IMG/VR virus record: IMGVR_UViG_3300027969_000065 | DNA length: 64,000 nt | Origin: an uncultured virus (IMG/VR IMGVR_UViG_3300027969_000065) | Taxonomy: Duplodnaviria; Heunggongvirae; Uroviricota; Caudoviricetes; Demerecviridae | Reading direction: 5' to 3' (one strand) | Shown: one piece after another, positions 1 through 64,000 of the stretch | How positions within the stretch are numbered: position 1 is the stretch's first letter | Layout: the number at the start of each line of letters is the position of its first letter | Position numbers and translations under genes: made by a program | Notes under the pieces: model-generated | Seen by the model: the letters and a program-made list of their open reading frames with translations, nothing else | Databases searched by the model: none | Told to the model about the DNA's origin: nothing

Positions 1-33
1 TACCTGGTCAAAGACCCTACAGCAATTAGGGGC

Positions 34-63
34 TTGACAAGCTGCGGTTTTCGATGGCATAAT
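34..63 (+). promoter_or_regulatory. sigma70-type promoter
   Basis: TTGACA-18 nt-CATAAT upstream of ORF 93. Confidence 0.75.
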
Positions 64-92
64 GCATTCATTGATTCAAAACAAGGGTTTAT

Positions 93-320
93 ATGAGCAA
101 GCTCAAAGACATTATCTCGGACTATGACGAAACCACGACAGAATCTATTGTCGGATATGCCCGAGATTATCATAAAGATACTTTCGGGTTTCGGCCCGAG
201 GGTATCGATTCTGATTCGGATTGGGATATTAGGGCATACTATATCACGATGATAATGTATTGCGATGAATACCTTATCAAAACTCGCGGTTCGCGCGGGC
301 TTGATGGATGGGACGAATAA
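93..320 (+). CDS. hypothetical pre-early protein
   Basis: ORF downstream of a strong promoter, SD-like AAGGG. Confidence 0.75.
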   Translation: MSKLKDIISDYDETTTESIVGYARDYHKDTFGFRPEGIDSDSDWDIRAYYITMIMYCDEYLIKTRGSRGLDGWDE

Positions 321-463
321 TGGCTCGACTCAATATGGCAAAAGCCATTTACCTTTATAATATCGCTAAGGGATTCGCATTATTGGAATCCGGTGATAAA
401 GCCGCAGCGTCGGCATACTTTGTTCGCGCACAATATGCGCTTGATATAATGGAGGGATTCTAA
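320..463 (+). CDS. small hypothetical protein (47 aa, MARLNMAKAIYLYN...)
   Basis: TAATG-coupled to the previous ORF; translated by hand. Confidence 0.6.
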   Translation: MARLNMAKAIYLYNIAKGFALLESGDKAAASAYFVRAQYALDIMEGF

Positions 464-464
464 A

Positions 465-545
465 ATGATTTGGGCAGTATTGGGGTTCTTTTCGGTTCTT
501 TTGATTGCCCTAGCGGGCATGTTTACTATTATGGGAGAATGGTAA
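465..545 (+). CDS. 26-aa hydrophobic membrane peptide
   Basis: MIWAVLGFFSVLLIALAGMFTIMGEW with GGAGG SD; fills the gap between genes. Confidence 0.55.
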   Translation: MIWAVLGFFSVLLIALAGMFTIMGEW

Positions 546-546
546 T

Positions 547-738
547 ATGTTATATGACGTATGCGTGAATCCTGTCGACGGGCGCATATTGCCTGACGAT
601 ATTCGAGAATTGCAGGATCAGTTTAACGTGAATTTGAATGATGCCGATGAATGGTTTGATTACTATTCGTCGGGATCGGGGCATGTTACTATTATCGATG
701 AAATTGAATTCTGGGAGCGATATAATGATGTATTCTAG
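547..738 (+). CDS. hypothetical protein
   Basis: ORF with GGAG SD in a tightly packed operon. Confidence 0.65.
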   Translation: MLYDVCVNPVDGRILPDDIRELQDQFNVNLNDADEWFDYYSSGSGHVTIIDEIEFWERYNDVF

Positions 739-910
739 CGCATACGAGCGCGCAAGTAATAAAATACTTGCGCATGATAATCCGGTTCGGCGGAGTATTA
801 TTCTCAGGCTTGAGAATAATAAAGTTGTACGCATTAACGAGAGTTTGCACAAAACTCGCGCAGGCGTGATATATCGTAAATTCTGGCGCATGAAAATGAG
901 GGTAAAATGA
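725..910 (+). CDS. hypothetical basic protein
   Basis: 3' part of ORF 638..910; ATG at 725/728 preceded by GGGAG. Confidence 0.55.
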   Translation: MMYSSAYERASNKILAHDNPVRRSIILRLENNKVVRINESLHKTRAGVIYRKFWRMKMRVK

Positions 911-1080
911 TGTCTTTTAATAACTATGTTATATATTATTGCCTAGACGGCAAGCCTTATGATATATATGGGGATTTTAATTCTCTAGTTGAGGCTAAAC
1001 TCGGACTGGATCAGGTAACTAAACTATATCCTGATGAGGAATATCAGCTATTTGAATGTATACCGACCAGGATAGCCTAG
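907..1080 (+). CDS. hypothetical protein (57 aa)
   Basis: ATGA overlap with the previous ORF, GAGGG SD; translated by hand. Confidence 0.55.
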   Translation: MMSFNNYVIYYCLDGKPYDIYGDFNSLVEAKLGLDQVTKLYPDEEYQLFECIPTRIA

Positions 1081-1130
1081 ATTTATACTAATAAGGGTTT
1101 ACCCTTATTAGTTTGGCGCGGGGTTTCCCC

Positions 1131-1440
1131 GCGCCGAAAATATTATATCATGGATAGTATGTAGGTGTCAATAGGGTGTTTCCCTACCATGTAGTCTGTG
1201 TGGTCAATAGGTCTTTGCTATGGGCGGCGGGATACTAATATATTATAACTATCGGGGCGCCAAAAATTATATCATGGCATCGTACTCGCTGTCAATAGGG
1301 ACTTTCCCTACCATGTAGTCTGTGTGGTCAATAGGTCTTTGCTATGGGTTTTTGAATTTGAATAGGTTTTGCCTATGGGGTGCGCCAAAAATTATATCAT
1401 GGCATCGTACTCGCTGTCAATAGGGACTTTCCCTACCATG
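1131..1440 (-). repeat. three ~125-bp-period direct repeats, each with a leftward TTGACA-18-TATAAT promoter
   Basis: Units start at 1131, 1257 and 1382 (GCGCC..ATTATATCATGG..TGTCAATAGGG..TTTCCCTACCATG). Confidence 0.85.
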
Positions 1441-1576
1441 CTCACAATAGGGTTACCTGGCCGGCCGCTCACTTTGCATGCTAGGGCTGTACGCTCACTT
1501 TGCATGATAATGGTATAAACTGTTTATACGATTTTCTGCGCGCACCTGGCCGAATAACCCTCTTTGCAGTAGGGGG

Positions 1577-1605
1577 TTGACACGTCGGTCGAATCGAAGC
1601 ATAAT
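1577..1605 (+). promoter_or_regulatory. sigma70-type promoter
   Basis: TTGACA-17-CATAAT; upstream context resembles the promoter at 34. Confidence 0.75.
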
Positions 1606-1828
1606 AGCTTCTGTTTGATGTATTAACGCTCTTTAATAATTCGCTGAATCAAGCCACAGGCATATCCCGTCGGGAGACGTTATTATGTCTGTGCAATATA
1701 GAACATATCCCTGTCGGGAGATACTGATATGCTCGTGAAATAGGGTTATGGCCTATTCTAATAATCCGTAATTGGGTTATTAGACTAGGGTTTTCCTAGC
1801 GTTAGTATGTGTCTTGAAAGGGCATAGT

Positions 1829-2164
1829 ATGTCGAAAGTTACTGTTGTGAATTATACTCCCGAACAAACCGCTTCGGTGGTTTCCGGATATACTAATGGT
1901 ATGTCTGTTGAGAGTTTGGCTGCCGAAATGGGGAAATCGGTTCGTTCGATTATCGCCAAACTCTCGCGGGAAGGGGTTTATAAGGCGAAAGTATATCAAA
2001 CCAAACAAGGCGAAGCGGTTATTAAAAAGGACGCTCATGCCGATGCGATTGGTTCGATTCTGAATCTTACAGAATCGGAAACTGAAAGCCTGACGAAGGC
2101 TAATAAATCGGTTTTGCGTAAAATCTTCGAGGCTTTGGCTACTTCAAAGCCAATCGAGGGTTAA
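1829..2164 (+). CDS. T5 A2-like DNA-binding protein
   Basis: YTPEQT...LAAEMGKSVRSIIAKLSREGVY...ESLTKANK pattern resembles T5 A2. Confidence 0.7.
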   Translation: MSKVTVVNYTPEQTASVVSGYTNGMSVESLAAEMGKSVRSIIAKLSREGVYKAKVYQTKQGEAVIKKDAHADAIGSILNLTESETESLTKANKSVLRKIFEALATSKPIEG

Positions 2165-2300
2165 TATATTATAGGGCGAAAGCCCTATAATATATGGGTT
2201 GGTTCAAAAAGTAGGGGGAATAAGTCAGTAATATGTTTTTACTGCGTTCAGCCTCAACGTAAACCCATATATTATAGGATTTTTAACTGGAAAGGATAAT

Positions 2301-2768
2301 ATGGCAAAGATAAAGCGGGTTCAAATATACGATATGGACGGTACTATTGTGTGCAGTTTGCACAGATATCGCACAATCGAGGGTAACAGAATCGACCTAG
2401 AATACTGGCGGGAAAATCAGTATCGTGCAATGGAAGATTCACTGCTGCCATTATCGGCACAATATAGAAAAGATTTGCAGGATGAAAATACTTATGTCAT
2501 TATTGCAACCGCCCGAGTTATGGGCGAAAAGGATTATCAGTTTGTGCGTGAGATACTCGGCGAACCCGATTATCTCATATCTCGGCCAGCAAATAGTATT
2601 CACAGTGGGGGTTTGCTCAAGATAAGGGGTTTACAGAAATTCTTTAATCTAAAGAATTTCAGGGACGCTGAGATAACATTTTATGAGGATAATGTCCAGT
2701 ATCTCAAAGCAGTATGCGACAAATTCAATATTCGGGGCGTATATGTTCCGAGTAAACAAGGGCATTAA
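2301..2768 (+). CDS. HAD-superfamily phosphatase
   Basis: DMDGT motif I, TAR motif II, YEDN acidic motif. Confidence 0.75.
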   Translation: MAKIKRVQIYDMDGTIVCSLHRYRTIEGNRIDLEYWRENQYRAMEDSLLPLSAQYRKDLQDENTYVIIATARVMGEKDYQFVREILGEPDYLISRPANSIHSGGLLKIRGLQKFFNLKNFRDAEITFYEDNVQYLKAVCDKFNIRGVYVPSKQGH

Positions 2769-2770
2769 TA

Positions 2771-3475
2771 ATGGCTAAAAAACAGTATTTTGCAATCGTC
2801 GATGTGGAAACCACAATTAATAATACTGTTGCGGATTTTGCAATGGTAGTTTGTGACCGCAACGGTGTTATTGTCGATCAGTTTGCAGTATTGGTCAAGG
2901 ATAATTTCGACACAATGGATTTATTCTATATTGCAAATAATCGCGAGGGTGATATGTGGTCAAGGAAATATGCTGCAGATAAAAAAGAAAAGTATATTAA
3001 CATGCTTAATAACGGCACTCGCAGTATGTCATCGGTTGCTGCCATTAATATTTATATTGCCCGTATAATCGGTCAGTATAACCCTGTTATGACGGCGTAC
3101 AATATTAGTTTTGACGAAGGTAAGTGTGCCAATACTAATATTGATTTGACCGGGTTTGCAGATAGATTCTGTTTGTGGGCTGCTGCTGTTGGCAATATCT
3201 GTAAATCGAAAGGGTTTCGACAGTTTGCCTTAGATAATCACCGGTTCAATAAGCCCACAGATAAGGGCAATATGACATTTCAAACTAATGCGGAGGTTGT
3301 TTCTGGTTATCTAGCAGGCAGTATGTCGCACGAACCGCACACTGCGCTGGAGGATATTGTTTATTTCGAGTTGCCGATTCTCAAGACAATTATTAATAAA
3401 CGCGGTTGGAAGGAAAAACTAAAATCATATTCGTGGAACGATTTTCAGGTTCGTGATTGGTTTGTTGCTAAATAA
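2771..3475 (+). CDS. DEDDh 3'-5' exonuclease-like protein
   Basis: DVETT, AYNISFD and HTALED motifs. Confidence 0.75.
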   Translation: MAKKQYFAIVDVETTINNTVADFAMVVCDRNGVIVDQFAVLVKDNFDTMDLFYIANNREGDMWSRKYAADKKEKYINMLNNGTRSMSSVAAINIYIARIIGQYNPVMTAYNISFDEGKCANTNIDLTGFADRFCLWAAAVGNICKSKGFRQFALDNHRFNKPTDKGNMTFQTNAEVVSGYLAGSMSHEPHTALEDIVYFELPILKTIINKRGWKEKLKSYSWNDFQVRDWFVAK

Positions 3476-3513
3476 TACTCGGGGCTTCGGCCCCTAATCT
3501 GGAGAATATATAT

Positions 3514-3882
3514 ATGAAAATGGTCGGCTTGTTTGAATTGATCGATTTAACTGTCGAGTATCTCGGGCTTGAAAAGCCTTATACTATCAAACTGAATTCG
3601 AAGTCCAAGAAGTCGGTATCTGCCGAGTATATTGCAAAATATAACCGCGGTGACGTTCTGGTTTCGCATCAGATTACTATATACTTGGGGAATCAACGCA
3701 CTGATACTAGGGATATTGAAACCCTGATTGCTCACGAATTGATACATGCTTATCAGGAGGAGGCCGGTATCGAGGAAATTCACGGCGACGATTTCCAGAG
3801 TATCGCGGAAATGCTAACCATGTATCTGCAAACCGCGGGTATATATATCTGCGATATATATGTTGCTGATGTTGACGTTTAA
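3514..3882 (+). CDS. SprT-like/zincin metallopeptidase domain protein
   Basis: TLIAHELIHAYQ (HExxH) followed by HGDDF. Confidence 0.65.
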   Translation: MKMVGLFELIDLTVEYLGLEKPYTIKLNSKSKKSVSAEYIAKYNRGDVLVSHQITIYLGNQRTDTRDIETLIAHELIHAYQEEAGIEEIHGDDFQSIAEMLTMYLQTAGIYICDIYVADVDV

Positions 3883-3895
3883 TTAAAGGGATAAT

Positions 3896-4150
3896 ATGAA
3901 AGCAAATCGAGATACTAAATGTTTCATTACTGCGGATGACAAAGAAATACCAGTTTCCGTGGTGCGCGAAGTATGCTTATCCTCGCGCAATACTTACCCC
4001 CACGGTGGTGATGGTATTAACATTATACCTGCGATCAAGATACTGTTCGCAGTATATCCAGGGTTATCACTGCGAGATGCAAAGGATATGATTAATCTAT
4101 ATCTGGCAATTGAGGGCATGGACGTTATTAAATCTAAAGGGATAATATGA
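3896..4150 (+). CDS. paralog 1, ribosomal L7/L12 C-terminal-like motif
   Basis: IPAIKIL...GLSLRDAKDMI; near-identical to the next two ORFs. Confidence 0.6.
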   Translation: MKANRDTKCFITADDKEIPVSVVREVCLSSRNTYPHGGDGINIIPAIKILFAVYPGLSLRDAKDMINLYLAIEGMDVIKSKGII

Positions 4151-4380
4151 AAGTTAATCGAGTTACTAAATGTTTCATTACTGCGGACGATACTTCGATT
4201 CCCATATCCGCGGTGCGCGCGATATGGTTGTTTTCGCACCGACCAGTAGGCCCGCTCGGTGGTATTAACATTATATCTGCGATCAAGATATTGGTCGCAG
4301 TATATCCGGGGTTATCACTGCGAGATGCAAAGGATATGATTAATAATCTATATCTGGCGATTGACGGTACTGACGTTTAA
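4147..4380 (+). CDS. paralog 2, L7/L12 C-terminal-like motif
   Basis: Tandem duplicate with the same AAAGGGATAATATG start. Confidence 0.6.
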   Translation: MKVNRVTKCFITADDTSIPISAVRAIWLFSHRPVGPLGGINIISAIKILVAVYPGLSLRDAKDMINNLYLAIDGTDV

Positions 4381-4394
4381 TCTAAAGGGATAAT

Positions 4395-4652
4395 ATGAAA
4401 GCAAATCGAGTTACTAAATGTTTTATTACTGCGGACGATACCGCAATCCCCATATCCGCGGTGAGCGCGATATGGTTGTTTTCGCGCAATACTTACCCTC
4501 ACGGTGGTATTAACATTATATCTGCGATCAAGATACTGGTCGCAGTATATCCAGGGTTATCACTGCGCGATGCAAAAGATATGATTGATTTATATCTGGC
4601 GCTGGTCGGCACAGATATTCCCGAGAATTCCGACCAGGATAACAGATTCTAA
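4395..4652 (+). CDS. paralog 3, L7/L12 C-terminal-like motif
   Basis: Tandem duplicate with the same AAAGGGATAATATG start. Confidence 0.6.
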   Translation: MKANRVTKCFITADDTAIPISAVSAIWLFSRNTYPHGGINIISAIKILVAVYPGLSLRDAKDMIDLYLALVGTDIPENSDQDNRF

Positions 4653-4734
4653 TATCGCCAGATATTCGGGTGGTCATACTCTTATTAGTATCGCGAGATA
4701 CTAATAAGGGTAAACCCTTATTTGGCGCAAAAGC

Positions 4735-4895
4735 GCGCCAGTGCGAAATCAACAAGTGCAAAATCAATGATTTTCCGCGATTTAAGGTACTTGCATGGGT
4801 TTCTTAGTCTGTCTGATTTTGCGCCAGTGCGAAAGCAACCAGTGCAAAATCAATGTGGTTCGGCCTGCGCCAAATTGTACCAGTGCAAAACCAAC
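4735..4895. repeat. iteron-like repeats AGTGC(G/A)AAA x5
   Basis: GCGCCAGTGCGAAAnCAACnAGTGCAAAATCAATG at 4735 and 4821, plus CAGTGCAAAACCAAC at 4881. Confidence 0.75.
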
Positions 4896-5060
4896 GTGTC
4901 AAGTAAAAAATTTCAGATTTGAAGAAGTTTCCGTGTTAGTTTATAATAATGTTTATGAAGTCGGGAAAGGCATCCGCCCCAACCGGCCGGAGACGTAAAT
5001 AACGTCGCCGAACTATCGTTAGAATGTAGTTGGTACTAACATACCGCTAAAAATTCTCAC

Positions 5061-5089
5061 TAGACACGCAACCTCTTCTCGTATATAAT
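5061..5089 (+). promoter_or_regulatory. sigma70-type promoter
   Basis: TAGACA-17-TATAAT with an AAAATT UP element. Confidence 0.7.
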
Positions 5090-5114
5090 ACTTTCTTAAC
5101 TTAGGAAATCAACC

Positions 5115-5474
5115 ATGGCAACCGAAAAAGCTTACACCCCAGAACAAACCGCTTCTACCCTGGCCGCCTACGCGGCAGGTCAAACACCTGAACAAATTGC
5201 GTTTGACATTGGCCGCAGTGCACGCTCAGTGATCGCCAAACTGGCTAAGGAAGGTGTTTACGTGTCCAAGGCTGCAGTAGCTGGCCCGAAACGTCTCCGC
5301 AAGTCTGAGTTGGTGGCATGTATCGCAGGTTACTTCGATATTGACCCGGTTGAGCTGGAAAGCTTGGAGAAGGCAACTCACCAAGCTCTGGAGCGCTTGC
5401 ATGCCAGCATCACCAGTGGTAACGGCCACTGTGCGGTAACCGAGCTGGACGTGGTCCTGACCACTGCAGTTTAG
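5115..5474 (+). CDS. T5 A2-like DNA-binding protein (paralog)
   Basis: YTPEQT...IGRSARSVIAKLAKEGVY...LESLEKAT. Confidence 0.7.
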   Translation: MATEKAYTPEQTASTLAAYAAGQTPEQIAFDIGRSARSVIAKLAKEGVYVSKAAVAGPKRLRKSELVACIAGYFDIDPVELESLEKATHQALERLHASITSGNGHCAVTELDVVLTTAV

Positions 5475-5490
5475 GATCAGAAATTTCGTC

Positions 5491-5519
5491 TTGAACTCTC
5501 GACCCATTTGATTTATAAT
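5491..5519 (+). promoter_or_regulatory. sigma70-type promoter driving a non-coding transcript
   Basis: TTGAAC-17-TATAAT with AAATTT upstream. Confidence 0.7.
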
Positions 5520-5690
5520 ATTATCATAAGTCGAGAGTAGTAACAAAGGCTCGCAGATACATATTAATTTTAATCTTGTCTTTGTTACTGCATCTCCCTA
5601 TATTATTTTGGTGTTTCTAGGCTCCCAACGATGAGGGGGATAAAAACTTAATTGTTGTTGAAACCTCTTGTACAACAGCCAACCCTTTAA

Positions 5691-5761
5691 ACCTACTGAT
5701 GAGCTTGTGCAACTCAAGCGAAATCCCGGTCGCAGTCTCACAAACTCCCAGGGATATAGGT
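5691..5761 (+). ncRNA. type I hammerhead ribozyme
   Basis: Stem I ACCTA/TAGGT, core CTGATGA, stem II GCTTG/CAAGC, GAAA, stem III TCCC/GGGA, NUH=AUA (predicted cut after 5756). Confidence 0.88.
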
Positions 5762-5925
5762 CGCCTTCATCTAAACCTAAGACCCCCCCAATACAAGGGC
5801 AATGTGGGATAACATACCAAACGGTGGAACCGCAGGTAGATTATTCGACCCCACAGGCGATTCAGGGCTTTAGCAGTAAATACATCGTGTATATTCTCTA
5901 ACAGCCCTAAAAAACTGCGCAGTTC

Positions 5926-5966
5926 AAAAGCCCCACAGGATTCGCGGCCTGGTGGGGCTTTTGTTT
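5926..5966 (+). terminator. intrinsic terminator (possibly bidirectional)
   Basis: AAAAGCCCCAC...GTGGGGCTTTTGTTT. Confidence 0.75.
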
Positions 5967-6102
5967 GAGCTGTCGGCGCCATTTTAACATGGTCACAGTG
6001 CAAAGTCAACCGTAAATTTTTAACCCTGACCCTAAACCGCAGCAAATTGGGTGTAATTGGGTGTATTTGTGGATATTGAGACTTAATTCGTGGCACCCAA
6101 AG

Positions 6103-6141
6103 AAAAAGCCCAATAACTTGAGTTATTGGGCTTTTTTTTTT
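6103..6141. terminator. bidirectional intrinsic terminator
   Basis: AAAAAGCCCAATAAC-TTGA-GTTATTGGGCTTTTTTTTT. Confidence 0.8.
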
Positions 6142-6188
6142 GCGTTTGTTTGGGGTGTTTGGCACCGTAGGTGCCTGTATCCGGCGGT

Positions 6189-6491
6189 TTAGGGTCTGAC
6201 CAGGGACTTTTCAATGAGTGCCAGCACATTCTTGTTGGCTTTTTCAAGCGATTCTAAGAGGTCTAGATTGACCATCATGAGCTTGGCAATGCGCTCGATG
6301 TACTCCTCCTTTTTAACAGGCGTCTCACCGCGCTTGTTTTTGTACTCTTTGCGTTGGTAAACACCCAAACTACTCAGTTTTGCAATTACAGAGCGTTCCG
6401 GTACGTTGAATTGCTCGGAGATTTCTGACACGGGAATGCCAGATTTATATAGGTCGATTAGTTTGTCTGTGGTTTCTTTGTCGTATTTCAT
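6189..6491 (-). CDS. T5 A2-like HTH protein (paralog)
   Basis: VPERSVIAKLSSLGVY...GETPVKKEE...LESLEKANK. Confidence 0.7.
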   Translation of the reverse strand: MKYDKETTDKLIDLYKSGIPVSEISEQFNVPERSVIAKLSSLGVYQRKEYKNKRGETPVKKEEYIERIAKLMMVNLDLLESLEKANKNVLALIEKSLVRP

Positions 6492-6495
6492 TTGA

Positions 6496-7362
6496 TTAGT
6501 CTAAATTCCATAGGTTATCTGATCCTAAACTGGGCTTACTGAATCCAACGTCACTGTTGAAAACCTGCGGCACATCTAATAAGTCTGTGGATACTAGGGG
6601 AACGGCAGGGTTGTCTAGATTTAACGGATCTGAGATGGCAAACTTATGTCGTATTGTTGGATGATATACCCATACCTGGCACAGCATTAGCTTGAGTAGT
6701 CTAGGCAAAGGCTTCCATAAAGGATGTGCTATGCCGTTTAGTGTAGTAGTTAAGTGATACGCTTTCTTAGCATCTTTGTTTGCTCCCGATTTAATGGTAC
6801 GTCCGATTTCTCGGAATTCTAGAATTTCTTCTTGAGTAAAAGGATTGTCCCAAGTGTTGAACACACTGCTGAGTTCCAAAGTATCCTGATCTACTAAGTG
6901 TTGCATATTCTTATCAGACCAATCCCAATCTGCATATCCAACATCCCTACATTCTTTAAATGCGGATAGGATCAAGGGTACCGCGGTACTATACCGCATA
7001 CCTTCACCACTAGACTGTTTCCACCCTTTTGGAAATATCTCACCGCGCGGACTATGATTAAGAATATTAAAGATGCCCATAATCTTGGAGGCTGAGACTT
7101 CTAGACCATTGCTAAAGGTAAATCCCTCGGTTGCTAGAGTAGTCTTGAGCTTGGCTAAAGTTGCTGTTGCGCTATATCCCAGGTCACCTTGTACTAGGAG
7201 TAACTTTGACCCTAGAAGTGTGGTAAGTTGAGGAAGCATCCAACTAGCGTTGTCAGTCCATCCAGAACTGGCTAAAGATTCCTTGGTGGTGGAATCTGCT
7301 TTGCTGAATTGCTCGAAGTTAAAATAGCTTATATCACGTTTGGAAGTCTTGGAGTAGTTCAT
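6496..7362 (-). CDS. T5 D2-like protein
   Basis: PRGEI...RYSTAVPLILSAFK...WD motif resembles T5 D2; probable start MNYSK at 7362. Confidence 0.6.
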   Translation of the reverse strand: MNYSKTSKRDISYFNFEQFSKADSTTKESLASSGWTDNASWMLPQLTTLLGSKLLLVQGDLGYSATATLAKLKTTLATEGFTFSNGLEVSASKIMGIFNILNHSPRGEIFPKGWKQSSGEGMRYSTAVPLILSAFKECRDVGYADWDWSDKNMQHLVDQDTLELSSVFNTWDNPFTQEEILEFREIGRTIKSGANKDAKKAYHLTTTLNGIAHPLWKPLPRLLKLMLCQVWVYHPTIRHKFAISDPLNLDNPAVPLVSTDLLDVPQVFNSDVGFSKPSLGSDNLWNLD

Positions 7363-7716
7363 TTTTGGAAAGGGTTTAAGTGAATTATTGGGGGTTTTTC
7401 TTAGCGGGGGATGATAAAAGGGCGGGAAATTTAGCTTTAATTTGCTTTTATTAAAGCTTCGCTCGTTTGCATCATTTGATATCGGAAGGGGAAAACCTGA
7501 GAGAACTCTCTTAATTTCCGTAGATTTTAAAACCAGCTTTGTAATGGATGAAGTTAACAAGTGAACTCCAATACAAGGCTGTTAAAAAGTCTTCGGAATT
7601 AATGAATTCTCGGTTTTGCCTTCCTAGTTAACTTTGTTTATGTATATATTATATCACACTTTTTTCAATTTTACAAGCTTTTTTAGTAAAATAATTAAAA
7701 TTATTTTTTCCCTGGT

Positions 7717-7908
7717 CTATTTGTACGTAATTTCCCGTTGCAAAGTGATTCTGCGCACATCTGTTTCTTTGCATTGCAGGGTTAGCGGGCCGTTTGAAAT
7801 GGTCAGTGGAGTTTCTTGGACTACATGAAAAATGTCGTCTTTGAATTGCAGAAACCTGTGGTTATGGTCTCGTTCAAAGTAGTGACTCAGTAATGTGCAG
7901 CGTTTCAT
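7717..7908 (-). CDS. hypothetical protein
   Basis: ORF coupled to its neighbour in a leftward operon. Confidence 0.55.
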   Translation of the reverse strand: MKRCTLLSHYFERDHNHRFLQFKDDIFHVVQETPLTISNGPLTLQCKETDVRRITLQREITYK

Positions 7909-8309
7909 TGGCGTGTTCCTGTTGATTGTTTTTGATCTGCTGAGTATAAAGCATGCTGGTATTGTTCATGCAGCGGCTTTATCCAGAGTCTGGCCTGGTG
8001 GGCATCGTCCATGATCTGTGCTGCGGCTGGCCGATACCGGAGCAACTCTGTGGCCGCTTCGTCTAGTAAATCTGCAATGCTGTCTGATTGCGCGGCCAGT
8101 TCTCGGCGAAGTCTAGCACGCTCTTGTAGTCGGTAGATTAAGTTGGTTTGTGTGTGTTCTTCTGGCACAAACTCTTGTATGACGGATTCAGCAAATTTGT
8201 AGATTTCTTGGTTGATCCACTGGTTTTGTGCACTGGAGTAAAAGTTACCATCTTCGTGCAGGTCAAAACCCGATTGTTGTGCCAGTTGTTTGATCTTTTC
8301 AGCTCTCAT
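7905..8309 (-). CDS. hypothetical protein
   Basis: ORF with AAGGA SD. Confidence 0.65.
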   Translation of the reverse strand: MRAEKIKQLAQQSGFDLHEDGNFYSSAQNQWINQEIYKFAESVIQEFVPEEHTQTNLIYRLQERARLRRELAAQSDSIADLLDEAATELLRYRPAAAQIMDDAHQARLWIKPLHEQYQHALYSADQKQSTGTRQ

Positions 8310-8457
8310 TTAGTTGTTCCTTGACGGCATTGTGCCTGTTGTTTGTAGTATTCTTGCATTCTTTTGTTCCACTGTTCAGGAGTAGGATCACGCAGCAAGC
8401 CTTGTGGTCGGCTGGGTTTGCTATTCGACTTCAAACTTGAATATGCTGTTCTAAAAC

Positions 8458-8607
8458 TCATACTTCTTGCTCCTCTTGTCGTAGTGCTTCATTAAAGCCA
8501 GCAGTGTATACTAGATCTAACATAGGGATAAAAGCTGTAATCATATCTTCTGGCATACCCTGCATGCCTTCGATAACTGCCTCAATTACTGCTTCTTTAT
8601 AGTTCAT
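8458..8607 (-). CDS. small hypothetical protein (49 aa, MNYKEAVIEAV...)
   Basis: GGAG SD; translated by hand. Confidence 0.55.
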   Translation of the reverse strand: MNYKEAVIEAVIEGMQGMPEDMITAFIPMLDLVYTAGFNEALRQEEQEV

Positions 8608-8651
8608 TCAAACGCTCCAAGTCTTGTTTCAAAGTTCTTTAATATGTTTGT

Positions 8652-8993
8652 TCATCGGTAGACCTCTATGGCAGCACAGGGTTCGTTCCAGCAGGCTGTA
8701 CGGTATTCATAAACAAACTTACAAAGATCGTTGTAATTACCCCAACCATTCTCTGGATTAAGTTGTCGAAAACGATCAGGCTCACTGAGTAGTATGTTCC
8801 AGCCTTCGTCTAGTAATTCTGCAATATCCTCGGCAAGTACCAGCTCGTGTTCATCGGGCCGCCATAACACATCGTATAGTGAGAGTCCGTTGGACAATTT
8901 GACTTCAGAGGCCATCTTGCCCAAGTTATGAGTAATGTTGTTGTCATAGACTGAGACAGGTTTTGTAACCATTAAGTTCACAGTTAAACTCAT
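8652..8993 (-). CDS. conserved phage hypothetical protein
   Basis: NITHNLGKMA...NPENGWG motif, common in phage ORFs. Confidence 0.7.
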   Translation of the reverse strand: MSLTVNLMVTKPVSVYDNNITHNLGKMASEVKLSNGLSLYDVLWRPDEHELVLAEDIAELLDEGWNILLSEPDRFRQLNPENGWGNYNDLCKFVYEYRTACWNEPCAAIEVYR

Positions 8994-9277
8994 TCTTCAA
9001 CTCCAAAATGTTGTTCAATATACGCTGCGGCATTGAGTTGCCCAGCATACAATTCATCGTTCATACCACGATAAACGCATTGATTCAAACATTCTCGCAC
9101 AACAAGTTGGGCAAATTTTTCGTATTCCCAGCTGTCCACCAACCGTGCTATGCCTGATTGTTGGGCAAGTTTTTGAATCGTAGTTTGTGCAGTGGGCAAC
9201 CCGCTTTGCAGCGGGTAACCTTCACAGTAGGGCTCTCCGTAGAGACGTTCCAATTCAAAATCTGTTTGTTGTGTCAT
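8990..9277 (-). CDS. hypothetical protein
   Basis: Coupled ORF with FAQLVVREC motif. Confidence 0.65.
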   Translation of the reverse strand: MTQQTDFELERLYGEPYCEGYPLQSGLPTAQTTIQKLAQQSGIARLVDSWEYEKFAQLVVRECLNQCVYRGMNDELYAGQLNAAAYIEQHFGVEE

Positions 9278-9435
9278 TTTAGTACTTTTCCTTGCTTTAG
9301 TTTACAATGTCCAATAACATCACGAGCAGTGTTGCTGAATTTAACACACCAATCATTGTACCGCGACCCTAAATTGCTGGTCTTGGGATGATTGGCATCA
9401 TGATGATACTTGCATTCTTTACAATGTTTGTTCAT
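9274..9435 (-). CDS. small Cys-rich protein
   Basis: MNKHCKECKYH... with AGGAG SD and upstream promoter. Confidence 0.6.
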   Translation of the reverse strand: MNKHCKECKYHHDANHPKTSNLGSRYNDWCVKFSNTARDVIGHCKLKQGKVLK

Positions 9436-9523
9436 TGCATTTCTCCTGTTTAATATAAATATTATAGCACAAAGCAAAAGGGGACTCAAGTCAAAAATCA
9501 TTGACCTGAGCCCCCTCGGAGTG

Positions 9524-9739
9524 TTAACGCATTTTAGAGATATCTCGTGCTTCTTGTGTGCTGAACACAGGCACTGCATTTGACTTGTGCATGGTGGCAA
9601 TCCCCAGCACCTTGTCGCCTGTGTATACTTTTTTCGGAGCAAGTCTGGCAATTCCAAACCCAATGCCCAGGCTAGGGATTTTGGGATCGGTAGACCCTCG
9701 CCAAGTCGAAACTTCTGGCTTTTTATAAGTGAATTTCAT
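9524..9739 (-). CDS. conserved phage hypothetical protein
   Basis: YTGDKVLGIATMHKSNAVPVF motif, widespread in myo/siphophages. Confidence 0.7.
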   Translation of the reverse strand: MKFTYKKPEVSTWRGSTDPKIPSLGIGFGIARLAPKKVYTGDKVLGIATMHKSNAVPVFSTQEARDISKMR

Positions 9740-9933
9740 CGTAGTATTACTGAGTTTAGACCTGTTTCTGCTTCTTCAAATTCTCCGTAATACCATTTAG
9801 GGTCAGGATATTTTGTCATGTATGTGTCTATAACCCTACACACTGGATTGTAGCCGTCTTCATAGCTTGGTATGACTACAACCGCATCTTTGTTCAGCAA
9901 CTTTAAAGTATCGATTAATTCTTGAACTGTCAT
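9736..9933 (-). CDS. hypothetical protein
   Basis: MTVQELIDTLK...YEDGY small phage family. Confidence 0.65.
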   Translation of the reverse strand: MTVQELIDTLKLLNKDAVVVIPSYEDGYNPVCRVIDTYMTKYPDPKWYYGEFEEAETGLNSVILR

Positions 9934-10140
9934 TTAGCACTCCGGATCAAAACTGTTCCACTCGTCGCTTTCTGTGGGGTCGCGCTCGTCTTCTGCGTAC
10001 CTGTTGTCAAAATTATTAATCTCCAGCATATCACGAATGTCATCACCGCCCATAAACTTCAAGCATGCTTCTAGCATTTCACGTTCACTGACATAACCGT
10101 CGTCAACCAAGAACAAGGCATCATCAAGGTAGTCTTGCAT
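9934..10140 (-). CDS. hypothetical protein
   Basis: Start MQDYL with GGAG SD; ends EWNSFDPEC. Confidence 0.65.
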   Translation of the reverse strand: MQDYLDDALFLVDDGYVSEREMLEACLKFMGGDDIRDMLEINNFDNRYAEDERDPTESDEWNSFDPEC

Positions 10141-10226
10141 ACAATCTCCAGATTTAAAAGAATATTTTAGCAAAAAAAAGGAAAACACTTCAAGTTAGTA
10201 TTTTCTAACTTGAAGTGTTCCCACAA

Positions 10227-10424
10227 TTAATCGTCGTAGTCTTCGAAATAAGAGTCTTTTTTAGACTTTTGCCACTTCTTCTGTGGCAATGCTTCTTGAT
10301 GACGTGCTTGCAGTCGGCTGGGCTTGGTGCTTTCTTGGGCTTCTACAACATCGACTTGATAGCGTTCAAAGTCTTCTAGAACGCGGGTGGCTAAAATGCC
10401 CTTATTTGGTGTCTTACTTTTCAT
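10227..10424 (-). CDS. hypothetical protein
   Basis: Start MKSK coupled to the hydrolase stop. Confidence 0.55.
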   Translation of the reverse strand: MKSKTPNKGILATRVLEDFERYQVDVVEAQESTKPSRLQARHQEALPQKKWQKSKKDSYFEDYDD

Positions 10425-10834
10425 TATTTGTCTCTGTAAAAGGCGTGAGTGCCAATAGTCTTGATCTTTTTGAACTTGCGAGCCCATGGTGGACTCGCAC
10501 TCTTGTGGTGAAAGTAAAGCGCATCGAACTTGGTTAATTCATGATGACCACGCAAAGCACGTTGAGCTATACTCAGAGATTCTTGGTCTGTACCGTTGCG
10601 GTGATGCCGAGTCCATGAAAACTGACCTGGCTGGTAAACTACTCTGCATATAGAACCAGGAAATTTAGGATCTTTAGTCCTGTTGATTGTTACTTTGGCA
10701 ACAGCCAATTTGCCCAGATAACTCTCGCCTCTGGCTTCATGATATATGTTTCGTGCCAAACACACTGTTTCTGTGTTGAAAGCATGGATCGTTGCAGGTA
10801 ACAGCAGCAGAACTATTACCAGAGCCTTCAGCAA
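10424..10834 (-). CDS. cell wall hydrolase, SleB/Hydrolase_2 family
   Basis: Signal peptide; CLARNIYHEARGE...GKLAVAKV..NR...FP.SIC.VVYQPGQFSW. Confidence 0.9.
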   Translation of the reverse strand: MLKALVIVLLLLPATIHAFNTETVCLARNIYHEARGESYLGKLAVAKVTINRTKDPKFPGSICRVVYQPGQFSWTRHHRNGTDQESLSIAQRALRGHHELTKFDALYFHHKSASPPWARKFKKIKTIGTHAFYRDK

Positions 10835-10906
10835 AACACCAGTCGAACAAGCTCGACCAGTGCTGTTACAACCAAGACTACAACTAAAAAGTATCCCACA
10901 GATAGT

Positions 10907-11098
10907 TCAGGTTTGCTTTGCGAGTAATTCATTTTGCTGTTTCTCCAGACGCTTGATTCGTGCAGTGTTATAAGCTACCTCACTGGTTGCCCAATCAAGA
11001 GCTGTGTTTGCTTGCAGCAATCGATGGCGTGCAGCATACAGTTCTTCGGCAACAGAGTGTTCTAGTGTGGGACGTTTGAATAAGTTTTTGATTTTCAT
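10907..11098 (-). CDS. hypothetical protein
   Basis: ORF directly downstream of a leftward promoter. Confidence 0.6.
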   Translation of the reverse strand: MKIKNLFKRPTLEHSVAEELYAARHRLLQANTALDWATSEVAYNTARIKRLEKQQNELLAKQT

Positions 11099-11154
11099 AA
11101 GATGATTGTACTTGTTTTTGCTCAGCAGTTCAAGTCAGAAATTTTAATACAAAA

Positions 11155-11310
11155 TTATTTTATCTGTGTGTTAAACAGGTGAAGAAACTCTTGCACGTCT
11201 TCAGGCGGCACTGCAGTATGCAGCGGAAGCTTTTTCCACCACAAGAACGCTGTTTTAGGATCTCGATCAGACAGGATCTGCTTGATGTGTTGAATTTCCA
11301 GTGTCGACAT
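11155..11310 (-). CDS. hypothetical protein
   Basis: Start MSTLE with AGGAAG SD. Confidence 0.5.
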   Translation of the reverse strand: MSTLEIQHIKQILSDRDPKTAFLWWKKLPLHTAVPPEDVQEFLHLFNTQIK

Positions 11311-11572
11311 GTTGGGCTTCCTTTGAGGTGGTTTTGGCATTTTGAGTTTCAAAAGCTTTTACAAGTTCATCATGGCTTGTTGCTAGTGCTTGATGGTTCA
11401 ACTGTAGTTGGTTATAAGCAACCATTACATTATTTAGTTCTTCTTTTAGCCTCTTTAGTTGTCTGCCTGCTCGTAGTTCTCTGGCAGTGGGTGGACGTAC
11501 TTCTATGGTTTCAGTTCCGTCTTGTTGGACTATAAATTTTATGGTACCTTGCATTAACTCGTCATCTAGCAT
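11267..11572 (-). CDS. hypothetical coiled-coil protein
   Basis: Start MLDDE with AAGGA SD; divergent promoter upstream. Confidence 0.6.
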   Translation of the reverse strand: MLDDELMQGTIKFIVQQDGTETIEVRPPTARELRAGRQLKRLKEELNNVMVAYNQLQLNHQALATSHDELVKAFETQNAKTTSKEAQHVDTGNSTHQADPV

Positions 11573-11721
11573 TGGTTTTATCCTTTCAATTACATTTATT
11601 ATAATCGAAAGGGTACACAAAATCAAGACAAAAATTAAAAGCCCGCGGCGCCGACATGAAAAAACCGCGCTTGCTTTAGGTTTGCCGTAATGATATAATG
11701 TTTCGAAATGAGGAAGATAAT

Positions 11722-11898
11722 ATGAGCACTGATAGTCAGTATGTTGAGCATCTAGAAAAAATAATCATGGAAAAGCTTTTACCGGTTTACAACAAGTATT
11801 ACTCTTTGCTGGGAATACCCAAACCAGACCTAGATTTGCCTGTAGAACTCAAAATACGACAAAAGCTACCAGCTCTGTTTTTACCTAGAAAAAAATAA
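11722..11898 (+). CDS. hypothetical protein
   Basis: GAGGAAG SD; promoter TTGCTT-17-TATAAT at 11671-11699. Confidence 0.6.
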   Translation: MSTDSQYVEHLEKIIMEKLLPVYNKYYSLLGIPKPDLDLPVELKIRQKLPALFLPRKK

Positions 11899-12088
11899 GT
11901 GGGGTTTTCACGTTTACCTCGCACGACCGAAAGGCAAGAAAAAACTAAATCGTTGCATAAGTCAATTTACAGTGAGGCCTACAAGCCTTGCCAATTCCTT
12001 GGCTGTACATACTGTGAGACTCATTGTAGTGAGCAGGTATATATGTCGTGAGACAAACCGTGGTACCGGGGTTAACGGTACACCCCCT
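11899..12088 (+). ncRNA. candidate structured ncRNA
   Basis: ORF-free; nested stems GGGGT/ACCCC, CACG/CGTG, CACGAC/GTCGTG, TACAGTGAG/CTCATTGTA. Confidence 0.45.
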
Positions 12089-12109
12089 AACTTTTAACCA
12101 AATTAAAAA

Positions 12110-12496
12110 ATGTATACAATTGATCCCAAGTTAACAAACCTCGACGCTTATAAATGGACAGGCCCACACACAGTGCCGGGCACAAAAGTCGCAGTACGTG
12201 ACGATGAACACAAAACAAACTGGAGTCTGATGCCGTTTGAGGCTTTAGAAGAGATCAACAAAGTACTAGAGTTTGGTGCCTCAAAATACGCTGTGAACAA
12301 CTGGCAAGAAGGCTCAGGATTTAAGTATTCACGAGTATTGAATTCTTTGCTTAGACATGTCTTTGCGTTCATGCGCGGCGAAGACAAAGACCCAGAATCT
12401 GGGTTGAGTCACATGGCACATGCTGGCTGCAACGTGCTGTTTATATTGTATTACTTGAAGAATAAGGCAAGGTATGCCAACGATGACAGACAATGA
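12110..12496 (+). CDS. dATP/dGTP diphosphohydrolase N-terminal domain protein (DUF5664-like)
   Basis: SLMPFEALEEINKVLEFGASKY..NNW..G...SLLRH...DPESGLSHMAHAGCN. Confidence 0.85.
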   Translation: MYTIDPKLTNLDAYKWTGPHTVPGTKVAVRDDEHKTNWSLMPFEALEEINKVLEFGASKYAVNNWQEGSGFKYSRVLNSLLRHVFAFMRGEDKDPESGLSHMAHAGCNVLFILYYLKNKARYANDDRQ

Positions 12497-12699
12497 ACGA
12501 AATTGAACAACTACTCTACAGAACACGCAACACAGTATTAGACGCACGTCAAGAACTAAACTTAACAGTTGAAGATGTTGAGCTGCTTAATATAGAACCC
12601 TGTAGTAGTTGTAGTATATGGCTAAAACCAAAAGAACTAAAGCCAGATCAAGATGGTCTGCCCATCTGCAAAGATTGTCTGCGTTGGTATGGATTCTAA
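12493..12699 (+). CDS. zinc-finger hypothetical protein
   Basis: CxxC...CxxC. Confidence 0.65.
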   Translation: MNEIEQLLYRTRNTVLDARQELNLTVEDVELLNIEPCSSCSIWLKPKELKPDQDGLPICKDCLRWYGF

Positions 12700-12758
12700 A
12701 ATATTGACTTGACCCTAAACCGCAACTCTGATATAATTTGTGTCTACAAAGGATAACT

Positions 12759-13748
12759 ATGTTCGCACAAAACCACAATCGCATCGGGTTTGCTTGTAAG
12801 CCTACATCTGTAGATTTGCCTCAAATTACTTCAACCACAATCAAGTGGCTCGCTTCTCAAACTCGTGATTGTGCAGTCACACGACTACGCACTTTGATGC
12901 AACAAAACGTAGACACACTAACCAAACACATTCGCTGGCTGGGTACTCTGCCCAATCACTTACGAATGTATCGCATTTCAAGCGAGTTATGCACTGCGTA
13001 CACGCATCCAGACTGGATGTGGTTCTATTTCGAGCCTGAAACAGTAACCTGGCTTGAAACCAATCTAGGACGTGTTGGTGAGTTAGCACGTGAGCTAGAT
13101 GTGCGTTTATCGTTTCATCCAGGTCAGTTCTGTGTACTTGCCTCAGACAACGCCGAGGTTGTAGAACGCAGCATCATGGAGTTCGAGTATCACGTTGACA
13201 TGATTCGTTACATGGGTTTCGGCCGAGAATTCCAAGACTTCAAGTGTAATGTACACGTCGGCGGCAAAAAAGGCCCAGACGGCATCAAACGCGCTGTGCG
13301 TTCACTGAGCCGAGAAGCACGCAATGTACTGTGCATCGAGAACGCAGAATTTTCCTGGGGCTTGGCTGCATCACTGGAACTAGTAGATACATGTGCTTTG
13401 ACCCTAGACGTGCATCATCACTGGATTGCAACCGGCGAGTACATCTTGCCACTAGACTCACGAGTACAACAACTGTGGACTTCTTGGCGTGGTGTACGCC
13501 CAGTTGTACATTACTCGCAATCACGCGAAGATGTTGTAGGCGACGACTGGGACTCAGACACTTTAGTAGACTTAAACCAAGTAATGAGCCTAGGCTACAC
13601 TCGTGCACGTTTACGCGCACACTCAGAAATGTACTGGAACACAGCACAGAATCAGCTAATGAAACAATTCTTACCACATGCAGACGTTATGTGCGAAGCC
13701 AAACAAAAGAATTCGGCAGCACATGCATTTGCCCGACAAGTACTATAG
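12759..13748 (+). CDS. uvsE: UV DNA damage endonuclease (UvsE/UVDE)
   Basis: RIGFAC, YRISS, RLSFHPGQF, IEN, LDVHHH, RAHS, DVMCEAKQK motifs; own promoter at 12709-12737. Confidence 0.92.
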   Translation: MFAQNHNRIGFACKPTSVDLPQITSTTIKWLASQTRDCAVTRLRTLMQQNVDTLTKHIRWLGTLPNHLRMYRISSELCTAYTHPDWMWFYFEPETVTWLETNLGRVGELARELDVRLSFHPGQFCVLASDNAEVVERSIMEFEYHVDMIRYMGFGREFQDFKCNVHVGGKKGPDGIKRAVRSLSREARNVLCIENAEFSWGLAASLELVDTCALTLDVHHHWIATGEYILPLDSRVQQLWTSWRGVRPVVHYSQSREDVVGDDWDSDTLVDLNQVMSLGYTRARLRAHSEMYWNTAQNQLMKQFLPHADVMCEAKQKNSAAHAFARQVL

Positions 13749-13823
13749 GGAGCCTTAGTACAATGGACAGTACAGGAGTCTTCTAAGCTCTCGATGTGGG
13801 TTCGATTCCCTCAGGCTCCGCCA
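13749..13823 (+). tRNA. tRNA-Arg(UCU)
   Basis: GGAGCCT/AGGCTCC acceptor, CT-TCT-AA loop, TTCGA, CCA. Confidence 0.93.
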
Positions 13824-13852
13824 ATTTTTCTCAACCAACCTCAAGGATTACA

Positions 13853-14392
13853 ATGAATAAATTTCTAATCGCCGGTGTATCGGCTTTAACTTTCTCAGCT
13901 CAAGCCGCCAACTACGCGTCTCTAGAAATCGACACAGTCAAGGATACTAAAACTTGTGCTACGAGCACAGCTCAATACTTTCGCGCAGGCACTGATGTTT
14001 ATGGGTTGAATTTAGATGTAGCAGCCCGTACAGCAGCGTACCGCAACGGCGGATTGCTGAGCAGCTACGAAGCCACTTTAGGCAAACAGCTCGGTGCAGT
14101 CAATGTATTCGGCGGAGCAGGGTACGACAACGGATTCAATGGTGCTAAAAAAGGCAATTACACTTACGGTTTAGTCGGTGCTGTTGCAGGCATGCCTGTT
14201 GGCCCGGTGTATGCATTTTTAGGCGCTAAGACTCGTGTTAATTGGGATTCACACAATCCAAAGCAAACAGTAGCCTTTGCAGGTGTTAGCTACAACTTGA
14301 CTAAAAAGCTATCCGTTGACTTAGACGTCAGCCGCAGCACACAAAACATCAGCGAAAAAGCAGCCGGCGTAGGCATGCGGGTAACATTCTAA
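13853..14392 (+). CDS. outer-membrane beta-barrel protein
   Basis: Sec signal (…SAQA), alternating amphipathic strands, C-terminal GMRVTF BAM-type signal. Confidence 0.75.
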   Translation: MNKFLIAGVSALTFSAQAANYASLEIDTVKDTKTCATSTAQYFRAGTDVYGLNLDVAARTAAYRNGGLLSSYEATLGKQLGAVNVFGGAGYDNGFNGAKKGNYTYGLVGAVAGMPVGPVYAFLGAKTRVNWDSHNPKQTVAFAGVSYNLTKKLSVDLDVSRSTQNISEKAAGVGMRVTF

Positions 14393-14393
14393 T

Positions 14394-14837
14394 ATGTTAG
14401 TAGACGACTTAAAAACTCTGCTGGCTACAAGTTTCAGCTACTACTTAAAAACTGCTAACTATCACTGGAATATCGAAGGAGATAACTTTCCACAGTATCA
14501 CCTTTTCTTAGGGGACTTGTATGCTGATGTGTACAACACCATTGATCCACTTGCAGAGTATATTCGCACACTGCAAGCATACACTCCGGCAAGTCTAGTT
14601 AGATTTCAAGAACTAACAGATATCGAAGATCAGCTTGAACTAGTGCAGCCTATGCAGTTGTTTGAACAATTATTAGCAGATACCAATCTGTTGACTGCAA
14701 TGTTAATGGATGTGTTTGACGCAGCCAGCCGAGAACGTCAGCAAGGCATTGCTAACTTCATTGCTGAACGCATTGATGCCATGCAAAAGTACGCTTGGCA
14801 GATTCGCAGCATTCTTAAACCAGGAGTAGGTGACTGA
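14394..14837 (+). CDS. dps: Dps/ferritin-like DNA starvation protein
   Basis: HWNIEG.NF.QYH.FL..LY......D.LAEYIR.L; ...K.AW.IRS. Confidence 0.9.
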   Translation: MLVDDLKTLLATSFSYYLKTANYHWNIEGDNFPQYHLFLGDLYADVYNTIDPLAEYIRTLQAYTPASLVRFQELTDIEDQLELVQPMQLFEQLLADTNLLTAMLMDVFDAASRERQQGIANFIAERIDAMQKYAWQIRSILKPGVGD

Positions 14838-15040
14838 TGTTTTGGCTTGTAAAAGTGTACACAGAAGACGGCGAGCATTATAATTGTGTTGCCAATACCG
14901 GCAGTGAGGCTCATGCAGAACTGCTTGCACGAAAGCACTATCAACGCGAAGGCGAAGTAGTCGAACTCTGCGAAGCACAAATGTTTGACACTTACGAACA
15001 CGGTGATCCAGAAGATTATGAAATTGTAGAAAGAAACTAA
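14837..15040 (+). CDS. hypothetical protein
   Basis: TGATG-coupled ORF. Confidence 0.65.
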   Translation: MFWLVKVYTEDGEHYNCVANTGSEAHAELLARKHYQREGEVVELCEAQMFDTYEHGDPEDYEIVERN

Positions 15041-15324
15041 TGGCACTTCCAAGTTTACCTCAAGACAAAGCAAATCACATAGTTTATGGAGCCGGCATTG
15101 CAGTAGTTGCAGGCTACGTTGCTTATGTGCTGCACTTGCCAGTGGCCGGCGTGGGACTAGGCGCTGCTGTTGTATTCGGAGCTTTAAAAGAAGCCTTAGA
15201 CTACTATCAGAATCTGCAGTTAACCAAAGCCGGACAAAGTCCCACGCACGGAGTAGAGTTCAATGATTTCTTGGCAACCAGTGCTGGTGGTGCGCTGGCA
15301 ACTCTTTTAAAATTCTTGGCTTGA
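15040..15324 (+). CDS. membrane protein (DK..H...KE..D...DF.AT..GG family)
   Basis: Two to three hydrophobic helices, conserved DKANH and KEALD. Confidence 0.65.
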   Translation: MALPSLPQDKANHIVYGAGIAVVAGYVAYVLHLPVAGVGLGAAVVFGALKEALDYYQNLQLTKAGQSPTHGVEFNDFLATSAGGALATLLKFLA

Positions 15325-15374
15325 GTTTTTTGGTTATAACCTGTATAATGTTTTTTCATTCGGAGAAATAACAA

Positions 15375-15575
15375 ATGGCAGGTTATACCAAAGAATTTCT
15401 TGTAGACGCATTCTTGCACAGATACATACACTGCAAAGCTATCACTCTAGAAGAATTTACTCGACTAGAAACAATGGCAAACAGCTTTTACGACCAAGCC
15501 GGACGCGATAAATTCAGAGTGTATGCCAGTCTCGATGCATCGGCACTGCGACAATACAAAAAGGAAACAGCATGA
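15375..15575 (+). CDS. hypothetical protein
   Basis: GGAG SD; promoter at 15321-15349. Confidence 0.65.
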   Translation: MAGYTKEFLVDAFLHRYIHCKAITLEEFTRLETMANSFYDQAGRDKFRVYASLDASALRQYKKETA

Positions 15576-15865
15576 TTTGGGATATAGAACAAGAAACCAA
15601 GGTGATTATAGATGAATTTGTTCTACAACTTACTTGCCTTGCTTGCCCTGAGCAGTATGATATATTCTTGCAAGGAGTCCAAGTCGGATATGCCAGACTG
15701 CGGGGTGGACACTTCACCGCCAGCGTACCAGACTTTGACGGGCAAGTAGTCTACGAATTTGATTTCTTTGACGACGGCTGGAAAGGTTGTTTCGACAACC
15801 AACAAGAACGCATGTTGCATCTAACCAAAGCCTGCACAGAGATCAGAAAACGTCGACTTGTATGA
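15572..15865 (+). CDS. conserved phage hypothetical protein
   Basis: TC.ACPEQYD...QVGY.RLR.G.F motif. Confidence 0.7.
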   Translation: MIWDIEQETKVIIDEFVLQLTCLACPEQYDIFLQGVQVGYARLRGGHFTASVPDFDGQVVYEFDFFDDGWKGCFDNQQERMLHLTKACTEIRKRRLV

Positions 15866-16123
15866 TGTGGTCTTTTAGGTTATAATAGTTTTTTATGATA
15901 TAGAGTAGAATAACATTACTAGAGGCATGTGACCGGAACGCTAGAGTAACTCTCAGGGCCCCGTATCCCTACGACATAGTTTTAGTTACCTACTTGAAAG
16001 ATATGTAAAAGATGCGGCTCGTTACCGGGCTTTTACATATCGTATCATATTTAAGTACATAGATGTATGCCGGATCACTACCGGGTTATGAGCTAGTAAC
16101 TCTAAAATTTTGTGTACTTAAAT

Positions 16124-16285
16124 ATGATAAAAAAACTATGGTATTTATGGGCCAATGCCCTTGGAACTAAGGCTCATGATGACGAGCAGATTTCAGACAG
16201 AGTAGCACTAATTAGAAGTTTAATTGTGTTGTGCTATATCACAACGAATATATTTATTATCGCCAGTATTATTCATCACTGGTAA
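16124..16285 (+). CDS. small conserved phage membrane protein (53 aa)
   Basis: MIKKLWYLWANALGTKA...DRVALIRS...NIFIIASIIHHW; translated by hand. Confidence 0.6.
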   Translation: MIKKLWYLWANALGTKAHDDEQISDRVALIRSLIVLCYITTNIFIIASIIHHW

Positions 16286-16287
16286 TT

Positions 16288-16371
16288 GCCCCGATGGTGG
16301 AATGGTATACACGGTGGTCTTAGAAGCCACTGCCGCGAGGATTGAGAGTTCGAGTCTCTCTTGGGGCACCA
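16288..16371 (+). tRNA. tRNA-Leu(UAG)
   Basis: GCCCCGA/TTGGGGC, CT-TAG-AA loop, long variable arm, CCA. Confidence 0.93.
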
Positions 16372-16389
16372 CTTAACATAGGAAATGAA

Positions 16390-16800
16390 GTGCACATCGA
16401 ATCACTAAACGCAGGCTATTGGCCCGTACCCTCTCCTCTTGTACATGCTGAGGCGTTTCTCACTAACTGGAAGATTGTTGAGCTTCCAGAAGGGGATTGG
16501 CATTTCATGGGCTTTGAAACAACGTATCGCGAAGGCCGAGTTACTAGCAAGGTGGTAGAATTTAATCCAGAGAATATGACGGGTAAGACCCACTCAGGAC
16601 GTTTCTACACCCTACAAGGCCCTCCTGGACATGATGGCGACGCTGCATACGTTTGGCAGCAATGGAAGCACTACAATAAAGTGGTCAGCTATAAGGATAT
16701 TTCAAAGGAAGTATATGAGTCGCACAAACAAGGACAAACCAAGGAAGTTTTCAAATCTCAAAGAAAACGAATTGAAACCCAGGAACTACCTAGATCCTGA
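16390..16800 (+). CDS. hypothetical protein
   Basis: GTG start with AGGA SD; EGRVTS...T.SGR.Y.L.G.PG motif. Confidence 0.6.
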   Translation: MHIESLNAGYWPVPSPLVHAEAFLTNWKIVELPEGDWHFMGFETTYREGRVTSKVVEFNPENMTGKTHSGRFYTLQGPPGHDGDAAYVWQQWKHYNKVVSYKDISKEVYESHKQGQTKEVFKSQRKRIETQELPRS

Positions 16801-16972
16801 CTATAACTGGTGTAGTGCCACTCCCGGCTGGTGGACTAGACTAATGATGAACCGCCCACAGCGTGCGGAAGCCCACGTGTGGGAACAAAACGCTAAACAC
16901 ACTCCTGTAGATCAGCTAGAGGAGCTTGATACTCCTAATGTATCAAGGAAACCACACGTTTACTTTTGGTAA
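16715..16972 (+). CDS. hypothetical protein
   Basis: MSRT start with AAGGA SD; TPGWWTRLMMNRP motif. Confidence 0.6.
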   Translation: MSRTNKDKPRKFSNLKENELKPRNYLDPDYNWCSATPGWWTRLMMNRPQRAEAHVWEQNAKHTPVDQLEELDTPNVSRKPHVYFW

Positions 16973-16998
16973 ACAACAATACACACAGAAGGAATTAT

Positions 16999-17160
16999 AT
17001 GTTAGTAAAACTACTAGAACGCTTATCGGAGATGTTCCCTAAGCAAGACTACCAAACACGTTTGAATGACTACATCGCTAGTCACAACCCACAAACAGCT
17101 GGTGACGTTGACCAGATCCTACGTAAATACACACAATCGAGCCAATTCTACCATGAGTGA
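16999..17160 (+). CDS. small protein (DUF3563-like)
   Basis: AAGGA SD; Y..RL..YI.S.NP....DV pattern. Confidence 0.55.
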   Translation: MLVKLLERLSEMFPKQDYQTRLNDYIASHNPQTAGDVDQILRKYTQSSQFYHE

Positions 17161-17398
17161 AGTCAAGTTTAACAAAAGCGGATATGAGATCCGTGCAGAT
17201 GTTCTAGACATGGCCAAGGACTTTGTAGAACAAGAGTATAAAGCTAAGTTTGCAGGCTGGGAAATCTCAGCAGCGCAAGACCCTAAAACCGGAGAGTATG
17301 TCACTAAAGTTGACATGCCGAAGTTTCCAGGACTAGAAGAAATGCTTTCTACTGCTCAAAAGATGTATGACTTTGTGAACGCAGGAACCAAACGATAA
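17153..17398 (+). CDS. conserved phage hypothetical protein
   Basis: KSGYEIRADVL.MAK...FP..E..L.TA.KMY.FVN. Confidence 0.65.
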   Translation: MSEVKFNKSGYEIRADVLDMAKDFVEQEYKAKFAGWEISAAQDPKTGEYVTKVDMPKFPGLEEMLSTAQKMYDFVNAGTKR

Positions 17399-17399
17399 T

Positions 17400-17474
17400 C
17401 GCGGGATGGGAAAGTAGAAATCCGCCAGGCTCATAACCTGGAGATCGCAGGTGCGACTCCTGCTCCCGCAACCA
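17400..17474 (+). tRNA. tRNA-Met(CAU), initiator-like
   Basis: CGCGGGA/TCCCGCA with C1:A72 mismatch, CT-CAT-AA loop, ACCA. Confidence 0.85.
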
Positions 17475-17589
17475 ATTAATCGGCTTAGGCCGATTTTTTA
17501 TACCCAATAGTTTCACCTCTAAATATAAGGTTAAAAAAATTAATGATATCAAAGATACTTTATCAGTAACTAATCAATAGAGGCCTATT

Positions 17590-17811
17590 ATGGTCAGTCA
17601 ACACGATGTGCAAGAAACCATAACAACAGTTGCGGTTTTAGAAGAAAAGATTAAGAATTTAGAAGTGCTTGTTTCTAAAACAGATAGTAAATTAAAGGCT
17701 TTAGAAAAAGACAGAGACAATGCGTTAAAATGGGGTATAATGGTACTAGGTACTCTGGTTGTATCAATGGGCAGCTACATTTTTAAACTCCTAACTCATA
17801 CGTCATCATGA
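17590..17811 (+). CDS. coiled-coil protein with C-terminal TM helix
   Basis: Heptad pattern followed by WGIMVLGTLVVSMGSYIF. Confidence 0.65.
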   Translation: MVSQHDVQETITTVAVLEEKIKNLEVLVSKTDSKLKALEKDRDNALKWGIMVLGTLVVSMGSYIFKLLTHTSS

Positions 17812-17960
17812 ACTTAAAACTTTTACTTAACATATTAGGCATAGTAAGTCTTTTACTATTCACACTAATAATGATGTATGAGACTAATTTATTAGTAGGA
17901 TCAGGTACCGCAATCTTAGCCACTTTGGGGTGGAAGTACCTTTGGTTTAAAAACATATGA
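17808..17960 (+). CDS. small two-TM membrane protein (50 aa)
   Basis: ATGA-coupled on both sides; translated by hand. Confidence 0.55.
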   Translation: MNLKLLLNILGIVSLLLFTLIMMYETNLLVGSGTAILATLGWKYLWFKNI

Positions 17961-18721
17961 CTAAAACATATAAAACTATATTTATTAGTGATGTGCACCT
18001 AGGTACTAGAGATTGTAAAGCTGAGCAGCTAAATGATTTTCTAAAGAATAATAGTTGCGAAACTTTATACTTAGTAGGCGATATTATAGATGCGTGGAAA
18101 ATACAACAAAATAAACTACGTTGGAAACAAAGTCACACCAGTGTAATACGCAGAGTATTAAAATTAGTAAAACAAAATACTACGGTCATATACGTAGCAG
18201 GAAACCACGACGAGTTCTTGCGTCCTATGATTCCATATGGAGTAAGTTTCGGTAAAATAAAACTATGTAATCAGACCACGCATCTAGGCATAGATGGAAA
18301 AAAGTATTTAGTAGTACACGGCGATATGTTTGATGGTATTACGCGTTTAGCTCCTTGGCTGAGTTTTCTAGGAGACAGAGCATACGACGTAATTTTAGAT
18401 CTAAATAGTAGGTTTAACTGGATCAGACACAGATGTGGGTTTGGGTACTGGAGTTTAAGTAAATTTTTAAAAGGCAAAGTAAAAAAAGCAGTAGACTTTA
18501 TGTTTAAGTTTGAAAAAACTATCACAGATTATGCCCGAAAAAGAAAGTTTGATGGTGTAATCTGCGGACATATTCATAATGCAGAAATAAAAGTTATTAA
18601 TGGTATTACCTATATGAACGACGGCGATTGGGTAGAGTCAATGACTGCTCTAGTTGAGAATCATAATGGTAGCTGGGAAATAGTATATTGGACAAACGAC
18701 CCTAAAACTATAGAAAGTTAA
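17957..18721 (+). CDS. LpxH-like metallophosphoesterase (PlcP phospholipase C-like)
   Basis: FISDVHLG, YLVGDIID, GNHD, HGDMFD, GHIH, Y.NDGDWVES. Confidence 0.85.
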   Translation: MTKTYKTIFISDVHLGTRDCKAEQLNDFLKNNSCETLYLVGDIIDAWKIQQNKLRWKQSHTSVIRRVLKLVKQNTTVIYVAGNHDEFLRPMIPYGVSFGKIKLCNQTTHLGIDGKKYLVVHGDMFDGITRLAPWLSFLGDRAYDVILDLNSRFNWIRHRCGFGYWSLSKFLKGKVKKAVDFMFKFEKTITDYARKRKFDGVICGHIHNAEIKVINGITYMNDGDWVESMTALVENHNGSWEIVYWTNDPKTIES

Positions 18722-18725
18722 ACGT

Positions 18726-19724
18726 ATGTCTAAAAAAATCCTAATCATTACTGATAACCTACCGGAGCAGGTAAATGGAGTGGTTACTACTTTTAGAAAT
18801 ATTGAGATTTATGCAGCTAACGATGGTTATACTGTCGAGTACCTTTGCCCTAGTATTTTTCGTCATATCAGCTGTCCTGGATACTCAGATATAAAATTAG
18901 CTTTACCATGGAGAATAGGTAAAAAGATAAAAGACATAAACCCCGACTACATTCATATTGCTACAGAAGGCCCGATAGGCCTAGCGGCTAATCTATGGTG
19001 TTGGGGCAATGGCTGGAAGTTTAATACTAGTTATCATACTAAATTTCCAGAGTTCTTAAAAAAGATTTATAACATTCCCGAGTCTTGGACTTACGCTTAT
19101 CTTAGATGGTTTCATAAACACAGTGGTAAAGTATTAACTAATACTAAAACCATGGTTAAAGAACTTTATGATAATAAGTTTACCGGACAAATTATACCGT
19201 GGACTCGCGGAGTAGACAGAACTATTTTTGACAGTAGTATTAGAAATAAAACAGATAATACGGTTGTACTACTAAGCGTAGGCAGAGTAAGTAAAGAAAA
19301 AGGCCTTGAGGACTTTTGTAAATTAGACTTTCCAAAAGCCAAGAAAATCGTAGTAGGCGATGGGCCTTATCGCAAAGAATTAGAAAAGCTATATCCTGAT
19401 GTAGCTTTTGTTGGGATTAAAACTGGAAAAGAGTTAGCGCAGTACTATGCCGATTCTGATGTATTTGTTTTTACAAGTCGTTCAGATACATTTGGAATTG
19501 TTATTATTGAAGCTTTGGCTATGGGAACTCCTGTAGCAGCTTACCCTGTACCCGGGCCTTTAGATATATTAGCCAACGGTGTAACAGGGCATATGAGTGA
19601 TAACCTGGAAAACAGTATTAAAATTTGTTTGAGACTAAAACGTTCTAGAGTAGAGTCTGCATCAATGAAATGGACTTGGAAAGAATGTTGGAAAGTATTC
19701 AAATATAATCTAATAGAGAAATAG
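18726..19724 (+). CDS. GT4 glycosyltransferase (Agt-like glycolipid synthase)
   Basis: TD..P.QVNGVV.T, IHIATEGPIG, TSYHTKFPE, W.RGVD, GRVSKEK, DTFG.V.IEA...P.PGP.D. Confidence 0.85.
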   Translation: MSKKILIITDNLPEQVNGVVTTFRNIEIYAANDGYTVEYLCPSIFRHISCPGYSDIKLALPWRIGKKIKDINPDYIHIATEGPIGLAANLWCWGNGWKFNTSYHTKFPEFLKKIYNIPESWTYAYLRWFHKHSGKVLTNTKTMVKELYDNKFTGQIIPWTRGVDRTIFDSSIRNKTDNTVVLLSVGRVSKEKGLEDFCKLDFPKAKKIVVGDGPYRKELEKLYPDVAFVGIKTGKELAQYYADSDVFVFTSRSDTFGIVIIEALAMGTPVAAYPVPGPLDILANGVTGHMSDNLENSIKICLRLKRSRVESASMKWTWKECWKVFKYNLIEK

Positions 19725-19778
19725 GGAGGTTGATAAATTTATTACATACATTACTATTAATTCCCTAGGGGATAGATT

Positions 19779-20219
19779 ATGGATGCAAACGGATTCAATG
19801 CGGGAGCCAAGGTCGCAATAGGTACTATTAAAGAAGGTATCTCTGTTGGCAAAGAAGCAGGTAAGCTTGTAGAAGACATGCAAGCAGAGATGAACAAAGT
19901 TGTTGCCGAGCAGCAGAAACAACGAGTTCTAGAACGCAAAAAAGAAGCACAGCTAGGCACACTTCAAGAACAAAGAGCCTACAGACAATTTTTAGATAAA
20001 CAAAAAGCTGCGGCAGCAGCTGAGGTTTTAAAAGCCGATATACTAAAACAACATGGCAAAGTAGGTTGGGATGCATATTTAAAAGAAAAAGCACTCGTTG
20101 AAAAACAAGACTTAGAAGACAAGAGTGCTGTAATGGACGACAAAACTAAATTGCAAATGTTGGCTTGGTGGTGTTTAGGAGCAGCCGCAGTTTTAATATA
20201 TTTTTTAACAATATACTGA
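19779..20219 (+). CDS. coiled-coil protein with C-terminal TM helix
   Basis: Helical charged body and hydrophobic C-terminus. Confidence 0.7.
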   Translation: MDANGFNAGAKVAIGTIKEGISVGKEAGKLVEDMQAEMNKVVAEQQKQRVLERKKEAQLGTLQEQRAYRQFLDKQKAAAAAEVLKADILKQHGKVGWDAYLKEKALVEKQDLEDKSAVMDDKTKLQMLAWWCLGAAAVLIYFLTIY

Positions 20220-20333
20220 TGAACCGCCTACCTGTAATATTCACAGTGGCTATCATACTATTTTGTTTTATGTCAATAATTAACAAACACCACGTGCCAC
20301 ACGAACCTAAAGTGCAGCATACTAGAAAAGACT

Positions 20334-20409
20334 AGGGGATTCGCCAAGTTGGTAAGGCAGCGGATTTTGATTCCGCTATGCGGTGGTTCGAGTCCATCAT
20401 CCTCTGCCA
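20334..20409 (+). tRNA. tRNA-Gln(UUG)
   Basis: AGGGGAT/ATCCTCT, TT-TTG-AT loop, GCCA. Confidence 0.92.
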
Positions 20410-20486
20410 TTGATTCAATAATTTTGCACTTGAATCGTAGTAGTATTTCGTATATAATAATTACTTAGAAATTGAGAAACCCATCC

Positions 20487-20561
20487 GGGCCATTAATTCA
20501 ACGGTTAGAATATACGACTCATAATCGTTCAACGAGTGTTCGACTCACTCATGGCCTACCA
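20487..20561 (+). tRNA. tRNA-Ile2(CAU, lysidine type) or tRNA-Met
   Basis: GGGCCAT/ATGGCCT; CGACTCATAATCG arm typical of Ile2; ACCA. Confidence 0.8.
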
Positions 20562-20563
20562 GT

Positions 20564-20872
20564 ATGAGCAAAAAATACGCAGTAACCGCAATAATCTATG
20601 ACCGCAAAGGCAATGTTCTCAGCATGGGAAGTAATTCCTATGTTAAGACCCACCCAATGCAAGCCAAGTATGCTCAACAGGTAAATGAGCCTCACAAAGT
20701 ATTTCTTCATGCAGAAATTCATGCCATCATTAAATGTAAGGATATCGACAAAGCAAGCAAAATAGTAATCTTTAGATACAAAGAAGACGGCACTCCTGCG
20801 TATGCTAAACCATGCAGCATATGTCAAGCGGCTATTAAACAAACCAAAATCAAATTTATCGAGCATACTTAA
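20564..20872 (+). CDS. cytidine/dCMP deaminase-fold protein
   Basis: HAE and PCxxC zinc motifs. Confidence 0.75.
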   Translation: MSKKYAVTAIIYDRKGNVLSMGSNSYVKTHPMQAKYAQQVNEPHKVFLHAEIHAIIKCKDIDKASKIVIFRYKEDGTPAYAKPCSICQAAIKQTKIKFIEHT

Positions 20873-20873
20873 T

Positions 20874-21392
20874 ATGTATTTACAAGAGTTTATTGAATCT
20901 ATTGGCTTTAAAATCACCGGCGGTGACGAGTTTCTTTGGCGTTGCTATGGGCCTAATGCCCGCACTATCGACTGCGAGGATTTGGAAAAGTACTCCATCA
21001 CCTGTGTCTATGACACACAGACACAAGAAGTATACGAAATAAATGCGTGCGACTATGTTAAAGAGCGTGCTTACAAGTATATTAACCCAGAGTACTTAGA
21101 AGCCTACAAAGCACAGGCACAGGCATACGGAGTCTCAGACGATATTGCTTGGGATAGTGTAGAGTATACGCACTTAGATGTTACCCACGATATGTACGAA
21201 AAGATCGAAGGCATCATGTCTGGCGAAGACTATGACGATCGTGTAATCGTGCCTTTAGACTTGTCCGATAAAGATATGCTAAAATTGATGATTATGGCTC
21301 ATGAAGCTGACATGACTTTTAACGAGTACATCCAGCAGTTTCTTGAGCAGTTCCTTAACGATACTTTAGATAAAACTAAGACAATTCCTTGA
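20874..21392 (+). CDS. conserved phage hypothetical protein
   Basis: 3' part of ORF 20802; W.CYGPNA...AHE.DMTFN motif. Confidence 0.65.
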   Translation: MYLQEFIESIGFKITGGDEFLWRCYGPNARTIDCEDLEKYSITCVYDTQTQEVYEINACDYVKERAYKYINPEYLEAYKAQAQAYGVSDDIAWDSVEYTHLDVTHDMYEKIEGIMSGEDYDDRVIVPLDLSDKDMLKLMIMAHEADMTFNEYIQQFLEQFLNDTLDKTKTIP

Positions 21393-21460
21393 TAGCTCAG
21401 AGGTAGAGCAGTTGACTGTTAATCAATTGGCCGGAGGTTCGATCCCTTCTCGAGGAGCCA
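21386..21460 (+). tRNA. tRNA-Asn(GUU)
   Basis: TCCTTGA/TCGAGGA, CT-GTT-AA loop, GCCA. Confidence 0.92.
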
Positions 21461-21760
21461 GAATTGTTGTAATTCCTTCAAAGCGAAGGCATGTTGGACG
21501 GGGGTTCGATTCCCCCCGGCTCCACCAAAAGTACTCTTGGGTTAAAACCCCACCGTCTACAGCGGGCTCCATGGCTAGCTAGAGTACTTTTGATGGGGCC
21601 GACCAGGTTTCGACAGCGTGAGATAGTAGAGACGGCAACACGGTAGATGACGACCGTTAATCGCATAAAACTTTTAAATGCAAACGACAGCATTTTTGCT
21701 ATGGCTGCCTAACCAGCCTAGCTGAGGTATTGGCCAGTTCCTTATCAAATAATACTGGCC
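21461..21760 (+). ncRNA. ssrA: circularly permuted two-piece tmRNA
   Basis: Acceptor piece ending GGGGGTTCGATTCCCCCCGGCTCCACCA (21527), intervening segment 21528-21594, coding piece GGGGCCG (21595), G3:U pair, tag ANDSIFAMAA* at 21680-21712; outer ends approximate. Confidence 0.92.
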
Positions 21761-21836
21761 CTTTCCAATAACACCCCCCAAGCCTATCTGGTAGCCATTA
21801 CTACCGTGATGCTCAAACCGGGGGGTTTATTGGAAA

Positions 21837-21912
21837 GGTGATATAGCTCAGACGGTAGAGCGGTGTCTTCATACGGCATTTGTCGTTAGTTCGATCCTAA
21901 CTATCACCACCA
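21837..21912 (+). tRNA. tRNA-Met(CAU), elongator-like
   Basis: GGTGATA/TATCACC, TT-CAT-AC loop, ACCA. Confidence 0.88.
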
Positions 21913-21936
21913 CCCCCACTAACCACAAGGATTATT

Positions 21937-22122
21937 ATGACAAAGTTTATTGCAACACTAGCATTAAGTTTATTTTCTTTTGCCGCACTAGCAGCAACTG
22001 CTGCCTCAGCTCCTGCAGCAGCCTCGGCAGCCTCAGCTCCAGCAGCTAAGGCATCACATGCTAAGGCTCCTCATGCTAAGGCATCTGCCCCTAAAGCCGC
22101 AGCCAGTGCAGCCAGCAAATAA
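21937..22122 (+). CDS. secreted Ala-rich small protein (ASAP repeats)
   Basis: Sec signal (…AALA) then AASAPAAASAASAPAAK; AAGGA SD. Confidence 0.7.
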   Translation: MTKFIATLALSLFSFAALAATAASAPAAASAASAPAAKASHAKAPHAKASAPKAAASAASK

Positions 22123-22223
22123 TAGCTTGGAAGTAATACATTTATTTCCTCCTGAACCAGCTACAGAGTATCTAGTATGGGGTATAGATCAATTCGGATT
22201 TATATTTGTACTAGAAATTTAAC

Positions 22224-22297
22224 GCGGAATTAGTTTAATGGCAAAACAGTAGATTTCCAATCTTCTGTCATCAGTTCGATTCTGATATTCCGCTCCA
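22224..22297 (+). tRNA. tRNA-Gly(UCC)
   Basis: GCGGAAT/ATTCCGC, TT-TCC-AA loop, TCCA. Confidence 0.92.
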
Positions 22298-22309
22298 ATA
22301 AGGACTATT

Positions 22310-22591
22310 ATGGCAACAAAACCTAATCCCTACGCTTCCAAACCAAAACCCGGCATGCCGGCCAAACCCGACAGTGCACCAGCCAAACCAGACATGCCAA
22401 TGAAACCCTCAAAACCAAAAGCCAAAGACTACATGCCCATGAAACCCATGGGTTATATGCCTCCAATGACAATGGGTGCTGTTCCTACTCCTAATTCAAC
22501 TCCTGACATGCCACATCTTCCCACAGGGCCTTTACCGGTGGGGATTACTCCTCCAAACTATCACGAACCCTATCCAGCAGACAAGGATTAA
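22310..22591 (+). CDS. Pro/Met/Lys-rich low-complexity protein
   Basis: AAGGA SD; KP/MP repeats. Confidence 0.65.
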   Translation: MATKPNPYASKPKPGMPAKPDSAPAKPDMPMKPSKPKAKDYMPMKPMGYMPPMTMGAVPTPNSTPDMPHLPTGPLPVGITPPNYHEPYPADKD

Positions 22592-22743
22592 TTATGGCAG
22601 ATAATTCAAACCCCAACGACGGTTCTACATATATTCCCGCAGACAAGATTATTCCGGGCAATTGTACACCTTATAGCCCTTCAGCTAATAATCCTTTGAG
22701 GGACACATACGATAATCCTGTTCCTACTCCAGTAGGGCGTTAA

Positions 22744-23019
22744 ATGTCACTCAGGTTTAATAAAGTAAAAAAGACTTTAGAGGCAGACGACAGTATTACT
22801 TTTGGTAAGTATATTGGATTAACTCTAAGCAAAGTAATTTTATTAGATCCTGAGTACATAGATTGGGCTGTTAAACAGCCTAATCTGCTTTGTGTCAGTG
22901 ATGCTGTCATAAAGCAGATTAGAATAGCTAAGACTAAAGTTATGACAGATAAAGTATTAGACATACAGCGTAAAGCTGCAATTAACTACGAACTGGACTC
23001 TGAAGATGTACCTTTCTAA
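22744..23019 (+). CDS. hypothetical protein with FGKY.G motif (ExoX C-terminal/DUF3820-like)
   Basis: ITFGKYIG...DPEYIDW; acidic DVPF tail. Confidence 0.6.
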   Translation: MSLRFNKVKKTLEADDSITFGKYIGLTLSKVILLDPEYIDWAVKQPNLLCVSDAVIKQIRIAKTKVMTDKVLDIQRKAAINYELDSEDVPF

Positions 23020-23410
23020 AAAGATCTTTGTTAACGGTACATTCGATGTACTGCACACAGGACATTTGAATTTATTGAAAGCCGCTAAAGACCTTGGCGG
23101 CTTTGTGCTTGTTGCCGTTGACAGTGACACTAGAGTTAAACAGTTAAAAGGCCCCACCAGGCCAATTAACCCTCAGTTTGATCGTATGAAAATGCTGCTG
23201 GCTTTGAGATATGTAGACAAAGTAATCATATTCAGCAACGATGATGAGCTAGAGTTTATATGTAAAATGTATCAACCAGACGTAATGGTAAAAGGCAGTG
23301 ATTATATTAACAAACCTATCATCGGGGCTGTATGGTGCGATGATATAAAATATGTGGAATTGAATGACAAAAGTACAACAAAAACAATCCAAAGTATTAC
23401 TAATAGGTGA
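23006..23410 (+). CDS. nucleotidyltransferase, HldC/RfaE2 (ADP-heptose) like
   Basis: NGTFDVLHTGH, DSD.RVKQLKG..RPIN, PD.MVKGSDY, STT. Confidence 0.85.
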   Translation: MYLSKKIFVNGTFDVLHTGHLNLLKAAKDLGGFVLVAVDSDTRVKQLKGPTRPINPQFDRMKMLLALRYVDKVIIFSNDDELEFICKMYQPDVMVKGSDYINKPIIGAVWCDDIKYVELNDKSTTKTIQSITNR

Positions 23411-24179
23411 TGCGTGTATCGATGTATACTCGTATGTAGAACGTACGCGTAAAAATCCTGAAAATGGTACTCCTGTATTTAAAGAAGTTCATAAATCTCG
23501 TGGTACTGGCGGAATGTCTCGTAATGTATATGAAGGACTAACTAATCTAGGATTGACTTTAGATTATAAGTGTACACCTCCTTTTGAATACTGTGTTAAA
23601 ACCAGGGTAATAGATAATGTTACTATGGAACCCTTATTTAGATTAGATGAGGATATTCAAACCAAAGAAGTTAATCTCAAGAACATTGATTTACTAAGTT
23701 ATGCAGCCATAGTTATTTCTGACTATGGCAAAGGTTTTATATCTGATGCAACTATAAAGTATATCATGGATTCGTACATGGGATACGGGCAGATCTTTCT
23801 AGATACTAAAAAGAAAGATTTAGCTAGATATAGCGGGTGTGTGATTAAGATCAATCAAGCGGAGGCCCTTGCCTCGGTTTCACTGCCCTATACAAATTTA
23901 ATTGTTACTCTGGGAGAAAACGGTGCCACTTTTAATGGATATACTCAGCGGGCTATGCGTGTTGATTGCATTGATCCTTGTGGTGCTGGCGATGCGTTCT
24001 TAGCAGGTTTAGTTTACGGATATTTTCAGCAAGATCAACCAGGAGTACTGTCACATACAGCTGTAGAATATGCTATGGTTAATGCAGCACTATCAGTACA
24101 ACATCACGGAGTTTACGCTCCGGTTTTAAAAGAACTAGAACAAGGAATGACAAGCTACTATGAGCAGAAATTTAGGTAA
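23364..24179 (+). CDS. PfkB-family sugar kinase, HldA/RfaE1-like
   Basis: LLIGDACID.Y, ISDYGKG, D.K, IKIN..E, VTLG.NGA, D.CGAGDAF. Confidence 0.82.
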   Translation: MTKVQQKQSKVLLIGDACIDVYSYVERTRKNPENGTPVFKEVHKSRGTGGMSRNVYEGLTNLGLTLDYKCTPPFEYCVKTRVIDNVTMEPLFRLDEDIQTKEVNLKNIDLLSYAAIVISDYGKGFISDATIKYIMDSYMGYGQIFLDTKKKDLARYSGCVIKINQAEALASVSLPYTNLIVTLGENGATFNGYTQRAMRVDCIDPCGAGDAFLAGLVYGYFQQDQPGVLSHTAVEYAMVNAALSVQHHGVYAPVLKELEQGMTSYYEQKFR

Positions 24180-24519
24180 AGTAGAAAAAGGTTGGGGGCA
24201 CGAAGAAATTTGGGCCAGCAATGATAAATACTGTGGAAAGATTTTACACTTTAAAACAGCTTCACGCTTTAGTATGCACTTTCATGCAGTTAAAGACGAA
24301 ACTTGGTATGTGCTAGAAGGAAAGTTTTTAGTAGAGTATATCAACACAGGAATTGCTGCCACACGTGATCTTTATTTAAATCCAGGAGATACTTGGCATA
24401 ATCCTCCACTAGTACCACATCGTATTACTTGTTTGAGTGCAGGGCGTATTATCGAAGTATCTACCGCAGACAGCAACGAAGATAACTATCGCGTATCACC
24501 CGGAGACAGCCAGCGATGA
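24160..24519 (+). CDS. cupin (mannose-6-phosphate isomerase type II-like)
   Basis: VEKGWG.E, SMHFH..KDETWYV, HR, EVST. Confidence 0.8.
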   Translation: MSRNLGKVEKGWGHEEIWASNDKYCGKILHFKTASRFSMHFHAVKDETWYVLEGKFLVEYINTGIAATRDLYLNPGDTWHNPPLVPHRITCLSAGRIIEVSTADSNEDNYRVSPGDSQR

Positions 24520-25157
24520 AACCCACAATTGCAGTATTTATTCACGATCCTCAGTGTGAAACAGATTGTGCTTTGGCCATGATTCAAGGTTTATTACCAG
24601 ACTTTGACATTCGCACATTTGGCATCGAAGAACTAGATTTAAACTTCTTGCACATGCATGACGTAGTGGCTTTTCCCGGCGGCATGGGCGATTCAGACGA
24701 CTTTCATGATATTTTTGATGAAATTCAAGTCGAAATGGTTCAGCAGTATGTAGCAGAAGGCGGCAAATACTTTGGCATCTGCATGGGTGCGTATTGGGCA
24801 GGGCCACATTATTTCGATCTAGTAGGAGATCTAGAAGTAGAACAGTACATTAATCAACCTAGCACAGATATTAATACTGATGGGCCTACTGTTGCTCGTG
24901 TATCTTACGATGGAGTACCTCAGCTAATGTATTTCTATGACGGATGTGCTATTTTAGGTGATGATATTGACACAGTACTAGCTACCTATGCTAATGGTGA
25001 CGCAATGGCTGCTATTCAGGGCAATGTAGGTATGTTCGGTTGCCATCCTGAAGCATTAGAGTGGTGGTATACAGAAGGCGAACTAGATACTACGCTGTAT
25101 AATACCAATAACGCTGTAGCAATGTGCGACTTTGTACATCAGTTATTAGCAACATAA
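24516..25157 (+). CDS. class I glutamine amidotransferase-like (BPL_N family) protein
   Basis: FPGG.G, GICMGAYWA nucleophile elbow, HPE. Confidence 0.8.
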   Translation: MKPTIAVFIHDPQCETDCALAMIQGLLPDFDIRTFGIEELDLNFLHMHDVVAFPGGMGDSDDFHDIFDEIQVEMVQQYVAEGGKYFGICMGAYWAGPHYFDLVGDLEVEQYINQPSTDINTDGPTVARVSYDGVPQLMYFYDGCAILGDDIDTVLATYANGDAMAAIQGNVGMFGCHPEALEWWYTEGELDTTLYNTNNAVAMCDFVHQLLAT

Positions 25158-25225
25158 TTTTGTACTTGAATCATGCGTTAAATCAAGTTATAATTATTCT
25201 TTAAACAACTCGCCGAGTAAATACT

Positions 25226-25651
25226 ATGTCAGCAGCTAATTTTGTAGAGAGTTTTGCTAAACTTGCAGGTATTTGGCCTGATAAGTTTATTTCAGTATCC
25301 GAGTATCTAGAAGAACCAAAGGCAATCTCTGCTGATGAAGCGCAGGCCCACGGTATTCTTATTGTTCATGCAAGGAGTGCTAAGAATAAGGGCGGAGTTA
25401 CTATTGCATATCGTAAAATGAATGAGCATAAAAATTGCCGCATGGTAGAGGTTGCAACTGCATACTGCTCACCACAAGATACCTTTAGCAAGAAGATTGG
25501 TACGCGTAATGCTCTCGCTAACTTCTTGATGGGCAAGACTGTTATGGTTCCAGCCCGGCGTAATAACAATGATGATGATACTGTAGTTACTTTGCGAAAT
25601 ATTTTCTGGAATAACCTACAACCTTTCAATACTAAACTTCTAGATTGGTAA
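25226..25651 (+). CDS. hypothetical protein
   Basis: GGVTIAY...CS.QD.FSKKIG motif; promoter at 25166-25194. Confidence 0.7.
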   Translation: MSAANFVESFAKLAGIWPDKFISVSEYLEEPKAISADEAQAHGILIVHARSAKNKGGVTIAYRKMNEHKNCRMVEVATAYCSPQDTFSKKIGTRNALANFLMGKTVMVPARRNNNDDDTVVTLRNIFWNNLQPFNTKLLDW

Positions 25652-25657
25652 TTAAAT

Positions 25658-25741
25658 GCGAGAGTGGTGGAATGGTATACACAGGAGACTTAAAATCTCC
25701 CGCCCTTGGGCTTGAGGGTTCGACTCCCTCCTCTCGCACCA
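25658..25741 (+). tRNA. tRNA-Leu(UAA)
   Basis: GCGAGAG/CTCTCGC, CT-TAA-AA loop, variable arm, ACCA. Confidence 0.93.
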
Positions 25742-25747
25742 CATAAT

Positions 25748-26059
25748 ATGAGAACACTAGTATATATTTTTGATGTAGACGGTACTATTCTAGATACAAA
25801 GAATAGTAATTATGATAATTCCATGCCTATTCCCGGACGCATTGACAGGGTAAATGGTTTATATGATGAAGGCCATAAAATCGTATACTGGACAGCACGA
25901 GGAGCTGTTACTGGTCGAGACTGGTATGATTTTACTAAAAGGCAATTAGATGATTTCGGATGTAAGTACCACGAGTTTCACACAAAGAAACCACACTACC
26001 ATATATGGGTAGATGACAAAGCAATTAATGCTGATGAATTTTTCAACAAAGGAATGTAA
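25748..26059 (+). CDS. small HAD-superfamily phosphatase
   Basis: FDVDGTI, WTARG, KP, VDDKA. Confidence 0.8.
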   Translation: MRTLVYIFDVDGTILDTKNSNYDNSMPIPGRIDRVNGLYDEGHKIVYWTARGAVTGRDWYDFTKRQLDDFGCKYHEFHTKKPHYHIWVDDKAINADEFFNKGM

Positions 26060-26364
26060 TGCAAAACGGATTTGAGTTTTATTTTGGTGCAGTAGATACA
26101 GACCAAGACAGCGTCGGACTAGAGGATTTATTCCAACAAGGTGACGCGTACTTCTACTTTAAAATGGTAGTAGAAGACGACATGTTTACCATCTACGATA
26201 CTTGCAATCGTATGATGCCTTTTGATCGCGCACAGATCAAGGAAGTAAATATGGCTATGTTTGGTGCAACTCAATTCTACAATGCTTTGGAAGAAGCAGA
26301 CCAAGTATTTGAAAAGCGCATGCGAGAAACCAATGCACTAATGGATTTCTGGAAAGATGAGTAA
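26059..26364 (+). CDS. hypothetical protein
   Basis: TAATG-coupled ORF. Confidence 0.7.
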   Translation: MQNGFEFYFGAVDTDQDSVGLEDLFQQGDAYFYFKMVVEDDMFTIYDTCNRMMPFDRAQIKEVNMAMFGATQFYNALEEADQVFEKRMRETNALMDFWKDE

Positions 26365-27049
26365 AGTTACCTTAGTTGGTATTACTCAGCCCCTCATTGA
26401 GGGTGTTTCCACTGCAGCAGATCTCGTAGCGTATGTAGCGCGAGTATCTAACCCCAGCAATCAGCTAAACATTGAAACTGCACCCAAACTATTAGCATAC
26501 TTGGCTAAACATCAACATTGGTCTCCGTTTGAAATGGTATCACTAACCATGGAGATTGAGACTACACGAGACATTGCACGACAGATTTTGCGGCATCGTA
26601 GCTTTAGTTTCCAAGAGTTTAGCCAGCGATATGCACACGGGCCTGATCTAGGCTTTGAAGTACGCGAAGCCCGACTTCAGGATACTAAGAATCGACAGGC
26701 GTCGACAGAGCTAGACACCGCCACGGAAACAGATCGCAGCCTGGCGTTTGATTGGGAGCGTGCACAGAAGCGAGTACTGTTTGTAGCTGAAAAAGAGTAT
26801 GACTGGGCTATCAAGAATGGTATTGCCAAAGAACAGGCTCGTGCCATACTACCAGAAGGTCTAACGCATTCTCGGTTATACATGGCCGGCACATTACGAT
26901 CCTGGCTACATTACTGCATTTTGCGTACAGAAATGGGAACTCAAAAAGAACATAGACAAGTAGCACAAGCTGCGCTAGATGTTCTATCTCAGCAGTTTCC
27001 ATCTATCATGGGGATAGTCAATAATGAAAACGGAACCCAGCAAGGTTAA
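26357..27049 (+). CDS. thyX: FAD-dependent thymidylate synthase
   Basis: HWSPFE, RQILRHRSFSFQEFSQRY, EQAR.ILP, TQKEHR. Confidence 0.96.
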   Translation: MSKVTLVGITQPLIEGVSTAADLVAYVARVSNPSNQLNIETAPKLLAYLAKHQHWSPFEMVSLTMEIETTRDIARQILRHRSFSFQEFSQRYAHGPDLGFEVREARLQDTKNRQASTELDTATETDRSLAFDWERAQKRVLFVAEKEYDWAIKNGIAKEQARAILPEGLTHSRLYMAGTLRSWLHYCILRTEMGTQKEHRQVAQAALDVLSQQFPSIMGIVNNENGTQQG

Positions 27050-27284
27050 TCCTCTAGAATTCATTTTAGAGTTATTTCCGGACACCGACCCTAAACCGCT
27101 GACAATAGAGCAATCTAATCAGTTTGTACACTATTTACGAATGGGCGGGATTATCTGCGATTCACAGCTAGAAGAAGTAGAAGCTCTCAAGCTCTTAGAC
27201 ACCTTGGGTTTACTAACCGTAGAAATAGAAACAAGTATTCTCGGCACAACATTAAAAATAGGAAATAGATACAATGGCAAATAA
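27024..27284 (+). CDS. hypothetical protein
   Basis: Overlapping operon ORF. Confidence 0.6.
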   Translation: MKTEPSKVNPLEFILELFPDTDPKPLTIEQSNQFVHYLRMGGIICDSQLEEVEALKLLDTLGLLTVEIETSILGTTLKIGNRYNGK

Positions 27285-27675
27285 ATCAGGCAGTGCTGGG
27301 CGCACTGCTAAAGCGGCTGCATATAAGACTTCTAGGCGTTGGGAAGCTAATCGCCGGCGTCGGCTAGAGCGGGAGCTTAAACGCAATCCCAACAATGCCA
27401 CACAGATTGAAACAGCTTTAAAGAACATTGTGTATCGTAGGAAAACTCCTGTAAATCGCACTTGGAGTTCTACCCGCCGTCAGACTGCTGTCCTATACAA
27501 GAAGTTTACTGGTGTGGTAAACTTGGATATGTTCAGCAACAACGAAAAGTTGTCCGGGCCTGCGCTGATGACGCACGGCAAGTTTAAAGTTTCCAAATCA
27601 CTAGGCCGCACGGATCGCATGTTTGCCTTAGGCACTCGTGCTCACAACGGCTTAGGTATTCCAGTATGGGCTTAA
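27274..27675 (+). CDS. basic hypothetical protein
   Basis: AGGA SD; Arg/Lys-rich. Confidence 0.65.
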   Translation: MANKSGSAGRTAKAAAYKTSRRWEANRRRRLERELKRNPNNATQIETALKNIVYRRKTPVNRTWSSTRRQTAVLYKKFTGVVNLDMFSNNEKLSGPALMTHGKFKVSKSLGRTDRMFALGTRAHNGLGIPVWA

Positions 27676-27923
27676 TCGAAGGTTATTTGATATTCTGTTT
27701 AGCTACAACCATAGCGTCGATGTACGAACTATTCATACCTGTAATATCAAGTTTGAGTATAACTCATCCGGAATTACCAGTAATACAACATAAATGGATT
27801 ACATTAACTACATTTGTGTGTATAACCACAATAGTTGCTCCAATTATGTTGCTGCCGTGCGTTGTACCCAGCATGGGAGAACGTTTCCGCAAAAGTCTGT
27901 GGGACACTCTGGTAAACGATTAA
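27666..27923 (+). CDS. membrane protein
   Basis: Two hydrophobic segments. Confidence 0.65.
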   Translation: MGLIEGYLIFCLATTIASMYELFIPVISSLSITHPELPVIQHKWITLTTFVCITTIVAPIMLLPCVVPSMGERFRKSLWDTLVND

Positions 27924-27991
27924 AATTCTTGTATTGACCGCACTGCTTAGTTACTCTATAATGTATTCTTACATCGAGAAAGCAAACACAA

Positions 27992-28264
27992 ATGAAGCTC
28001 GTACAATTTACCTACACTGACACCAAAGGCAAAACTAAAGATCGTAAAGTTTTGGTAACATCGGAACCCAGCGACAAGCTAAAAGGAATCGATATGTCGG
28101 AACTAGATCATGATGACTTGCTGGAGTTTAGTAACGAGTATGCAACAATCCAAGAATCATTCTATGCAGCTCTTGAAACTCTCAAAAGCAACTATGACCT
28201 GAAGCATAACTTCCGTCAGTTCTTTGCAAACAAGATTGCTAACCTGGTTTCTGTAGAAGTTTGA
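27992..28264 (+). CDS. hypothetical protein
   Basis: Promoter TTGACC-17-TATAAT at 27934-27962. Confidence 0.7.
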   Translation: MKLVQFTYTDTKGKTKDRKVLVTSEPSDKLKGIDMSELDHDDLLEFSNEYATIQESFYAALETLKSNYDLKHNFRQFFANKIANLVSVEV

Positions 28265-28270
28265 GTTACC

Positions 28271-28376
28271 GGGCCTACCAAAAATACGTCTAGGATACTA
28301 GCGTATAGCCGAACATTTGTGTTGATAGCTCCACGCTAGGGAGCCGGAGCAGATAAGACGTATTTTTGGTAGGCCC
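28271..28376 (+). ncRNA. candidate small structured RNA closed by a perfect 21-bp stem
   Basis: GGGCCTACCAAAAATACGTCT / AGACGTATTTTTGGTAGGCCC; inner CTAGCGT/ACGCTAG. Confidence 0.55.
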
Positions 28377-28427
28377 TCATACAAAAGCAGACTTGAATCG
28401 TCTGTTTCTCTATGGCATAATACATAT

Positions 28428-28688
28428 ATGAATTCGAAAAATAAAAGAAAATTTAGACATTGGGACAACAAGCTGCTTTTTGACGTTTATCAAAAAGCAG
28501 TTCAAATTAACGGTAAAATCGAAGAAAAGTGTAATGAAGAAACTAGCCCTGATATGTTGCCAGAATCACTCATCCCTACTGATATTCTGTACGACCTTAC
28601 TTCATGCTTTGAAGCTATGTACGACAAACTGATGGACGAAGAATTGTTGACCGCGGGCTTTCCCAAGTCCTCCAAGACTAATCACTGA
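28428..28688 (+). CDS. hypothetical protein
   Basis: ATG just downstream of promoter 28393-28421, probably leaderless. Confidence 0.65.
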   Translation: MNSKNKRKFRHWDNKLLFDVYQKAVQINGKIEEKCNEETSPDMLPESLIPTDILYDLTSCFEAMYDKLMDEELLTAGFPKSSKTNH

Positions 28689-28762
28689 AATTTTGCATTT
28701 GATTTAGAAGCTGAAACGCTTTATAATATTTACTTACAAACTTACTACCAAGGAAACACAAA

Positions 28763-29119
28763 ATGGCATGGACTGAAGACCAAAAGCAAGCTGCAATCGC
28801 TCAATACGAAGCCGGTAACCCCACTCCTGAGAACTCAACTGAGCTCATCAAGGAAATCGCCGAAGAAATGGAGCAATCTCCAAACGGCGTGCGTATGGTG
28901 CTTGTGCAAGCTGGTGTCTACATCAAGAAAGAGGCTGGTGCTCCTGCTGCTAAGACCGCCAGTAAAACTACTGACGCTCCAAAGCGTGTCAGCAAAGAAT
29001 CCAGCATCGCTGCACTGAAAGCAGTTATTGAAAGCAAGGGCTTGGCCGTTGACGATGACGTGCTAGACAAGCTCACCGGCAAAGCCGCCGTGTACTTTAC
29101 CACTGTACTCAAAGGCTAA
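28763..29119 (+). CDS. T5 D3-like DNA-binding protein
   Basis: WT...EIAE...SPNGVRM.L..AGVYIKK...SK......L...DKLTGKAA. Confidence 0.8.
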   Translation: MAWTEDQKQAAIAQYEAGNPTPENSTELIKEIAEEMEQSPNGVRMVLVQAGVYIKKEAGAPAAKTASKTTDAPKRVSKESSIAALKAVIESKGLAVDDDVLDKLTGKAAVYFTTVLKG

Positions 29120-29161
29120 ACACAGCGGCTTAGGCCGCTTTTTTCATTTTTTGGAGGACAT

Positions 29162-29779
29162 ATGGCAGCTCGACGTACTAAAAACGGTGATGATGAGAAG
29201 CTGGATGCAACAAGCCTGGAAAAGGTTATTGCGCTGCTAGAACCCACAGAAGGCAAACCCATTTCAAAGAAAGACGCTTGTGCGATCCTAAACATCTCGT
29301 ACAATACAACCCGCCTTGCATCGCTGATCGAGAAGTACAAAGAAAAGAAAGCAGTGAATGCTTCACGGCGTGCTGCACTGCGTGGCAAGCCCGCAACCCC
29401 AAACGAAATCTCTTACATTATCAGCGAGTATCTAGAAGGTGCCACAGTAGAGTCAATTACCGAAAAGACTTTCCGCGGTACGACCTTTGTGAAAGCGATC
29501 TTGGAGGAAAACAACGTACCTATCCGTGCTAAAGCTCATGACTACTTCAAGCCAGAGCTGATCCCAGAAGGTGCAATGCAAGAGCGTTTCACCGTTGGCG
29601 AAGTAGTCTACTCAGCCAGGTATGATTCAACTGCTCGCGTAGATGCAGAACTTCATCAGAAGGGTCAGTGGGTCTACAGGATCTGGCTGCTGTCGGAGAA
29701 GTGGAAGCAATTCGCGTACCAAGAAGCAGCCGAACTAGCCAGTCTAGTTCACCTACGGAAGTTAGGCGTGTTGGTTTGA
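29162..29779 (+). CDS. conserved T5-like hypothetical protein
   Basis: GGAGG SD; KK.AC..LNI.YNTTRL motif; synteny after D3. Confidence 0.7.
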   Translation: MAARRTKNGDDEKLDATSLEKVIALLEPTEGKPISKKDACAILNISYNTTRLASLIEKYKEKKAVNASRRAALRGKPATPNEISYIISEYLEGATVESITEKTFRGTTFVKAILEENNVPIRAKAHDYFKPELIPEGAMQERFTVGEVVYSARYDSTARVDAELHQKGQWVYRIWLLSEKWKQFAYQEAAELASLVHLRKLGVLV

Positions 29780-29816
29780 TCCCGGCGCCAAACCTGCAAA
29801 ATTATAAAGGACATAG

Positions 29817-30107
29817 ATGGATCTATATGAAAAGCTAATATTTGAGAATGAAGAAAAAGGCTTTCAGTATAAACTCACTGTGAGCGAGTTCCGTGATGTT
29901 CAGTATATTCATGTACGCAAATACTTTCTTAGCTACGAGGGAGAGTACATCCCCACTAAAGAGGGAGCATCTATTCCAGCTACAATTCAGAACATCTTTG
30001 CACTCTTAGATGGCTTGATTGAGATTTGTGCCAACGAAGAAAGTGTAGATGTAATCACCGAGTACTTTGGCAAGAAAATTTCTCAGTTGCAAAAAGACCC
30101 TGAATAA
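29817..30107 (+). CDS. PC4/p15-like ssDNA-binding protein
   Basis: KLTVSEFRDVQYIHVRKYF....GE..PTKEG.S. Confidence 0.8.
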   Translation: MDLYEKLIFENEEKGFQYKLTVSEFRDVQYIHVRKYFLSYEGEYIPTKEGASIPATIQNIFALLDGLIEICANEESVDVITEYFGKKISQLQKDPE

Positions 30108-30122
30108 GCTATAATACTTACT

Positions 30123-31082
30123 ATGAATAAAATCTACGAATACTTAAACAACGCAGCGCGTCAGTATTACAATGGTGTTCCAGTCATGTCGGATGAACAA
30201 TTCGATAAGTTGGCTGATTCCATTGGGTACAATGCCGTAGGTGCTAAACAGCATGAAAATACTGAGAAACACTATCATCGTATGTACTCTCTGCAGAAGC
30301 ACTACGAAGACGAAACTAACAAATCTCCGTTGTCTGCTCATGGTAGCTGCTCTATGACTCCTAAGATTGACGGAGCTGCTATTAGCATTCTGTATATCAA
30401 TGGACAACTTAGCCGCGTGCTGACTCGTGGCGATGGAATCGAAGGGCGTATCGTAACTGATAAGTTTCTTGCAACCAAGTTGATCCCACATACTATTAGT
30501 GCCAAGTTTGGGCCTGTAGTTCAGATCATTGGAGAGATTGCTGCCCCTAAGTTTGTAGAAAACTCTCGTAACTATGCAGCAGGTGCTCTAAACCTCATTG
30601 ATGTTAATGAGTTTCGTACCAGGTCTGTAGACTTCTTTGCGTATGGTATCTATCCTTACCCTACTGAAACCTTCAACGAGGATATGGCCCTACTAGCCAA
30701 GGAAGGTTTCGATACCGTACAGTCTAAGAATATTGCTGAGATTTACCCTACTGATGGCTTAGTATTTCGTCTCAACAGCAATGCTGAGTTTGAAAGTCTA
30801 GGCTATACTAGTAAGCATCCTCGGGGTGCGTATGCTAAGAAAGAACGTGGCGAGGCTGTAGAAACTACGTTGATCGGCGTTGAGTGGCAAGTCGGACGCA
30901 CTGGTAAGGTTACTCCTACGGCTATCCTGGAACCTGTATACATTGGCGACAAGTTGGTTAGTCGTGCTACTCTCAACAATCCTGCGTTCATCGAATCATT
31001 GGACATTAGGATTGGTGATAGGGTAGCAGTAATCCTTGGTGGTGAAATCATACCTGTTATCACGCACAAGATCGGGGGATAG
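30123..31082 (+). CDS. ligA: NAD-dependent DNA ligase subunit A (adenylation + OB)
   Basis: YYNG...SDEQFD, MYSL, KIDG, TRGDG, RN.AAG, DG, WQVGRTG.VTP. Confidence 0.93.
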   Translation: MNKIYEYLNNAARQYYNGVPVMSDEQFDKLADSIGYNAVGAKQHENTEKHYHRMYSLQKHYEDETNKSPLSAHGSCSMTPKIDGAAISILYINGQLSRVLTRGDGIEGRIVTDKFLATKLIPHTISAKFGPVVQIIGEIAAPKFVENSRNYAAGALNLIDVNEFRTRSVDFFAYGIYPYPTETFNEDMALLAKEGFDTVQSKNIAEIYPTDGLVFRLNSNAEFESLGYTSKHPRGAYAKKERGEAVETTLIGVEWQVGRTGKVTPTAILEPVYIGDKLVSRATLNNPAFIESLDIRIGDRVAVILGGEIIPVITHKIGG

Positions 31083-31181
31083 GCTTGGCAAGTTAACTTT
31101 CCAGTGTCCAGCATTAAAAATTTGGACTTGCGTACAAGGTACTTTTCAAGTATAATAATCTCTTAATTGATAAAGAAACCA

Positions 31182-31937
31182 ATGAAGATAGAAATCCCAA
31201 CCAACTGCCCATGCTGTGCCTACACACTACAGTTTGTAAACGATCAACTATTCTGCCGTAATACTGCTTGCAGTGCTCAACTAAATAAAAAGCTAGAGCA
31301 CTTTACGAAAGCTCTTAGTATCAAGGGTTTCGGCCCTAAAACCGTAGAGAAGTTGAATCTTGCAGATATCACTGAAATCTTTTACATGGATCGCAGTGAC
31401 GTTATCGAAGCACTAGGAAGTGAGAAAGTAGCAGATAAGTTGCTCGATGAAATCGAACGAGCCAAAGCAGCAGATCTTGCTACTGTTCTATCTTCATTCT
31501 CTATCCCTTTAGTCGGCAACACAGCATCTAACAAGATCGCTGCCGTTGTGTCAGACATTACAGAAATCACACCAGACACTTGCAAAGAAGCAGGTCTTGG
31601 TGAGAAAGTCACAGCCAATCTACTAAACTGGATTGATACTGAGTATCAGGAAATGAAAGAGTTCTTGCCGTTCTCGTTCAAATCCAACAGAAGAGTTGCC
31701 GGTAACACAGATGGGTCAACCATCTGTATAACTGGTAAGCTCCATTCCTTTAAAACTAAATCCGAAGCCACAAAACAATTACTAGAGGCTGGGTTTAAGG
31801 TTGTCGAATCAGTAACAAAAACAACAAATTATCTGGTTGACGAACAGGACAATGGTAGCTCTAAGCGTAAGAAAGCTGAAGAATACGGCGTAATTATAAT
31901 CCCTAACTTAAACGATTTTTTGAAAGAAAATAAATGA
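31182..31937 (+). CDS. NAD-dependent DNA ligase subunit B (Zn finger, HhH, BRCT)
   Basis: PTNCPCC...C.N..C, IKGFG, ICITG, SVTK.T.YLV, KA. Confidence 0.92.
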   Translation: MKIEIPTNCPCCAYTLQFVNDQLFCRNTACSAQLNKKLEHFTKALSIKGFGPKTVEKLNLADITEIFYMDRSDVIEALGSEKVADKLLDEIERAKAADLATVLSSFSIPLVGNTASNKIAAVVSDITEITPDTCKEAGLGEKVTANLLNWIDTEYQEMKEFLPFSFKSNRRVAGNTDGSTICITGKLHSFKTKSEATKQLLEAGFKVVESVTKTTNYLVDEQDNGSSKRKKAEEYGVIIIPNLNDFLKENK

Positions 31938-32680
31938 CTGAAAAAGCAAAGAAGTGGTCCGACGCAGCTGTTGATAAGCTAATGTCGATTGTTGGTAACG
32001 AATCACCTGTATCATCAGCAACTGTTGAAAAAGCAGCTGCCGCACTAGATGTTAGCGTTCGTTCAGTAGCCTCAAAGCTACGTCAACTAGACTGCGAAGT
32101 AGCTTCAATGGCTCAAGTAAAGGTCTCTGCTTTTACTCCAGAACAGACTGAAGCACTTGAAAGTTTTGTACAAAACAATGACGGCGAGCTAACATACAAG
32201 CAAATCGCCGAGCAGTTCGAAGACGGCGCTTTCAGTGCCAAGCAGATCCAAGGCAAGCTACTAGCTCTAGAGCTTACCGGTTATGTAAAGCCAGCCGAGA
32301 AGGTAGAAGCCGCACGTACTTATACGGAAGCTGAAGAAAGCGTCTTTATCAAGATGGTTCACAGCGGTAAGTTCATTGAAGAAATTGCTGCCACACTAGG
32401 CAAGACAATCGCTTCAGTTCGTGGCAAAGCACTATCACTGACCCGCAATGGGCAGATTGATAAGATTCCTGCACAAAAGGAAAGCCATGCTACTACCGCA
32501 GTTGATGCTGTAGCCAGCCTAGGTAATCTCAGCGGTATGACAGTTGCGGAAATCGCAGTTGCTGTTGACAAAACTGAACGCGGTATCAAGACGCTGCTAA
32601 CCCGGCGCGGTATCAAGGTTGCTGACTACGACGGTCAGGCTAAGAAGGCTAAGGCAGAAGCCAAGGCAGTTGCTGCCTAA
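31934..32680 (+). CDS. T5 D5-like DNA-binding transcription regulator
   Basis: Repeated HTH units (RSVASKLR, KQIQGKLL.LEL, SVRGKALSL, RGIKT.LTRRG...DYDG). Confidence 0.85.
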   Translation: MTEKAKKWSDAAVDKLMSIVGNESPVSSATVEKAAAALDVSVRSVASKLRQLDCEVASMAQVKVSAFTPEQTEALESFVQNNDGELTYKQIAEQFEDGAFSAKQIQGKLLALELTGYVKPAEKVEAARTYTEAEESVFIKMVHSGKFIEEIAATLGKTIASVRGKALSLTRNGQIDKIPAQKESHATTAVDAVASLGNLSGMTVAEIAVAVDKTERGIKTLLTRRGIKVADYDGQAKKAKAEAKAVAA

Positions 32681-32749
32681 TTACTAATTAGGTGGGGTTG
32701 AGGGGGTAGAGATCGTAATAGTCTCTATCCCCTTTTGCGCTGGAGATTT

Positions 32750-33049
32750 ATGAAAGTAACAATTACTTATCACGATAATGAGTCGTTTACAGTAGAAGAA
32801 GTAGTACGCCAGGCTACCCACAATTATGGAAAGTCTGTAACCGTAGGTGTTATGCCAGAGTCTACCAATCCGTACGACTTGATTTACTTTGGACTACAAC
32901 AACTACTAACACATGAGCAATTAAGTTTAATATACGACAAAGGCGGAACGTACCAGCAAGACATTAAAAAGCTAAGGGCGTCCGTTCTATACAAAGTAGA
33001 AGAAATAATAGATCAAGTTATAATTGATACAGAATCTAAGGTAGCGTAA
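32750..33049 (+). CDS. hypothetical protein
   Basis: GGAG SD; coupled to the helicase. Confidence 0.7.
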   Translation: MKVTITYHDNESFTVEEVVRQATHNYGKSVTVGVMPESTNPYDLIYFGLQQLLTHEQLSLIYDKGGTYQQDIKKLRASVLYKVEEIIDQVIIDTESKVA

Positions 33050-34431
33050 TGGACTGTAGTGCTATTGTTCTAAATAAGCTGTTGCAAGAACGAAACTTAG
33101 ATATTTGGTCTAGGCTTAAACTCGTTTTCTTGGATCCAGCTTTTTCTAGTCTATATAGCGCAGTTAGTAAGTATTACGATAATTATAGTAATATTCCATC
33201 TTTCGATGAATTAGAGATTACCCTAAGAGAGGGCCCTGCATTACGCACTCTGGCTACGTTAAAACTAGCTGATAATCATGATATATCGTCTGAAGTAGCA
33301 CTAAATGCTCTTATAGACCAATATACACAAAACGAAACAATAAAACTCTTAGATAAATTTATAGATAAGCTGCCGGTGTATGATTCGGCAGAGATTAAAG
33401 AAAATCTTGCAGCAATAGTATTAGCCATTGACGAGAAGACCCTGACAACAGAGGGCGTGTATAATATGGCAGACATTATGCTGTTCAAGAACGCAGAAGA
33501 AATGGCCCGTGATCGGGTGCACTTAGGATTCAATAATACGTTCGACGCTACGCTGGCCGGAGTCGCGCGCCAAGAACTCATTCTAATTGGCGGCAAGCGC
33601 GGCTCTGGTAAGTCAATTGCCTCGTCTAACATTGCTGTCAACCAGTATGAGAACGGCAACACTGCTGTGATCTTTTCTATTGAAATGGTTGCACACGAAG
33701 TACTAGAACGCAATCTTAGTATCTTGGCTAACGTAAGTCACCAGAATATTAAGCAGAGTCGTTTAACAGATGATGAGCTGCTGCGCTTAGTACAAGCGCG
33801 AGCAGATATGTTTACAGATGCCCAGGATTTAGTCGAGAAGTTTAAGATCAACAGAGACCGATTTAAGTTTGAGAGTGCTTTGGTACGCGAAAGGCAACTC
33901 AAAACAGATAATCAGATGATTATCATCGACGATCGTGCCTTGACCTTGACAAGTCTAGACTTACACCTAGGCAAACTAAAAGGTAAGTTTGGCGATAAGT
34001 TTACTGTAGCGGTTGTAGACTACCTGAATCAGATCGTAGTTGAGGGTGCTAGTCAGTTTGATTGGCAGCCGCAGATTGTGATCTCAAAGAAACTGAAAGA
34101 ACTAGCCCGCAAGTATGATATTGTGATGGTTAGTCCGTATCAGATTGATGCCACCGGCGAGGCGCGTTTTGCCAAGGGTATTCTAGATGCAGCAGATATT
34201 GCGCTGGTAATGGAAGCCCATGATAAAGAAAAAGGTGCTTTGACGTTTGAAACTACTAAGATTCGTGGTGGCCGAGAAATGACTTTTACAAGTCCTATCA
34301 ATTGGGACACACTTAGAATTAGTCCACATTCTATAGAGGAACCTGAAGCAAAAGAAACAATCAAGAAAGCCGGAAAGAAAAAGCAGATTACAAAAGATGA
34401 TAGTGCGGCCGATATTCCTTGGGATGTATAA
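33049..34431 (+). CDS. DnaB-like replicative helicase (T5 D6)
   Basis: Walker A GGKRGSGKS, FSIEM, VVDYLNQ, SPYQ, ARFAKGILDAAD. Confidence 0.9.
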   Translation: MDCSAIVLNKLLQERNLDIWSRLKLVFLDPAFSSLYSAVSKYYDNYSNIPSFDELEITLREGPALRTLATLKLADNHDISSEVALNALIDQYTQNETIKLLDKFIDKLPVYDSAEIKENLAAIVLAIDEKTLTTEGVYNMADIMLFKNAEEMARDRVHLGFNNTFDATLAGVARQELILIGGKRGSGKSIASSNIAVNQYENGNTAVIFSIEMVAHEVLERNLSILANVSHQNIKQSRLTDDELLRLVQARADMFTDAQDLVEKFKINRDRFKFESALVRERQLKTDNQMIIIDDRALTLTSLDLHLGKLKGKFGDKFTVAVVDYLNQIVVEGASQFDWQPQIVISKKLKELARKYDIVMVSPYQIDATGEARFAKGILDAADIALVMEAHDKEKGALTFETTKIRGGREMTFTSPINWDTLRISPHSIEEPEAKETIKKAGKKKQITKDDSAADIPWDV

Positions 34432-35300
34432 TGTCTGATTACGTTTTAGATTTAATAAAGAAGCAAGGACTAACCTATCAACTATCTGGTAGGGATTATT
34501 TGATTCCGTGTTTGAACCCAGATCACGATGACAATAATCCTAGCTTTAGAGTTGACAAGATTACAGGAGTATCTCATTGCTTTAGTTGCGGGTACAAAGT
34601 AAATATTTTCAAGCACTTCGGTGTAGTTGCTAACTTTACCAGTATCAAGGTTGCTAAACTAAAAGACAAACTGCGTAATCTACACATAGACTTTAACGGT
34701 GTAGAATTTCCAGAAGAAATGATACCTATGTCTAAACCGTACCGCGGCATCACAGTTAAAACTCTAAAAGAGTTTGGTGCGTTTTATACACACGGCAGTG
34801 AAAAGCTACAAGATCGCATATTCTTTCCTATTAAAGATGTACGAGGCAAGAACATAGTTTATGTAGGCAGACACATGATGTCACAGGGAAATCCACGGTA
34901 CTTGAACTACCCAAGCGGAGTTACAATGCCGATCTTTCCTGAGAGCTTTAAAAAACCTGCCAAGAGTGCTGTATTAGTTGAAGGTATCTTTGATATGTTG
35001 AATCTGTACGACAAGGGTTTGCATAACGTATGCTGTACTTTTGGTACTAATACTCTGTTCAAAGAAGCAGCACTCAAGCTGTTGGCTTTGCGTACACAAG
35101 GTATATCTAAAATTTATCTTATGTACGATGGCGATGACGCAGGACAACAAGCAATGGATAAACTAATACCAGTGCTTGAAGAAGCAGAATATACTGTGGA
35201 AAAGATAACGCTTGAAGATGGCACAGATCCTGGCGAGTTAAGTCAGGAATACGTAGACAGCATTAAAGAATATATACATGAAAAAGATAGTAATAATTGA
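34431..35300 (+). CDS. DNA primase (CHC2 zinc finger + Toprim)
   Basis: CLNPDH.D.NPS, HCFSCG, LVEGIFD, YDGDDAG, DPG. Confidence 0.92.
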   Translation: MSDYVLDLIKKQGLTYQLSGRDYLIPCLNPDHDDNNPSFRVDKITGVSHCFSCGYKVNIFKHFGVVANFTSIKVAKLKDKLRNLHIDFNGVEFPEEMIPMSKPYRGITVKTLKEFGAFYTHGSEKLQDRIFFPIKDVRGKNIVYVGRHMMSQGNPRYLNYPSGVTMPIFPESFKKPAKSAVLVEGIFDMLNLYDKGLHNVCCTFGTNTLFKEAALKLLALRTQGISKIYLMYDGDDAGQQAMDKLIPVLEEAEYTVEKITLEDGTDPGELSQEYVDSIKEYIHEKDSNN

Positions 35301-37563
35301 CAAACAACCAAGTCGTAATGACTACTCAAAGTATTTTGATTTCGAGTTTGAGCTATTCCACATGAGTTCAGTACCCGTTACAAAGTTACTAAAGAAGGAT
35401 GTAGATCTAATCGTTGATCTAGATTACTACGACTTGGTAATTTTGGTTGGGTCTGAAGCAGCCAAAGAATACGCCAAGATTACCAGTGTAACAAACTTTG
35501 CAGGTTTGCTAGTAGAAGATAAGTTTATTTGTATTAGCAATCCTGCAATGCTTGTATTCAAGCCCGAAGGCAAGCCAGACTTCGATCGTGCAGTAGCCAA
35601 GATCAAAGCCGCAGTTGCAGGAACGCTTACTAGTTCTGCTAAAACTGGCGATTTCAAGGGTATTACTAACTCCAAAGAAGCAAAAGACTTCTTGCTGGAA
35701 GTACTGAACAGCAATGCTCAAGTAGTTGCAGTAGACACCGAGACTACCAGTTTATATCCTCGTGACGGATATGTTTTAGGCGTTTCAATATCTTACAAAC
35801 GCAAGCACGGCAGGTACATTTTAACCGATGTGCTGGATCAAGAGCACATTGATTTACTGCAAGAGATTTTCAACAAGTTTCCGATTGTGTTTCACAACAT
35901 GAAGTTTGACTACAAGATGATCTACTATCATCTGGGCTTAGACTTCAATCGTGCAGCAGTACACGATACCATGGTTATGCATTATGTTCTAGATGAAACA
36001 GACTCACACGGTTTGAAGCCTCTGGCACTAAAGCACACAGACTATGGCGACTACGACACTGAGCTTGATGATTTCAAAAAGGCGTATTGCGCTCAAACAG
36101 GTATGCCTGCAGCAGATTTCACCTATGACTTGATTCCATTTGATGTTATCAGTAAGTATGCGGCAATTGATACTGCGGTAACCTTGGAGTTATACGAGAA
36201 GTTCTGGCCTATTGTACGTGCCAATCCCAAACTGCAGTGGGTTTACGAAAATCTCTTAGTACGCGGTACTTTGTTCTTGATGGACATGGAAGAAGTAGGA
36301 ATCCCTATCTGCCGTGAACGATTGGAAGCTGCGGGTACTTATCTTGACAAGTGGATCCTAGAAGCCAAAGAGCAAGTTTACGCTTTTCCTGAAGTACAGA
36401 ATTACGAGAAAGATAGCGGCAAGATCTTTAACCCTAATTCTGTACAACAACTTCGTACTGTGTTGTTTGATTATGCCAAGCTAACCCCAACAGGTAAGCT
36501 TACAAAAACAGGCGCACTGTCTACAGACGCAGAAGTACTAGACGAGTTAAGCGAGGAACACCCACTGCCAGCAGCAATCCTAAAAGTGCGGCAATTAGGT
36601 AAAATCCAAAGCTCTTATGTTAGTAAAATTTTACCGGAGTTAGATCGTGACGGGCGTATTCGTACCAATTTTAATCTTATATTTACCACTTCTGGGCGTT
36701 TGTCTAGTAGCGGCAAGTTTAACGCTCAGCAGATACCGCGAGATGATCCAATCATCAAAGGATGTATTCGAGCACTTAATGGATATAAGATAGTTTCACA
36801 AGACTTGGCAACCGCAGAAATGTACTATGCAGCCGTACTGTCCGGAGACTTAAATCTTCAGCAAGTTTTCAGCTCTGGCGGTGACTTTCACAGTACAATT
36901 GCTAAAATGGTATTCGATTTACCGTGTGCAGTTGAAGACGTAAAGAAACTATACAGCAGTATGCGGCAGTCAGCAAAAGCAATTAGTTTCGGTATTTTGT
37001 ACGGAAGCGGGCCTAAGAAAGTATCCGAGACTGTTACAAAAGCCACAGGAGAGTACTACGGTCTTGATCGTGCAAAAGATGACATTAAGTCGTACTTCAC
37101 TAAATTCAAGAAACTAAAGAATTGGCTTGACTCGCGCAAGAAGTTTATTGAGACTAATGGTTATACTTATAGTTTCTTTGGACGTAAACGCAGACTTGCC
37201 AATGTATTCTCAGAAGACAAAGGCATTGCAGCAGGAGAAGTACGCAGTGGTATTAATGCTGAAGTACAATCAATTGCAAGTGATGTAAATCTTATCGCAG
37301 CTATGAACACAGCAGACGAAATCAAAAATAAGAAGTTAGATGCTAGAATCTTTATGCTAGTACATGACTCGATCGTTGCCATAGTAAAAGATGAGCATGT
37401 AGAACAGTACTGTGAGATTGTAAAACGTAATACGCAGCAGGATCATGGATGTAGTATTGCGGGTGCTCCTATTGGAGTAGATCAAGATATTGGCCAGGAT
37501 TACAGCTTTGGGCACTTCGAAGAGTGTTATGACCTAATTAACGGGATGTTAGTAAAGAAATGA
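35278..37563 (+). CDS. polA: family A DNA polymerase with 3'-5' exonuclease
   Basis: DTET, HNMKFD, TTSGRLSS, motif A QDLATAE, motif B RQSAKAISFGILYG, motif C VHDS. Confidence 0.96.
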   Translation: MKKIVIIDKQPSRNDYSKYFDFEFELFHMSSVPVTKLLKKDVDLIVDLDYYDLVILVGSEAAKEYAKITSVTNFAGLLVEDKFICISNPAMLVFKPEGKPDFDRAVAKIKAAVAGTLTSSAKTGDFKGITNSKEAKDFLLEVLNSNAQVVAVDTETTSLYPRDGYVLGVSISYKRKHGRYILTDVLDQEHIDLLQEIFNKFPIVFHNMKFDYKMIYYHLGLDFNRAAVHDTMVMHYVLDETDSHGLKPLALKHTDYGDYDTELDDFKKAYCAQTGMPAADFTYDLIPFDVISKYAAIDTAVTLELYEKFWPIVRANPKLQWVYENLLVRGTLFLMDMEEVGIPICRERLEAAGTYLDKWILEAKEQVYAFPEVQNYEKDSGKIFNPNSVQQLRTVLFDYAKLTPTGKLTKTGALSTDAEVLDELSEEHPLPAAILKVRQLGKIQSSYVSKILPELDRDGRIRTNFNLIFTTSGRLSSSGKFNAQQIPRDDPIIKGCIRALNGYKIVSQDLATAEMYYAAVLSGDLNLQQVFSSGGDFHSTIAKMVFDLPCAVEDVKKLYSSMRQSAKAISFGILYGSGPKKVSETVTKATGEYYGLDRAKDDIKSYFTKFKKLKNWLDSRKKFIETNGYTYSFFGRKRRLANVFSEDKGIAAGEVRSGINAEVQSIASDVNLIAAMNTADEIKNKKLDARIFMLVHDSIVAIVKDEHVEQYCEIVKRNTQQDHGCSIAGAPIGVDQDIGQDYSFGHFEECYDLINGMLVKK

Positions 37564-38099
37564 ATACAGTAGCCTTAGACAATATTTCGTTTCCAGTCTA
37601 CCGACTAGGAGTGAACAAACCACAAACAGTGGATAAAGTTACCTTTTTCCTTATGGGAAAAGACACTGATTACTCTGATGCAGAGTATAAACTGTTAATA
37701 GTAGACGACAAAAGTGTAGAAGGAGACACGCTTGCAAAACGCAGACTGCGTTTAACGTCAAATAAAGTAACTTTATATAGTCTGTCTAGGGCTATCTTTT
37801 TCTTAGGCGATCTAATCAAATTAGCTAAAAGTAAAGTTTGGTTTATAGATGCAGATGGTCTAGTTTTTAATTTAAAAAAGACTAAAATGGTACCACTAGT
37901 ATTCAAGCGTATTAGTAAAGTGATCCACATCCCCACAGGAGGTGCAATCATTGAGGTCGAAGGCCTAGCCGCACGCTTTAAAACCTTGTTTGCGCCTACC
38001 ATCGAACAGAAATATGCAGCCCTGTTAGTGGATGGCAAAAGCCACATACTATATGGACTTTACGAGCAAAAATACAGCGACACACGACGATCAATATGA
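37560..38099 (+). CDS. conserved T5-like hypothetical protein
   Basis: Between polymerase and D10 as in T5; VDDK..EG..L..RRL. Confidence 0.7.
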   Translation: MNTVALDNISFPVYRLGVNKPQTVDKVTFFLMGKDTDYSDAEYKLLIVDDKSVEGDTLAKRRLRLTSNKVTLYSLSRAIFFLGDLIKLAKSKVWFIDADGLVFNLKKTKMVPLVFKRISKVIHIPTGGAIIEVEGLAARFKTLFAPTIEQKYAALLVDGKSHILYGLYEQKYSDTRRSI

Positions 38100-39394
38100 G
38101 CACAGCAATCTTAAGCAACAGAATATACTTTAAACCAAATGACAATGATGAACTCAAAGACATAATCAACAAACTAACTTACCGCATTGAATCTAAATCG
38201 GGTCAGCGTGGTAAATTTAAGAACATTGAAATTATTAAGAACTACAAACTGTTGCCTAACAATATTGTTTCCATACCGCAGGGACGTATAGATCTAGTAC
38301 CTGCTGGACTAGAGATAGTTGACAAACGGGTTTATAATGAGGTACCCTTTCCATTACCTAAATTTGGTCTAAGAGAAGGGCAACAAGCTGTATACGATGA
38401 GGTAACTGATACATGTTTTATAAATGCTTTGGTTGGTTGGGGAAAGACTTTTACTGCGTTACATCTAGCACGCAAGCTAGGGCAGAAAACCTTAGTGGTA
38501 ACGCATACAACAATGCTCAGAGATCAATGGATCGACGAAATCCGCGCGCTATTTGGTATGGAGCCTGGGGTCATTGGCTCTGGAAAGTTTGATATCGAAG
38601 ACCATGCCATAGTAGTTGGCAACGTACAAACTGTAACAAAACTAATGCCGAGTATCTGTAAAGAATTTGGCACTGTAATATTAGATGAGGCTCATCATGT
38701 TCCTGCTACGACTTTTTCTTCAATTATTGACGGTATGTACTGCCGGTATCGTATTGCTCTTAGCGGTACCATGCTTCGTACTGATGGCAAGCACGTGGTT
38801 TTTATGGATTACTTTGGCAAAGATATTTATCGTCCTCCTCAAAGCCATACACTCGATCCACTAGTAAAGATTATTCAAACAGGCATTCACCTTCCCACAG
38901 GAGAGACATGGGCTAAAAAGATTAATGCTTTGCTGTACGATGAAGATTATCAACAGTTTGTCGCAGCATTAGCTTTAACTCAAATCGACAAAGGCCACTG
39001 TGTATTAGTTGTGGCCGATCGTGTAGAATTTCTAAATAAAATCAAGGATTACATTGGCTCAAATTGCATACTTATTACAGGCGAAACCGAATACGAGGAG
39101 CGAAAAGCACTCATCGAACAAGTTGAAAACGGAAAAAAGATGTGCGTTGCTGGTAGCCGACAAATCTTCTCAGAAGGCATCTCAATAAACCGACTGAGTT
39201 GTGTTATTTTAGCAGTGCCAACTTCAAACCCAATTTCACTAGAACAGATTATTGGTAGAATTATGCGACTGCATCCTGATAAATTAGATCCTGTTGTATT
39301 GGATCTTAACTTCAGCAGCGGTCCTGAGCGCAGACAGAACGGAGCTAGGCTTGCGTTCTATGCTAGTAAAGGATGGGAAATTGAAATGCATTAA
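38096..39394 (+). CDS. SF2 helicase (T5 D10/UvsW-like)
   Basis: GWGKT, DEAHH, LSGT, EGIS, QIIGRIMR. Confidence 0.92.
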   Translation: MSTAILSNRIYFKPNDNDELKDIINKLTYRIESKSGQRGKFKNIEIIKNYKLLPNNIVSIPQGRIDLVPAGLEIVDKRVYNEVPFPLPKFGLREGQQAVYDEVTDTCFINALVGWGKTFTALHLARKLGQKTLVVTHTTMLRDQWIDEIRALFGMEPGVIGSGKFDIEDHAIVVGNVQTVTKLMPSICKEFGTVILDEAHHVPATTFSSIIDGMYCRYRIALSGTMLRTDGKHVVFMDYFGKDIYRPPQSHTLDPLVKIIQTGIHLPTGETWAKKINALLYDEDYQQFVAALALTQIDKGHCVLVVADRVEFLNKIKDYIGSNCILITGETEYEERKALIEQVENGKKMCVAGSRQIFSEGISINRLSCVILAVPTSNPISLEQIIGRIMRLHPDKLDPVVLDLNFSSGPERRQNGARLAFYASKGWEIEMH

Positions 39395-39454
39395 TAAATT
39401 TAGAGTTGCGCACGGAGTGCCAAACTGCTATAATATTCTTTAGAAAGTCGAGAT

Positions 39455-39871
39455 ATGGGTTTATTCTTCAATTTAACTAATTTAGAAAAGGAAGCAGCAA
39501 ACGACCCTGTCAAGTTTCTGGCTGTATTAGAGTATCATTACAGAGGGTCTATTCCCGTCAGTGCAAAATCTAAATACAAACCAAGTAAACTACCGTTGAA
39601 AGGCTATAGTTTTATACTAAATCCAGAACCTATTTTCAATATCCATAACATAGATATTAACTACTTGGTTCAATATATAAAATTAGCCGGAATGCGTGAT
39701 TGGGCTCTTTACAAAACACATAAATTAATAACGCTCGATATATCTTTCTTTCCAGACTTAAACCTGGCTAAGATAAAATCAAATCCAATACTTAATGTAT
39801 TAAATAAACAAATACTTTTCAAATACGAGGAATTATATAATGGCACTAGCTTTCAATTCAACCAAAGGTAA
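39455..39871 (+). CDS. conserved T5-like hypothetical protein
   Basis: Between D10 and D11; promoter at 39406-39434. Confidence 0.65.
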   Translation: MGLFFNLTNLEKEAANDPVKFLAVLEYHYRGSIPVSAKSKYKPSKLPLKGYSFILNPEPIFNIHNIDINYLVQYIKLAGMRDWALYKTHKLITLDISFFPDLNLAKIKSNPILNVLNKQILFKYEELYNGTSFQFNQR

Positions 39872-40478
39872 AGCAGTTAAGAAGTCAGTTGAGTCATACA
39901 CTTACAAAGACGGCGACAATACGCTGCGTCTAATCGGCGGCGTTCTGCCACGATATGTGTACTGGGTCAAAGGCACAAACAACAAGGATATTCCACTAGA
40001 GTGTCTAGCATTTGATCGTGAAAAAGAAAAATTTACAAATGCCGAAGTAGACCACGTTCCCAGTGTATTTCCAGACAAAAAGTGTTCTTGGGCTTATTCT
40101 ATTAACTGTATCGACCCTAGCGATGGCAAAGTCAAGGCGCTTAATCTCAAGAAGAAACTCTTTGAGCAGATTCTTACTGCTGCTGAAGATCTGGGTGATC
40201 CTACTGATCTGGATACTGGCTGGGATGTAGTCTTCAAGCGTGTTAAGACCGGGCCGTTGCCATTCAATGTAGAGTACACGCTTTCAGTTCTAAAGTGCAA
40301 AAAGCGCAAGTTAAGTGCCGACGAGCGTGCTGTAGCTGAAAAAGCTGAAGACATTGACAGCAAGTTTATTCGTCCAACTTCCGATGAAATCAAAGCAGCA
40401 CTAGATAAAATTCTTGCAGGTGCTGATGAGGCAATTGATGAATCTCAAGATGGTGAAGCAGTCAAGGAACTAGGCTAA
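39840..40478 (+). CDS. T5 D11-like single-stranded DNA-binding protein
   Basis: GVLPRYVYW, ECL.FDREKE.F, KTGP.PFNVEY, acidic tail. Confidence 0.85.
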   Translation: MALAFNSTKGKAVKKSVESYTYKDGDNTLRLIGGVLPRYVYWVKGTNNKDIPLECLAFDREKEKFTNAEVDHVPSVFPDKKCSWAYSINCIDPSDGKVKALNLKKKLFEQILTAAEDLGDPTDLDTGWDVVFKRVKTGPLPFNVEYTLSVLKCKKRKLSADERAVAEKAEDIDSKFIRPTSDEIKAALDKILAGADEAIDESQDGEAVKELG

Positions 40479-40480
40479 AG

Positions 40481-40516
40481 AAAAGCCCCCAGAAATAAAT
40501 ACTCTGGGGGCTTTTT
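40481..40516 (+). terminator. intrinsic terminator
   Basis: GCCCCCAGA...TCTGGGGGC followed by TTTTT. Confidence 0.8.
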
Positions 40517-40530
40517 GTTCTGGAGAACAA

Positions 40531-41487
40531 ATGAAAGTACTATTCACAGCAGATATTCACTATAAACTAGGACAGAAACACGTACCTGTTGAGTGGGCTA
40601 AGAACCGCTATAAACTGTTTCAAGATCAACTAGTTGATGTATGTGCACAAGCAAATCTTTTAATCATTGGCGGAGATATTTGGGATAAGTATCCCAGCGC
40701 AGATGAACTAGAGTTATATTTCAATTTAGTAAAAGTTATCCCAATTAAGACATTCGTATACAGTGGTAATCATGAATCTACTACTAAACACGGTACATTC
40801 TTTACTAATTTCAAAGATGTAACTAACTGGATCAATCCTTTAGTAGAAGTTATTGACGAATATTATAGTTATGAAAACATTGATTTTATACCTTATAATA
40901 AACTAAAACATTATGAAAAAGACGGGCATAAATTCTCTGGAACTGTGCTTTGTACTCATGTCAGAGGAGAAATTCCTCCACATGTTAAACCAGAGGTAGA
41001 CTTGTCTATCTTTGATAAATGGCAAGTTGTTTTAGCTGGTGATCTACACTCTTATGAAAACTCGCAAAGAAATATTCTTTATCCTGGGTCTCCTCTTACT
41101 ACTAGTTTCCACAGGCATAATGTGGATACAGGTATTGTGTTGTTTGACACTGACAGTATGTCTCATCAACACATAAACTTAAAATTACCTCAACTTATCA
41201 GAAAAACTATTAAAGCCGGAGAGCCTATGCCTCCCACAGAATACGATCATACAATCTACGAGATTGAAGGTGATATGTCTGAGTTGGGGGCATTGGCAGA
41301 TAGTGATTTGATTGACAAAAAGATTATCAAACGAGACTCAGACACTACATTGATCCTAGCCCCAGATTTAACTCTGGAAGAAGAAGTCAACGAATATCTA
41401 AGATACGTGCTACAACTAAGCGATAGTGCGGTCGAAGATGCCTTACAGGAATTAAATAATTATGCAAATGAGCTTATTAAAAACTAG
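40531..41487 (+). CDS. Mre11/SbcD-like nuclease (T5 D12)
   Basis: ADIH, GGD, GNHE, GDLH, YPGSP. Confidence 0.9.
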   Translation: MKVLFTADIHYKLGQKHVPVEWAKNRYKLFQDQLVDVCAQANLLIIGGDIWDKYPSADELELYFNLVKVIPIKTFVYSGNHESTTKHGTFFTNFKDVTNWINPLVEVIDEYYSYENIDFIPYNKLKHYEKDGHKFSGTVLCTHVRGEIPPHVKPEVDLSIFDKWQVVLAGDLHSYENSQRNILYPGSPLTTSFHRHNVDTGIVLFDTDSMSHQHINLKLPQLIRKTIKAGEPMPPTEYDHTIYEIEGDMSELGALADSDLIDKKIIKRDSDTTLILAPDLTLEEEVNEYLRYVLQLSDSAVEDALQELNNYANELIKN

Positions 41488-41710
41488 TATAGTATATAGC
41501 CAAGATTATTGCGCTGCGTGTACTGCTGCCAAACGCCTTTTACAATTAAAAGGATACGAGGTAGAAGAACGTAAAATCGGCAGTGAGCATAAATGGACTA
41601 AAAAAGACTTATTAGATGCAGTGCCCAATGCCAAATCTGTGCCGCAGGTATTTATCAACGGCGAGTATGTAGGTGGATTCAATGAGCTGTCTGCTTATCT
41701 ACAAAAATGA
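41462..41710 (+). CDS. glutaredoxin
   Basis: CAAC, SVPQVFINGEYVGGF. Confidence 0.88.
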   Translation: MQMSLLKTSIVYSQDYCAACTAAKRLLQLKGYEVEERKIGSEHKWTKKDLLDAVPNAKSVPQVFINGEYVGGFNELSAYLQK

Positions 41711-43497
41711 TTACAATTAAAAAGTTACGCTGGAGTAACTTATTTTCGTATGGCGTAGACAATGAGATAGATTTCAGCGCAAATGCTCTTACTCAGATTG
41801 TAGGTAAAAACGGTCATGGTAAGAGTAGTATTGCTCTAATCTTAGAAGAAGCCTTATACAATAAGAATTCCAAAGGCATAAAGAAAGCAGATATTCTAAA
41901 TCGTAACAGTAGCGCTAAAAGCTACTCTATTGATTTAGAATTCAATAAAGACGGCGTTGACTATCGTATTAAAACTAATCGTGGTAATACTCAGACTGTA
42001 AAATTATACAAAGAAGATGTAGATATTAGCGCGCATACTGCTACTAATACTTATAAGCTCATAGAAGAATTAATAGGCTACGATCACAAAACTTTTGCAC
42101 AGATTGTATATCAAAGCAGTGCAGCTAGTCTTGAGTTTTTAACTGCCACAGACTCTAATCGTAAAAAGTTTCTTATCGATTTACTCAGCTTATCCCGGTA
42201 TGTAGAAGCAGCCGAAATATTCAAAGCGGCTACCAAAGAAGTCAATGAGCAAGTAACCGTCTACAGTACTAAAGCCGCCAGTGCTGAAGCTTGGATAGCC
42301 AAATATACTAAAACTCCTTTAGTAGAAAAACCATTTAAAGTAGTTCCTGATCTTCCAACTGAGTACATTCAGGAAGTCACAGAAGCAAAAGAAAATATCA
42401 AGGATATTGAAGCCTTAAACAAGAAAGTTATTCAGAACAACAAGTACAAAGAGCTTCGTGATGCTATAAACCTAGAACCAGCAGGCATTAAACCTGAATC
42501 TACTAAACTTCTAGATACAACGCTAATAGAACACAATTCTACGGTTAAAAACGCAGATGCTTTTATCCTAAAAATGAAGAAACTAGGGGCTTCCTGCCCT
42601 ACGTGTCTACAGGATATTGATGCTGATAAAGTTGCAACAATTATCTCAGATCAAACAGCTGTGAAACTGGCTGCTCAAAAAAGTGCCGAGAGTATATCTA
42701 CAAAGATTGCTGCACTTGAAGCAGCTTTGGCCAATTGGGAAAAGAAAAATACTAGTAAAGAACTATATGAAGAATATCATGGTCTTTATAATCCTGAGTT
42801 AACTGAAGAATTACTGAACAAAGACGACCTGCAAGCACTTATCACACAGCATGAAGCTACCATAACCCGAGTAAATAAAGCAATCAAAGATGCCACAGAG
42901 CACAACAACGCCGCATTGGCTCACAATGCCAAAGTTGAGTTAGTTAAAACTCAGATGCAAGAAATGCAAGACGAACTAGAAGCTCATCGTAGTGAACTAG
43001 CAGAAGTATCTTCGAGACTAAGTACTTTGCAAGTTTTGGTCAAGACTTTTAGTTCTACAGGTCTAGTAGCCTATAAGATCGAGTGTTTAATCAAAGATCT
43101 AGAAGAAACTACTAATAAATATCTTGCAGAACTTTCATCTGGTAGGTTCCAAATCAGTTTTAAGATTGCTGCATCTGATAAACTCAATGTAGTTATCACA
43201 GACAATGGCAAAGATATTGATATCATTGCACTCAGCGGCGGAGAGCGTGCGCGCGTAAATGCAGCAGCATTGCTGGGGATTCGCAAACTTATGCAAAGTC
43301 TTAGTAATTCAAGAATTAACTTGCTTATCCTAGACGAAACAATCGAGAATCTAGACACAGAAGGCAAAGAGAAGCTGGTAGAAGTTCTACTGGCAGAAGA
43401 ACACTTAAATACATTTGTAATAAGTCATGGTTTTAGCCATCCATTATTAGAAAAGATTCAAGTAATTAAAACTAAGAATGTATCAAGGATCGAATAA
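41707..43497 (+). CDS. Rad50/SbcC-like ATPase (T5 D13)
   Basis: GKNGHGKS, CPTC hook, LSGGE, LLILDE, ISH. Confidence 0.93.
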   Translation: MITIKKLRWSNLFSYGVDNEIDFSANALTQIVGKNGHGKSSIALILEEALYNKNSKGIKKADILNRNSSAKSYSIDLEFNKDGVDYRIKTNRGNTQTVKLYKEDVDISAHTATNTYKLIEELIGYDHKTFAQIVYQSSAASLEFLTATDSNRKKFLIDLLSLSRYVEAAEIFKAATKEVNEQVTVYSTKAASAEAWIAKYTKTPLVEKPFKVVPDLPTEYIQEVTEAKENIKDIEALNKKVIQNNKYKELRDAINLEPAGIKPESTKLLDTTLIEHNSTVKNADAFILKMKKLGASCPTCLQDIDADKVATIISDQTAVKLAAQKSAESISTKIAALEAALANWEKKNTSKELYEEYHGLYNPELTEELLNKDDLQALITQHEATITRVNKAIKDATEHNNAALAHNAKVELVKTQMQEMQDELEAHRSELAEVSSRLSTLQVLVKTFSSTGLVAYKIECLIKDLEETTNKYLAELSSGRFQISFKIAASDKLNVVITDNGKDIDIIALSGGERARVNAAALLGIRKLMQSLSNSRINLLILDETIENLDTEGKEKLVEVLLAEEHLNTFVISHGFSHPLLEKIQVIKTKNVSRIE

Positions 43498-43949
43498 TGG
43501 TAGATAGTAGAGACAAAGGAGCTAGAGCAGAATCAGTTATTAGAGATGTGCTGAGAAAAGCCACAGGATTAAATTGGGAACGTACTCCGGGTTCGGGTGC
43601 TCTTAATGAGAAACACGGACTAAAAGGAGATTTATACGTACCCAACGAGAAGAATCTTTATTGTGTAGAAGTAAAGCACTATAAGGACGATCATGTCAAC
43701 AGTGGACTATTAACCAATAAGAATCCTCAACTTATTGAGTGGTGGAAACAAGCTGTACGTCAAGGAATTCAGGTTAATAAAGCGCCAATTTTGATCTTTA
43801 AACACGATCGTAGTAAAGTATTTGTGGCGTTTACTGAAATACCTTCTGCAGACTACAGGCACATGCTGATACACGTTGATGAGCACGAGTTCTTTGTGTC
43901 TTTACTAGAAGATTATCTTGCAAATGAAAAACCAAAATTCATAGCTTGA
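43497..43949 (+). CDS. T5 D14-like PD-(D/E)xK nuclease / Holliday junction resolvase
   Basis: SRDKGARAE, WERTPGSGA, GD, EVK. Confidence 0.82.
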   Translation: MVDSRDKGARAESVIRDVLRKATGLNWERTPGSGALNEKHGLKGDLYVPNEKNLYCVEVKHYKDDHVNSGLLTNKNPQLIEWWKQAVRQGIQVNKAPILIFKHDRSKVFVAFTEIPSADYRHMLIHVDEHEFFVSLLEDYLANEKPKFIA

Positions 43950-43999
43950 CTTTCTTCGCTATTATTGTTATAATAATCATTCTTAAATAAAATATATCT

Positions 44000-44863
44000 A
44001 TGGCTAAAACATTTTCAAGTATTACAGAATTGAACCCACGTACTGTAATGGTCGTAGATTCTCTTAATCTAGCCTTTCGCTGGAAACATTCCGGAGATTT
44101 AAGTTTTCTAGAATCTTATATGCGTACCGTAGATAGTCTACGCAAGTCCTACGGTGCAGGTAAAGTAGTTATGACTTGTGATTCAGGTGCCAGTAGTTAT
44201 CGTAAAGCTATTTATCCTGAGTACAAACAAAATCGCAAAGACAAGCATGCCTTGCAGACTCCTGAAGAACAAAAAGAGTTTGAGCTTTTCTTTGAGGAAT
44301 TCAACCGAGTAATGGAATCGTACCAAGAGTCAACTGATTTTCCAGTATTTCGATTTGATAAAACAGAAGCTGATGATATTGCAGCGTATATCGTAAAGAA
44401 TAAGAAGAAGTTTGAAATAGACCAGATTTGGTTGATTAGCTCTGACCGTGATTGGAATTTACTAATAGATGACGGTGTAAGTCAATTCTCTTATGTTACG
44501 CGCAAAGAGTTTACTGTAGATAATTGGGCAGAGCACTATGACTTTACTAGAGAAGAGTACATTAGTATTAAATGTTTGCAAGGTGATTCTGGTGATAATG
44601 TGCTTGGAGTTCCTGGTGTGGGCCCTAAGAAAGCTCTAGACTTAGTACGCGAATACGGTACTACTTACGATATTATAGCCAGTTTGCCTATTAGCAGTAA
44701 ATACAAATATATTCAGAATCTAAACGCATTTGGTGCTGATAACCTAATGCTTAACTATAAACTAATGGACTTGCTGGAGTTCTGTGACGAGGCAATCGGC
44801 CCAGAAAATTGCAAAAAAGTCAACCATGTTTTGGAGAACTATCTTAATGGAATTACAAACTAA
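44000..44863 (+). CDS. 5'-3' exonuclease / flap endonuclease (T5 D15)
   Basis: DSLNLAFR, YR..IYPEYK.NR, EADD, SSDRD, GDSGDNV.GVPGVG.K. Confidence 0.93.
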   Translation: MAKTFSSITELNPRTVMVVDSLNLAFRWKHSGDLSFLESYMRTVDSLRKSYGAGKVVMTCDSGASSYRKAIYPEYKQNRKDKHALQTPEEQKEFELFFEEFNRVMESYQESTDFPVFRFDKTEADDIAAYIVKNKKKFEIDQIWLISSDRDWNLLIDDGVSQFSYVTRKEFTVDNWAEHYDFTREEYISIKCLQGDSGDNVLGVPGVGPKKALDLVREYGTTYDIIASLPISSKYKYIQNLNAFGADNLMLNYKLMDLLEFCDEAIGPENCKKVNHVLENYLNGITN

Positions 44864-45287
44864 AGTCACGGATACGGCATGTTTGCCTACCCGTGCTAAT
44901 CCCACAGACGCGGGTTTAGATCTACGTTCAACTATCGCATACACTTTACAGCCTGGTGAAACAAAACTTTTTGATACAGGAGTAGCCTTCAAAATTCCAG
45001 AGGGCTTTGCGGGCTTTGTTTTCGCAAGGAGCGGAATGGGGAAACACGATGTTAGTCCGGCTAATTGCGTCGGAGTAATTGATTCATCTTACAGAGGAAA
45101 TATAAAAATTAATTTGCGAAATTACAGTATATATAATGTATATATTGTTGAACGCTATGATCGCATCGGGCAAATTGTGATTATGCCTATTGCACTACCA
45201 ACACTACAAGTAGTAAGCATGTCAGACCAAGATTGGTTAGATACTGATCGCGGAGCTGATGGATTTGGATCAACAGGAACTAAATAA
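44847..45287 (+). CDS. dut: dUTPase
   Basis: DAGLDL, RSG, GVIDSSYRG, RIGQ, RGADGFGSTG. Confidence 0.95.
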   Translation: MELQTKVTDTACLPTRANPTDAGLDLRSTIAYTLQPGETKLFDTGVAFKIPEGFAGFVFARSGMGKHDVSPANCVGVIDSSYRGNIKINLRNYSIYNVYIVERYDRIGQIVIMPIALPTLQVVSMSDQDWLDTDRGADGFGSTGTK

Positions 45288-47146
45288 TGAATGATAAACA
45301 AGCACTAGCAGATATTACAGTATTCAACAAGTACGCACGTTTTAATCATGCTGCAGGTCGGCGAGAGTCTTGGACTGAAATTGTCAACCGTAATGCAGAA
45401 ATGCATAAAACTAAGTATCCGGACATCGCACATGAGATTGACACAGTTTACAAGAACTTTGTGCACACTAAAAAGGTTCTGCCCAGCATGCGAAGTTTGC
45501 AGTTCGGCGGGCGTCCTATCTTAATGGCCGAGAATCGCATCTTTAATTGTGCGTATGCCCCAGCAGAGTCAACCAGGTTTTTCTCAGAGTTGATGTTTTT
45601 ATTGCTGGGTGGCACAGGCATGGGATACTCTGTACAAGCCCGACACGTTAACAAACTGCCTAAAATCAAAACTCCTGAGTCTGACAAAGAATACAAGTTT
45701 CAAGTCCAAGACAGCATTGTTGGCTGGAGTGATGCAGTCAAAGTAGTATGCAAGGCTTTCTTCAGCGCAGGTACTCTGCCGATCTTTGACTATCGTGATA
45801 TTCGTGAAAAAGGTGCAGAACTAATCACTACAGGTGGGCAAGCTCCAGGCCCTGAGCCACTGCGTGTTTGCATCAATAATCTAGAAACTATTCTTCGACA
45901 AGCCATTGGCCGCAAACTACGTCCTGTAGAAGTTCATGATATGGCTTGCGTTATTGCTGATGCAGTATTAGCCGGTGGTATTCGACGTGCTGCTATGATT
46001 AGTTTATTCGATCGAGACGATGAAGAAATGTTGACTTGCAAAGCAGGTGAATGGTACATCACTCATCCAGCTCGTGCTCGCAGCAACAATTCAGCAGTGC
46101 TGCCCCGAGACGAAGTAACACAAGCTGAGTTCTCTGATCTAATGAAGCGCATCGAAGAATCTGGATGTGGTGAGCCAGGCATCTACTGGACTAACAACAA
46201 AGATTGGGGAACTAATCCTTGTTGCGAAATTGCACTACGGCCTTACCAGATGTGTAATCTAACAGAAATCAATGCCGGAGATATTCACACTCAGGATGAC
46301 TTTGTTCAAGCCGCGGGTGCTGCTGCTTTCTTGGGTACTCTGCAAGCAGGATATACAGACTTTCACTACCTAAGTCCTAAATGGAAGATTGCTTGTGAAA
46401 AAGATGCTCTGTTAGGAGTATCTATGACCGGCATTGCCAGCGGTACTGTGGAAAATCTTGACATGATGGAAGCTGCTGAAGTTGTAAAAACCATGAACTC
46501 AGACATTGCTGAGCTCATCGGCATCAACCAAGCAGCACGAACCACCTGCGTAAAACCCGCAGGAACCACGTCTCTGGTTCTAGGTACTAGCTCTGGAATT
46601 CATGCTTGGCATGCTCCGTACTATATCCGGCGTATGCGTGCAGGCAAAGACGAAGCGCTAGCACAATACATGATGAAAGCAGCACCGGGACTAGTAGAAC
46701 AAGACGTTAATGTTCCACACCAAGTAGTTCTTAGCTTTCCTCAAGCTGCTCCGGTAGGAGCCAAAGTACGCAGCGAGCACATGCTGGAACTCTTAGAACG
46801 AGTAAAAGATGTATCAGTACGTTGGGTTGCTCCAGGGCATCGTGATGGTATTAATCAACACAATGTATCTTGCACTATTTCAGTAATGGATAATCAGTGG
46901 AAGTTGCTGACTCGCTGGATGTGGGACAATCGTGAAACTTACAACGGTATTTCAGTTCTGCCTTATTTTGGTGCTGCTGCATACCCTCAGCTGCCTTTTG
47001 AAGACATTACAGAAGAACAATACAACGCAATGCTGCCTTTACTAGAATTGGTAGATATCAGCAAAGTGTTTGAAACCGACGGTAGTTCTGTGGATTTAAG
47101 CAATGAACTAGCTTGTGCAGGACCTGATGGATGTGAGATTGTATAA
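45287..47146 (+). CDS. nrdJ: class II (B12-dependent) ribonucleotide reductase, monomeric type
   Basis: FNC, GGIRRAAMI, TNPCCEI, CNL, CVKPAGT, C-terminal CAGPDGCEIV; no beta subunit nearby. Confidence 0.9.
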   Translation: MNDKQALADITVFNKYARFNHAAGRRESWTEIVNRNAEMHKTKYPDIAHEIDTVYKNFVHTKKVLPSMRSLQFGGRPILMAENRIFNCAYAPAESTRFFSELMFLLLGGTGMGYSVQARHVNKLPKIKTPESDKEYKFQVQDSIVGWSDAVKVVCKAFFSAGTLPIFDYRDIREKGAELITTGGQAPGPEPLRVCINNLETILRQAIGRKLRPVEVHDMACVIADAVLAGGIRRAAMISLFDRDDEEMLTCKAGEWYITHPARARSNNSAVLPRDEVTQAEFSDLMKRIEESGCGEPGIYWTNNKDWGTNPCCEIALRPYQMCNLTEINAGDIHTQDDFVQAAGAAAFLGTLQAGYTDFHYLSPKWKIACEKDALLGVSMTGIASGTVENLDMMEAAEVVKTMNSDIAELIGINQAARTTCVKPAGTTSLVLGTSSGIHAWHAPYYIRRMRAGKDEALAQYMMKAAPGLVEQDVNVPHQVVLSFPQAAPVGAKVRSEHMLELLERVKDVSVRWVAPGHRDGINQHNVSCTISVMDNQWKLLTRWMWDNRETYNGISVLPYFGAAAYPQLPFEDITEEQYNAMLPLLELVDISKVFETDGSSVDLSNELACAGPDGCEIV

Positions 47147-47148
47147 GT

Positions 47149-47187
47149 AAAAAAAGCCCCCTAGATGTTTAATCTAGGGGGCTTTTT
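47149..47187. terminator. bidirectional terminator between convergent early and late blocks
   Basis: AAAAAAGCCCCCTAGAT...ATCTAGGGGGCTTTTT. Confidence 0.85.
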
Positions 47188-47188
47188 G

Positions 47189-47440
47189 CTATTTGCTGCA
47201 AAATGTAACAAACTCCTCAGCGAGTATAGATAGCGCTTCTTTGCCGTCTTTCGAAACAAAAAAGTCATTAATCTTTGGAAGGTTACTAGAAATACATATT
47301 TGCTGTTCTACCGACAAAGCAGCTCCAAAAGAATTGTATGCATCAAACTTTTGAAGAGCCGTCATGATAGGGGCCTGATTTGTTTTTATAGCGTGCACTA
47401 ACATATCAGGAGTTAACGCTTTGAGCAACTCAGCAAGCAT
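47189..47440 (-). CDS. hypothetical protein
   Basis: Last ORF of the leftward operon. Confidence 0.7.
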   Translation of the reverse strand: MLAELLKALTPDMLVHAIKTNQAPIMTALQKFDAYNSFGAALSVEQQICISSNLPKINDFFVSKDGKEALSILAEEFVTFCSK

Positions 47441-47443
47441 AGA

Positions 47444-48613
47444 TTAGGCTACGCGAGTGTTAGCAGCAGTTTGTGAATTACCACTAACTGTACCACTACC
47501 AATGTTTAAAACACCTTGTTGGATGTGCTGGTTTTGCTGATATAAAGCAGCAATGTTAGCACCTAAAACAGCTAATTGCTGTTGTTGTTGCTGAGCTTGC
47601 TGTTGTTGAGCTACTGCGGTAGCAGTATTGTTGTTGCTGATAGTGATGTTGCCTTCAACTCCACGTAAACGTCCTTCGTTACGAAGCTCGCTGACTTCGT
47701 TGGCTAACACAACTAGAGCACGACTGTCATTGGTTTTGTCGATAGACTGGATTAGAGCACGTGTACGATCACCGTCTGCAACGATGGCTTGATTTAGCAA
47801 CCATGAACTTTGTAGAGCTTGAGTTGCAGCATCTTTGGTAGCTAGAAGATTAGTAGTACCTTGAGCTGCTGTAGCGGCTGCATTGTCAGCAAATCCTTTT
47901 TGTTGCATTTGGGTTTGCATATTTAGGTTAGCCATGATATTGCTCTCAAAAGCTGAGATTGAACCAATAACTGAACCTGTACTTGCGCTAACACTACGAT
48001 TTAAATCCATTTGAGCTGCTGCTAGAGCTAATTGAACTTGACCTTCTGCTAAGGGGATAGAAGCTTTAATATCTCCAAGAGTCTGCATAATCGCAGTATT
48101 GTTGACAACTGACTCAACGCCTTGTAGCGTTGCTGGTGCTCCGCCGTCGAGACCGCCGTTAAGCCCCCCGTTACGGAATAGCATTGTGCCTAATAGGCCA
48201 CCTACTAGCCCTGCTCCTAAACCGCCGCCTAGTGCGCCGCCCATATTACCACCCTGTGGGTTGGTGAATAGATTGATTGATTCTGCTGGTGTCATGGTTG
48301 TTTCCTCGTTGATTGCAGATGCATCATATACATCTGAGTTTGACATTTTGGGACCGCGTGCAGGCACTTCAATAGTGCTTGTAACTTCCCCATACATAAT
48401 TGTTACAGTAGAAGCTGCATCTCGATCTCCTTTGATTTCGAAATGTACAGAGTCTCCTGCTCTTGCCCATAAACGACTCAGAGGTCTTACTTCTTCGTCG
48501 TTTACAAAAGCTGTTACTTTTGTTTTACCAGTAACCATTACTTGTATTTTGCCATCCGTAGGAGTGACTACTTTATTTGTAAGTGTGCTTACTGGTGATT
48601 CTAGTGCCCACAT
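47444..48613 (-). CDS. Gly/Gln-rich hypothetical protein with possible internal start at 48295
   Basis: SD before both ATG 48613 and ATG 48295; Gly-rich hydrophobic stretch and poly-Q helix. Confidence 0.7.
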   Translation of the reverse strand: MWALESPVSTLTNKVVTPTDGKIQVMVTGKTKVTAFVNDEEVRPLSRLWARAGDSVHFEIKGDRDAASTVTIMYGEVTSTIEVPARGPKMSNSDVYDASAINEETTMTPAESINLFTNPQGGNMGGALGGGLGAGLVGGLLGTMLFRNGGLNGGLDGGAPATLQGVESVVNNTAIMQTLGDIKASIPLAEGQVQLALAAAQMDLNRSVSASTGSVIGSISAFESNIMANLNMQTQMQQKGFADNAAATAAQGTTNLLATKDAATQALQSSWLLNQAIVADGDRTRALIQSIDKTNDSRALVVLANEVSELRNEGRLRGVEGNITISNNNTATAVAQQQQAQQQQQQLAVLGANIAALYQQNQHIQQGVLNIGSGTVSGNSQTAANTRVA

Positions 48614-48663
48614 TATCTTCCTTTATTCTTGGTTAAAAAAGACTCCCAACAATAAGAAGCCGC

Positions 48664-49209
48664 TTATACCACATTCCAGTTTGTACCGCGGAAGATTAAT
48701 GTAGCGCTTGCATTAGCTGCAAAAACTAGTACAAAACCTGCAGGTGAAACCAGACCCTCAACTGTATCTAGTACAGTATTTCCTACAATTGTTATGTCAG
48801 CTAAGTTTCCAAACTCAGATTTAATTACAAATTCTTTTCCTGCTGTGCCTGCAGGCAAGGTCAGTGTTACAGGTGCCACAGCAATTACGCCAACGTAATA
48901 ATCTGTGTTTAATACCGGGCCTGTAACTGCAACTAAACGAGTAGCCACATTAGGCGTACCGGTTGCATTAATTGTTAAGCTGGGTGCAGTTCCAGTAATT
49001 GTGATATTTGTGCCTGCAACAAGTGTGGTGACAACTCTGTTGCCTGAGTCTGTGACTGCACCTGTGCTGGTTACGGTTGCAAACGTTGGATTTGCAGTAG
49101 TTGCTACACTTTGGGGTAGGTCGATAACGCCTGCTGCAACGTTGATGTTTGTGCCTACTTCAACTACACCGAAGTTAGTTTTAGAGGCTAAGGGAGTATT
49201 ATATGCCAT
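48664..49209 (-). CDS. putative virion fibre/spike protein
   Basis: PLAS..NFGVV.VGTNI repeat; TLP...GK.FVIK...W C-terminal domain. Confidence 0.6.
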   Translation of the reverse strand: MAYNTPLASKTNFGVVEVGTNINVAAGVIDLPQSVATTANPTFATVTSTGAVTDSGNRVVTTLVAGTNITITGTAPSLTINATGTPNVATRLVAVTGPVLNTDYYVGVIAVAPVTLTLPAGTAGKEFVIKSEFGNLADITIVGNTVLDTVEGLVSPAGFVLVFAANASATLIFRGTNWNVV

Positions 49210-49220
49210 TTTTGTTTCCT

Positions 49221-49733
49221 TTATGGTGTACTGAGATAGGTTACAGTTCCTACTAATCTTGTAGTCGCTTGAACATCTGCGTAAGTCAGTCTTAGATTAT
49301 CTTCGGATTCATGAATACAGTATAAAGGTACCACTGTTGAAGAACCTGCAACAGTACCTGAGATATACGACGATTTAAGTTTTAGATTTTGAAAAATGCT
49401 AACAACCAAACTACCCACAGCTCCTGTACCTGAAATACTGGTAAACGGCAAACCATTTAAAGTCAGTGTGTTGGGATTAGTACCGCCTGTTTTTGTCAAC
49501 AAAGTAAAATCAAAATAACAAGTTATCTGTTGTCCTGTTTTAGAATAGTTAGCTGTGTTTACTAACAGTGTGATGGTTCCTGCAGTACTGACTGAAACGG
49601 TTGGAGTCCAAGTACCTACAACGGTTGCACCGCCTCCTGTACTAGATATGATGCCATTTGCAATGTTAATATTAGTACCGGAACGCACTACACCAAAAGT
49701 AGAATTTGAGGCTAAAGGCGCTGAGTAACTCAT
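49221..49733 (-). CDS. putative virion fibre protein
   Basis: PLAS..TFGVV.SGTNI; GTWTP...Y.K.G..ITC...GLPF fibre-tip pattern. Confidence 0.6.
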   Translation of the reverse strand: MSYSAPLASNSTFGVVRSGTNINIANGIISSTGGGATVVGTWTPTVSVSTAGTITLLVNTANYSKTGQQITCYFDFTLLTKTGGTNPNTLTLNGLPFTSISGTGAVGSLVVSIFQNLKLKSSYISGTVAGSSTVVPLYCIHESEDNLRLTYADVQATTRLVGTVTYLSTP

Positions 49734-50188
49734 ACTATGTTCCATTCTATGCCGTTAAAGACTAAAGTAGCACTGGCCCAGTCAACGTTGATGACGTAAC
49801 TGGTTAATCCATCAATTGAGCCAGCTATGGTTATGGGGTTAGCTTGAGCATCACCAACACTGTCTTTTACTATGTAAACTTTACCCAAAGTACCTGGCGG
49901 CAAAGTAACGGTAACTTGACCGTTAAATATAACACCTAAAAAATACTCATCAGCATTAGGAGCATAGGTGGCTTCATCAATTAAAGTAACTGGTACATCT
50001 GACAAAGAACCAGGCGGACCTTGTGGGCCCGGCGGTCCGGCAGGGCCTGGTGGGCCTGGAATAGGACAGAAATTAACGTTAATATCATTGTCCGAGCCGT
50101 AAATAGGTTGTACGGGAAATAAAGATTGCGATTGGGATAAGCCAGGCAACAAGCCTGTGGAACCAAACAAAGATTGAGTTTGAAACAT
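49730..50188 (-). CDS. collagen-like repeat protein
   Basis: GPPGPAGPPGPQGPPG; C-terminal domain similar to 48664 ORF. Confidence 0.7.
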   Translation of the reverse strand: MFQTQSLFGSTGLLPGLSQSQSLFPVQPIYGSDNDINVNFCPIPGPPGPAGPPGPQGPPGSLSDVPVTLIDEATYAPNADEYFLGVIFNGQVTVTLPPGTLGKVYIVKDSVGDAQANPITIAGSIDGLTSYVINVDWASATLVFNGIEWNIV

Positions 50189-50228
50189 ATGTATACCTTT
50201 ATTTTATGTACCTTTATTTTATATACAT

Positions 50229-50257
50229 ATTATACAATAGGTACCATAAAAAGTCAA
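50229..50257 (-). promoter_or_regulatory. sigma70-type leftward promoter
   Basis: TTGACT-17-TATAAT on the minus strand. Confidence 0.7.
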
Positions 50258-50289
50258 CTCCAAAATTATTAACTCAAAAATATGGACGT

Positions 50290-50327
50290 AAAAAAGCCCG
50301 CAAAGGATAATACCTTGCGGGCTTTTT
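50290..50327. terminator. intrinsic terminator
   Basis: AAAAAAGCCCGCAA...TTGCGGGCTTTTT. Confidence 0.8.
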
Positions 50328-50329
50328 GT

Positions 50330-50710
50330 TTAATCGTCTAAGTAAGCAAATGTTTTGTACACAGCGTCCATTTCTAAGCCATTTTCTCTGGCTGTCATAA
50401 TATGATTGCGTTTTTCTGTACTCCACGAAAATCCGCCATCTCCACCCCACATGTCCCAGGCTACTCGACCTTTGCTTGGAAAACCTTCTTCTCCGCTTGA
50501 AAATCCTGTGGCTTGTTTGTCTACTTCGTGCCTCGAAAAGAAACTATACATGCGTAATACAGTTGAAGCAGTTAGTGGACTACGATCTTTTAGCTGGTTA
50601 GCGCGTGCAAGGCCTACTAGAGTGCCTCCGGGCTTGCCGTCTTCGTGCCACTTCAAAGCACGTTTAGCGGCACTAGCCATGCCTTCGGTTGGTGTATAAG
50701 TCTCTGCCAT
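50330..50710 (-). CDS. conserved phage protein (stand-alone domain often fused to head morphogenesis proteins)
   Basis: PT.GM...A.RAL.W....GGT.VG.ARANQL...RM.SFFSRHE.DK...VAW..WGGD.G. Confidence 0.7.
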   Translation of the reverse strand: MAETYTPTEGMASAAKRALKWHEDGKPGGTLVGLARANQLKDRSPLTASTVLRMYSFFSRHEVDKQATGFSSGEEGFPSKGRVAWDMWGGDGGFSWSTEKRNHIMTARENGLEMDAVYKTFAYLDD

Positions 50711-50720
50711 TTTAAATCCT

Positions 50721-51410
50721 CTATTTTCTATAAGCCATAATAATTGCTTTACACATCTTACTACGTACAATGTCTGAGTCTAAGAATCTTACAATCTCAA
50801 TTCCAGGAATACCTTCTAGACGTTTAACAGCGTCCATGAGTCCTGAGTCAGAAATATCTGATTGATCTTGGTCTCCGCTTAAAATAATCTTGGTGTTTTT
50901 TCCAATTCTGGATAACAGCATTTGGAACTCGGGTTTTGTCATTTGCTGACATTCGTCTACTAAAACAATTGCGTTGTCAAATGTAGCTCCTCGCATAAAC
51001 CCTAGTGGTCTGGGTTCAATAGTCTTAGACTTGAGTGCGTATTCGTAAAATCCTGTGCCCAGCGATTTATGAAACACAGAATCAAAAGGCTCTAAGTACG
51101 GAGCGTACTTTTCTTCTAGAGTACCTGGTAAAAATCCTAAACCACGGCCAGTTTCTACATTGGGGCGTGTAAGAATAATTCTTTCTACGCGTCTGTGAAA
51201 CAGCTCACCGGCCGCGTATGAAGCTGCAACGTACGTTTTGCCGGTGCCTGCTGAGCCGATACCAAAAACAATTTCATTGTTTTTGATAGCTTCCAAGTAG
51301 GTTTCTTGAATGTAATTTAATGGTTTTACATCTTTAAAATCTGAATACATCTTATACGTGTCTGCTACTGCAGTAACACGCCTGGCTTTTTTACCACTAT
51401 TAGTTGCCAT
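50721..51410 (-). CDS. phoH: PhoH-family ATPase
   Basis: GSAGTGKT, RP.VE, GFLPG, MRGATF, DECQ, LSRIG, GD..QSD. Confidence 0.95.
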   Translation of the reverse strand: MATNSGKKARRVTAVADTYKMYSDFKDVKPLNYIQETYLEAIKNNEIVFGIGSAGTGKTYVAASYAAGELFHRRVERIILTRPNVETGRGLGFLPGTLEEKYAPYLEPFDSVFHKSLGTGFYEYALKSKTIEPRPLGFMRGATFDNAIVLVDECQQMTKPEFQMLLSRIGKNTKIILSGDQDQSDISDSGLMDAVKRLEGIPGIEIVRFLDSDIVRSKMCKAIIMAYRK

Positions 51411-51426
51411 TAATTATCCCGGTTGA

Positions 51427-51579
51427 TTATTTTTTAACAGGCACTTTACGGCCTTCGAGTTTTTTGTGTTTCTTTGCAGGCTTTTTAGCTGCAGCAGCTG
51501 TTGTGGTGGTTTTGTTAACAGCAGCATATGTAGGAGTCAATAAACTAAAACTCACGATTAAAGCAGTTAGAAATTTCAT
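51427..51579 (-). CDS. small secreted Lys-rich protein (50 aa)
   Basis: MKFLTALIVSFSLLTPTYA...KKHKKLEG; translated by hand. Confidence 0.6.
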   Translation of the reverse strand: MKFLTALIVSFSLLTPTYAAVNKTTTTAAAAKKPAKKHKKLEGRKVPVKK

Positions 51580-51580
51580 A

Positions 51581-51883
51581 TTATAACACAGGATCCATTT
51601 GTTTTGGAGGAGCAGGTTTAACTTTAGTAACTGCTAGTTTTTCTTGGGTACGACCATGAGCAGAAACTCCTAGTACAGCACACATAGATATGTGAAACAA
51701 GCCGCCGGCTTGTAGTGTAAGCGGAGACCACTCTCTGAAAGCATCGTTGGCAGCAGCAGTTTCCCAGAATTGTACTACGGTAAAGAACACCGGGCCTATG
51801 ATGAAATCAAATGCACATACTGCTATGTACAACCAAGCCATGGCCGGTCTCCATTTATTTTGCATCCAGCTTTCTGTTTGCAT
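51581..51883 (-). CDS. putative holin
   Basis: KWRPAMAWLY...FDFI..P...W.PLTL...GGLFH....VLG..A.GRTQEK; adjacent to endolysin. Confidence 0.75.
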   Translation of the reverse strand: MQTESWMQNKWRPAMAWLYIAVCAFDFIIGPVFFTVVQFWETAAANDAFREWSPLTLQAGGLFHISMCAVLGVSAHGRTQEKLAVTKVKPAPPKQMDPVL

Positions 51884-52500
51884 TACAATCCAAATACACG
51901 CAGTGCATGCTCATAGTGTTTTTTACGATCTTCTAAACCAATTGTACCACCGTTGATGCGTTTAGTCAAAGTCAAAATATCACTGGTGTCTGCATACTGG
52001 TTTAAATTGTTGGAATCCCAAAACCAACATGCTGACTGTACAGCACCTTCAAACGTAGTTAAAAACTCAGGAATTTCTTCTAGTGCAGTGTCAATGCTTT
52101 CGGCAAATGCTGTGTAGTTGTTTTTACCAGTTAGCTGAATAAGTCCACGTCCGCAATACTTGAATCCATCTCCGCTATCTTCAGAACCGTTGCCCATGCG
52201 ATTGGCATAGACTCTGTTGGCAATTGCTTCTTGATCGTGAGCATACTCTTGTGCAAGTTCTAAGCTGGGAAAGTATTTTGGAAACACTCGAATCAAGCTC
52301 TCAGCACGATAGTTCAAATTTTCTTTTAAAGTTTTGAAACCAGCGCTTTCATGTGAGCACTGAGCGATAAAGGCTGCAACTCGCTGTGGAGTGTTGATCT
52401 CGTAGTCCGGCAAACATTTCAGTAAAGCAGAATACCAGTATTCAACGTAATTGTTATCAGGCAGCAATTCTGAGAGTTGAGTTTGTGTGAAATCAAACAT
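51883..52500 (-). CDS. GH19 (chitinase-like) endolysin
   Basis: RVAAFIAQC.HES, ENLNY, GDG.KY.GRGLIQLTGK.NY, SACWFW, TKRINGG..GL.DR. Confidence 0.93.
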   Translation of the reverse strand: MFDFTQTQLSELLPDNNYVEYWYSALLKCLPDYEINTPQRVAAFIAQCSHESAGFKTLKENLNYRAESLIRVFPKYFPSLELAQEYAHDQEAIANRVYANRMGNGSEDSGDGFKYCGRGLIQLTGKNNYTAFAESIDTALEEIPEFLTTFEGAVQSACWFWDSNNLNQYADTSDILTLTKRINGGTIGLEDRKKHYEHALRVFGL

Positions 52501-52501
52501 A

Positions 52502-52756
52502 TTATTCCTCGCTTATTTTCTTGTTTTGGTTGTACCAAGTAATCCACGCTTCTAAAACATTAGAACATTCATAATATTTCGTATAATTTGTGCTTACAAC
52601 ATTGAGTAACTCGCTTAGCTTAACTTCTGGAGTGTCTATGGTAGTTAAACTTGAGCAAGGTTTTAGTAATTCTTGGGGCGCTGTGGGAAACACTTGTTTT
52701 ACAGGTACTGTGGCCGCGCAGCCAGCTAATAATAGAACCAAAATGTATTTAATCAT
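52502..52756 (-). CDS. o-spanin-like lipoprotein
   Basis: Lipobox LLAGC; Pro-rich; located in the lysis cassette. Confidence 0.75.
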   Translation of the reverse strand: MIKYILVLLLAGCAATVPVKQVFPTAPQELLKPCSSLTTIDTPEVKLSELLNVVSTNYTKYYECSNVLEAWITWYNQNKKISEE

Positions 52757-53156
52757 GTTTAGCAGCCATGTTGTGTACAATGATTGCTTCTAATGGAATC
52801 TTGCAAGCGTTATCGTACTTGATGACTTCTTTGTCAATGTAGCGTACTACTTCGTCGCCGCGCAGCTTGATTGTGCGATTTTTAGTAACTATACGTGTAA
52901 CTATCTTTTCGTTTACCTGAGCACTTGCTTGTTGAGCAAGCAGGAGTTTGGCTTCTACTTCTGCTACTCGAGCTTTCCATTCTTGATCTTTTGAAATGCC
53001 TCCTGAGTACCATGTGCCTATAAGCATCAACACAATGCCTGTGGCATACGCATACAATTTAACAGGTTTTAACAAACTGCCCAAAATTAGTAATCCAGCA
53101 CCTGCAAATAACATCGCATAAAACACCCAGTCAGGTAACCAGTTTAGGATCCACAT
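52749..53156 (-). CDS. i-spanin-like membrane protein
   Basis: N-terminal TM helices, coiled coil, C-terminal Cys; overlaps the lipoprotein gene. Confidence 0.72.
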   Translation of the reverse strand: MWILNWLPDWVFYAMLFAGAGLLILGSLLKPVKLYAYATGIVLMLIGTWYSGGISKDQEWKARVAEVEAKLLLAQQASAQVNEKIVTRIVTKNRTIKLRGDEVVRYIDKEVIKYDNACKIPLEAIIVHNMAAKHD

Positions 53157-53157
53157 T

Positions 53158-53598
53158 TTAGGGCTTTTCGTTTGGTTGAATTACCGGATTTAAGATTTCT
53201 GCGGAACGTGTCTGTGTCACTAAACCCTTGGCAACCAACATTGGAAATCCAGCAACTACTCTGCTACCGTCAGCTAAGTCAATTGAGGTAGTTGAATCAA
53301 AACGTGTTTTCCACAGCTCTATTTCAGCATCTGTTTTAGCTGCATTGATAATCGCAATAAACTCAGCATCAGTCATACGATTTAATAGTGCTATTTTAGT
53401 GATAACGCTGGGTTCCGGCGGAGCAGGAGGAGGTGCAGGAGGAGCGACAAATACTGCATTCTCGTACGTCCAGCCAATTCCAGGCTCTGGTGTGATATCG
53501 GTGAGATTGATCCAAGTACCGTCAATGTTCATTGCTTCTTCAGCAATGGCTATGTTACGTACTATGTTATCCGCACCTACTATTGCAAATCTTAACAT
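53158..53598 (-). CDS. putative tail fibre assembly/chaperone protein
   Basis: V.NI...PGIGW.Y....F.APP; paralog of 56486..56902. Confidence 0.6.
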   Translation of the reverse strand: MLRFAIVGADNIVRNIAIAEEAMNIDGTWINLTDITPEPGIGWTYENAVFVAPPAPPPAPPEPSVITKIALLNRMTDAEFIAIINAAKTDAEIELWKTRFDSTTSIDLADGSRVVAGFPMLVAKGLVTQTRSAEILNPVIQPNEKP

Positions 53599-53610
53599 TG
53601 TTATTTTCCT

Positions 53611-54600
53611 TTATAAGTAAAAGCGGATTGCCGCAAACCCATTACCGCCGGTGCCGCCGTAATTCCAATAAGGTGCAGCGCCGCCTCCGCCGCCTCCGCC
53701 ACCCAAGCCTCCGGTACCACCATAATTTGGACTTGAACCAGTAGAGTCAGCGCCTGCACCTAACATGCCCCCACCACCGCCGCCTCCACCATTTAAGGGC
53801 GAAGTACTTGCTCCTGCTTTACCAGTGTAGTTCCAAATACTAACACCAACTAATGAACCTCCTATTCCCCCATAGTAAGAATTGCCTACACCGCTAGAAT
53901 GAACGCCGCCACCGCCGCCACCATATGTTCCAGCGCCTCCATAATAACCAGCGCCTCCACCACCGCCATATGCTCCATCACCTCCAGCAGATACACCGCT
54001 TGCTCCACCGCCTCCACCACCGCCTCCACCAAGCATTCCTCTAAATCCAGGAGTGCCTGCCGGACCTCCTATTCCTGCAAGTCTAGTATTAACATTAGCA
54101 CCGTACTGGTTTTCATTACCTACCACATCTTGCGGATATATACTCCATATCAGTTTGCCTATAGGTGGAGGCCCTCCAGAACTACCATAACCGTTACGAC
54201 CACCGCCACCACCGCCTCCACCTGGACCAACAGGCAAACTACCACTTTGTACACCACCTCCACCAATAACTGCATATGTGACGCCTGCAGAAAGTACTTT
54301 AGTAGCACCACCGACAGCACCAGCACCCCCACCGGCGCCTACAATAATTGTTAGCGGAGAACCTGTAAGCGGTATTTCAAGGATTGCACAACCTCCAAAT
54401 CCACCTCCGCCACCAGTGTAACTACTCGCATCACCTGTTGTTCCCCCACCACCACCCCCACATAGTAGAGCTTCAATACGCTGAGTACCTGGAGGCACGG
54501 CAATAGTTCTAGAAGTAAGGATGGTAGGAGTTTGAATATATCTAGAGATTGATCCTGGCACAACACCAGTACCTAATCCTGTAAAAATTCCAGTATTCAT
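53611..54600 (-). CDS. glycine-rich virion protein
   Basis: Poly-Gly tracts; ends GGNGFAAIRFYL. Confidence 0.75.
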   Translation of the reverse strand: MNTGIFTGLGTGVVPGSISRYIQTPTILTSRTIAVPPGTQRIEALLCGGGGGGTTGDASSYTGGGGGFGGCAILEIPLTGSPLTIIVGAGGGAGAVGGATKVLSAGVTYAVIGGGGVQSGSLPVGPGGGGGGGGRNGYGSSGGPPPIGKLIWSIYPQDVVGNENQYGANVNTRLAGIGGPAGTPGFRGMLGGGGGGGGGASGVSAGGDGAYGGGGGAGYYGGAGTYGGGGGGVHSSGVGNSYYGGIGGSLVGVSIWNYTGKAGASTSPLNGGGGGGGGMLGAGADSTGSSPNYGGTGGLGGGGGGGGAAPYWNYGGTGGNGFAAIRFYL

Positions 54601-54609
54601 ATATGTTCC

Positions 54610-54840
54610 TTAAGTTACACCAAATGACAAGGTCATATAGTCTGGTGGGCCAGCAGCAGCGCTGGTTTGAGTTGTGCCGTCAGGAAATCTAAAACCGCCT
54701 GAGGTAGAGTAGATTATGCCTGCTACACTTAGCATGTAAGCAGGAGTAGCTGCAATGCCAAAGCCTACTGGACCTGAGTAATATCCAACTTGATTTAAAG
54801 CTAGCGGGAATCCGGATAATAATTTTGCGTTAGTAGCCAT
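54610..54840 (-). CDS. small virion-associated protein
   Basis: GGFRFPDGTTQTSAA fibre-like motif. Confidence 0.6.
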   Translation of the reverse strand: MATNAKLLSGFPLALNQVGYYSGPVGFGIAATPAYMLSVAGIIYSTSGGFRFPDGTTQTSAAAGPPDYMTLSFGVT

Positions 54841-54849
54841 GATTAGTCC

Positions 54850-55779
54850 TTATAGGTAGAAGCGAATTGCTGCAAAACCATTACCACCTGCACCTGCGGC
54901 AGCACCACCCCCTCCACCACCAAGTCCGCCATCATTAGCACCTGCACCTAAGAGACCACCTCCGCCCATGCCCCATGCATTAGCTGCAGTACCTCCTGCA
55001 AAACCGGTATATCCCCAAATAGACACACCTACTAAAGAACCACCATTTCCGCCCGTACCTGATACTACAGAACCACCACCACCACCTTGATTTCCGTTAC
55101 CGGCACCGCTTGCGTAACTACCGCCTCCACCACCACCGGGGCCGCCTCTAGCAGCAAATGCGCCACCTGCACCACCACCTCCCCATGCACCACTACCGCC
55201 TATCCCGCCAGTAGTAGAGCCTCCACCCATTGCTCCCGCAAAACCTTGACTTGCAGTTGCTCCACTTATAGATGGATTAGCATTTGTATTTTGAGTATAA
55301 ATACTCCATAATACATTACCAATAGGCGGATTACCACCACCACCACCTATATCCCAATTATTATTTCCACCGCCCCCACCACCCCCAGAAACACCTGTTT
55401 CAGCTTGAGCAACATTACCGTAAGCACCTACGCCACCACCACCAACACTAGCATACTTAGTACCGGCAGAAATAACATAGGTAGAACCTCCGCCTCCTGT
55501 AGTTTGTACAGCGCCTCCTGCTCCGACTACTATAATTAATGATGCTCCTGTAACAGGTATTTCAATAACTGCAGCGCCACCGAAGCCTCCACCACCACCA
55601 CCTAAAGTACTTACATTTCCACCACCACCGCCACCACCTCCAACAAGTAACGCTTCAATTCGTTTTACGTTTTGAGGAACAGCAATAGTTCTAGAGGTTA
55701 AGATAGTAGGAGTCTGGATGTATCTGCTGATTGTGCCACCCAGTGGACTAGTAGGCCCAGGATATAAACCCGGATTCAT
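54850..55779 (-). CDS. glycine-rich virion protein (paralog)
   Basis: Shares ISRYIQTPTILTSRTIAVP and GGNGFAAIRFYL with 53611. Confidence 0.75.
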   Translation of the reverse strand: MNPGLYPGPTSPLGGTISRYIQTPTILTSRTIAVPQNVKRIEALLVGGGGGGGGNVSTLGGGGGGFGGAAVIEIPVTGASLIIVVGAGGAVQTTGGGGSTYVISAGTKYASVGGGGVGAYGNVAQAETGVSGGGGGGGNNNWDIGGGGGNPPIGNVLWSIYTQNTNANPSISGATASQGFAGAMGGGSTTGGIGGSGAWGGGGAGGAFAARGGPGGGGGGSYASGAGNGNQGGGGGSVVSGTGGNGGSLVGVSIWGYTGFAGGTAANAWGMGGGGLLGAGANDGGLGGGGGGAAAGAGGNGFAAIRFYL

Positions 55780-56165
55780 TAGAAGTCTCCAGAGCGTGTA
55801 ACCATGACGTTGAAGGCTTCAGCATTATTAGTAGATGCTCTCAGTGAGTAGCCTGTGGGAATAGTCAAACCTTGATTCAACAGTGTGTAACTCCACGAAG
55901 CTTGTGTAGTACTAGGAGTAGTAGCAGTAACTAAGATTTCTTGCCATAAAAATGCAGCGGTGCCGTTGTGAATAAATAAACGAATTACACCAGCTGTAGT
56001 AGTACCGGTTGCAACGATATAAATATCATCAATACGAGTACCAGATGTACCTGCTGTTTGAATTGTGGTAATAGTACCTGTACCATCTCTGGCCGTGTTA
56101 GCCGTGGCTGTTAAAGAAACAGCGGCAGCTTTAACTGTTGATGCATATTGTGCGGTTGTTGACAT
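55779..56165 (-). CDS. putative virion structural protein
   Basis: TANTARDGTG...RID...TTTAGVIRLF...GDF. Confidence 0.65.
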   Translation of the reverse strand: MSTTAQYASTVKAAAVSLTATANTARDGTGTITTIQTAGTSGTRIDDIYIVATGTTTAGVIRLFIHNGTAAFLWQEILVTATTPSTTQASWSYTLLNQGLTIPTGYSLRASTNNAEAFNVMVTRSGDF

Positions 56166-56173
56166 AATATTCC

Positions 56174-56482
56174 TTAATAGACATTAAATGACTGAATAAC
56201 AAAATCAGGTGTACTAGCAGGCGCTGCACTAGTCCAATTTGTGCCATCACTAGTAAGTACATTACCTGCGGTTCCGGCGCTTGAAAGACCTGTTAGTGGT
56301 AATCCAGTAGCGTTGGAAAGTGTAATTGTAGGTCCTACGCTGAGTACTGCATTGCCTGTTCCGGTTACACCGGTTAATGCAGTACTTGGTAGCTTCCAAG
56401 CGGTACCATTCCAAGTCCAGGTTCTAGTGCCCGAAGTGTAGGTTTGGTTAACCGTTGGGCTTGAGGGGAAAGCTAGTGCCAT
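56174..56482 (-). CDS. putative fibre protein
   Basis: FPSSPT.NQ.Y....TWTWNG..W; GNVLTSDGTNWTS. Confidence 0.65.
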   Translation of the reverse strand: MALAFPSSPTVNQTYTSGTRTWTWNGTAWKLPSTALTGVTGTGNAVLSVGPTITLSNATGLPLTGLSSAGTAGNVLTSDGTNWTSAAPASTPDFVIQSFNVY

Positions 56483-56485
56483 GGA

Positions 56486-56902
56486 TTATCTTTCGTTGGG
56501 CTGCACTGGGTCTGTAATAATCTTAGTAGCGCGCTCCTGAGATAGGAGTGTTTTATTTACTAACATAGCAAAACCTCCCTTGGTTCTATCATTATCAAGG
56601 TCAATGCTAGTGGCAACGTCGAAGCGAGTTTTCCAAGTTTCTATGTCTGTGTCAGTTTTTGCTGCAGCTAGGATGCCGGAGAATTCTGCATCAGTCATGC
56701 GATTTAACAAGGCTATTTTACTGATGATGCTAGGCAGTACTAGAACTGGACCGTCGACAAATACGCCGTTCTCGTACTTCTTGCCCAGCAGAGCAGCATC
56801 ATACTCGGCAATCTCTATCATGTGTTCAGCATCTATTGTGCTGGCAGCTTGAGTGACACCGGTAACAATGTTGCTGTCGTTTAATTGTACATAATTTGGC
56901 AT
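56486..56902 (-). CDS. putative tail fibre assembly/chaperone protein (paralog)
   Basis: KIALLNRMTDAEF...WKTRFD shared with 53158. Confidence 0.6.
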   Translation of the reverse strand: MPNYVQLNDSNIVTGVTQAASTIDAEHMIEIAEYDAALLGKKYENGVFVDGPVLVLPSIISKIALLNRMTDAEFSGILAAAKTDTDIETWKTRFDVATSIDLDNDRTKGGFAMLVNKTLLSQERATKIITDPVQPNER

Positions 56903-56911
56903 ATCTGTCCT

Positions 56912-57208
56912 TTAATAGTATTCAATTACTTGCCAAGAAAAATTTCCCCCAGTATAAGTTCCACCATAAAGATGCCATGGTCCATATACAGTAAATGAAG
57001 TACTTGTTAATGCTACTAAATAACATGTGCCATACGTTGCAGCTTGTGAATTAATATAAGTATACCAACCAGGCGATAGTATAACTACTGATTTAGCAGG
57101 ATTAATTGTACTTATAGTTGTTACTAAATTGACATTAGCACCTGCCGAAGCTACCCCATATTGTATAGACTTCACCCCACCTGTTGTAAATTGAGTTAAA
57201 TTACTCAT
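56912..57208 (-). CDS. putative virion protein
   Basis: VKSIQ.G...SWQVIEY. Confidence 0.65.
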   Translation of the reverse strand: MSNLTQFTTGGVKSIQYGVASAGANVNLVTTISTINPAKSVVILSPGWYTYINSQAATYGTCYLVALTSTSFTVYGPWHLYGGTYTGGNFSWQVIEYY

Positions 57209-57918
57209 AGTGTTACCCACCCTATAGTTGCATTAATATACCGGAGCTGTAATGTAATGTAAGCTGTAGTATTTATTGTAAGATTCTCTAGTAGTCCCAT
57301 GATCTTATAACTTCCGCTGTACGCTACTACATTAGTAGCTAATCCATTACCTGATGTAATAAATATTAAATCTCCAGCAACAACAGTAGCAGGCATGGTA
57401 ACAGTAGTAGCTGCCACATTAGTAAGTACATAGTGATTACCTGCTACAGCGGTTTGAGTAGTACCAGATACAATAACTAGAGTAGGTGCAGGACCAACAG
57501 CCCCAGTAGCTCCAGTAGCTCCAGCAGCTCCTATGCTAGCACCTGCTTGAGATGCTTCTACCCAAAAGTTTCCAGTACGAACATAGAGTGACCCATCAGT
57601 AGTATCATACCACATCATTCCTTCAATAGGTACTGAAGGTGCAGTAGCTCCACTGAAACTTGCTGTGATTGATACGTCACTGGCAAAGCCAATTACTTCG
57701 ATCTCATCGTTCAGAGCAGCACCTACTCCCAAAGTAACAGAAGTTCCTGAAGTCGCAGTATAATCTGCGGCATTTAAACGTACACCGTTTTGATATACTT
57801 CTACGTACGGAGGTGCATAAGTTACTGCAAACACAGTTTGTGCAGCAGTAGCCGTATAACTTCTTTTATCTATGGCGTTCTTGCCGCTGCCTTGGATTAA
57901 AGCGCTTAATTGTGTCAT
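57205..57918 (-). CDS. putative virion fibre protein
   Basis: TATAAQTVF...VYQNGVRL...DYTATSGT; G.MWYD; short GxT triplets; YINATIGW. Confidence 0.7.
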   Translation of the reverse strand: MTQLSALIQGSGKNAIDKRSYTATAAQTVFAVTYAPPYVEVYQNGVRLNAADYTATSGTSVTLGVGAALNDEIEVIGFASDVSITASFSGATAPSVPIEGMMWYDTTDGSLYVRTGNFWVEASQAGASIGAAGATGATGAVGPAPTLVIVSGTTQTAVAGNHYVLTNVAATTVTMPATVVAGDLIFITSGNGLATNVVAYSGSYKIMGLLENLTINTTAYITLQLRYINATIGWVTL

Positions 57919-57924
57919 GTTTGA

Positions 57925-58974
57925 TTACCTTGCATTGGAGTACTTCAGCGGATTTTCCGCGTAGGCTGCGTAGATATATGTTGCTCCGCTAGTGTTTGGC
58001 TGATAGGTAGCAATTCGCAACTTAAACCCGTTACTTAGATAATCTATTGTTGCGCCATTGTTAGCTTCCGCAGCGGAACTATCAGCATACAAATTTTGCG
58101 TCATAACATTGTATGTATCTCTTGAGGTATCAAACAGCCACCAGTTTCCAACGCCGTCTGTTCGTTTAATCATCAAGAACCGTGGCCTAAACCCAGTGTA
58201 TATAAACGGACCATCCGCACTACTATTGCCCGTGTAACTACCGAATGCGCTGTAACCTGCTACCGGTGCCCAGCAATATGCGACGTAAGTGGCTGAAACA
58301 TCACTATTATCAACTCCAATGTTTAGAAGAGTTGATGTTGACGCAGTGTTGTTCCAAAAGTTAGCTGACCCAAGACCACCCAAAGCACCGGTACTGTCAA
58401 GGTACATAAAAGAAGTGCTTGAAGAACTAGCAAATGATGTGTGCCAAACAATCCACGATCTTGCGGCGCTACGTTTTTTAACAATAATCATACTGGGCAC
58501 AGCACCCAACCCATGTCCCACCGTAGCATTAGCCCCTGTGCCCGTATACGTCACAACAGAGAACCCAGCAGTGGTGTTAGCACTCACCGACGATGTGATA
58601 GTCCCCGCAGTGTTGCTGACCGCTGTGCCACCGGCTTTCCATTGCCACCCGACGTAGTTGTTACCCGTGTTATTGACCGCAGTGTTTACCACCAACGCAG
58701 ACAAAGAGAACCCAGAGGCTGATAGCGCAGTGACTTGATCGGTTCGTGTTTCTTCTGCGCTAGTAGCATCGGAGAAAAGGTATTTGGTTACACCACGAAC
58801 AGAGTCAGCCAACTGATGGCTGTTAGCCGCTGACCTGTTCTTGATCCACAGCAAGTCCGGTTGCATCCCCACCGAGTTAACCGCATTGCTCACCGCCAGG
58901 GTAGCTCCCGTCCCCGTATACGTCGTAGCAGCCATCGCCACTCGCCCATCTGGTACCAAAAATGTAGTTGCCAT
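57925..58974 (-). CDS. virion protein with repeated beta domains (YTG.G, PDL.WIK.R)
   Basis: YTGTG, QPDLLWIKNR, GFSVVTYTG, HGLG..P, GFRPRFLMIKR, SNGFKLR. Confidence 0.75.
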   Translation of the reverse strand: MATTFLVPDGRVAMAATTYTGTGATLAVSNAVNSVGMQPDLLWIKNRSAANSHQLADSVRGVTKYLFSDATSAEETRTDQVTALSASGFSLSALVVNTAVNNTGNNYVGWQWKAGGTAVSNTAGTITSSVSANTTAGFSVVTYTGTGANATVGHGLGAVPSMIIVKKRSAARSWIVWHTSFASSSSTSFMYLDSTGALGGLGSANFWNNTASTSTLLNIGVDNSDVSATYVAYCWAPVAGYSAFGSYTGNSSADGPFIYTGFRPRFLMIKRTDGVGNWWLFDTSRDTYNVMTQNLYADSSAAEANNGATIDYLSNGFKLRIATYQPNTSGATYIYAAYAENPLKYSNAR

Positions 58975-58983
58975 GATTGTTCC

Positions 58984-61900
58984 TTAGATGTTGAAAGTGT
59001 TGAGGGCCAAGAAGCCGGTGGGCGGGGTGTACACAAATGGTTGCTGGCCGAAGTTAATAGACGCTGCACCAGCACTAGTTCCATAAATAGACACACCCAA
59101 AAACCAAGTTCCAGACCCCATGCTGGAAAATGCAACGCCTTGGCTTACGTTGTTCTTGTAAAACGTAATTGACCCAGCAGTAGCATCAAAAGCAACACCA
59201 ACTACGTCGTTGTCAGCAACCGATGCACCATAAGCAACACCAGTAGCATTATTATATTTCTTGCCATCATACCCGTAATAAGAATAACCCGTTGCAGCAG
59301 TTCCAAGCATTCCAGTCAAAGTAGCATCCTGTGTAAGGCCAAACATTATTCCGTTTGATACTGATCCACTTGTAGGTGTTATTTCAAAATACCATTTGCC
59401 AGAAGTAACAGCAATTGTTGCTACACGAGTTGCCCAAGACGCACCACCCGCACCAGTCATGCTCAAGTTACCGTTGGACAACGGGCCAGCACCTGTTAAA
59501 GGATTCAGCACAGCATAGTTTGCCGCAGTAACACTGGTCAGTGTCGGCACATCAGTTAGCGAGTCGTATGTTGACCCCGCAGTGAGGCTGATGTTGTTCG
59601 GTGTCCAGTTATTGGCGTTGCCGCTGGAGTCTGAGACCAAAGTTGATGTGCTGGTAGTATTTGAGAACGGCAAGTAGAATCCATTCACACCTTGATAACC
59701 AGAATAAGAAATTGGCAACCACTGGTTGTACGCGCTGTAGGCACCAAATATTGTAGGGTCTAAGGCCAGACCGTCTACGAAGTTGACTTCTGCCATTTCG
59801 CCGTCAAAATAATTAGCAAAGCTACCTGCATATGTCACACCAATTTGATGTGCCGCAGCACGATTAAGTTGAATATCTGCATTTTGTGCTGCATTACCAC
59901 TAAAAGCACCACTTTGAAGAACACCATTGACGTAAAGCTTGAATCTATTTGATGATGTAGCTTGAGTGGTATCTAATACTGCAACAACATGATACCAAGC
60001 CGCAGGATCACGATATACTGCTGTTGAAGACCAAGCTATACTTGCAGTGTTTCCATCAGCTGAAGCAGTAAAACTCAAAGTATCATTACTATCAAATCGT
60101 AAAAAGCCATATCCGCTAGCAGTAGAACCGGTGCCTTGTGCAAAAAGTGCTGCGTAAACACCGAGCGTTCCACGTTTAACCCAACCACTCCATGTCCAAG
60201 TTTTTTGATTTCCAGCCACAGCAGGAGTACGACTCAAATACGCACTCGCAGAACTGCGGAATCTCAGCGACTTAGAAGGCAATACTGAAGTTCCCACAGG
60301 TGCTGAAGCTGAAAAAGCATTGGTAGACGGAGTGAACGCTGTGGTATATCGAGCTGCACCTTTGGTAATACGCAGTTCGTCGATGTAGCCATTGAAATAC
60401 GCAGTACTACCAATATTTTTACCAATGAGAAGGGGTCCGGTAGGATTTTGAGCATTTGTATTAGCTGCACTGTACACTTGCACACCAGCAATAAACATTT
60501 TTAATACACCTGAAGTACGTACAGCAGCTATATGCGTCCACGTGTTTAATGGAGGCCCAGAAGAAGACATTTGCGTAGCGCTACCATCGTACCAATAAAG
60601 TTGCCCTGAAGTAGTTTCAAGGAATAAACCATAAGATACTGTACTATCGCTACCACGTGCATCAATAAGTGTGCGATATCCCGAAAAGCTACTCGCATAA
60701 ACCCACATCTCAATAGTAAAATCACCTGTGCCAAATGAAAAATTGCTATTATTGGGTATAGTTAAATAATCTGTAGTTCCGTTGAACTTCAAAGCACCTG
60801 TACCATACTTAAACACACTGGTATTTGCCTGAACATTACCAACTGTCTCCAGGTTACTGAGCATGGTGTTGTCGTAGACAGCAGCGTTTGTGAACGGCAG
60901 TAGCAGTGTAGTATTGCTTGTTGCAGTTAGTGGTGCTGTGGGTGGTGTAAAGTTACCATTATAAAGTCCCGTGCCTTTAATCAGTCGTAGATTTGATATA
61001 TAACCCTTAAAAAAGTAAGTTGGAGTAGATGATTCTGCACCGACGCTAATAATTGTACCGCTTGATGGAATAGTATAAGAAGTTGTAATAGTACCTCTAG
61101 CAATACCATCAACAAACATTGTAGTCGTATTACCTGTCCTTGCAACAACAAAGTGATGCCATATACCATCATCTGTAGACCCGCCATATACGATCGAGTA
61201 AAATGGATTAGGTTGTGTATACCATGCATATCCGCGAGTAGCTGAGGCTTCCATTGTAAAGCCATAATAACCCGAACCACCAGTACCTATTTGAACAACC
61301 GTGTCGTAGCCGGATGAATTGCTAGAAGTCTTGTTAATCCAACACTCAATAGTAAAGTCTCCGCTTCCAAAATCCATTGCACTAGTTTTTGGCAGAGTTA
61401 AGTAGTCTCCTGTGCCGTCAAAGTACGCAGATCCTCCAACCGTGGCAGTTGAGTACGGATACTGCTTTGTGAACGGCGAGAACGAACCTTGTGTGGTGTT
61501 ACCTAATCGTGTAATTAAGGCGTTGTTGGTGCTAACATCCCGGAACTGCGAGTTGTTGTGTGGTACGTTGGTTTGTAGGGTTAGTAAACTTGTGTTGGTA
61601 ATGGCAGTTAAGGGAGCAGTTGGAGGAGTAAATGCTGCAGTGTAGACTGCGGTGCCTTTTACTACACGTAGATTACTAATATATCCTGGGAAATATAAAC
61701 TTCCTTGAGTTCCTATTGTTAGACTAGTTAAACTTAAATCATATGCCTGAGCACTATTTTGAGTGGTTCCTATTTGAGAACCATTAACAAACATTCTAAT
61801 ATTATTATCAGTTCCACGTGTTAATGCTACATGATACCATGCATTAGTAGTCATACCGTGTGCTGCAGTATAATCCCAAGCAGTACTAACTCTACCATAA

Positions 61901-63510
61901 CCTAATAAAGAACCACTCTGAATCCCAAAAAACATTCCTGGAATTCCAGACGCAGATGTAATAAAATAAGTATCTCCAACAATACTACGATTAATCCATG
62001 CCTCTATGGTAAAAGCACCACTACCAAAATTAAACGATGTATTAGTTGGCACAGTCAAATAATCTGAAGTACCATTAAAATACCCAGAACCATACGAGGC
62101 TAGTCCTGCAGGTAAGTTGAATGGATTGCTTGAGACTACTTTGGGATTGCCGGAAGTAGAAACAGTTGCTGCAGTAGTGCTGGAATCAAAGAAACGGCTG
62201 GACTGGCAGGTTAGTAAACTTGTATTGGTGATTGCGGTTAAAGCAGTTGTTGGTGGCGTGAATGCTGTAGTATATAAACATGTGCCATTAACTATCCGTA
62301 GATTAGATACATATCCATTGACATAATAAGTAGAACCCCCTACAGCACCATTATAATACTCTATACCTATACGTATAATATTAGAAAATGTAGCAGTGGT
62401 AGTCCAAGTACTACCAACTTGATTGCCATTCAAAAATAGTCTAGTTACATTACTAGCATCTCTAGCTAATGCAATATGCATCCATTGATTTAATGATAGT
62501 GTAGGTCCACTTAACTGATAGGCATTATTAGAATATATGGCTAAAGTAGTGGCTAAAGTAAATTCAATACCAGTTGAATTTATAGAGTCGCCAATACTTA
62601 TAGCTCCAGTAGCAGCATTTTTGTATAACCAAAATTCAATTGTAAATAATCCTGCTAAAGAACTAGTGGTAGCTGTTAAATATGATAAACTGCCATCAAA
62701 ACTATTCCCGTAATATCCAGCCGTTAAAGGGCTAAAAGTGGTAGACTGAGGAGCACCTGCAGGAGTAATTGCAGCCGCATTACTGCTGGCATCAGTGATC
62801 CAAGTAGGATTACTGTCACCGGTTACATGCAAATTGGTAAATCTATAGTAAGGATCACTCACCACCAGTGTATACACAATGCTTTGTGATACGTTTTGAT
62901 TTTGTGCATCGGTAACTGCCACAGTAAACGTATAGATGGTGTTGGCAGTTACGCCTGTGATTGTACCACTTAGTAGACCTGAGCTGCTAATACTACAGTT
63001 AGGTGGTAGAGTGCCGCTGACAAATGTGTACACAAGAGGCGCATCTCCAACTGCTACAAGCTGTGCACTAACAGCAAGACTACTTCCTGTTAATGCGCTG
63101 GTAGTCCAGCTTGGGAAACCAGAGTACGAGATACCAGCTGCCCAGATTGATCCCACTGTGGCACCGTTGAAAACTATCAAGGAGGCAACAGTGCCGGAAA
63201 CAGCAGCAGGCACTGTGGCAACAATTGTAGTGCTGTTTAAATAGCTCCATACAACTTGCACGCCGTTTATGTATACTTTTGTAGTACCGCCCACAAAACC
63301 ACTGCCGGTTATCTTTACAAATCCACCCGCAGTGTTAACTGCTGTGTCGTCGCCTAAACCGCCATCTGTGCCGTTAATATCAGCACATGGATTAACAGCA
63401 GTAATTGTTAAAGCTGTAGAATTCTGTAGTTGCTCAACAGCACTGTAAACACCAGTGGCGTTAGCTGCAGGCACCACAGAAGAAATTAGTTTCTTTGTAA
63501 ACTTTGACAT
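58984..63510 (-). CDS. large virion fibre/adhesin: IPT/Ig, multiple LamG (ConA-like) domains, C-terminal SPRY
   Basis: FTIE.W...W.H.A..R...GY(V/I)SNLR repeats; SGKWYFE...GVAFD...FYKN SPRY motif. Confidence 0.82.
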   Translation of the reverse strand: MSKFTKKLISSVVPAANATGVYSAVEQLQNSTALTITAVNPCADINGTDGGLGDDTAVNTAGGFVKITGSGFVGGTTKVYINGVQVVWSYLNSTTIVATVPAAVSGTVASLIVFNGATVGSIWAAGISYSGFPSWTTSALTGSSLAVSAQLVAVGDAPLVYTFVSGTLPPNCSISSSGLLSGTITGVTANTIYTFTVAVTDAQNQNVSQSIVYTLVVSDPYYRFTNLHVTGDSNPTWITDASSNAAAITPAGAPQSTTFSPLTAGYYGNSFDGSLSYLTATTSSLAGLFTIEFWLYKNAATGAISIGDSINSTGIEFTLATTLAIYSNNAYQLSGPTLSLNQWMHIALARDASNVTRLFLNGNQVGSTWTTTATFSNIIRIGIEYYNGAVGGSTYYVNGYVSNLRIVNGTCLYTTAFTPPTTALTAITNTSLLTCQSSRFFDSSTTAATVSTSGNPKVVSSNPFNLPAGLASYGSGYFNGTSDYLTVPTNTSFNFGSGAFTIEAWINRSIVGDTYFITSASGIPGMFFGIQSGSLLGYGRVSTAWDYTAAHGMTTNAWYHVALTRGTDNNIRMFVNGSQIGTTQNSAQAYDLSLTSLTIGTQGSLYFPGYISNLRVVKGTAVYTAAFTPPTAPLTAITNTSLLTLQTNVPHNNSQFRDVSTNNALITRLGNTTQGSFSPFTKQYPYSTATVGGSAYFDGTGDYLTLPKTSAMDFGSGDFTIECWINKTSSNSSGYDTVVQIGTGGSGYYGFTMEASATRGYAWYTQPNPFYSIVYGGSTDDGIWHHFVVARTGNTTTMFVDGIARGTITTSYTIPSSGTIISVGAESSTPTYFFKGYISNLRLIKGTGLYNGNFTPPTAPLTATSNTTLLLPFTNAAVYDNTMLSNLETVGNVQANTSVFKYGTGALKFNGTTDYLTIPNNSNFSFGTGDFTIEMWVYASSFSGYRTLIDARGSDSTVSYGLFLETTSGQLYWYDGSATQMSSSGPPLNTWTHIAAVRTSGVLKMFIAGVQVYSAANTNAQNPTGPLLIGKNIGSTAYFNGYIDELRITKGAARYTTAFTPSTNAFSASAPVGTSVLPSKSLRFRSSASAYLSRTPAVAGNQKTWTWSGWVKRGTLGVYAALFAQGTGSTASGYGFLRFDSNDTLSFTASADGNTASIAWSSTAVYRDPAAWYHVVAVLDTTQATSSNRFKLYVNGVLQSGAFSGNAAQNADIQLNRAAAHQIGVTYAGSFANYFDGEMAEVNFVDGLALDPTIFGAYSAYNQWLPISYSGYQGVNGFYLPFSNTTSTSTLVSDSSGNANNWTPNNISLTAGSTYDSLTDVPTLTSVTAANYAVLNPLTGAGPLSNGNLSMTGAGGASWATRVATIAVTSGKWYFEITPTSGSVSNGIMFGLTQDATLTGMLGTAATGYSYYGYDGKKYNNATGVAYGASVADNDVVGVAFDATAGSITFYKNNVSQGVAFSSMGSGTWFLGVSIYGTSAGAASINFGQQPFVYTPPTGFLALNTFNI

Positions 63511-63881
63511 TAGCTGATCGTTTCGTAGCTGGTTACGTATTCAACTGCACTGCTGGTACCACTGGTTACTACAAGGCTTTTATCTTCTGTTAAGTATACA
63601 AAGTTGCCTTTGTCGATGAGTTGCAGTGAACTGTTTGCAGGTACTGCAATTTGATATGCCAATCTATACGCTGTACCAGCACCTGCTGCACTGCTTGTAA
63701 TCGACACCGTCACGGTAGCTGAAGACCCAGTTACGTTAGTGCAGGTAAGTGAATTGATTTTCACGACCGCAGCAGAACTAGCAGCATTGGATACCATTAC
63801 GTTGGCAGTAGTATTTGCAGGTGCTGCAACAGCTAAACCTGCCGTAATTGTTGTAACATTTACAATATTTGGTGCTGCCAT
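63510..63881 (-). CDS. conserved virion protein
   Basis: MAAPNIVNV..I...I.VPA.SSL..IDK...YL.E...SYE.IS; GGAGG SD. Confidence 0.75.
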   Translation of the reverse strand: MAAPNIVNVTTITAGLAVAAPANTTANVMVSNAASSAAVVKINSLTCTNVTGSSATVTVSITSSAAGAGTAYRLAYQIAVPANSSLQLIDKGNFVYLTEDKSLVVTSGTSSAVEYVTSYETIS

Positions 63882-64000
63882 ATTAACCTCCGAATATCAT
63901 TGCCATAGCAATGACTTTACCAACACCCTGAGCGGGGCCCACAGGACCTTGTGGCCCGATGTTTGAAGCGACTTGCCAGGTGCTGCCGTCATAAATCAAC
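63882..64000 (-). CDS. 3' end of a truncated fibre gene
   Basis: ...YDGSTWQV...GPQGPVGP...GKVIAMAMIFGG* runs off the window edge. Confidence 0.6.

Follow-up and report, generated by a model that had tools for sequence, protein, structure and literature searches.

A conserved type I hammerhead ribozyme in a gene-free, probably early transcription unit of a T5-like phage

Between two convergent genes of an uncultured T5-like virus lies an interval that is bounded by a promoter and a terminator and contains what looks like a hammerhead ribozyme, raising the question of whether the ribozyme is real and, if so, what a transcript without genes would be cut for. We refer to the whole 64-kb stretch of DNA that was analysed as the window. 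Our analysis makes it quite probable that positions 5491–5966 of the window form a gene-free early unit of a T5-like phage, read by sigma-70 polymerase from two promoters and carrying a conserved self-cutting type I hammerhead that gives two RNAs. The parts of the locus are as follows.

5115–5474, plus strand: gene for a helix-turn-helix (HTH) DNA-binding protein of 119 amino acids (phrog_1725 at 9.5e-07; phrog_323)
5491–5519, plus strand: promoter P1, sigma-70-like, TTGAAC-17-TATAAT, 10 of 12 consensus matches
5539–5589, plus strand: hairpin between P1 and P2 in predicted folds, arms 5539–5548 and 5580–5589
5576–5604, plus strand: promoter P2, sigma-70-like, TTGTCT-17-TATATT, 9 of 12 consensus matches
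5609–5681, plus strand: Y-shaped RNA module (model R2, covariation)
5691–5761, plus strand: type I hammerhead ribozyme (descriptor scan; model R1, 52.5 bits, E 3.5e-16)
5757–5924, plus strand: body of the predicted 3' cleavage product (predicted fold)
5925–5966, plus strand: intrinsic terminator (inverted repeat I4; CAAAAGCCCCAC...GTGGGGCTTTTG then TTT)
6189–6491, minus strand: convergent paralogous HTH gene of 100 amino acids, which closes the locus (phrog_323 at 2.4e-08)

All of the elements named in the original prediction were located, at coordinates equal to those given there or a few bases off, and the 3' hairpins GTGGG/CCCAC and AGGGC/GCCCT are present in the predicted folds. The noncoding unit begins directly after the stop codon of the HTH gene at 5115–5474, which serves as a synteny anchor. 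The stretch that includes P1 (5475–5519) is 100% identical to that of the close relative L069, and equivalents of P1 follow the orthologous HTH gene in L074 (TTGAAC-17-TATAAT) and L002 (TTGACC-17-TATAAT). In the alignment, P2 corresponds to TTGCCC-17-TATAAT in L069, and L074 has two promoters with a start-to-start distance of approximately 85–90 nt, as in the window. The terminator has arms of 12 nt (5925–5936 and 5952–5963) followed by TTTTGTTT, and the terminator of the L002 unit has a sequence frame in common with it (CAAAAGCCC...GGGCTTTTGTTT). The products of the two HTH genes are 33% identical to each other (E 4e-10), and convergent homologues of the gene at 6189–6491 also occur downstream in G001 and G002.

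The 3' arm of the hairpin at 5539–5589 overlaps P2 in both its -35 region and its spacer. Inspection by eye, with no formal count, revealed a hairpin with differing arm sequences at the matching place in L001, L074, and L103, and a second promoter at a similar spacing in L001 and L103.

The assignment of the locus to a host-takeover region is supported in part, in that the surroundings resemble the T5 pre-early region: the product of the ORF at 2301–2768 matches T5 Dmp with 41% identity (E 4e-17) and, judged by its sequence, is a Dmp-like HAD phosphatase. The pre-early region of T5 (NC_005859, positions 1–10219) likewise contains Dmp, many small genes, and strong sigma-70-type promoters, and the order of the window genome resembles that of T5, with a tRNA cluster followed by replication genes. 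The two genomes differ in that the descriptor scan found no hammerhead in T5 positions 1–14000, and in that T5 A2 is dissimilar to the flanking HTH proteins. The description of these flanking genes as A2-like was not supported, as BLASTP of either HTH protein against T5 A2 produced no alignment at E ≤ 100; they are instead convergent HTH paralogues. A tblastn search with the HTH protein against 50,697 phage records found no match. We also considered whether the ORF at 2301–2768, which carries a PHROG label of polynucleotide kinase, might heal the ends left by the ribozyme, but this was rejected because the product has no Pfam match, begins with a DxDGT motif, and is homologous to T5 Dmp.

The hammerhead motif at 5691–5761 is complete. 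Stem I pairs ACCTA with TAGGT (5691–5695/5757–5761), stem II pairs GCTTG with CAAGC (5703–5707/5715–5719) around the loop UGCAACU, and stem III pairs ATCCC with GGGAT (5723–5727/5751–5755) and carries a 23-nt insertion. The core, CUGAUGA at 5696–5702 and GAA at 5720–5722, agrees exactly with the type I consensus, and the junction pairs G5703–C5719 (10.1–11.1), A5723–U5755 (15.1–16.1), and A5695–U5757 (1.1–2.1) are intact, with each of the three stems 5 bp long. The order of the parts is that of type I, in which stem I is open and stems II and III are closed by loops. The residue at H17 is A5756, which is not a G, and the predicted cut falls between A5756 and U5757. Across both strands of the 64-kb window, the region was the sole descriptor match with stems of ≥4 bp, and 1000 random copies (first-order Markov) contained 0.055 matches per copy with stems of ≥3 bp, 0.003 with stems of ≥4 bp, and 0 with stems of ≥5 bp. 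Because approximately 250,000 windows were scanned, this rate alone is insufficient, and it is the homologues that decide against chance.

Such homologues were obtained from IMG/VR with the pattern CTGATGAGCTTG-N3-15-CAAGCGAAA, which represents the core and stem II of the window and identified 44 loci. A complete hammerhead was present in 43 of them, 41 of type I and 2 of type III only, and L041 contained none. Model R1 was built from 25 of the 27 distinct type I sequences, with two long sequences omitted and the window excluded; in this alignment, 99.7% of 367 cells were paired and 12 of the 15 pairs had changed on both sides, a level reached by none of 500 shuffles. When applied to the window, the model recognized 5691–5761 with 52.5 bits, the next best match scoring 12.1 bits, a result that is partly circular, since the pattern used to collect the training sequences was that of the core and stem II of the window itself. 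For the tertiary contact between stems I and II that goes with fast cleavage, no partner was assignable in the window. Its loop II (UGCAACU) resembles the loops UGAGAUU and UGAAACU of family members, and the AA immediately 5' of stem I is common to most of them. In the phage records, blastn of 5400–6200 against the 50,697 entries found no match, and blastn of the 81-nt ribozyme produced only 28-nt matches to the core and stem II, from six phages of Acinetobacter and two Bacillus phage Moonbeam records.

The Rfam hammerhead models, proposed as a check in the original prediction, did not recognize the element: there was no match in the window at the gathering score, nor in 5400–6200 at E ≤ 10, including to RAGATH-1-hammerhead (RF03152), and searches of L001 and L002 at E ≤ 1 gave no usable hammerhead match. 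Hammerhead_1 (RF00163), Hammerhead_3 (RF00008), Hammerhead_II (RF02276), and RF03152 nevertheless belong to the same class as the window's ribozyme by core and topology. Compact textbook hammerheads of the same phage subfamily were also missed at the gathering score (20 loci), and at the loose threshold of E ≤ 10 (5 loci) they reached only 22.8 bits against RF03152, the gathering score of which is 56.3. Because these textbook relatives fail too, the miss of the window is a false negative of the models. The phage type I subfamily is thus effectively absent from Rfam 15 and invisible to its current models, which means that annotation pipelines miss it, and a single stem II variant already leads to at least 44 loci in IMG/VR.

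The layout of promoter, hammerhead, and terminator was borne out in the window, and other phage lineages show it again downstream of the orthologous HTH gene. In six lineages, a type I hammerhead on the same strand follows this gene, within a unit that lacks any long or conserved ORF: the window with L069 (flanking HTH proteins 92% identical), L002 (to which L071 and L072 are identical; 49%), L074 (49%), G003/L099 (49%), L103 (50%), and, in a variant form, G001/L001 (46–48%). In L002, L099, and L074, promoters with 10–11 of 12 consensus matches lie directly after the gene and a terminator follows the hammerhead. The core and the pairs G10.1–C11.1 and A15.1–U16.1 are invariant across the syntenic lineages and H17 is A or C, and 8 of the 12 stem positions in this clade show at least two types of Watson–Crick pair. 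The stem III insertion is 23 nt in the window and 50–53 nt in the other lineages. When the window is compared with L069, identity is 95.8% for the hammerhead, 86.8% for the leader, and 88.3% for the gene; of the three differences in the hammerhead, one lies in loop II and the other two constitute a compensatory change from U–A to C–G at the pair 5736/5744, in the extension of stem III. The hammerhead of L002 scored only 9.1 bits with model R1 because of its long loops and was found by the descriptor scan, and the model found nothing significant in the 18 IMG/VR loci retrieved with the HTH protein. In G001/L001 the hammerhead appears degenerate, in that A9 is followed by an additional U and stem I has 2 bp, which indicates that the element can decay. 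Two further relatives, L070 and L073 (48% identical), contained no hammerhead in the 474 and 297 nt remaining after their tRNA-Glu.

Upstream of the ribozyme, the Y-module (5609–5681) consists of a closing helix, a helix GUUU/AAAC, hairpin A, a single-stranded CUUAAU, and hairpin B, and its 5' end lies approximately at the predicted transcription start of P2. Model R2 scored it at 89.7 bits in the window and at 71–94 bits in L069, L070, L099/L021, and L100. In an alignment fitted to the model, 89.9% of 109 cells were paired and 11 of 20 pairs had changed on both sides, which none of 500 shuffles reached; this alignment was used because RNAalifold on the MAFFT alignment missed hairpin B owing to a register shift of one column. 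No Rfam family matched the module (5400–6200 at E ≤ 10; L001 and L002 at E ≤ 1), and nhmmer with its alignment recovered training members only. From this covariation, we identify the Y-module 5' of the ribozyme as a conserved RNA that is new here. In L070 and L099 it is followed after approximately 2–12 nt by a tRNA-Glu, and in the window after 9 nt by the hammerhead. A tRNA-Glu separates the Y-module from the hammerhead in L103, L074, G003, and G001; it is absent from L069 and the window, where 5400–6200 contains no tRNA. The operon of the relatives is ordered as promoters, structured modules, Y-module, tRNA-Glu(UUC), hammerhead, further noncoding RNA, and terminator, and the comparison of layouts identifies the window's unit as a reduced, tRNA-free form of this noncoding RNA/tRNA operon. 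In L103, the hammerhead begins 2 nt past the CCA of tRNA-Glu. Because a type I ribozyme cuts at its far 3' end, here approximately 96 nt past the CCA, the predicted cleavage cannot produce the tRNA's 3' end.

In the predicted folds of the window, the hammerhead has an energy of -14.2 to -14.9 kcal/mol, and a competing fold, in which the stem III insertion base-pairs to G8–A9 and to the 5' strand of stem II, is 4.3 kcal/mol more stable (nearest-neighbour energies). The same holds for L069, the gap being 4.3–4.4 kcal/mol across the two sequences. In the compact family this gap is 0 in 18 of 25 members and at most 2.0 kcal/mol, and in the other syntenic lineages the minimum-energy fold is the hammerhead fold or lies within 0.5 kcal/mol of it. 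The idea that the stem III insertion of every lineage contains a decoy of the stem II 3' strand was dropped outside the window and L069 in view of these folds, and by our own estimate loops of this kind would contain a 5-mer with no more than one mismatch by chance approximately half the time.

These observations bear on what else the locus might be. That the hammerhead consensus arose by chance is conceivable in that it is short, that so many windows were scanned, and that the Rfam models find no match; the invariant core and covarying stems in six lineages, together with the 43 of 44 loci of the IMG/VR family, refute this reading, to which we assign a negligible probability. By these homologues, the hammerhead is not a chance motif and is orthologously conserved, so that the original prediction of a type I hammerhead stands as far as the motif is concerned, with cleavage after A5756 as its predicted activity. 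Nor does a small protein seem to be the product of the unit, with the hammerhead-like motif incidental. An open frame of 77 codons does exist (5668–5901), with a weak Pfam match to Mucin-like that stays below threshold (18.3 bits; cut-off 28.7), but it starts with TTG with no visible ribosome-binding site, and it stops at codon 9 in L069, where the flanking protein is 92% identical. The frame is not kept in relatives and no ORF, this one or a shorter one, is common to their orthologous units; the 77-residue product had no PHROG match, no Pfam match above the cut-off, and, within the reach of a search over 5.8 billion protein clusters, no homologue. We therefore regard a protein-coding function as very improbable, in agreement with the earlier view that the unit contains no convincing ORF.

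The remaining alternatives accept the ribozyme and concern its present state. It may be a leftover that served an ancestral tRNA-Glu/noncoding RNA operon and, after loss of the tRNA, persists with no present role or mostly trapped in the inactive competing fold; the tRNA-Glu between Y-module and hammerhead in four relatives, its loss in the window and L069, the more stable competing fold found only in these two, and the degenerate hammerhead of G001 all fit such a history. We consider it unlikely, because both sequences retain every core nucleotide and all three helices, and apart from P1 no transcribed segment is better conserved than the ribozyme, one of whose three changes is counted as a compensatory pair. 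Furthermore, L002 also has no tRNA, yet its hammerhead is perfect and its minimum-energy fold lies within 0.5 kcal/mol of the hammerhead fold, and the order of transcription favours stem II before the competing strand exists. The competing fold could instead be a gate, if the stem III insertion of the window and L069 had evolved an anti-stem-II strand through which a factor or the kinetics of transcription switches cleavage. In L069, the core and the 5' strand of stem II form a perfect 9-bp duplex with the stem III loop (GAGCUUGUG/CACAAGCUC), equalled by 15 of 20,000 loop shuffles, and in the window this duplex (5701–5709 with 5739–5747) is interrupted by one C.A mismatch. However, the longest perfect run in the window is 5 bp, which 5235 of 20,000 shuffles match; the duplex occurs in two closely related sequences only; the A5744G change that perfects it in L069 is equally explained as half of the compensatory pair in the hammerhead fold; and no ligand or protein is indicated. 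Gating thus appears quite unlikely.

The preferred reading is that the hammerhead most likely divides a short early transcript free of genes into a pair of folded RNAs; we infer its transcription and cleavage, as well as the reason for the latter. Host sigma-70 RNA polymerase would read the unit from the two tandem promoters, with starts predicted near 5527 and 5611, and the intrinsic terminator would end it. During transcription, stem II would fold first and then stem III, and once the 3' strand of stem I (5757–5761) emerges, the RNA would be cut between A5756 and U5757 by internal transesterification. The 5' RNA, of approximately 146 nt if started at P2 or 230 nt if started at P1, would consist of the Y-module fused to the ribozyme and end in a 2',3'-cyclic phosphate, whereas the 3' RNA of approximately 210 nt would start with a 5'-OH and contain two long hairpins, with the terminator hairpin at its end. 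For transcripts from P1, these modelled sizes and ends (approximately 230 nt with a 2',3'-cyclic phosphate and 210 nt with a 5'-OH) agree with those originally predicted. Cleavage may serve to uncouple the two RNAs, and the non-canonical ends may change their stability.

The body of the 3' product is predicted to form hairpins at 5804–5854 and 5865–5908, and the released strand of stem I to re-pair internally, 5759–5766 with 5856–5863; its fold has a z-score of -2.12, with 6 of 200 shuffles folding as well. BLAST of 5475–6190 against the relatives found no diverged homologue of 5757–5924, and beyond stretches of 13–16 nt in the terminator there was nothing. The hammerhead lies near the 5' end of the unit in L002 and near its 3' end in G003, which means that no single fragment architecture is conserved. 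The window sequence occurs in freshwater or lake metagenome sequencing runs. Two RNA libraries contained parts of it as assembled contigs, which convey neither ends, strand, nor level and may reflect DNA carry-over: X5 corresponds to 5463–5638, and X13 to 5797–5935 plus 162 divergent letters. One of these contigs seems to cross the cut site in a variant. A more far-reaching scenario, which we regard as rather doubtful, is that freshwater and marine T5-like phages share a strongly promoted early noncoding RNA operon whose constant parts are the Y-module, which belongs to no known family, and a type I hammerhead with enlarged stem III, usually with tRNA-Glu between them. The ribozyme would then do more than punctuate: it would make a Y-module RNA with a terminal 2',3'-cyclic phosphate and a 5'-OH RNA, and both would act while the host is taken over, for instance as decoys of high stability or as regulators that evade end-dependent host RNases; in the window lineage, the stem III insertion would moreover gate cleavage by pairing with stem II.

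Hammerheads of this kind are usually proposed to cut polycistronic mRNAs. The locus described here provides a cleaner case for studying their role, as a gene-free unit from promoter to terminator that recurs in several T5-like lineages, beside a covarying module and, among the relatives, also a tRNA; were a relative in culture to be found, the phage's gain from a self-cleaving noncoding RNA would become directly testable. The roles of bacterial and phage hammerheads are described as largely elusive in a review (PMC6765202). The claim of an undescribed ribozyme-processed small RNA system stands in part: knowledge of phage hammerheads goes back to 2011 (Perreault et al., PMC3088659). Our literature search found no paper on hammerheads, or on noncoding RNA operons that contain them, in T5-like phages, and none, among the matches listed, on hammerheads in Demerecviridae or Tequintavirus. 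Theta ribozymes, which are minimal HDV-like ribozymes, adjoin phage tRNAs (Kienbeck et al. 2024, PMC10879173), as the L103 hammerhead lies beside tRNA-Glu, and that paper makes no mention of hammerheads. Theta ribozymes have an HDV-like nested double-pseudoknot fold with the cut site at a tRNA 3' end and come from gut phages, whereas the present element has a hammerhead core and fold, belongs to freshwater T5-like phages, and in the window has no tRNA in 5400–6200. The type I hammerheads of phages and prophages (PMC3088659) share with the window's ribozyme the core, the three-helix junction, the open stem I, the H17 site, and a tailed-phage origin. They differ in lying between mRNA genes, whereas the window's ribozyme occupies a stand-alone gene-free unit between convergent genes, is fused to a conserved structured module, and has a 23-nt insertion in stem III. 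The close IMG/VR relatives are packed between ORFs that run in the same direction, sometimes with three in a 1-kb stretch (L057), and match the gene-punctuating arrangement reported in that paper.

The gene-free unit under study (5491–5966, + strand) and its flanking genes are laid out in the window as follows:

5115–5474, + strand: HTH protein gene, 119 aa (phrog_1725, phrog_323)
5491–5519, + strand: promoter P1, TTGAAC-17-TATAAT, 10/12 matches
5576–5604, + strand: promoter-like P2, TTGTCT-17-TATATT, 9/12 matches
5609–5681, + strand: Y-shaped RNA module (Y-module), just 5′ of the hammerhead and beginning at about the P2 transcription start
5691–5761, + strand: complete type I hammerhead (descriptor scan)
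5925–5936 and 5952–5963, + strand: terminator hairpin, 12-nt arms followed by a T run (inverted repeat)
6189–6491, − strand: convergent paralogous HTH gene, 33% identical to the 5115–5474 product (E 4e-10)

The promoter, hammerhead, and terminator of the original prediction were thus all present. The ribozyme consists of stem I (ACCUA/UAGGU), the core CUGAUGA, stem II (GCUUG/CAAGC, loop UGCAACU), GAA, and then stem III (AUCCC/GGGAU) around a 23-nt insertion. H17 is A5756, and the predicted cut falls between 5756 and 5757, the position originally proposed. The descriptor scan, covering both strands of the 64-kb window, returned no other hammerhead whose stems reached 4 bp; first-order Markov randomization of the window (1000 copies) gave 0.055, 0.003, and 0 hammerheads per copy with stems of at least 3, 4, and 5 bp, respectively. 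Because this rate alone leaves a chance origin possible over the ~250,000 scanned windows, relatives were sought.

Searches with the 5115–5474 protein yielded 18 IMG/VR loci and 30 metagenome loci. All relatives at least 46% identical with enough downstream sequence had a hammerhead of type I on the same strand, 3′ of the HTH gene. The relatives G003 and L103 were reached by other routes, and the HTH gene lies upstream in both. The loci, with the identity of the HTH protein, are:

L069 (92%): hammerhead, with the contig stopping exactly at the ribozyme's final base
L002 (= L071 = L072; 49%): hammerhead downstream
L074 (49%): hammerhead downstream
L001 (contig G001; 46–48%): variant hammerhead, whose A9 is followed by an additional U and whose stem I has only 2 bp
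G003 (124-kb contig bearing terminal repeats): HTH gene 55014–55295 (49%), hammerhead 56559–56654
L103 (from a 105.5-kb contig): HTH gene 206–566 (50%), hammerhead 1391–1489

Hammerheads were absent from the 474 and 297 nt remaining past the tRNA-Glu in L070 and L073 (48%), respectively, and from the 40 loci whose identity does not exceed 40% (L003–L018 and L075–L098); a relaxed scan of 51 loci (215,805 bases, both strands) gave no match outside the hammerheads listed. Across the six lineages, the core, G10.1–C11.1, A15.1–U16.1, and H17 (A or C) were invariant, and at least two Watson–Crick pair types occurred at 8 of the 12 stem positions. The window and L069 were 95.8% identical in the ribozyme, compared with 86.8% in the leader, 73% in P2, and 88.3% in the gene, and the three differences in the ribozyme were a single loop II base and a compensatory U–A to C–G change at 5736/5744 in distal stem III. 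On these comparisons, the window motif is a real, selected hammerhead.

A pattern representing the window's core plus stem II (CTGATGAGCTTG-N3-15-CAAGCGAAA) matched 44 loci in IMG/VR, of which all except L041 contained a complete three-stem hammerhead (43 loci: 41 with type I and two, L023 and L053, with type III only). The family alignment, comprising 25 of the 27 distinct type I sequences (≤64 nt; the long L021 and L028 types were omitted), had standard pairs in 99.7% of 367 cells and changes on both sides in 12 of 15 pairs, which none of 500 shuffles equalled. When the covariance model built from this alignment (R1; window not included) was applied to the window, it gave 5691–5761 a score of 52.5 bits (approximate E 3.5e-16) and the runner-up 12.1 bits. 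Since the core and stem II served as the retrieval pattern, this test is in part circular for them; for stem I, stem III, and the cut site it is independent. In the IMG/VR relatives, the ribozyme usually lies directly 3′ of a stop codon and 10–25 nt ahead of a co-directional ORF, a placement matching the gene-punctuating arrangement described in the available part of Perreault et al. 2011 (PMC3088659). The uncultured phage L057 is a clean example of gene-by-gene punctuation, with three type I hammerheads inside 1 kb (1495–2478), each between consecutive small ORFs.

The Infernal check against Rfam proposed with the original prediction was negative: no Rfam hammerhead model reached its gathering score in the window or E ≤ 10 on 5400–6200. 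However, compact members of the same phage subfamily, textbook-perfect as hammerheads, also gave no match at the gathering score (20 loci), and at E ≤ 10 reached at most 22.8 bits, against RAGATH-1-hammerhead RF03152 (gathering score 56.3). The silence of Rfam on the window hammerhead is a false negative, and this check would wrongly discard it, because the models miss textbook members too.

The orthologous units have promoters with 10–11/12 matches right behind the HTH gene and a terminator 3′ of the ribozyme, as seen in L002 (promoter 3312–3340; terminator 3824–3859), L099, of the G003 lineage (promoters 2842–2870 and 3015–3043; terminator 4218–4246), and L074 (promoters 1176–1204 and 1266–1294; terminator 2768–2795). 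Their longest + strand ORFs were 28, 61, and 75 codons in 515, 1378, and 1589 nt, respectively. Tandem promoters with a start-to-start distance of ~85–90 nt were scored in the window and L074, and inspection by eye showed a second promoter at comparable spacing in L001 and L103. The possibility that ORF 5668–5901 (77 aa) is a conserved protein, which had been named as a reason to abandon the prediction, was not borne out: the ORF has a TTG start without a visible ribosome-binding site, codon 9 is a stop in L069, a 5.8-billion-cluster protein search gave no homologues, and there was no PHROG match and a sole Pfam match under the cut-off. Judging from its sequence, 5491–5966 is a conserved, noncoding unit.

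The convergent paralogous HTH gene also ends the locus in the relatives' contigs G001 and G002. The name A2-like, originally given to the flanking genes, is not supported: neither HTH protein aligned with T5 A2 at E ≤ 100; tblastn of the 5115–5474 protein against named phages found nothing. The neighbouring HTH proteins may bind a ~16–22-nt repeat, CCAGTGCAAAAYCAAY, present in six copies at 4732–4895 and 5989–6010; five are upstream of the promoter of the HTH gene, and the sixth is just past the terminator of the ribozyme unit. A perfect 13-nt inverted repeat, GACCCTAAACCGC / GCGGTTTAGGGTC (6028–6040 and 6184–6196, 143 nt between the arms), flanks a bidirectional terminator at 6099–6140 and contacts the convergent HTH stop codon.

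The Y-module is composed of a closing helix (GGU/GCC), a helix GUUU/AAAC, hairpin A, a single-stranded CUUAAU, and hairpin B, and the hairpins vary in sequence by lineage with their pairing kept. Its model, R2, scored 71–94 bits in the window, L069, L070, L099/L021, and L100; no Rfam family matched the module (window 5400–6200 at E ≤ 10; L001 and L002 at E ≤ 1). In the model-fitted alignment, 89.9% of 109 cells were paired and 11 of 20 pairs had changed on both sides (0 of 500 shuffles equal), counts that come from six distinct sequences only and from an alignment biased towards R2. The module ends ~2–12 nt ahead of tRNA-Glu(UUC) in L070 and G003, and the order in L103 is Y-module (1199–1272), tRNA-Glu (1314–1389), and hammerhead (from 1391, 2 nt past the CCA). 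In the window and L069 units, no tRNA was found, and 9–11 nt separate the Y-module from the hammerhead. Because the Y-module/hammerhead order, the loop II type (UGCAAGU in L103 vs UGCAACU in the window), and the stem III start AUCC agree, we infer that the window unit is the operon of the relatives minus the tRNA.

The gene-free operons of the relatives span 1.2–1.6 kb (L103 700–1960, L074 1212–2800, and L001 3460–4700) and, by eye, include modules that recur, GGGTGGACAGCGG...CCTTAATTGCCGRGAA (two copies in L103), and another common block 3′ of the hammerhead, GTTAGCCTAC...GTAGAGGTGAA; the L001 operon matched no Rfam family. At 3908–4285 of L001, tRNA-Glu and the variant hammerhead form a 193-nt unit in tandem duplicate, and should the variant remain active, the RNA released between the two sites would bear both a 5′-OH and a 2′,3′-cyclic phosphate.

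In the proposed mechanism, transcription of the unit by host RNA polymerase would start at P1 and/or P2, and cleavage by the ribozyme after A5756 would follow established hammerhead chemistry. The 5′ product (~230 or 146 nt) would comprise the Y-module and ribozyme with a 2′,3′-cyclic phosphate end, and the 3′ product (~210 nt) would extend from a 5′-OH to the terminator; the released stem I strand is predicted to re-pair within the 3′ product, which would disfavour re-ligation. The 3′ fragment 5757–5924 is predicted to form two long hairpins (fold z-score −2.12), and BLAST of the unit against the relatives found no diverged homologue of it. Contigs assembled from RNA libraries, which are blind to ends and strand, span 5463–5638 and 5797–5935. 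Cleavage of the window ribozyme may be slow, gated, or poor, given that a fold competing with it in the window and L069, in which G8, A9, and the 5′ strand of stem II pair with the stem III insertion, is calculated to be 4.3–4.4 kcal/mol more stable than the hammerhead fold, although transcription order would favour the active fold. The competing duplex is a perfect 9-mer in L069 (equalled by 15 of 20,000 shuffles) and is interrupted in the window, with a longest run of 5 bp (equalled by 5235 of 20,000); the hammerhead fold is the minimum-energy fold in the other lineages (L002 within 0.5 kcal/mol) and in 18 of 25 compact members. The hammerhead is close to the 5′ end of the unit in L002, central in the window, and ~95 nt ahead of the terminator in G003, and because its position differs between lineages, the most economical reading of its role is the uncoupling of neighbouring functional RNAs of one operon. 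We conjecture that the cut RNAs gain ends that are treated differently by host end-dependent RNases.

The window ribozyme belongs to a known hammerhead class. According to the available parts of the sources, hammerheads are already known in phages and prophages (PMC3088659), their roles are still termed largely elusive (PMC6765202), and phage tRNA-adjacent ribozymes are known only from the theta class (PMC10879173), which is HDV-like and is described there with no mention of hammerheads. A literature search found no paper connecting hammerheads with T5-like phages. What appears to be new is a conserved noncoding operon of Y-module, optional tRNA-Glu, and hammerhead, as a form of ribozyme-punctuated phage transcription.

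The DNA polymerase of the window (35278–37563) is 48.8% identical to the polymerases of T5-like Vibrio phages such as pVp-1, and the sequencing runs containing the stretch are freshwater and lake metagenomes. The product of the ORF at 2301–2768 is a homologue of T5 Dmp (41% identity across 87 residues, E 4e-17), and because dmp is annotated in the T5 first-step-transfer region, this supports a pre-early-like character of the region. The 155-aa product, 72% identical in G001 and 66% in G002, carries the PHROGs label polynucleotide kinase, which was rejected in favour of the T5 deoxynucleoside-5′-monophosphatase Dmp, in view of this homology and a DxDGT start. The descriptor scanner found no hammerhead in T5 positions 1–14000. 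Three tandem paralogous ORFs (84, 77, and 85 aa) at 3896–4652 each begin MK(A/V)NR(D/V)TKCFITADD, and neither Pfam nor PHROGs matched the first. At 13.7–25.7 kb lie ten tRNA genes and a tmRNA; the tmRNA gene, within the tRNA cluster (21398–21803; ARAGORN tag peptide ANDSIFAMAA) matched RF04321 (permuted, two-piece; 154.5 bits) and RF01850 (beta-proteobacterial; 147.9 bits), and overlaps a predicted tRNA-Asn (21386–21460). Within 12738–13823, the end of a UvdE-type UV endonuclease gene (Pfam PF03851, 3.8e-40) at 13748 is one base ahead of the start of tRNA-Arg(UCU) at 13749.
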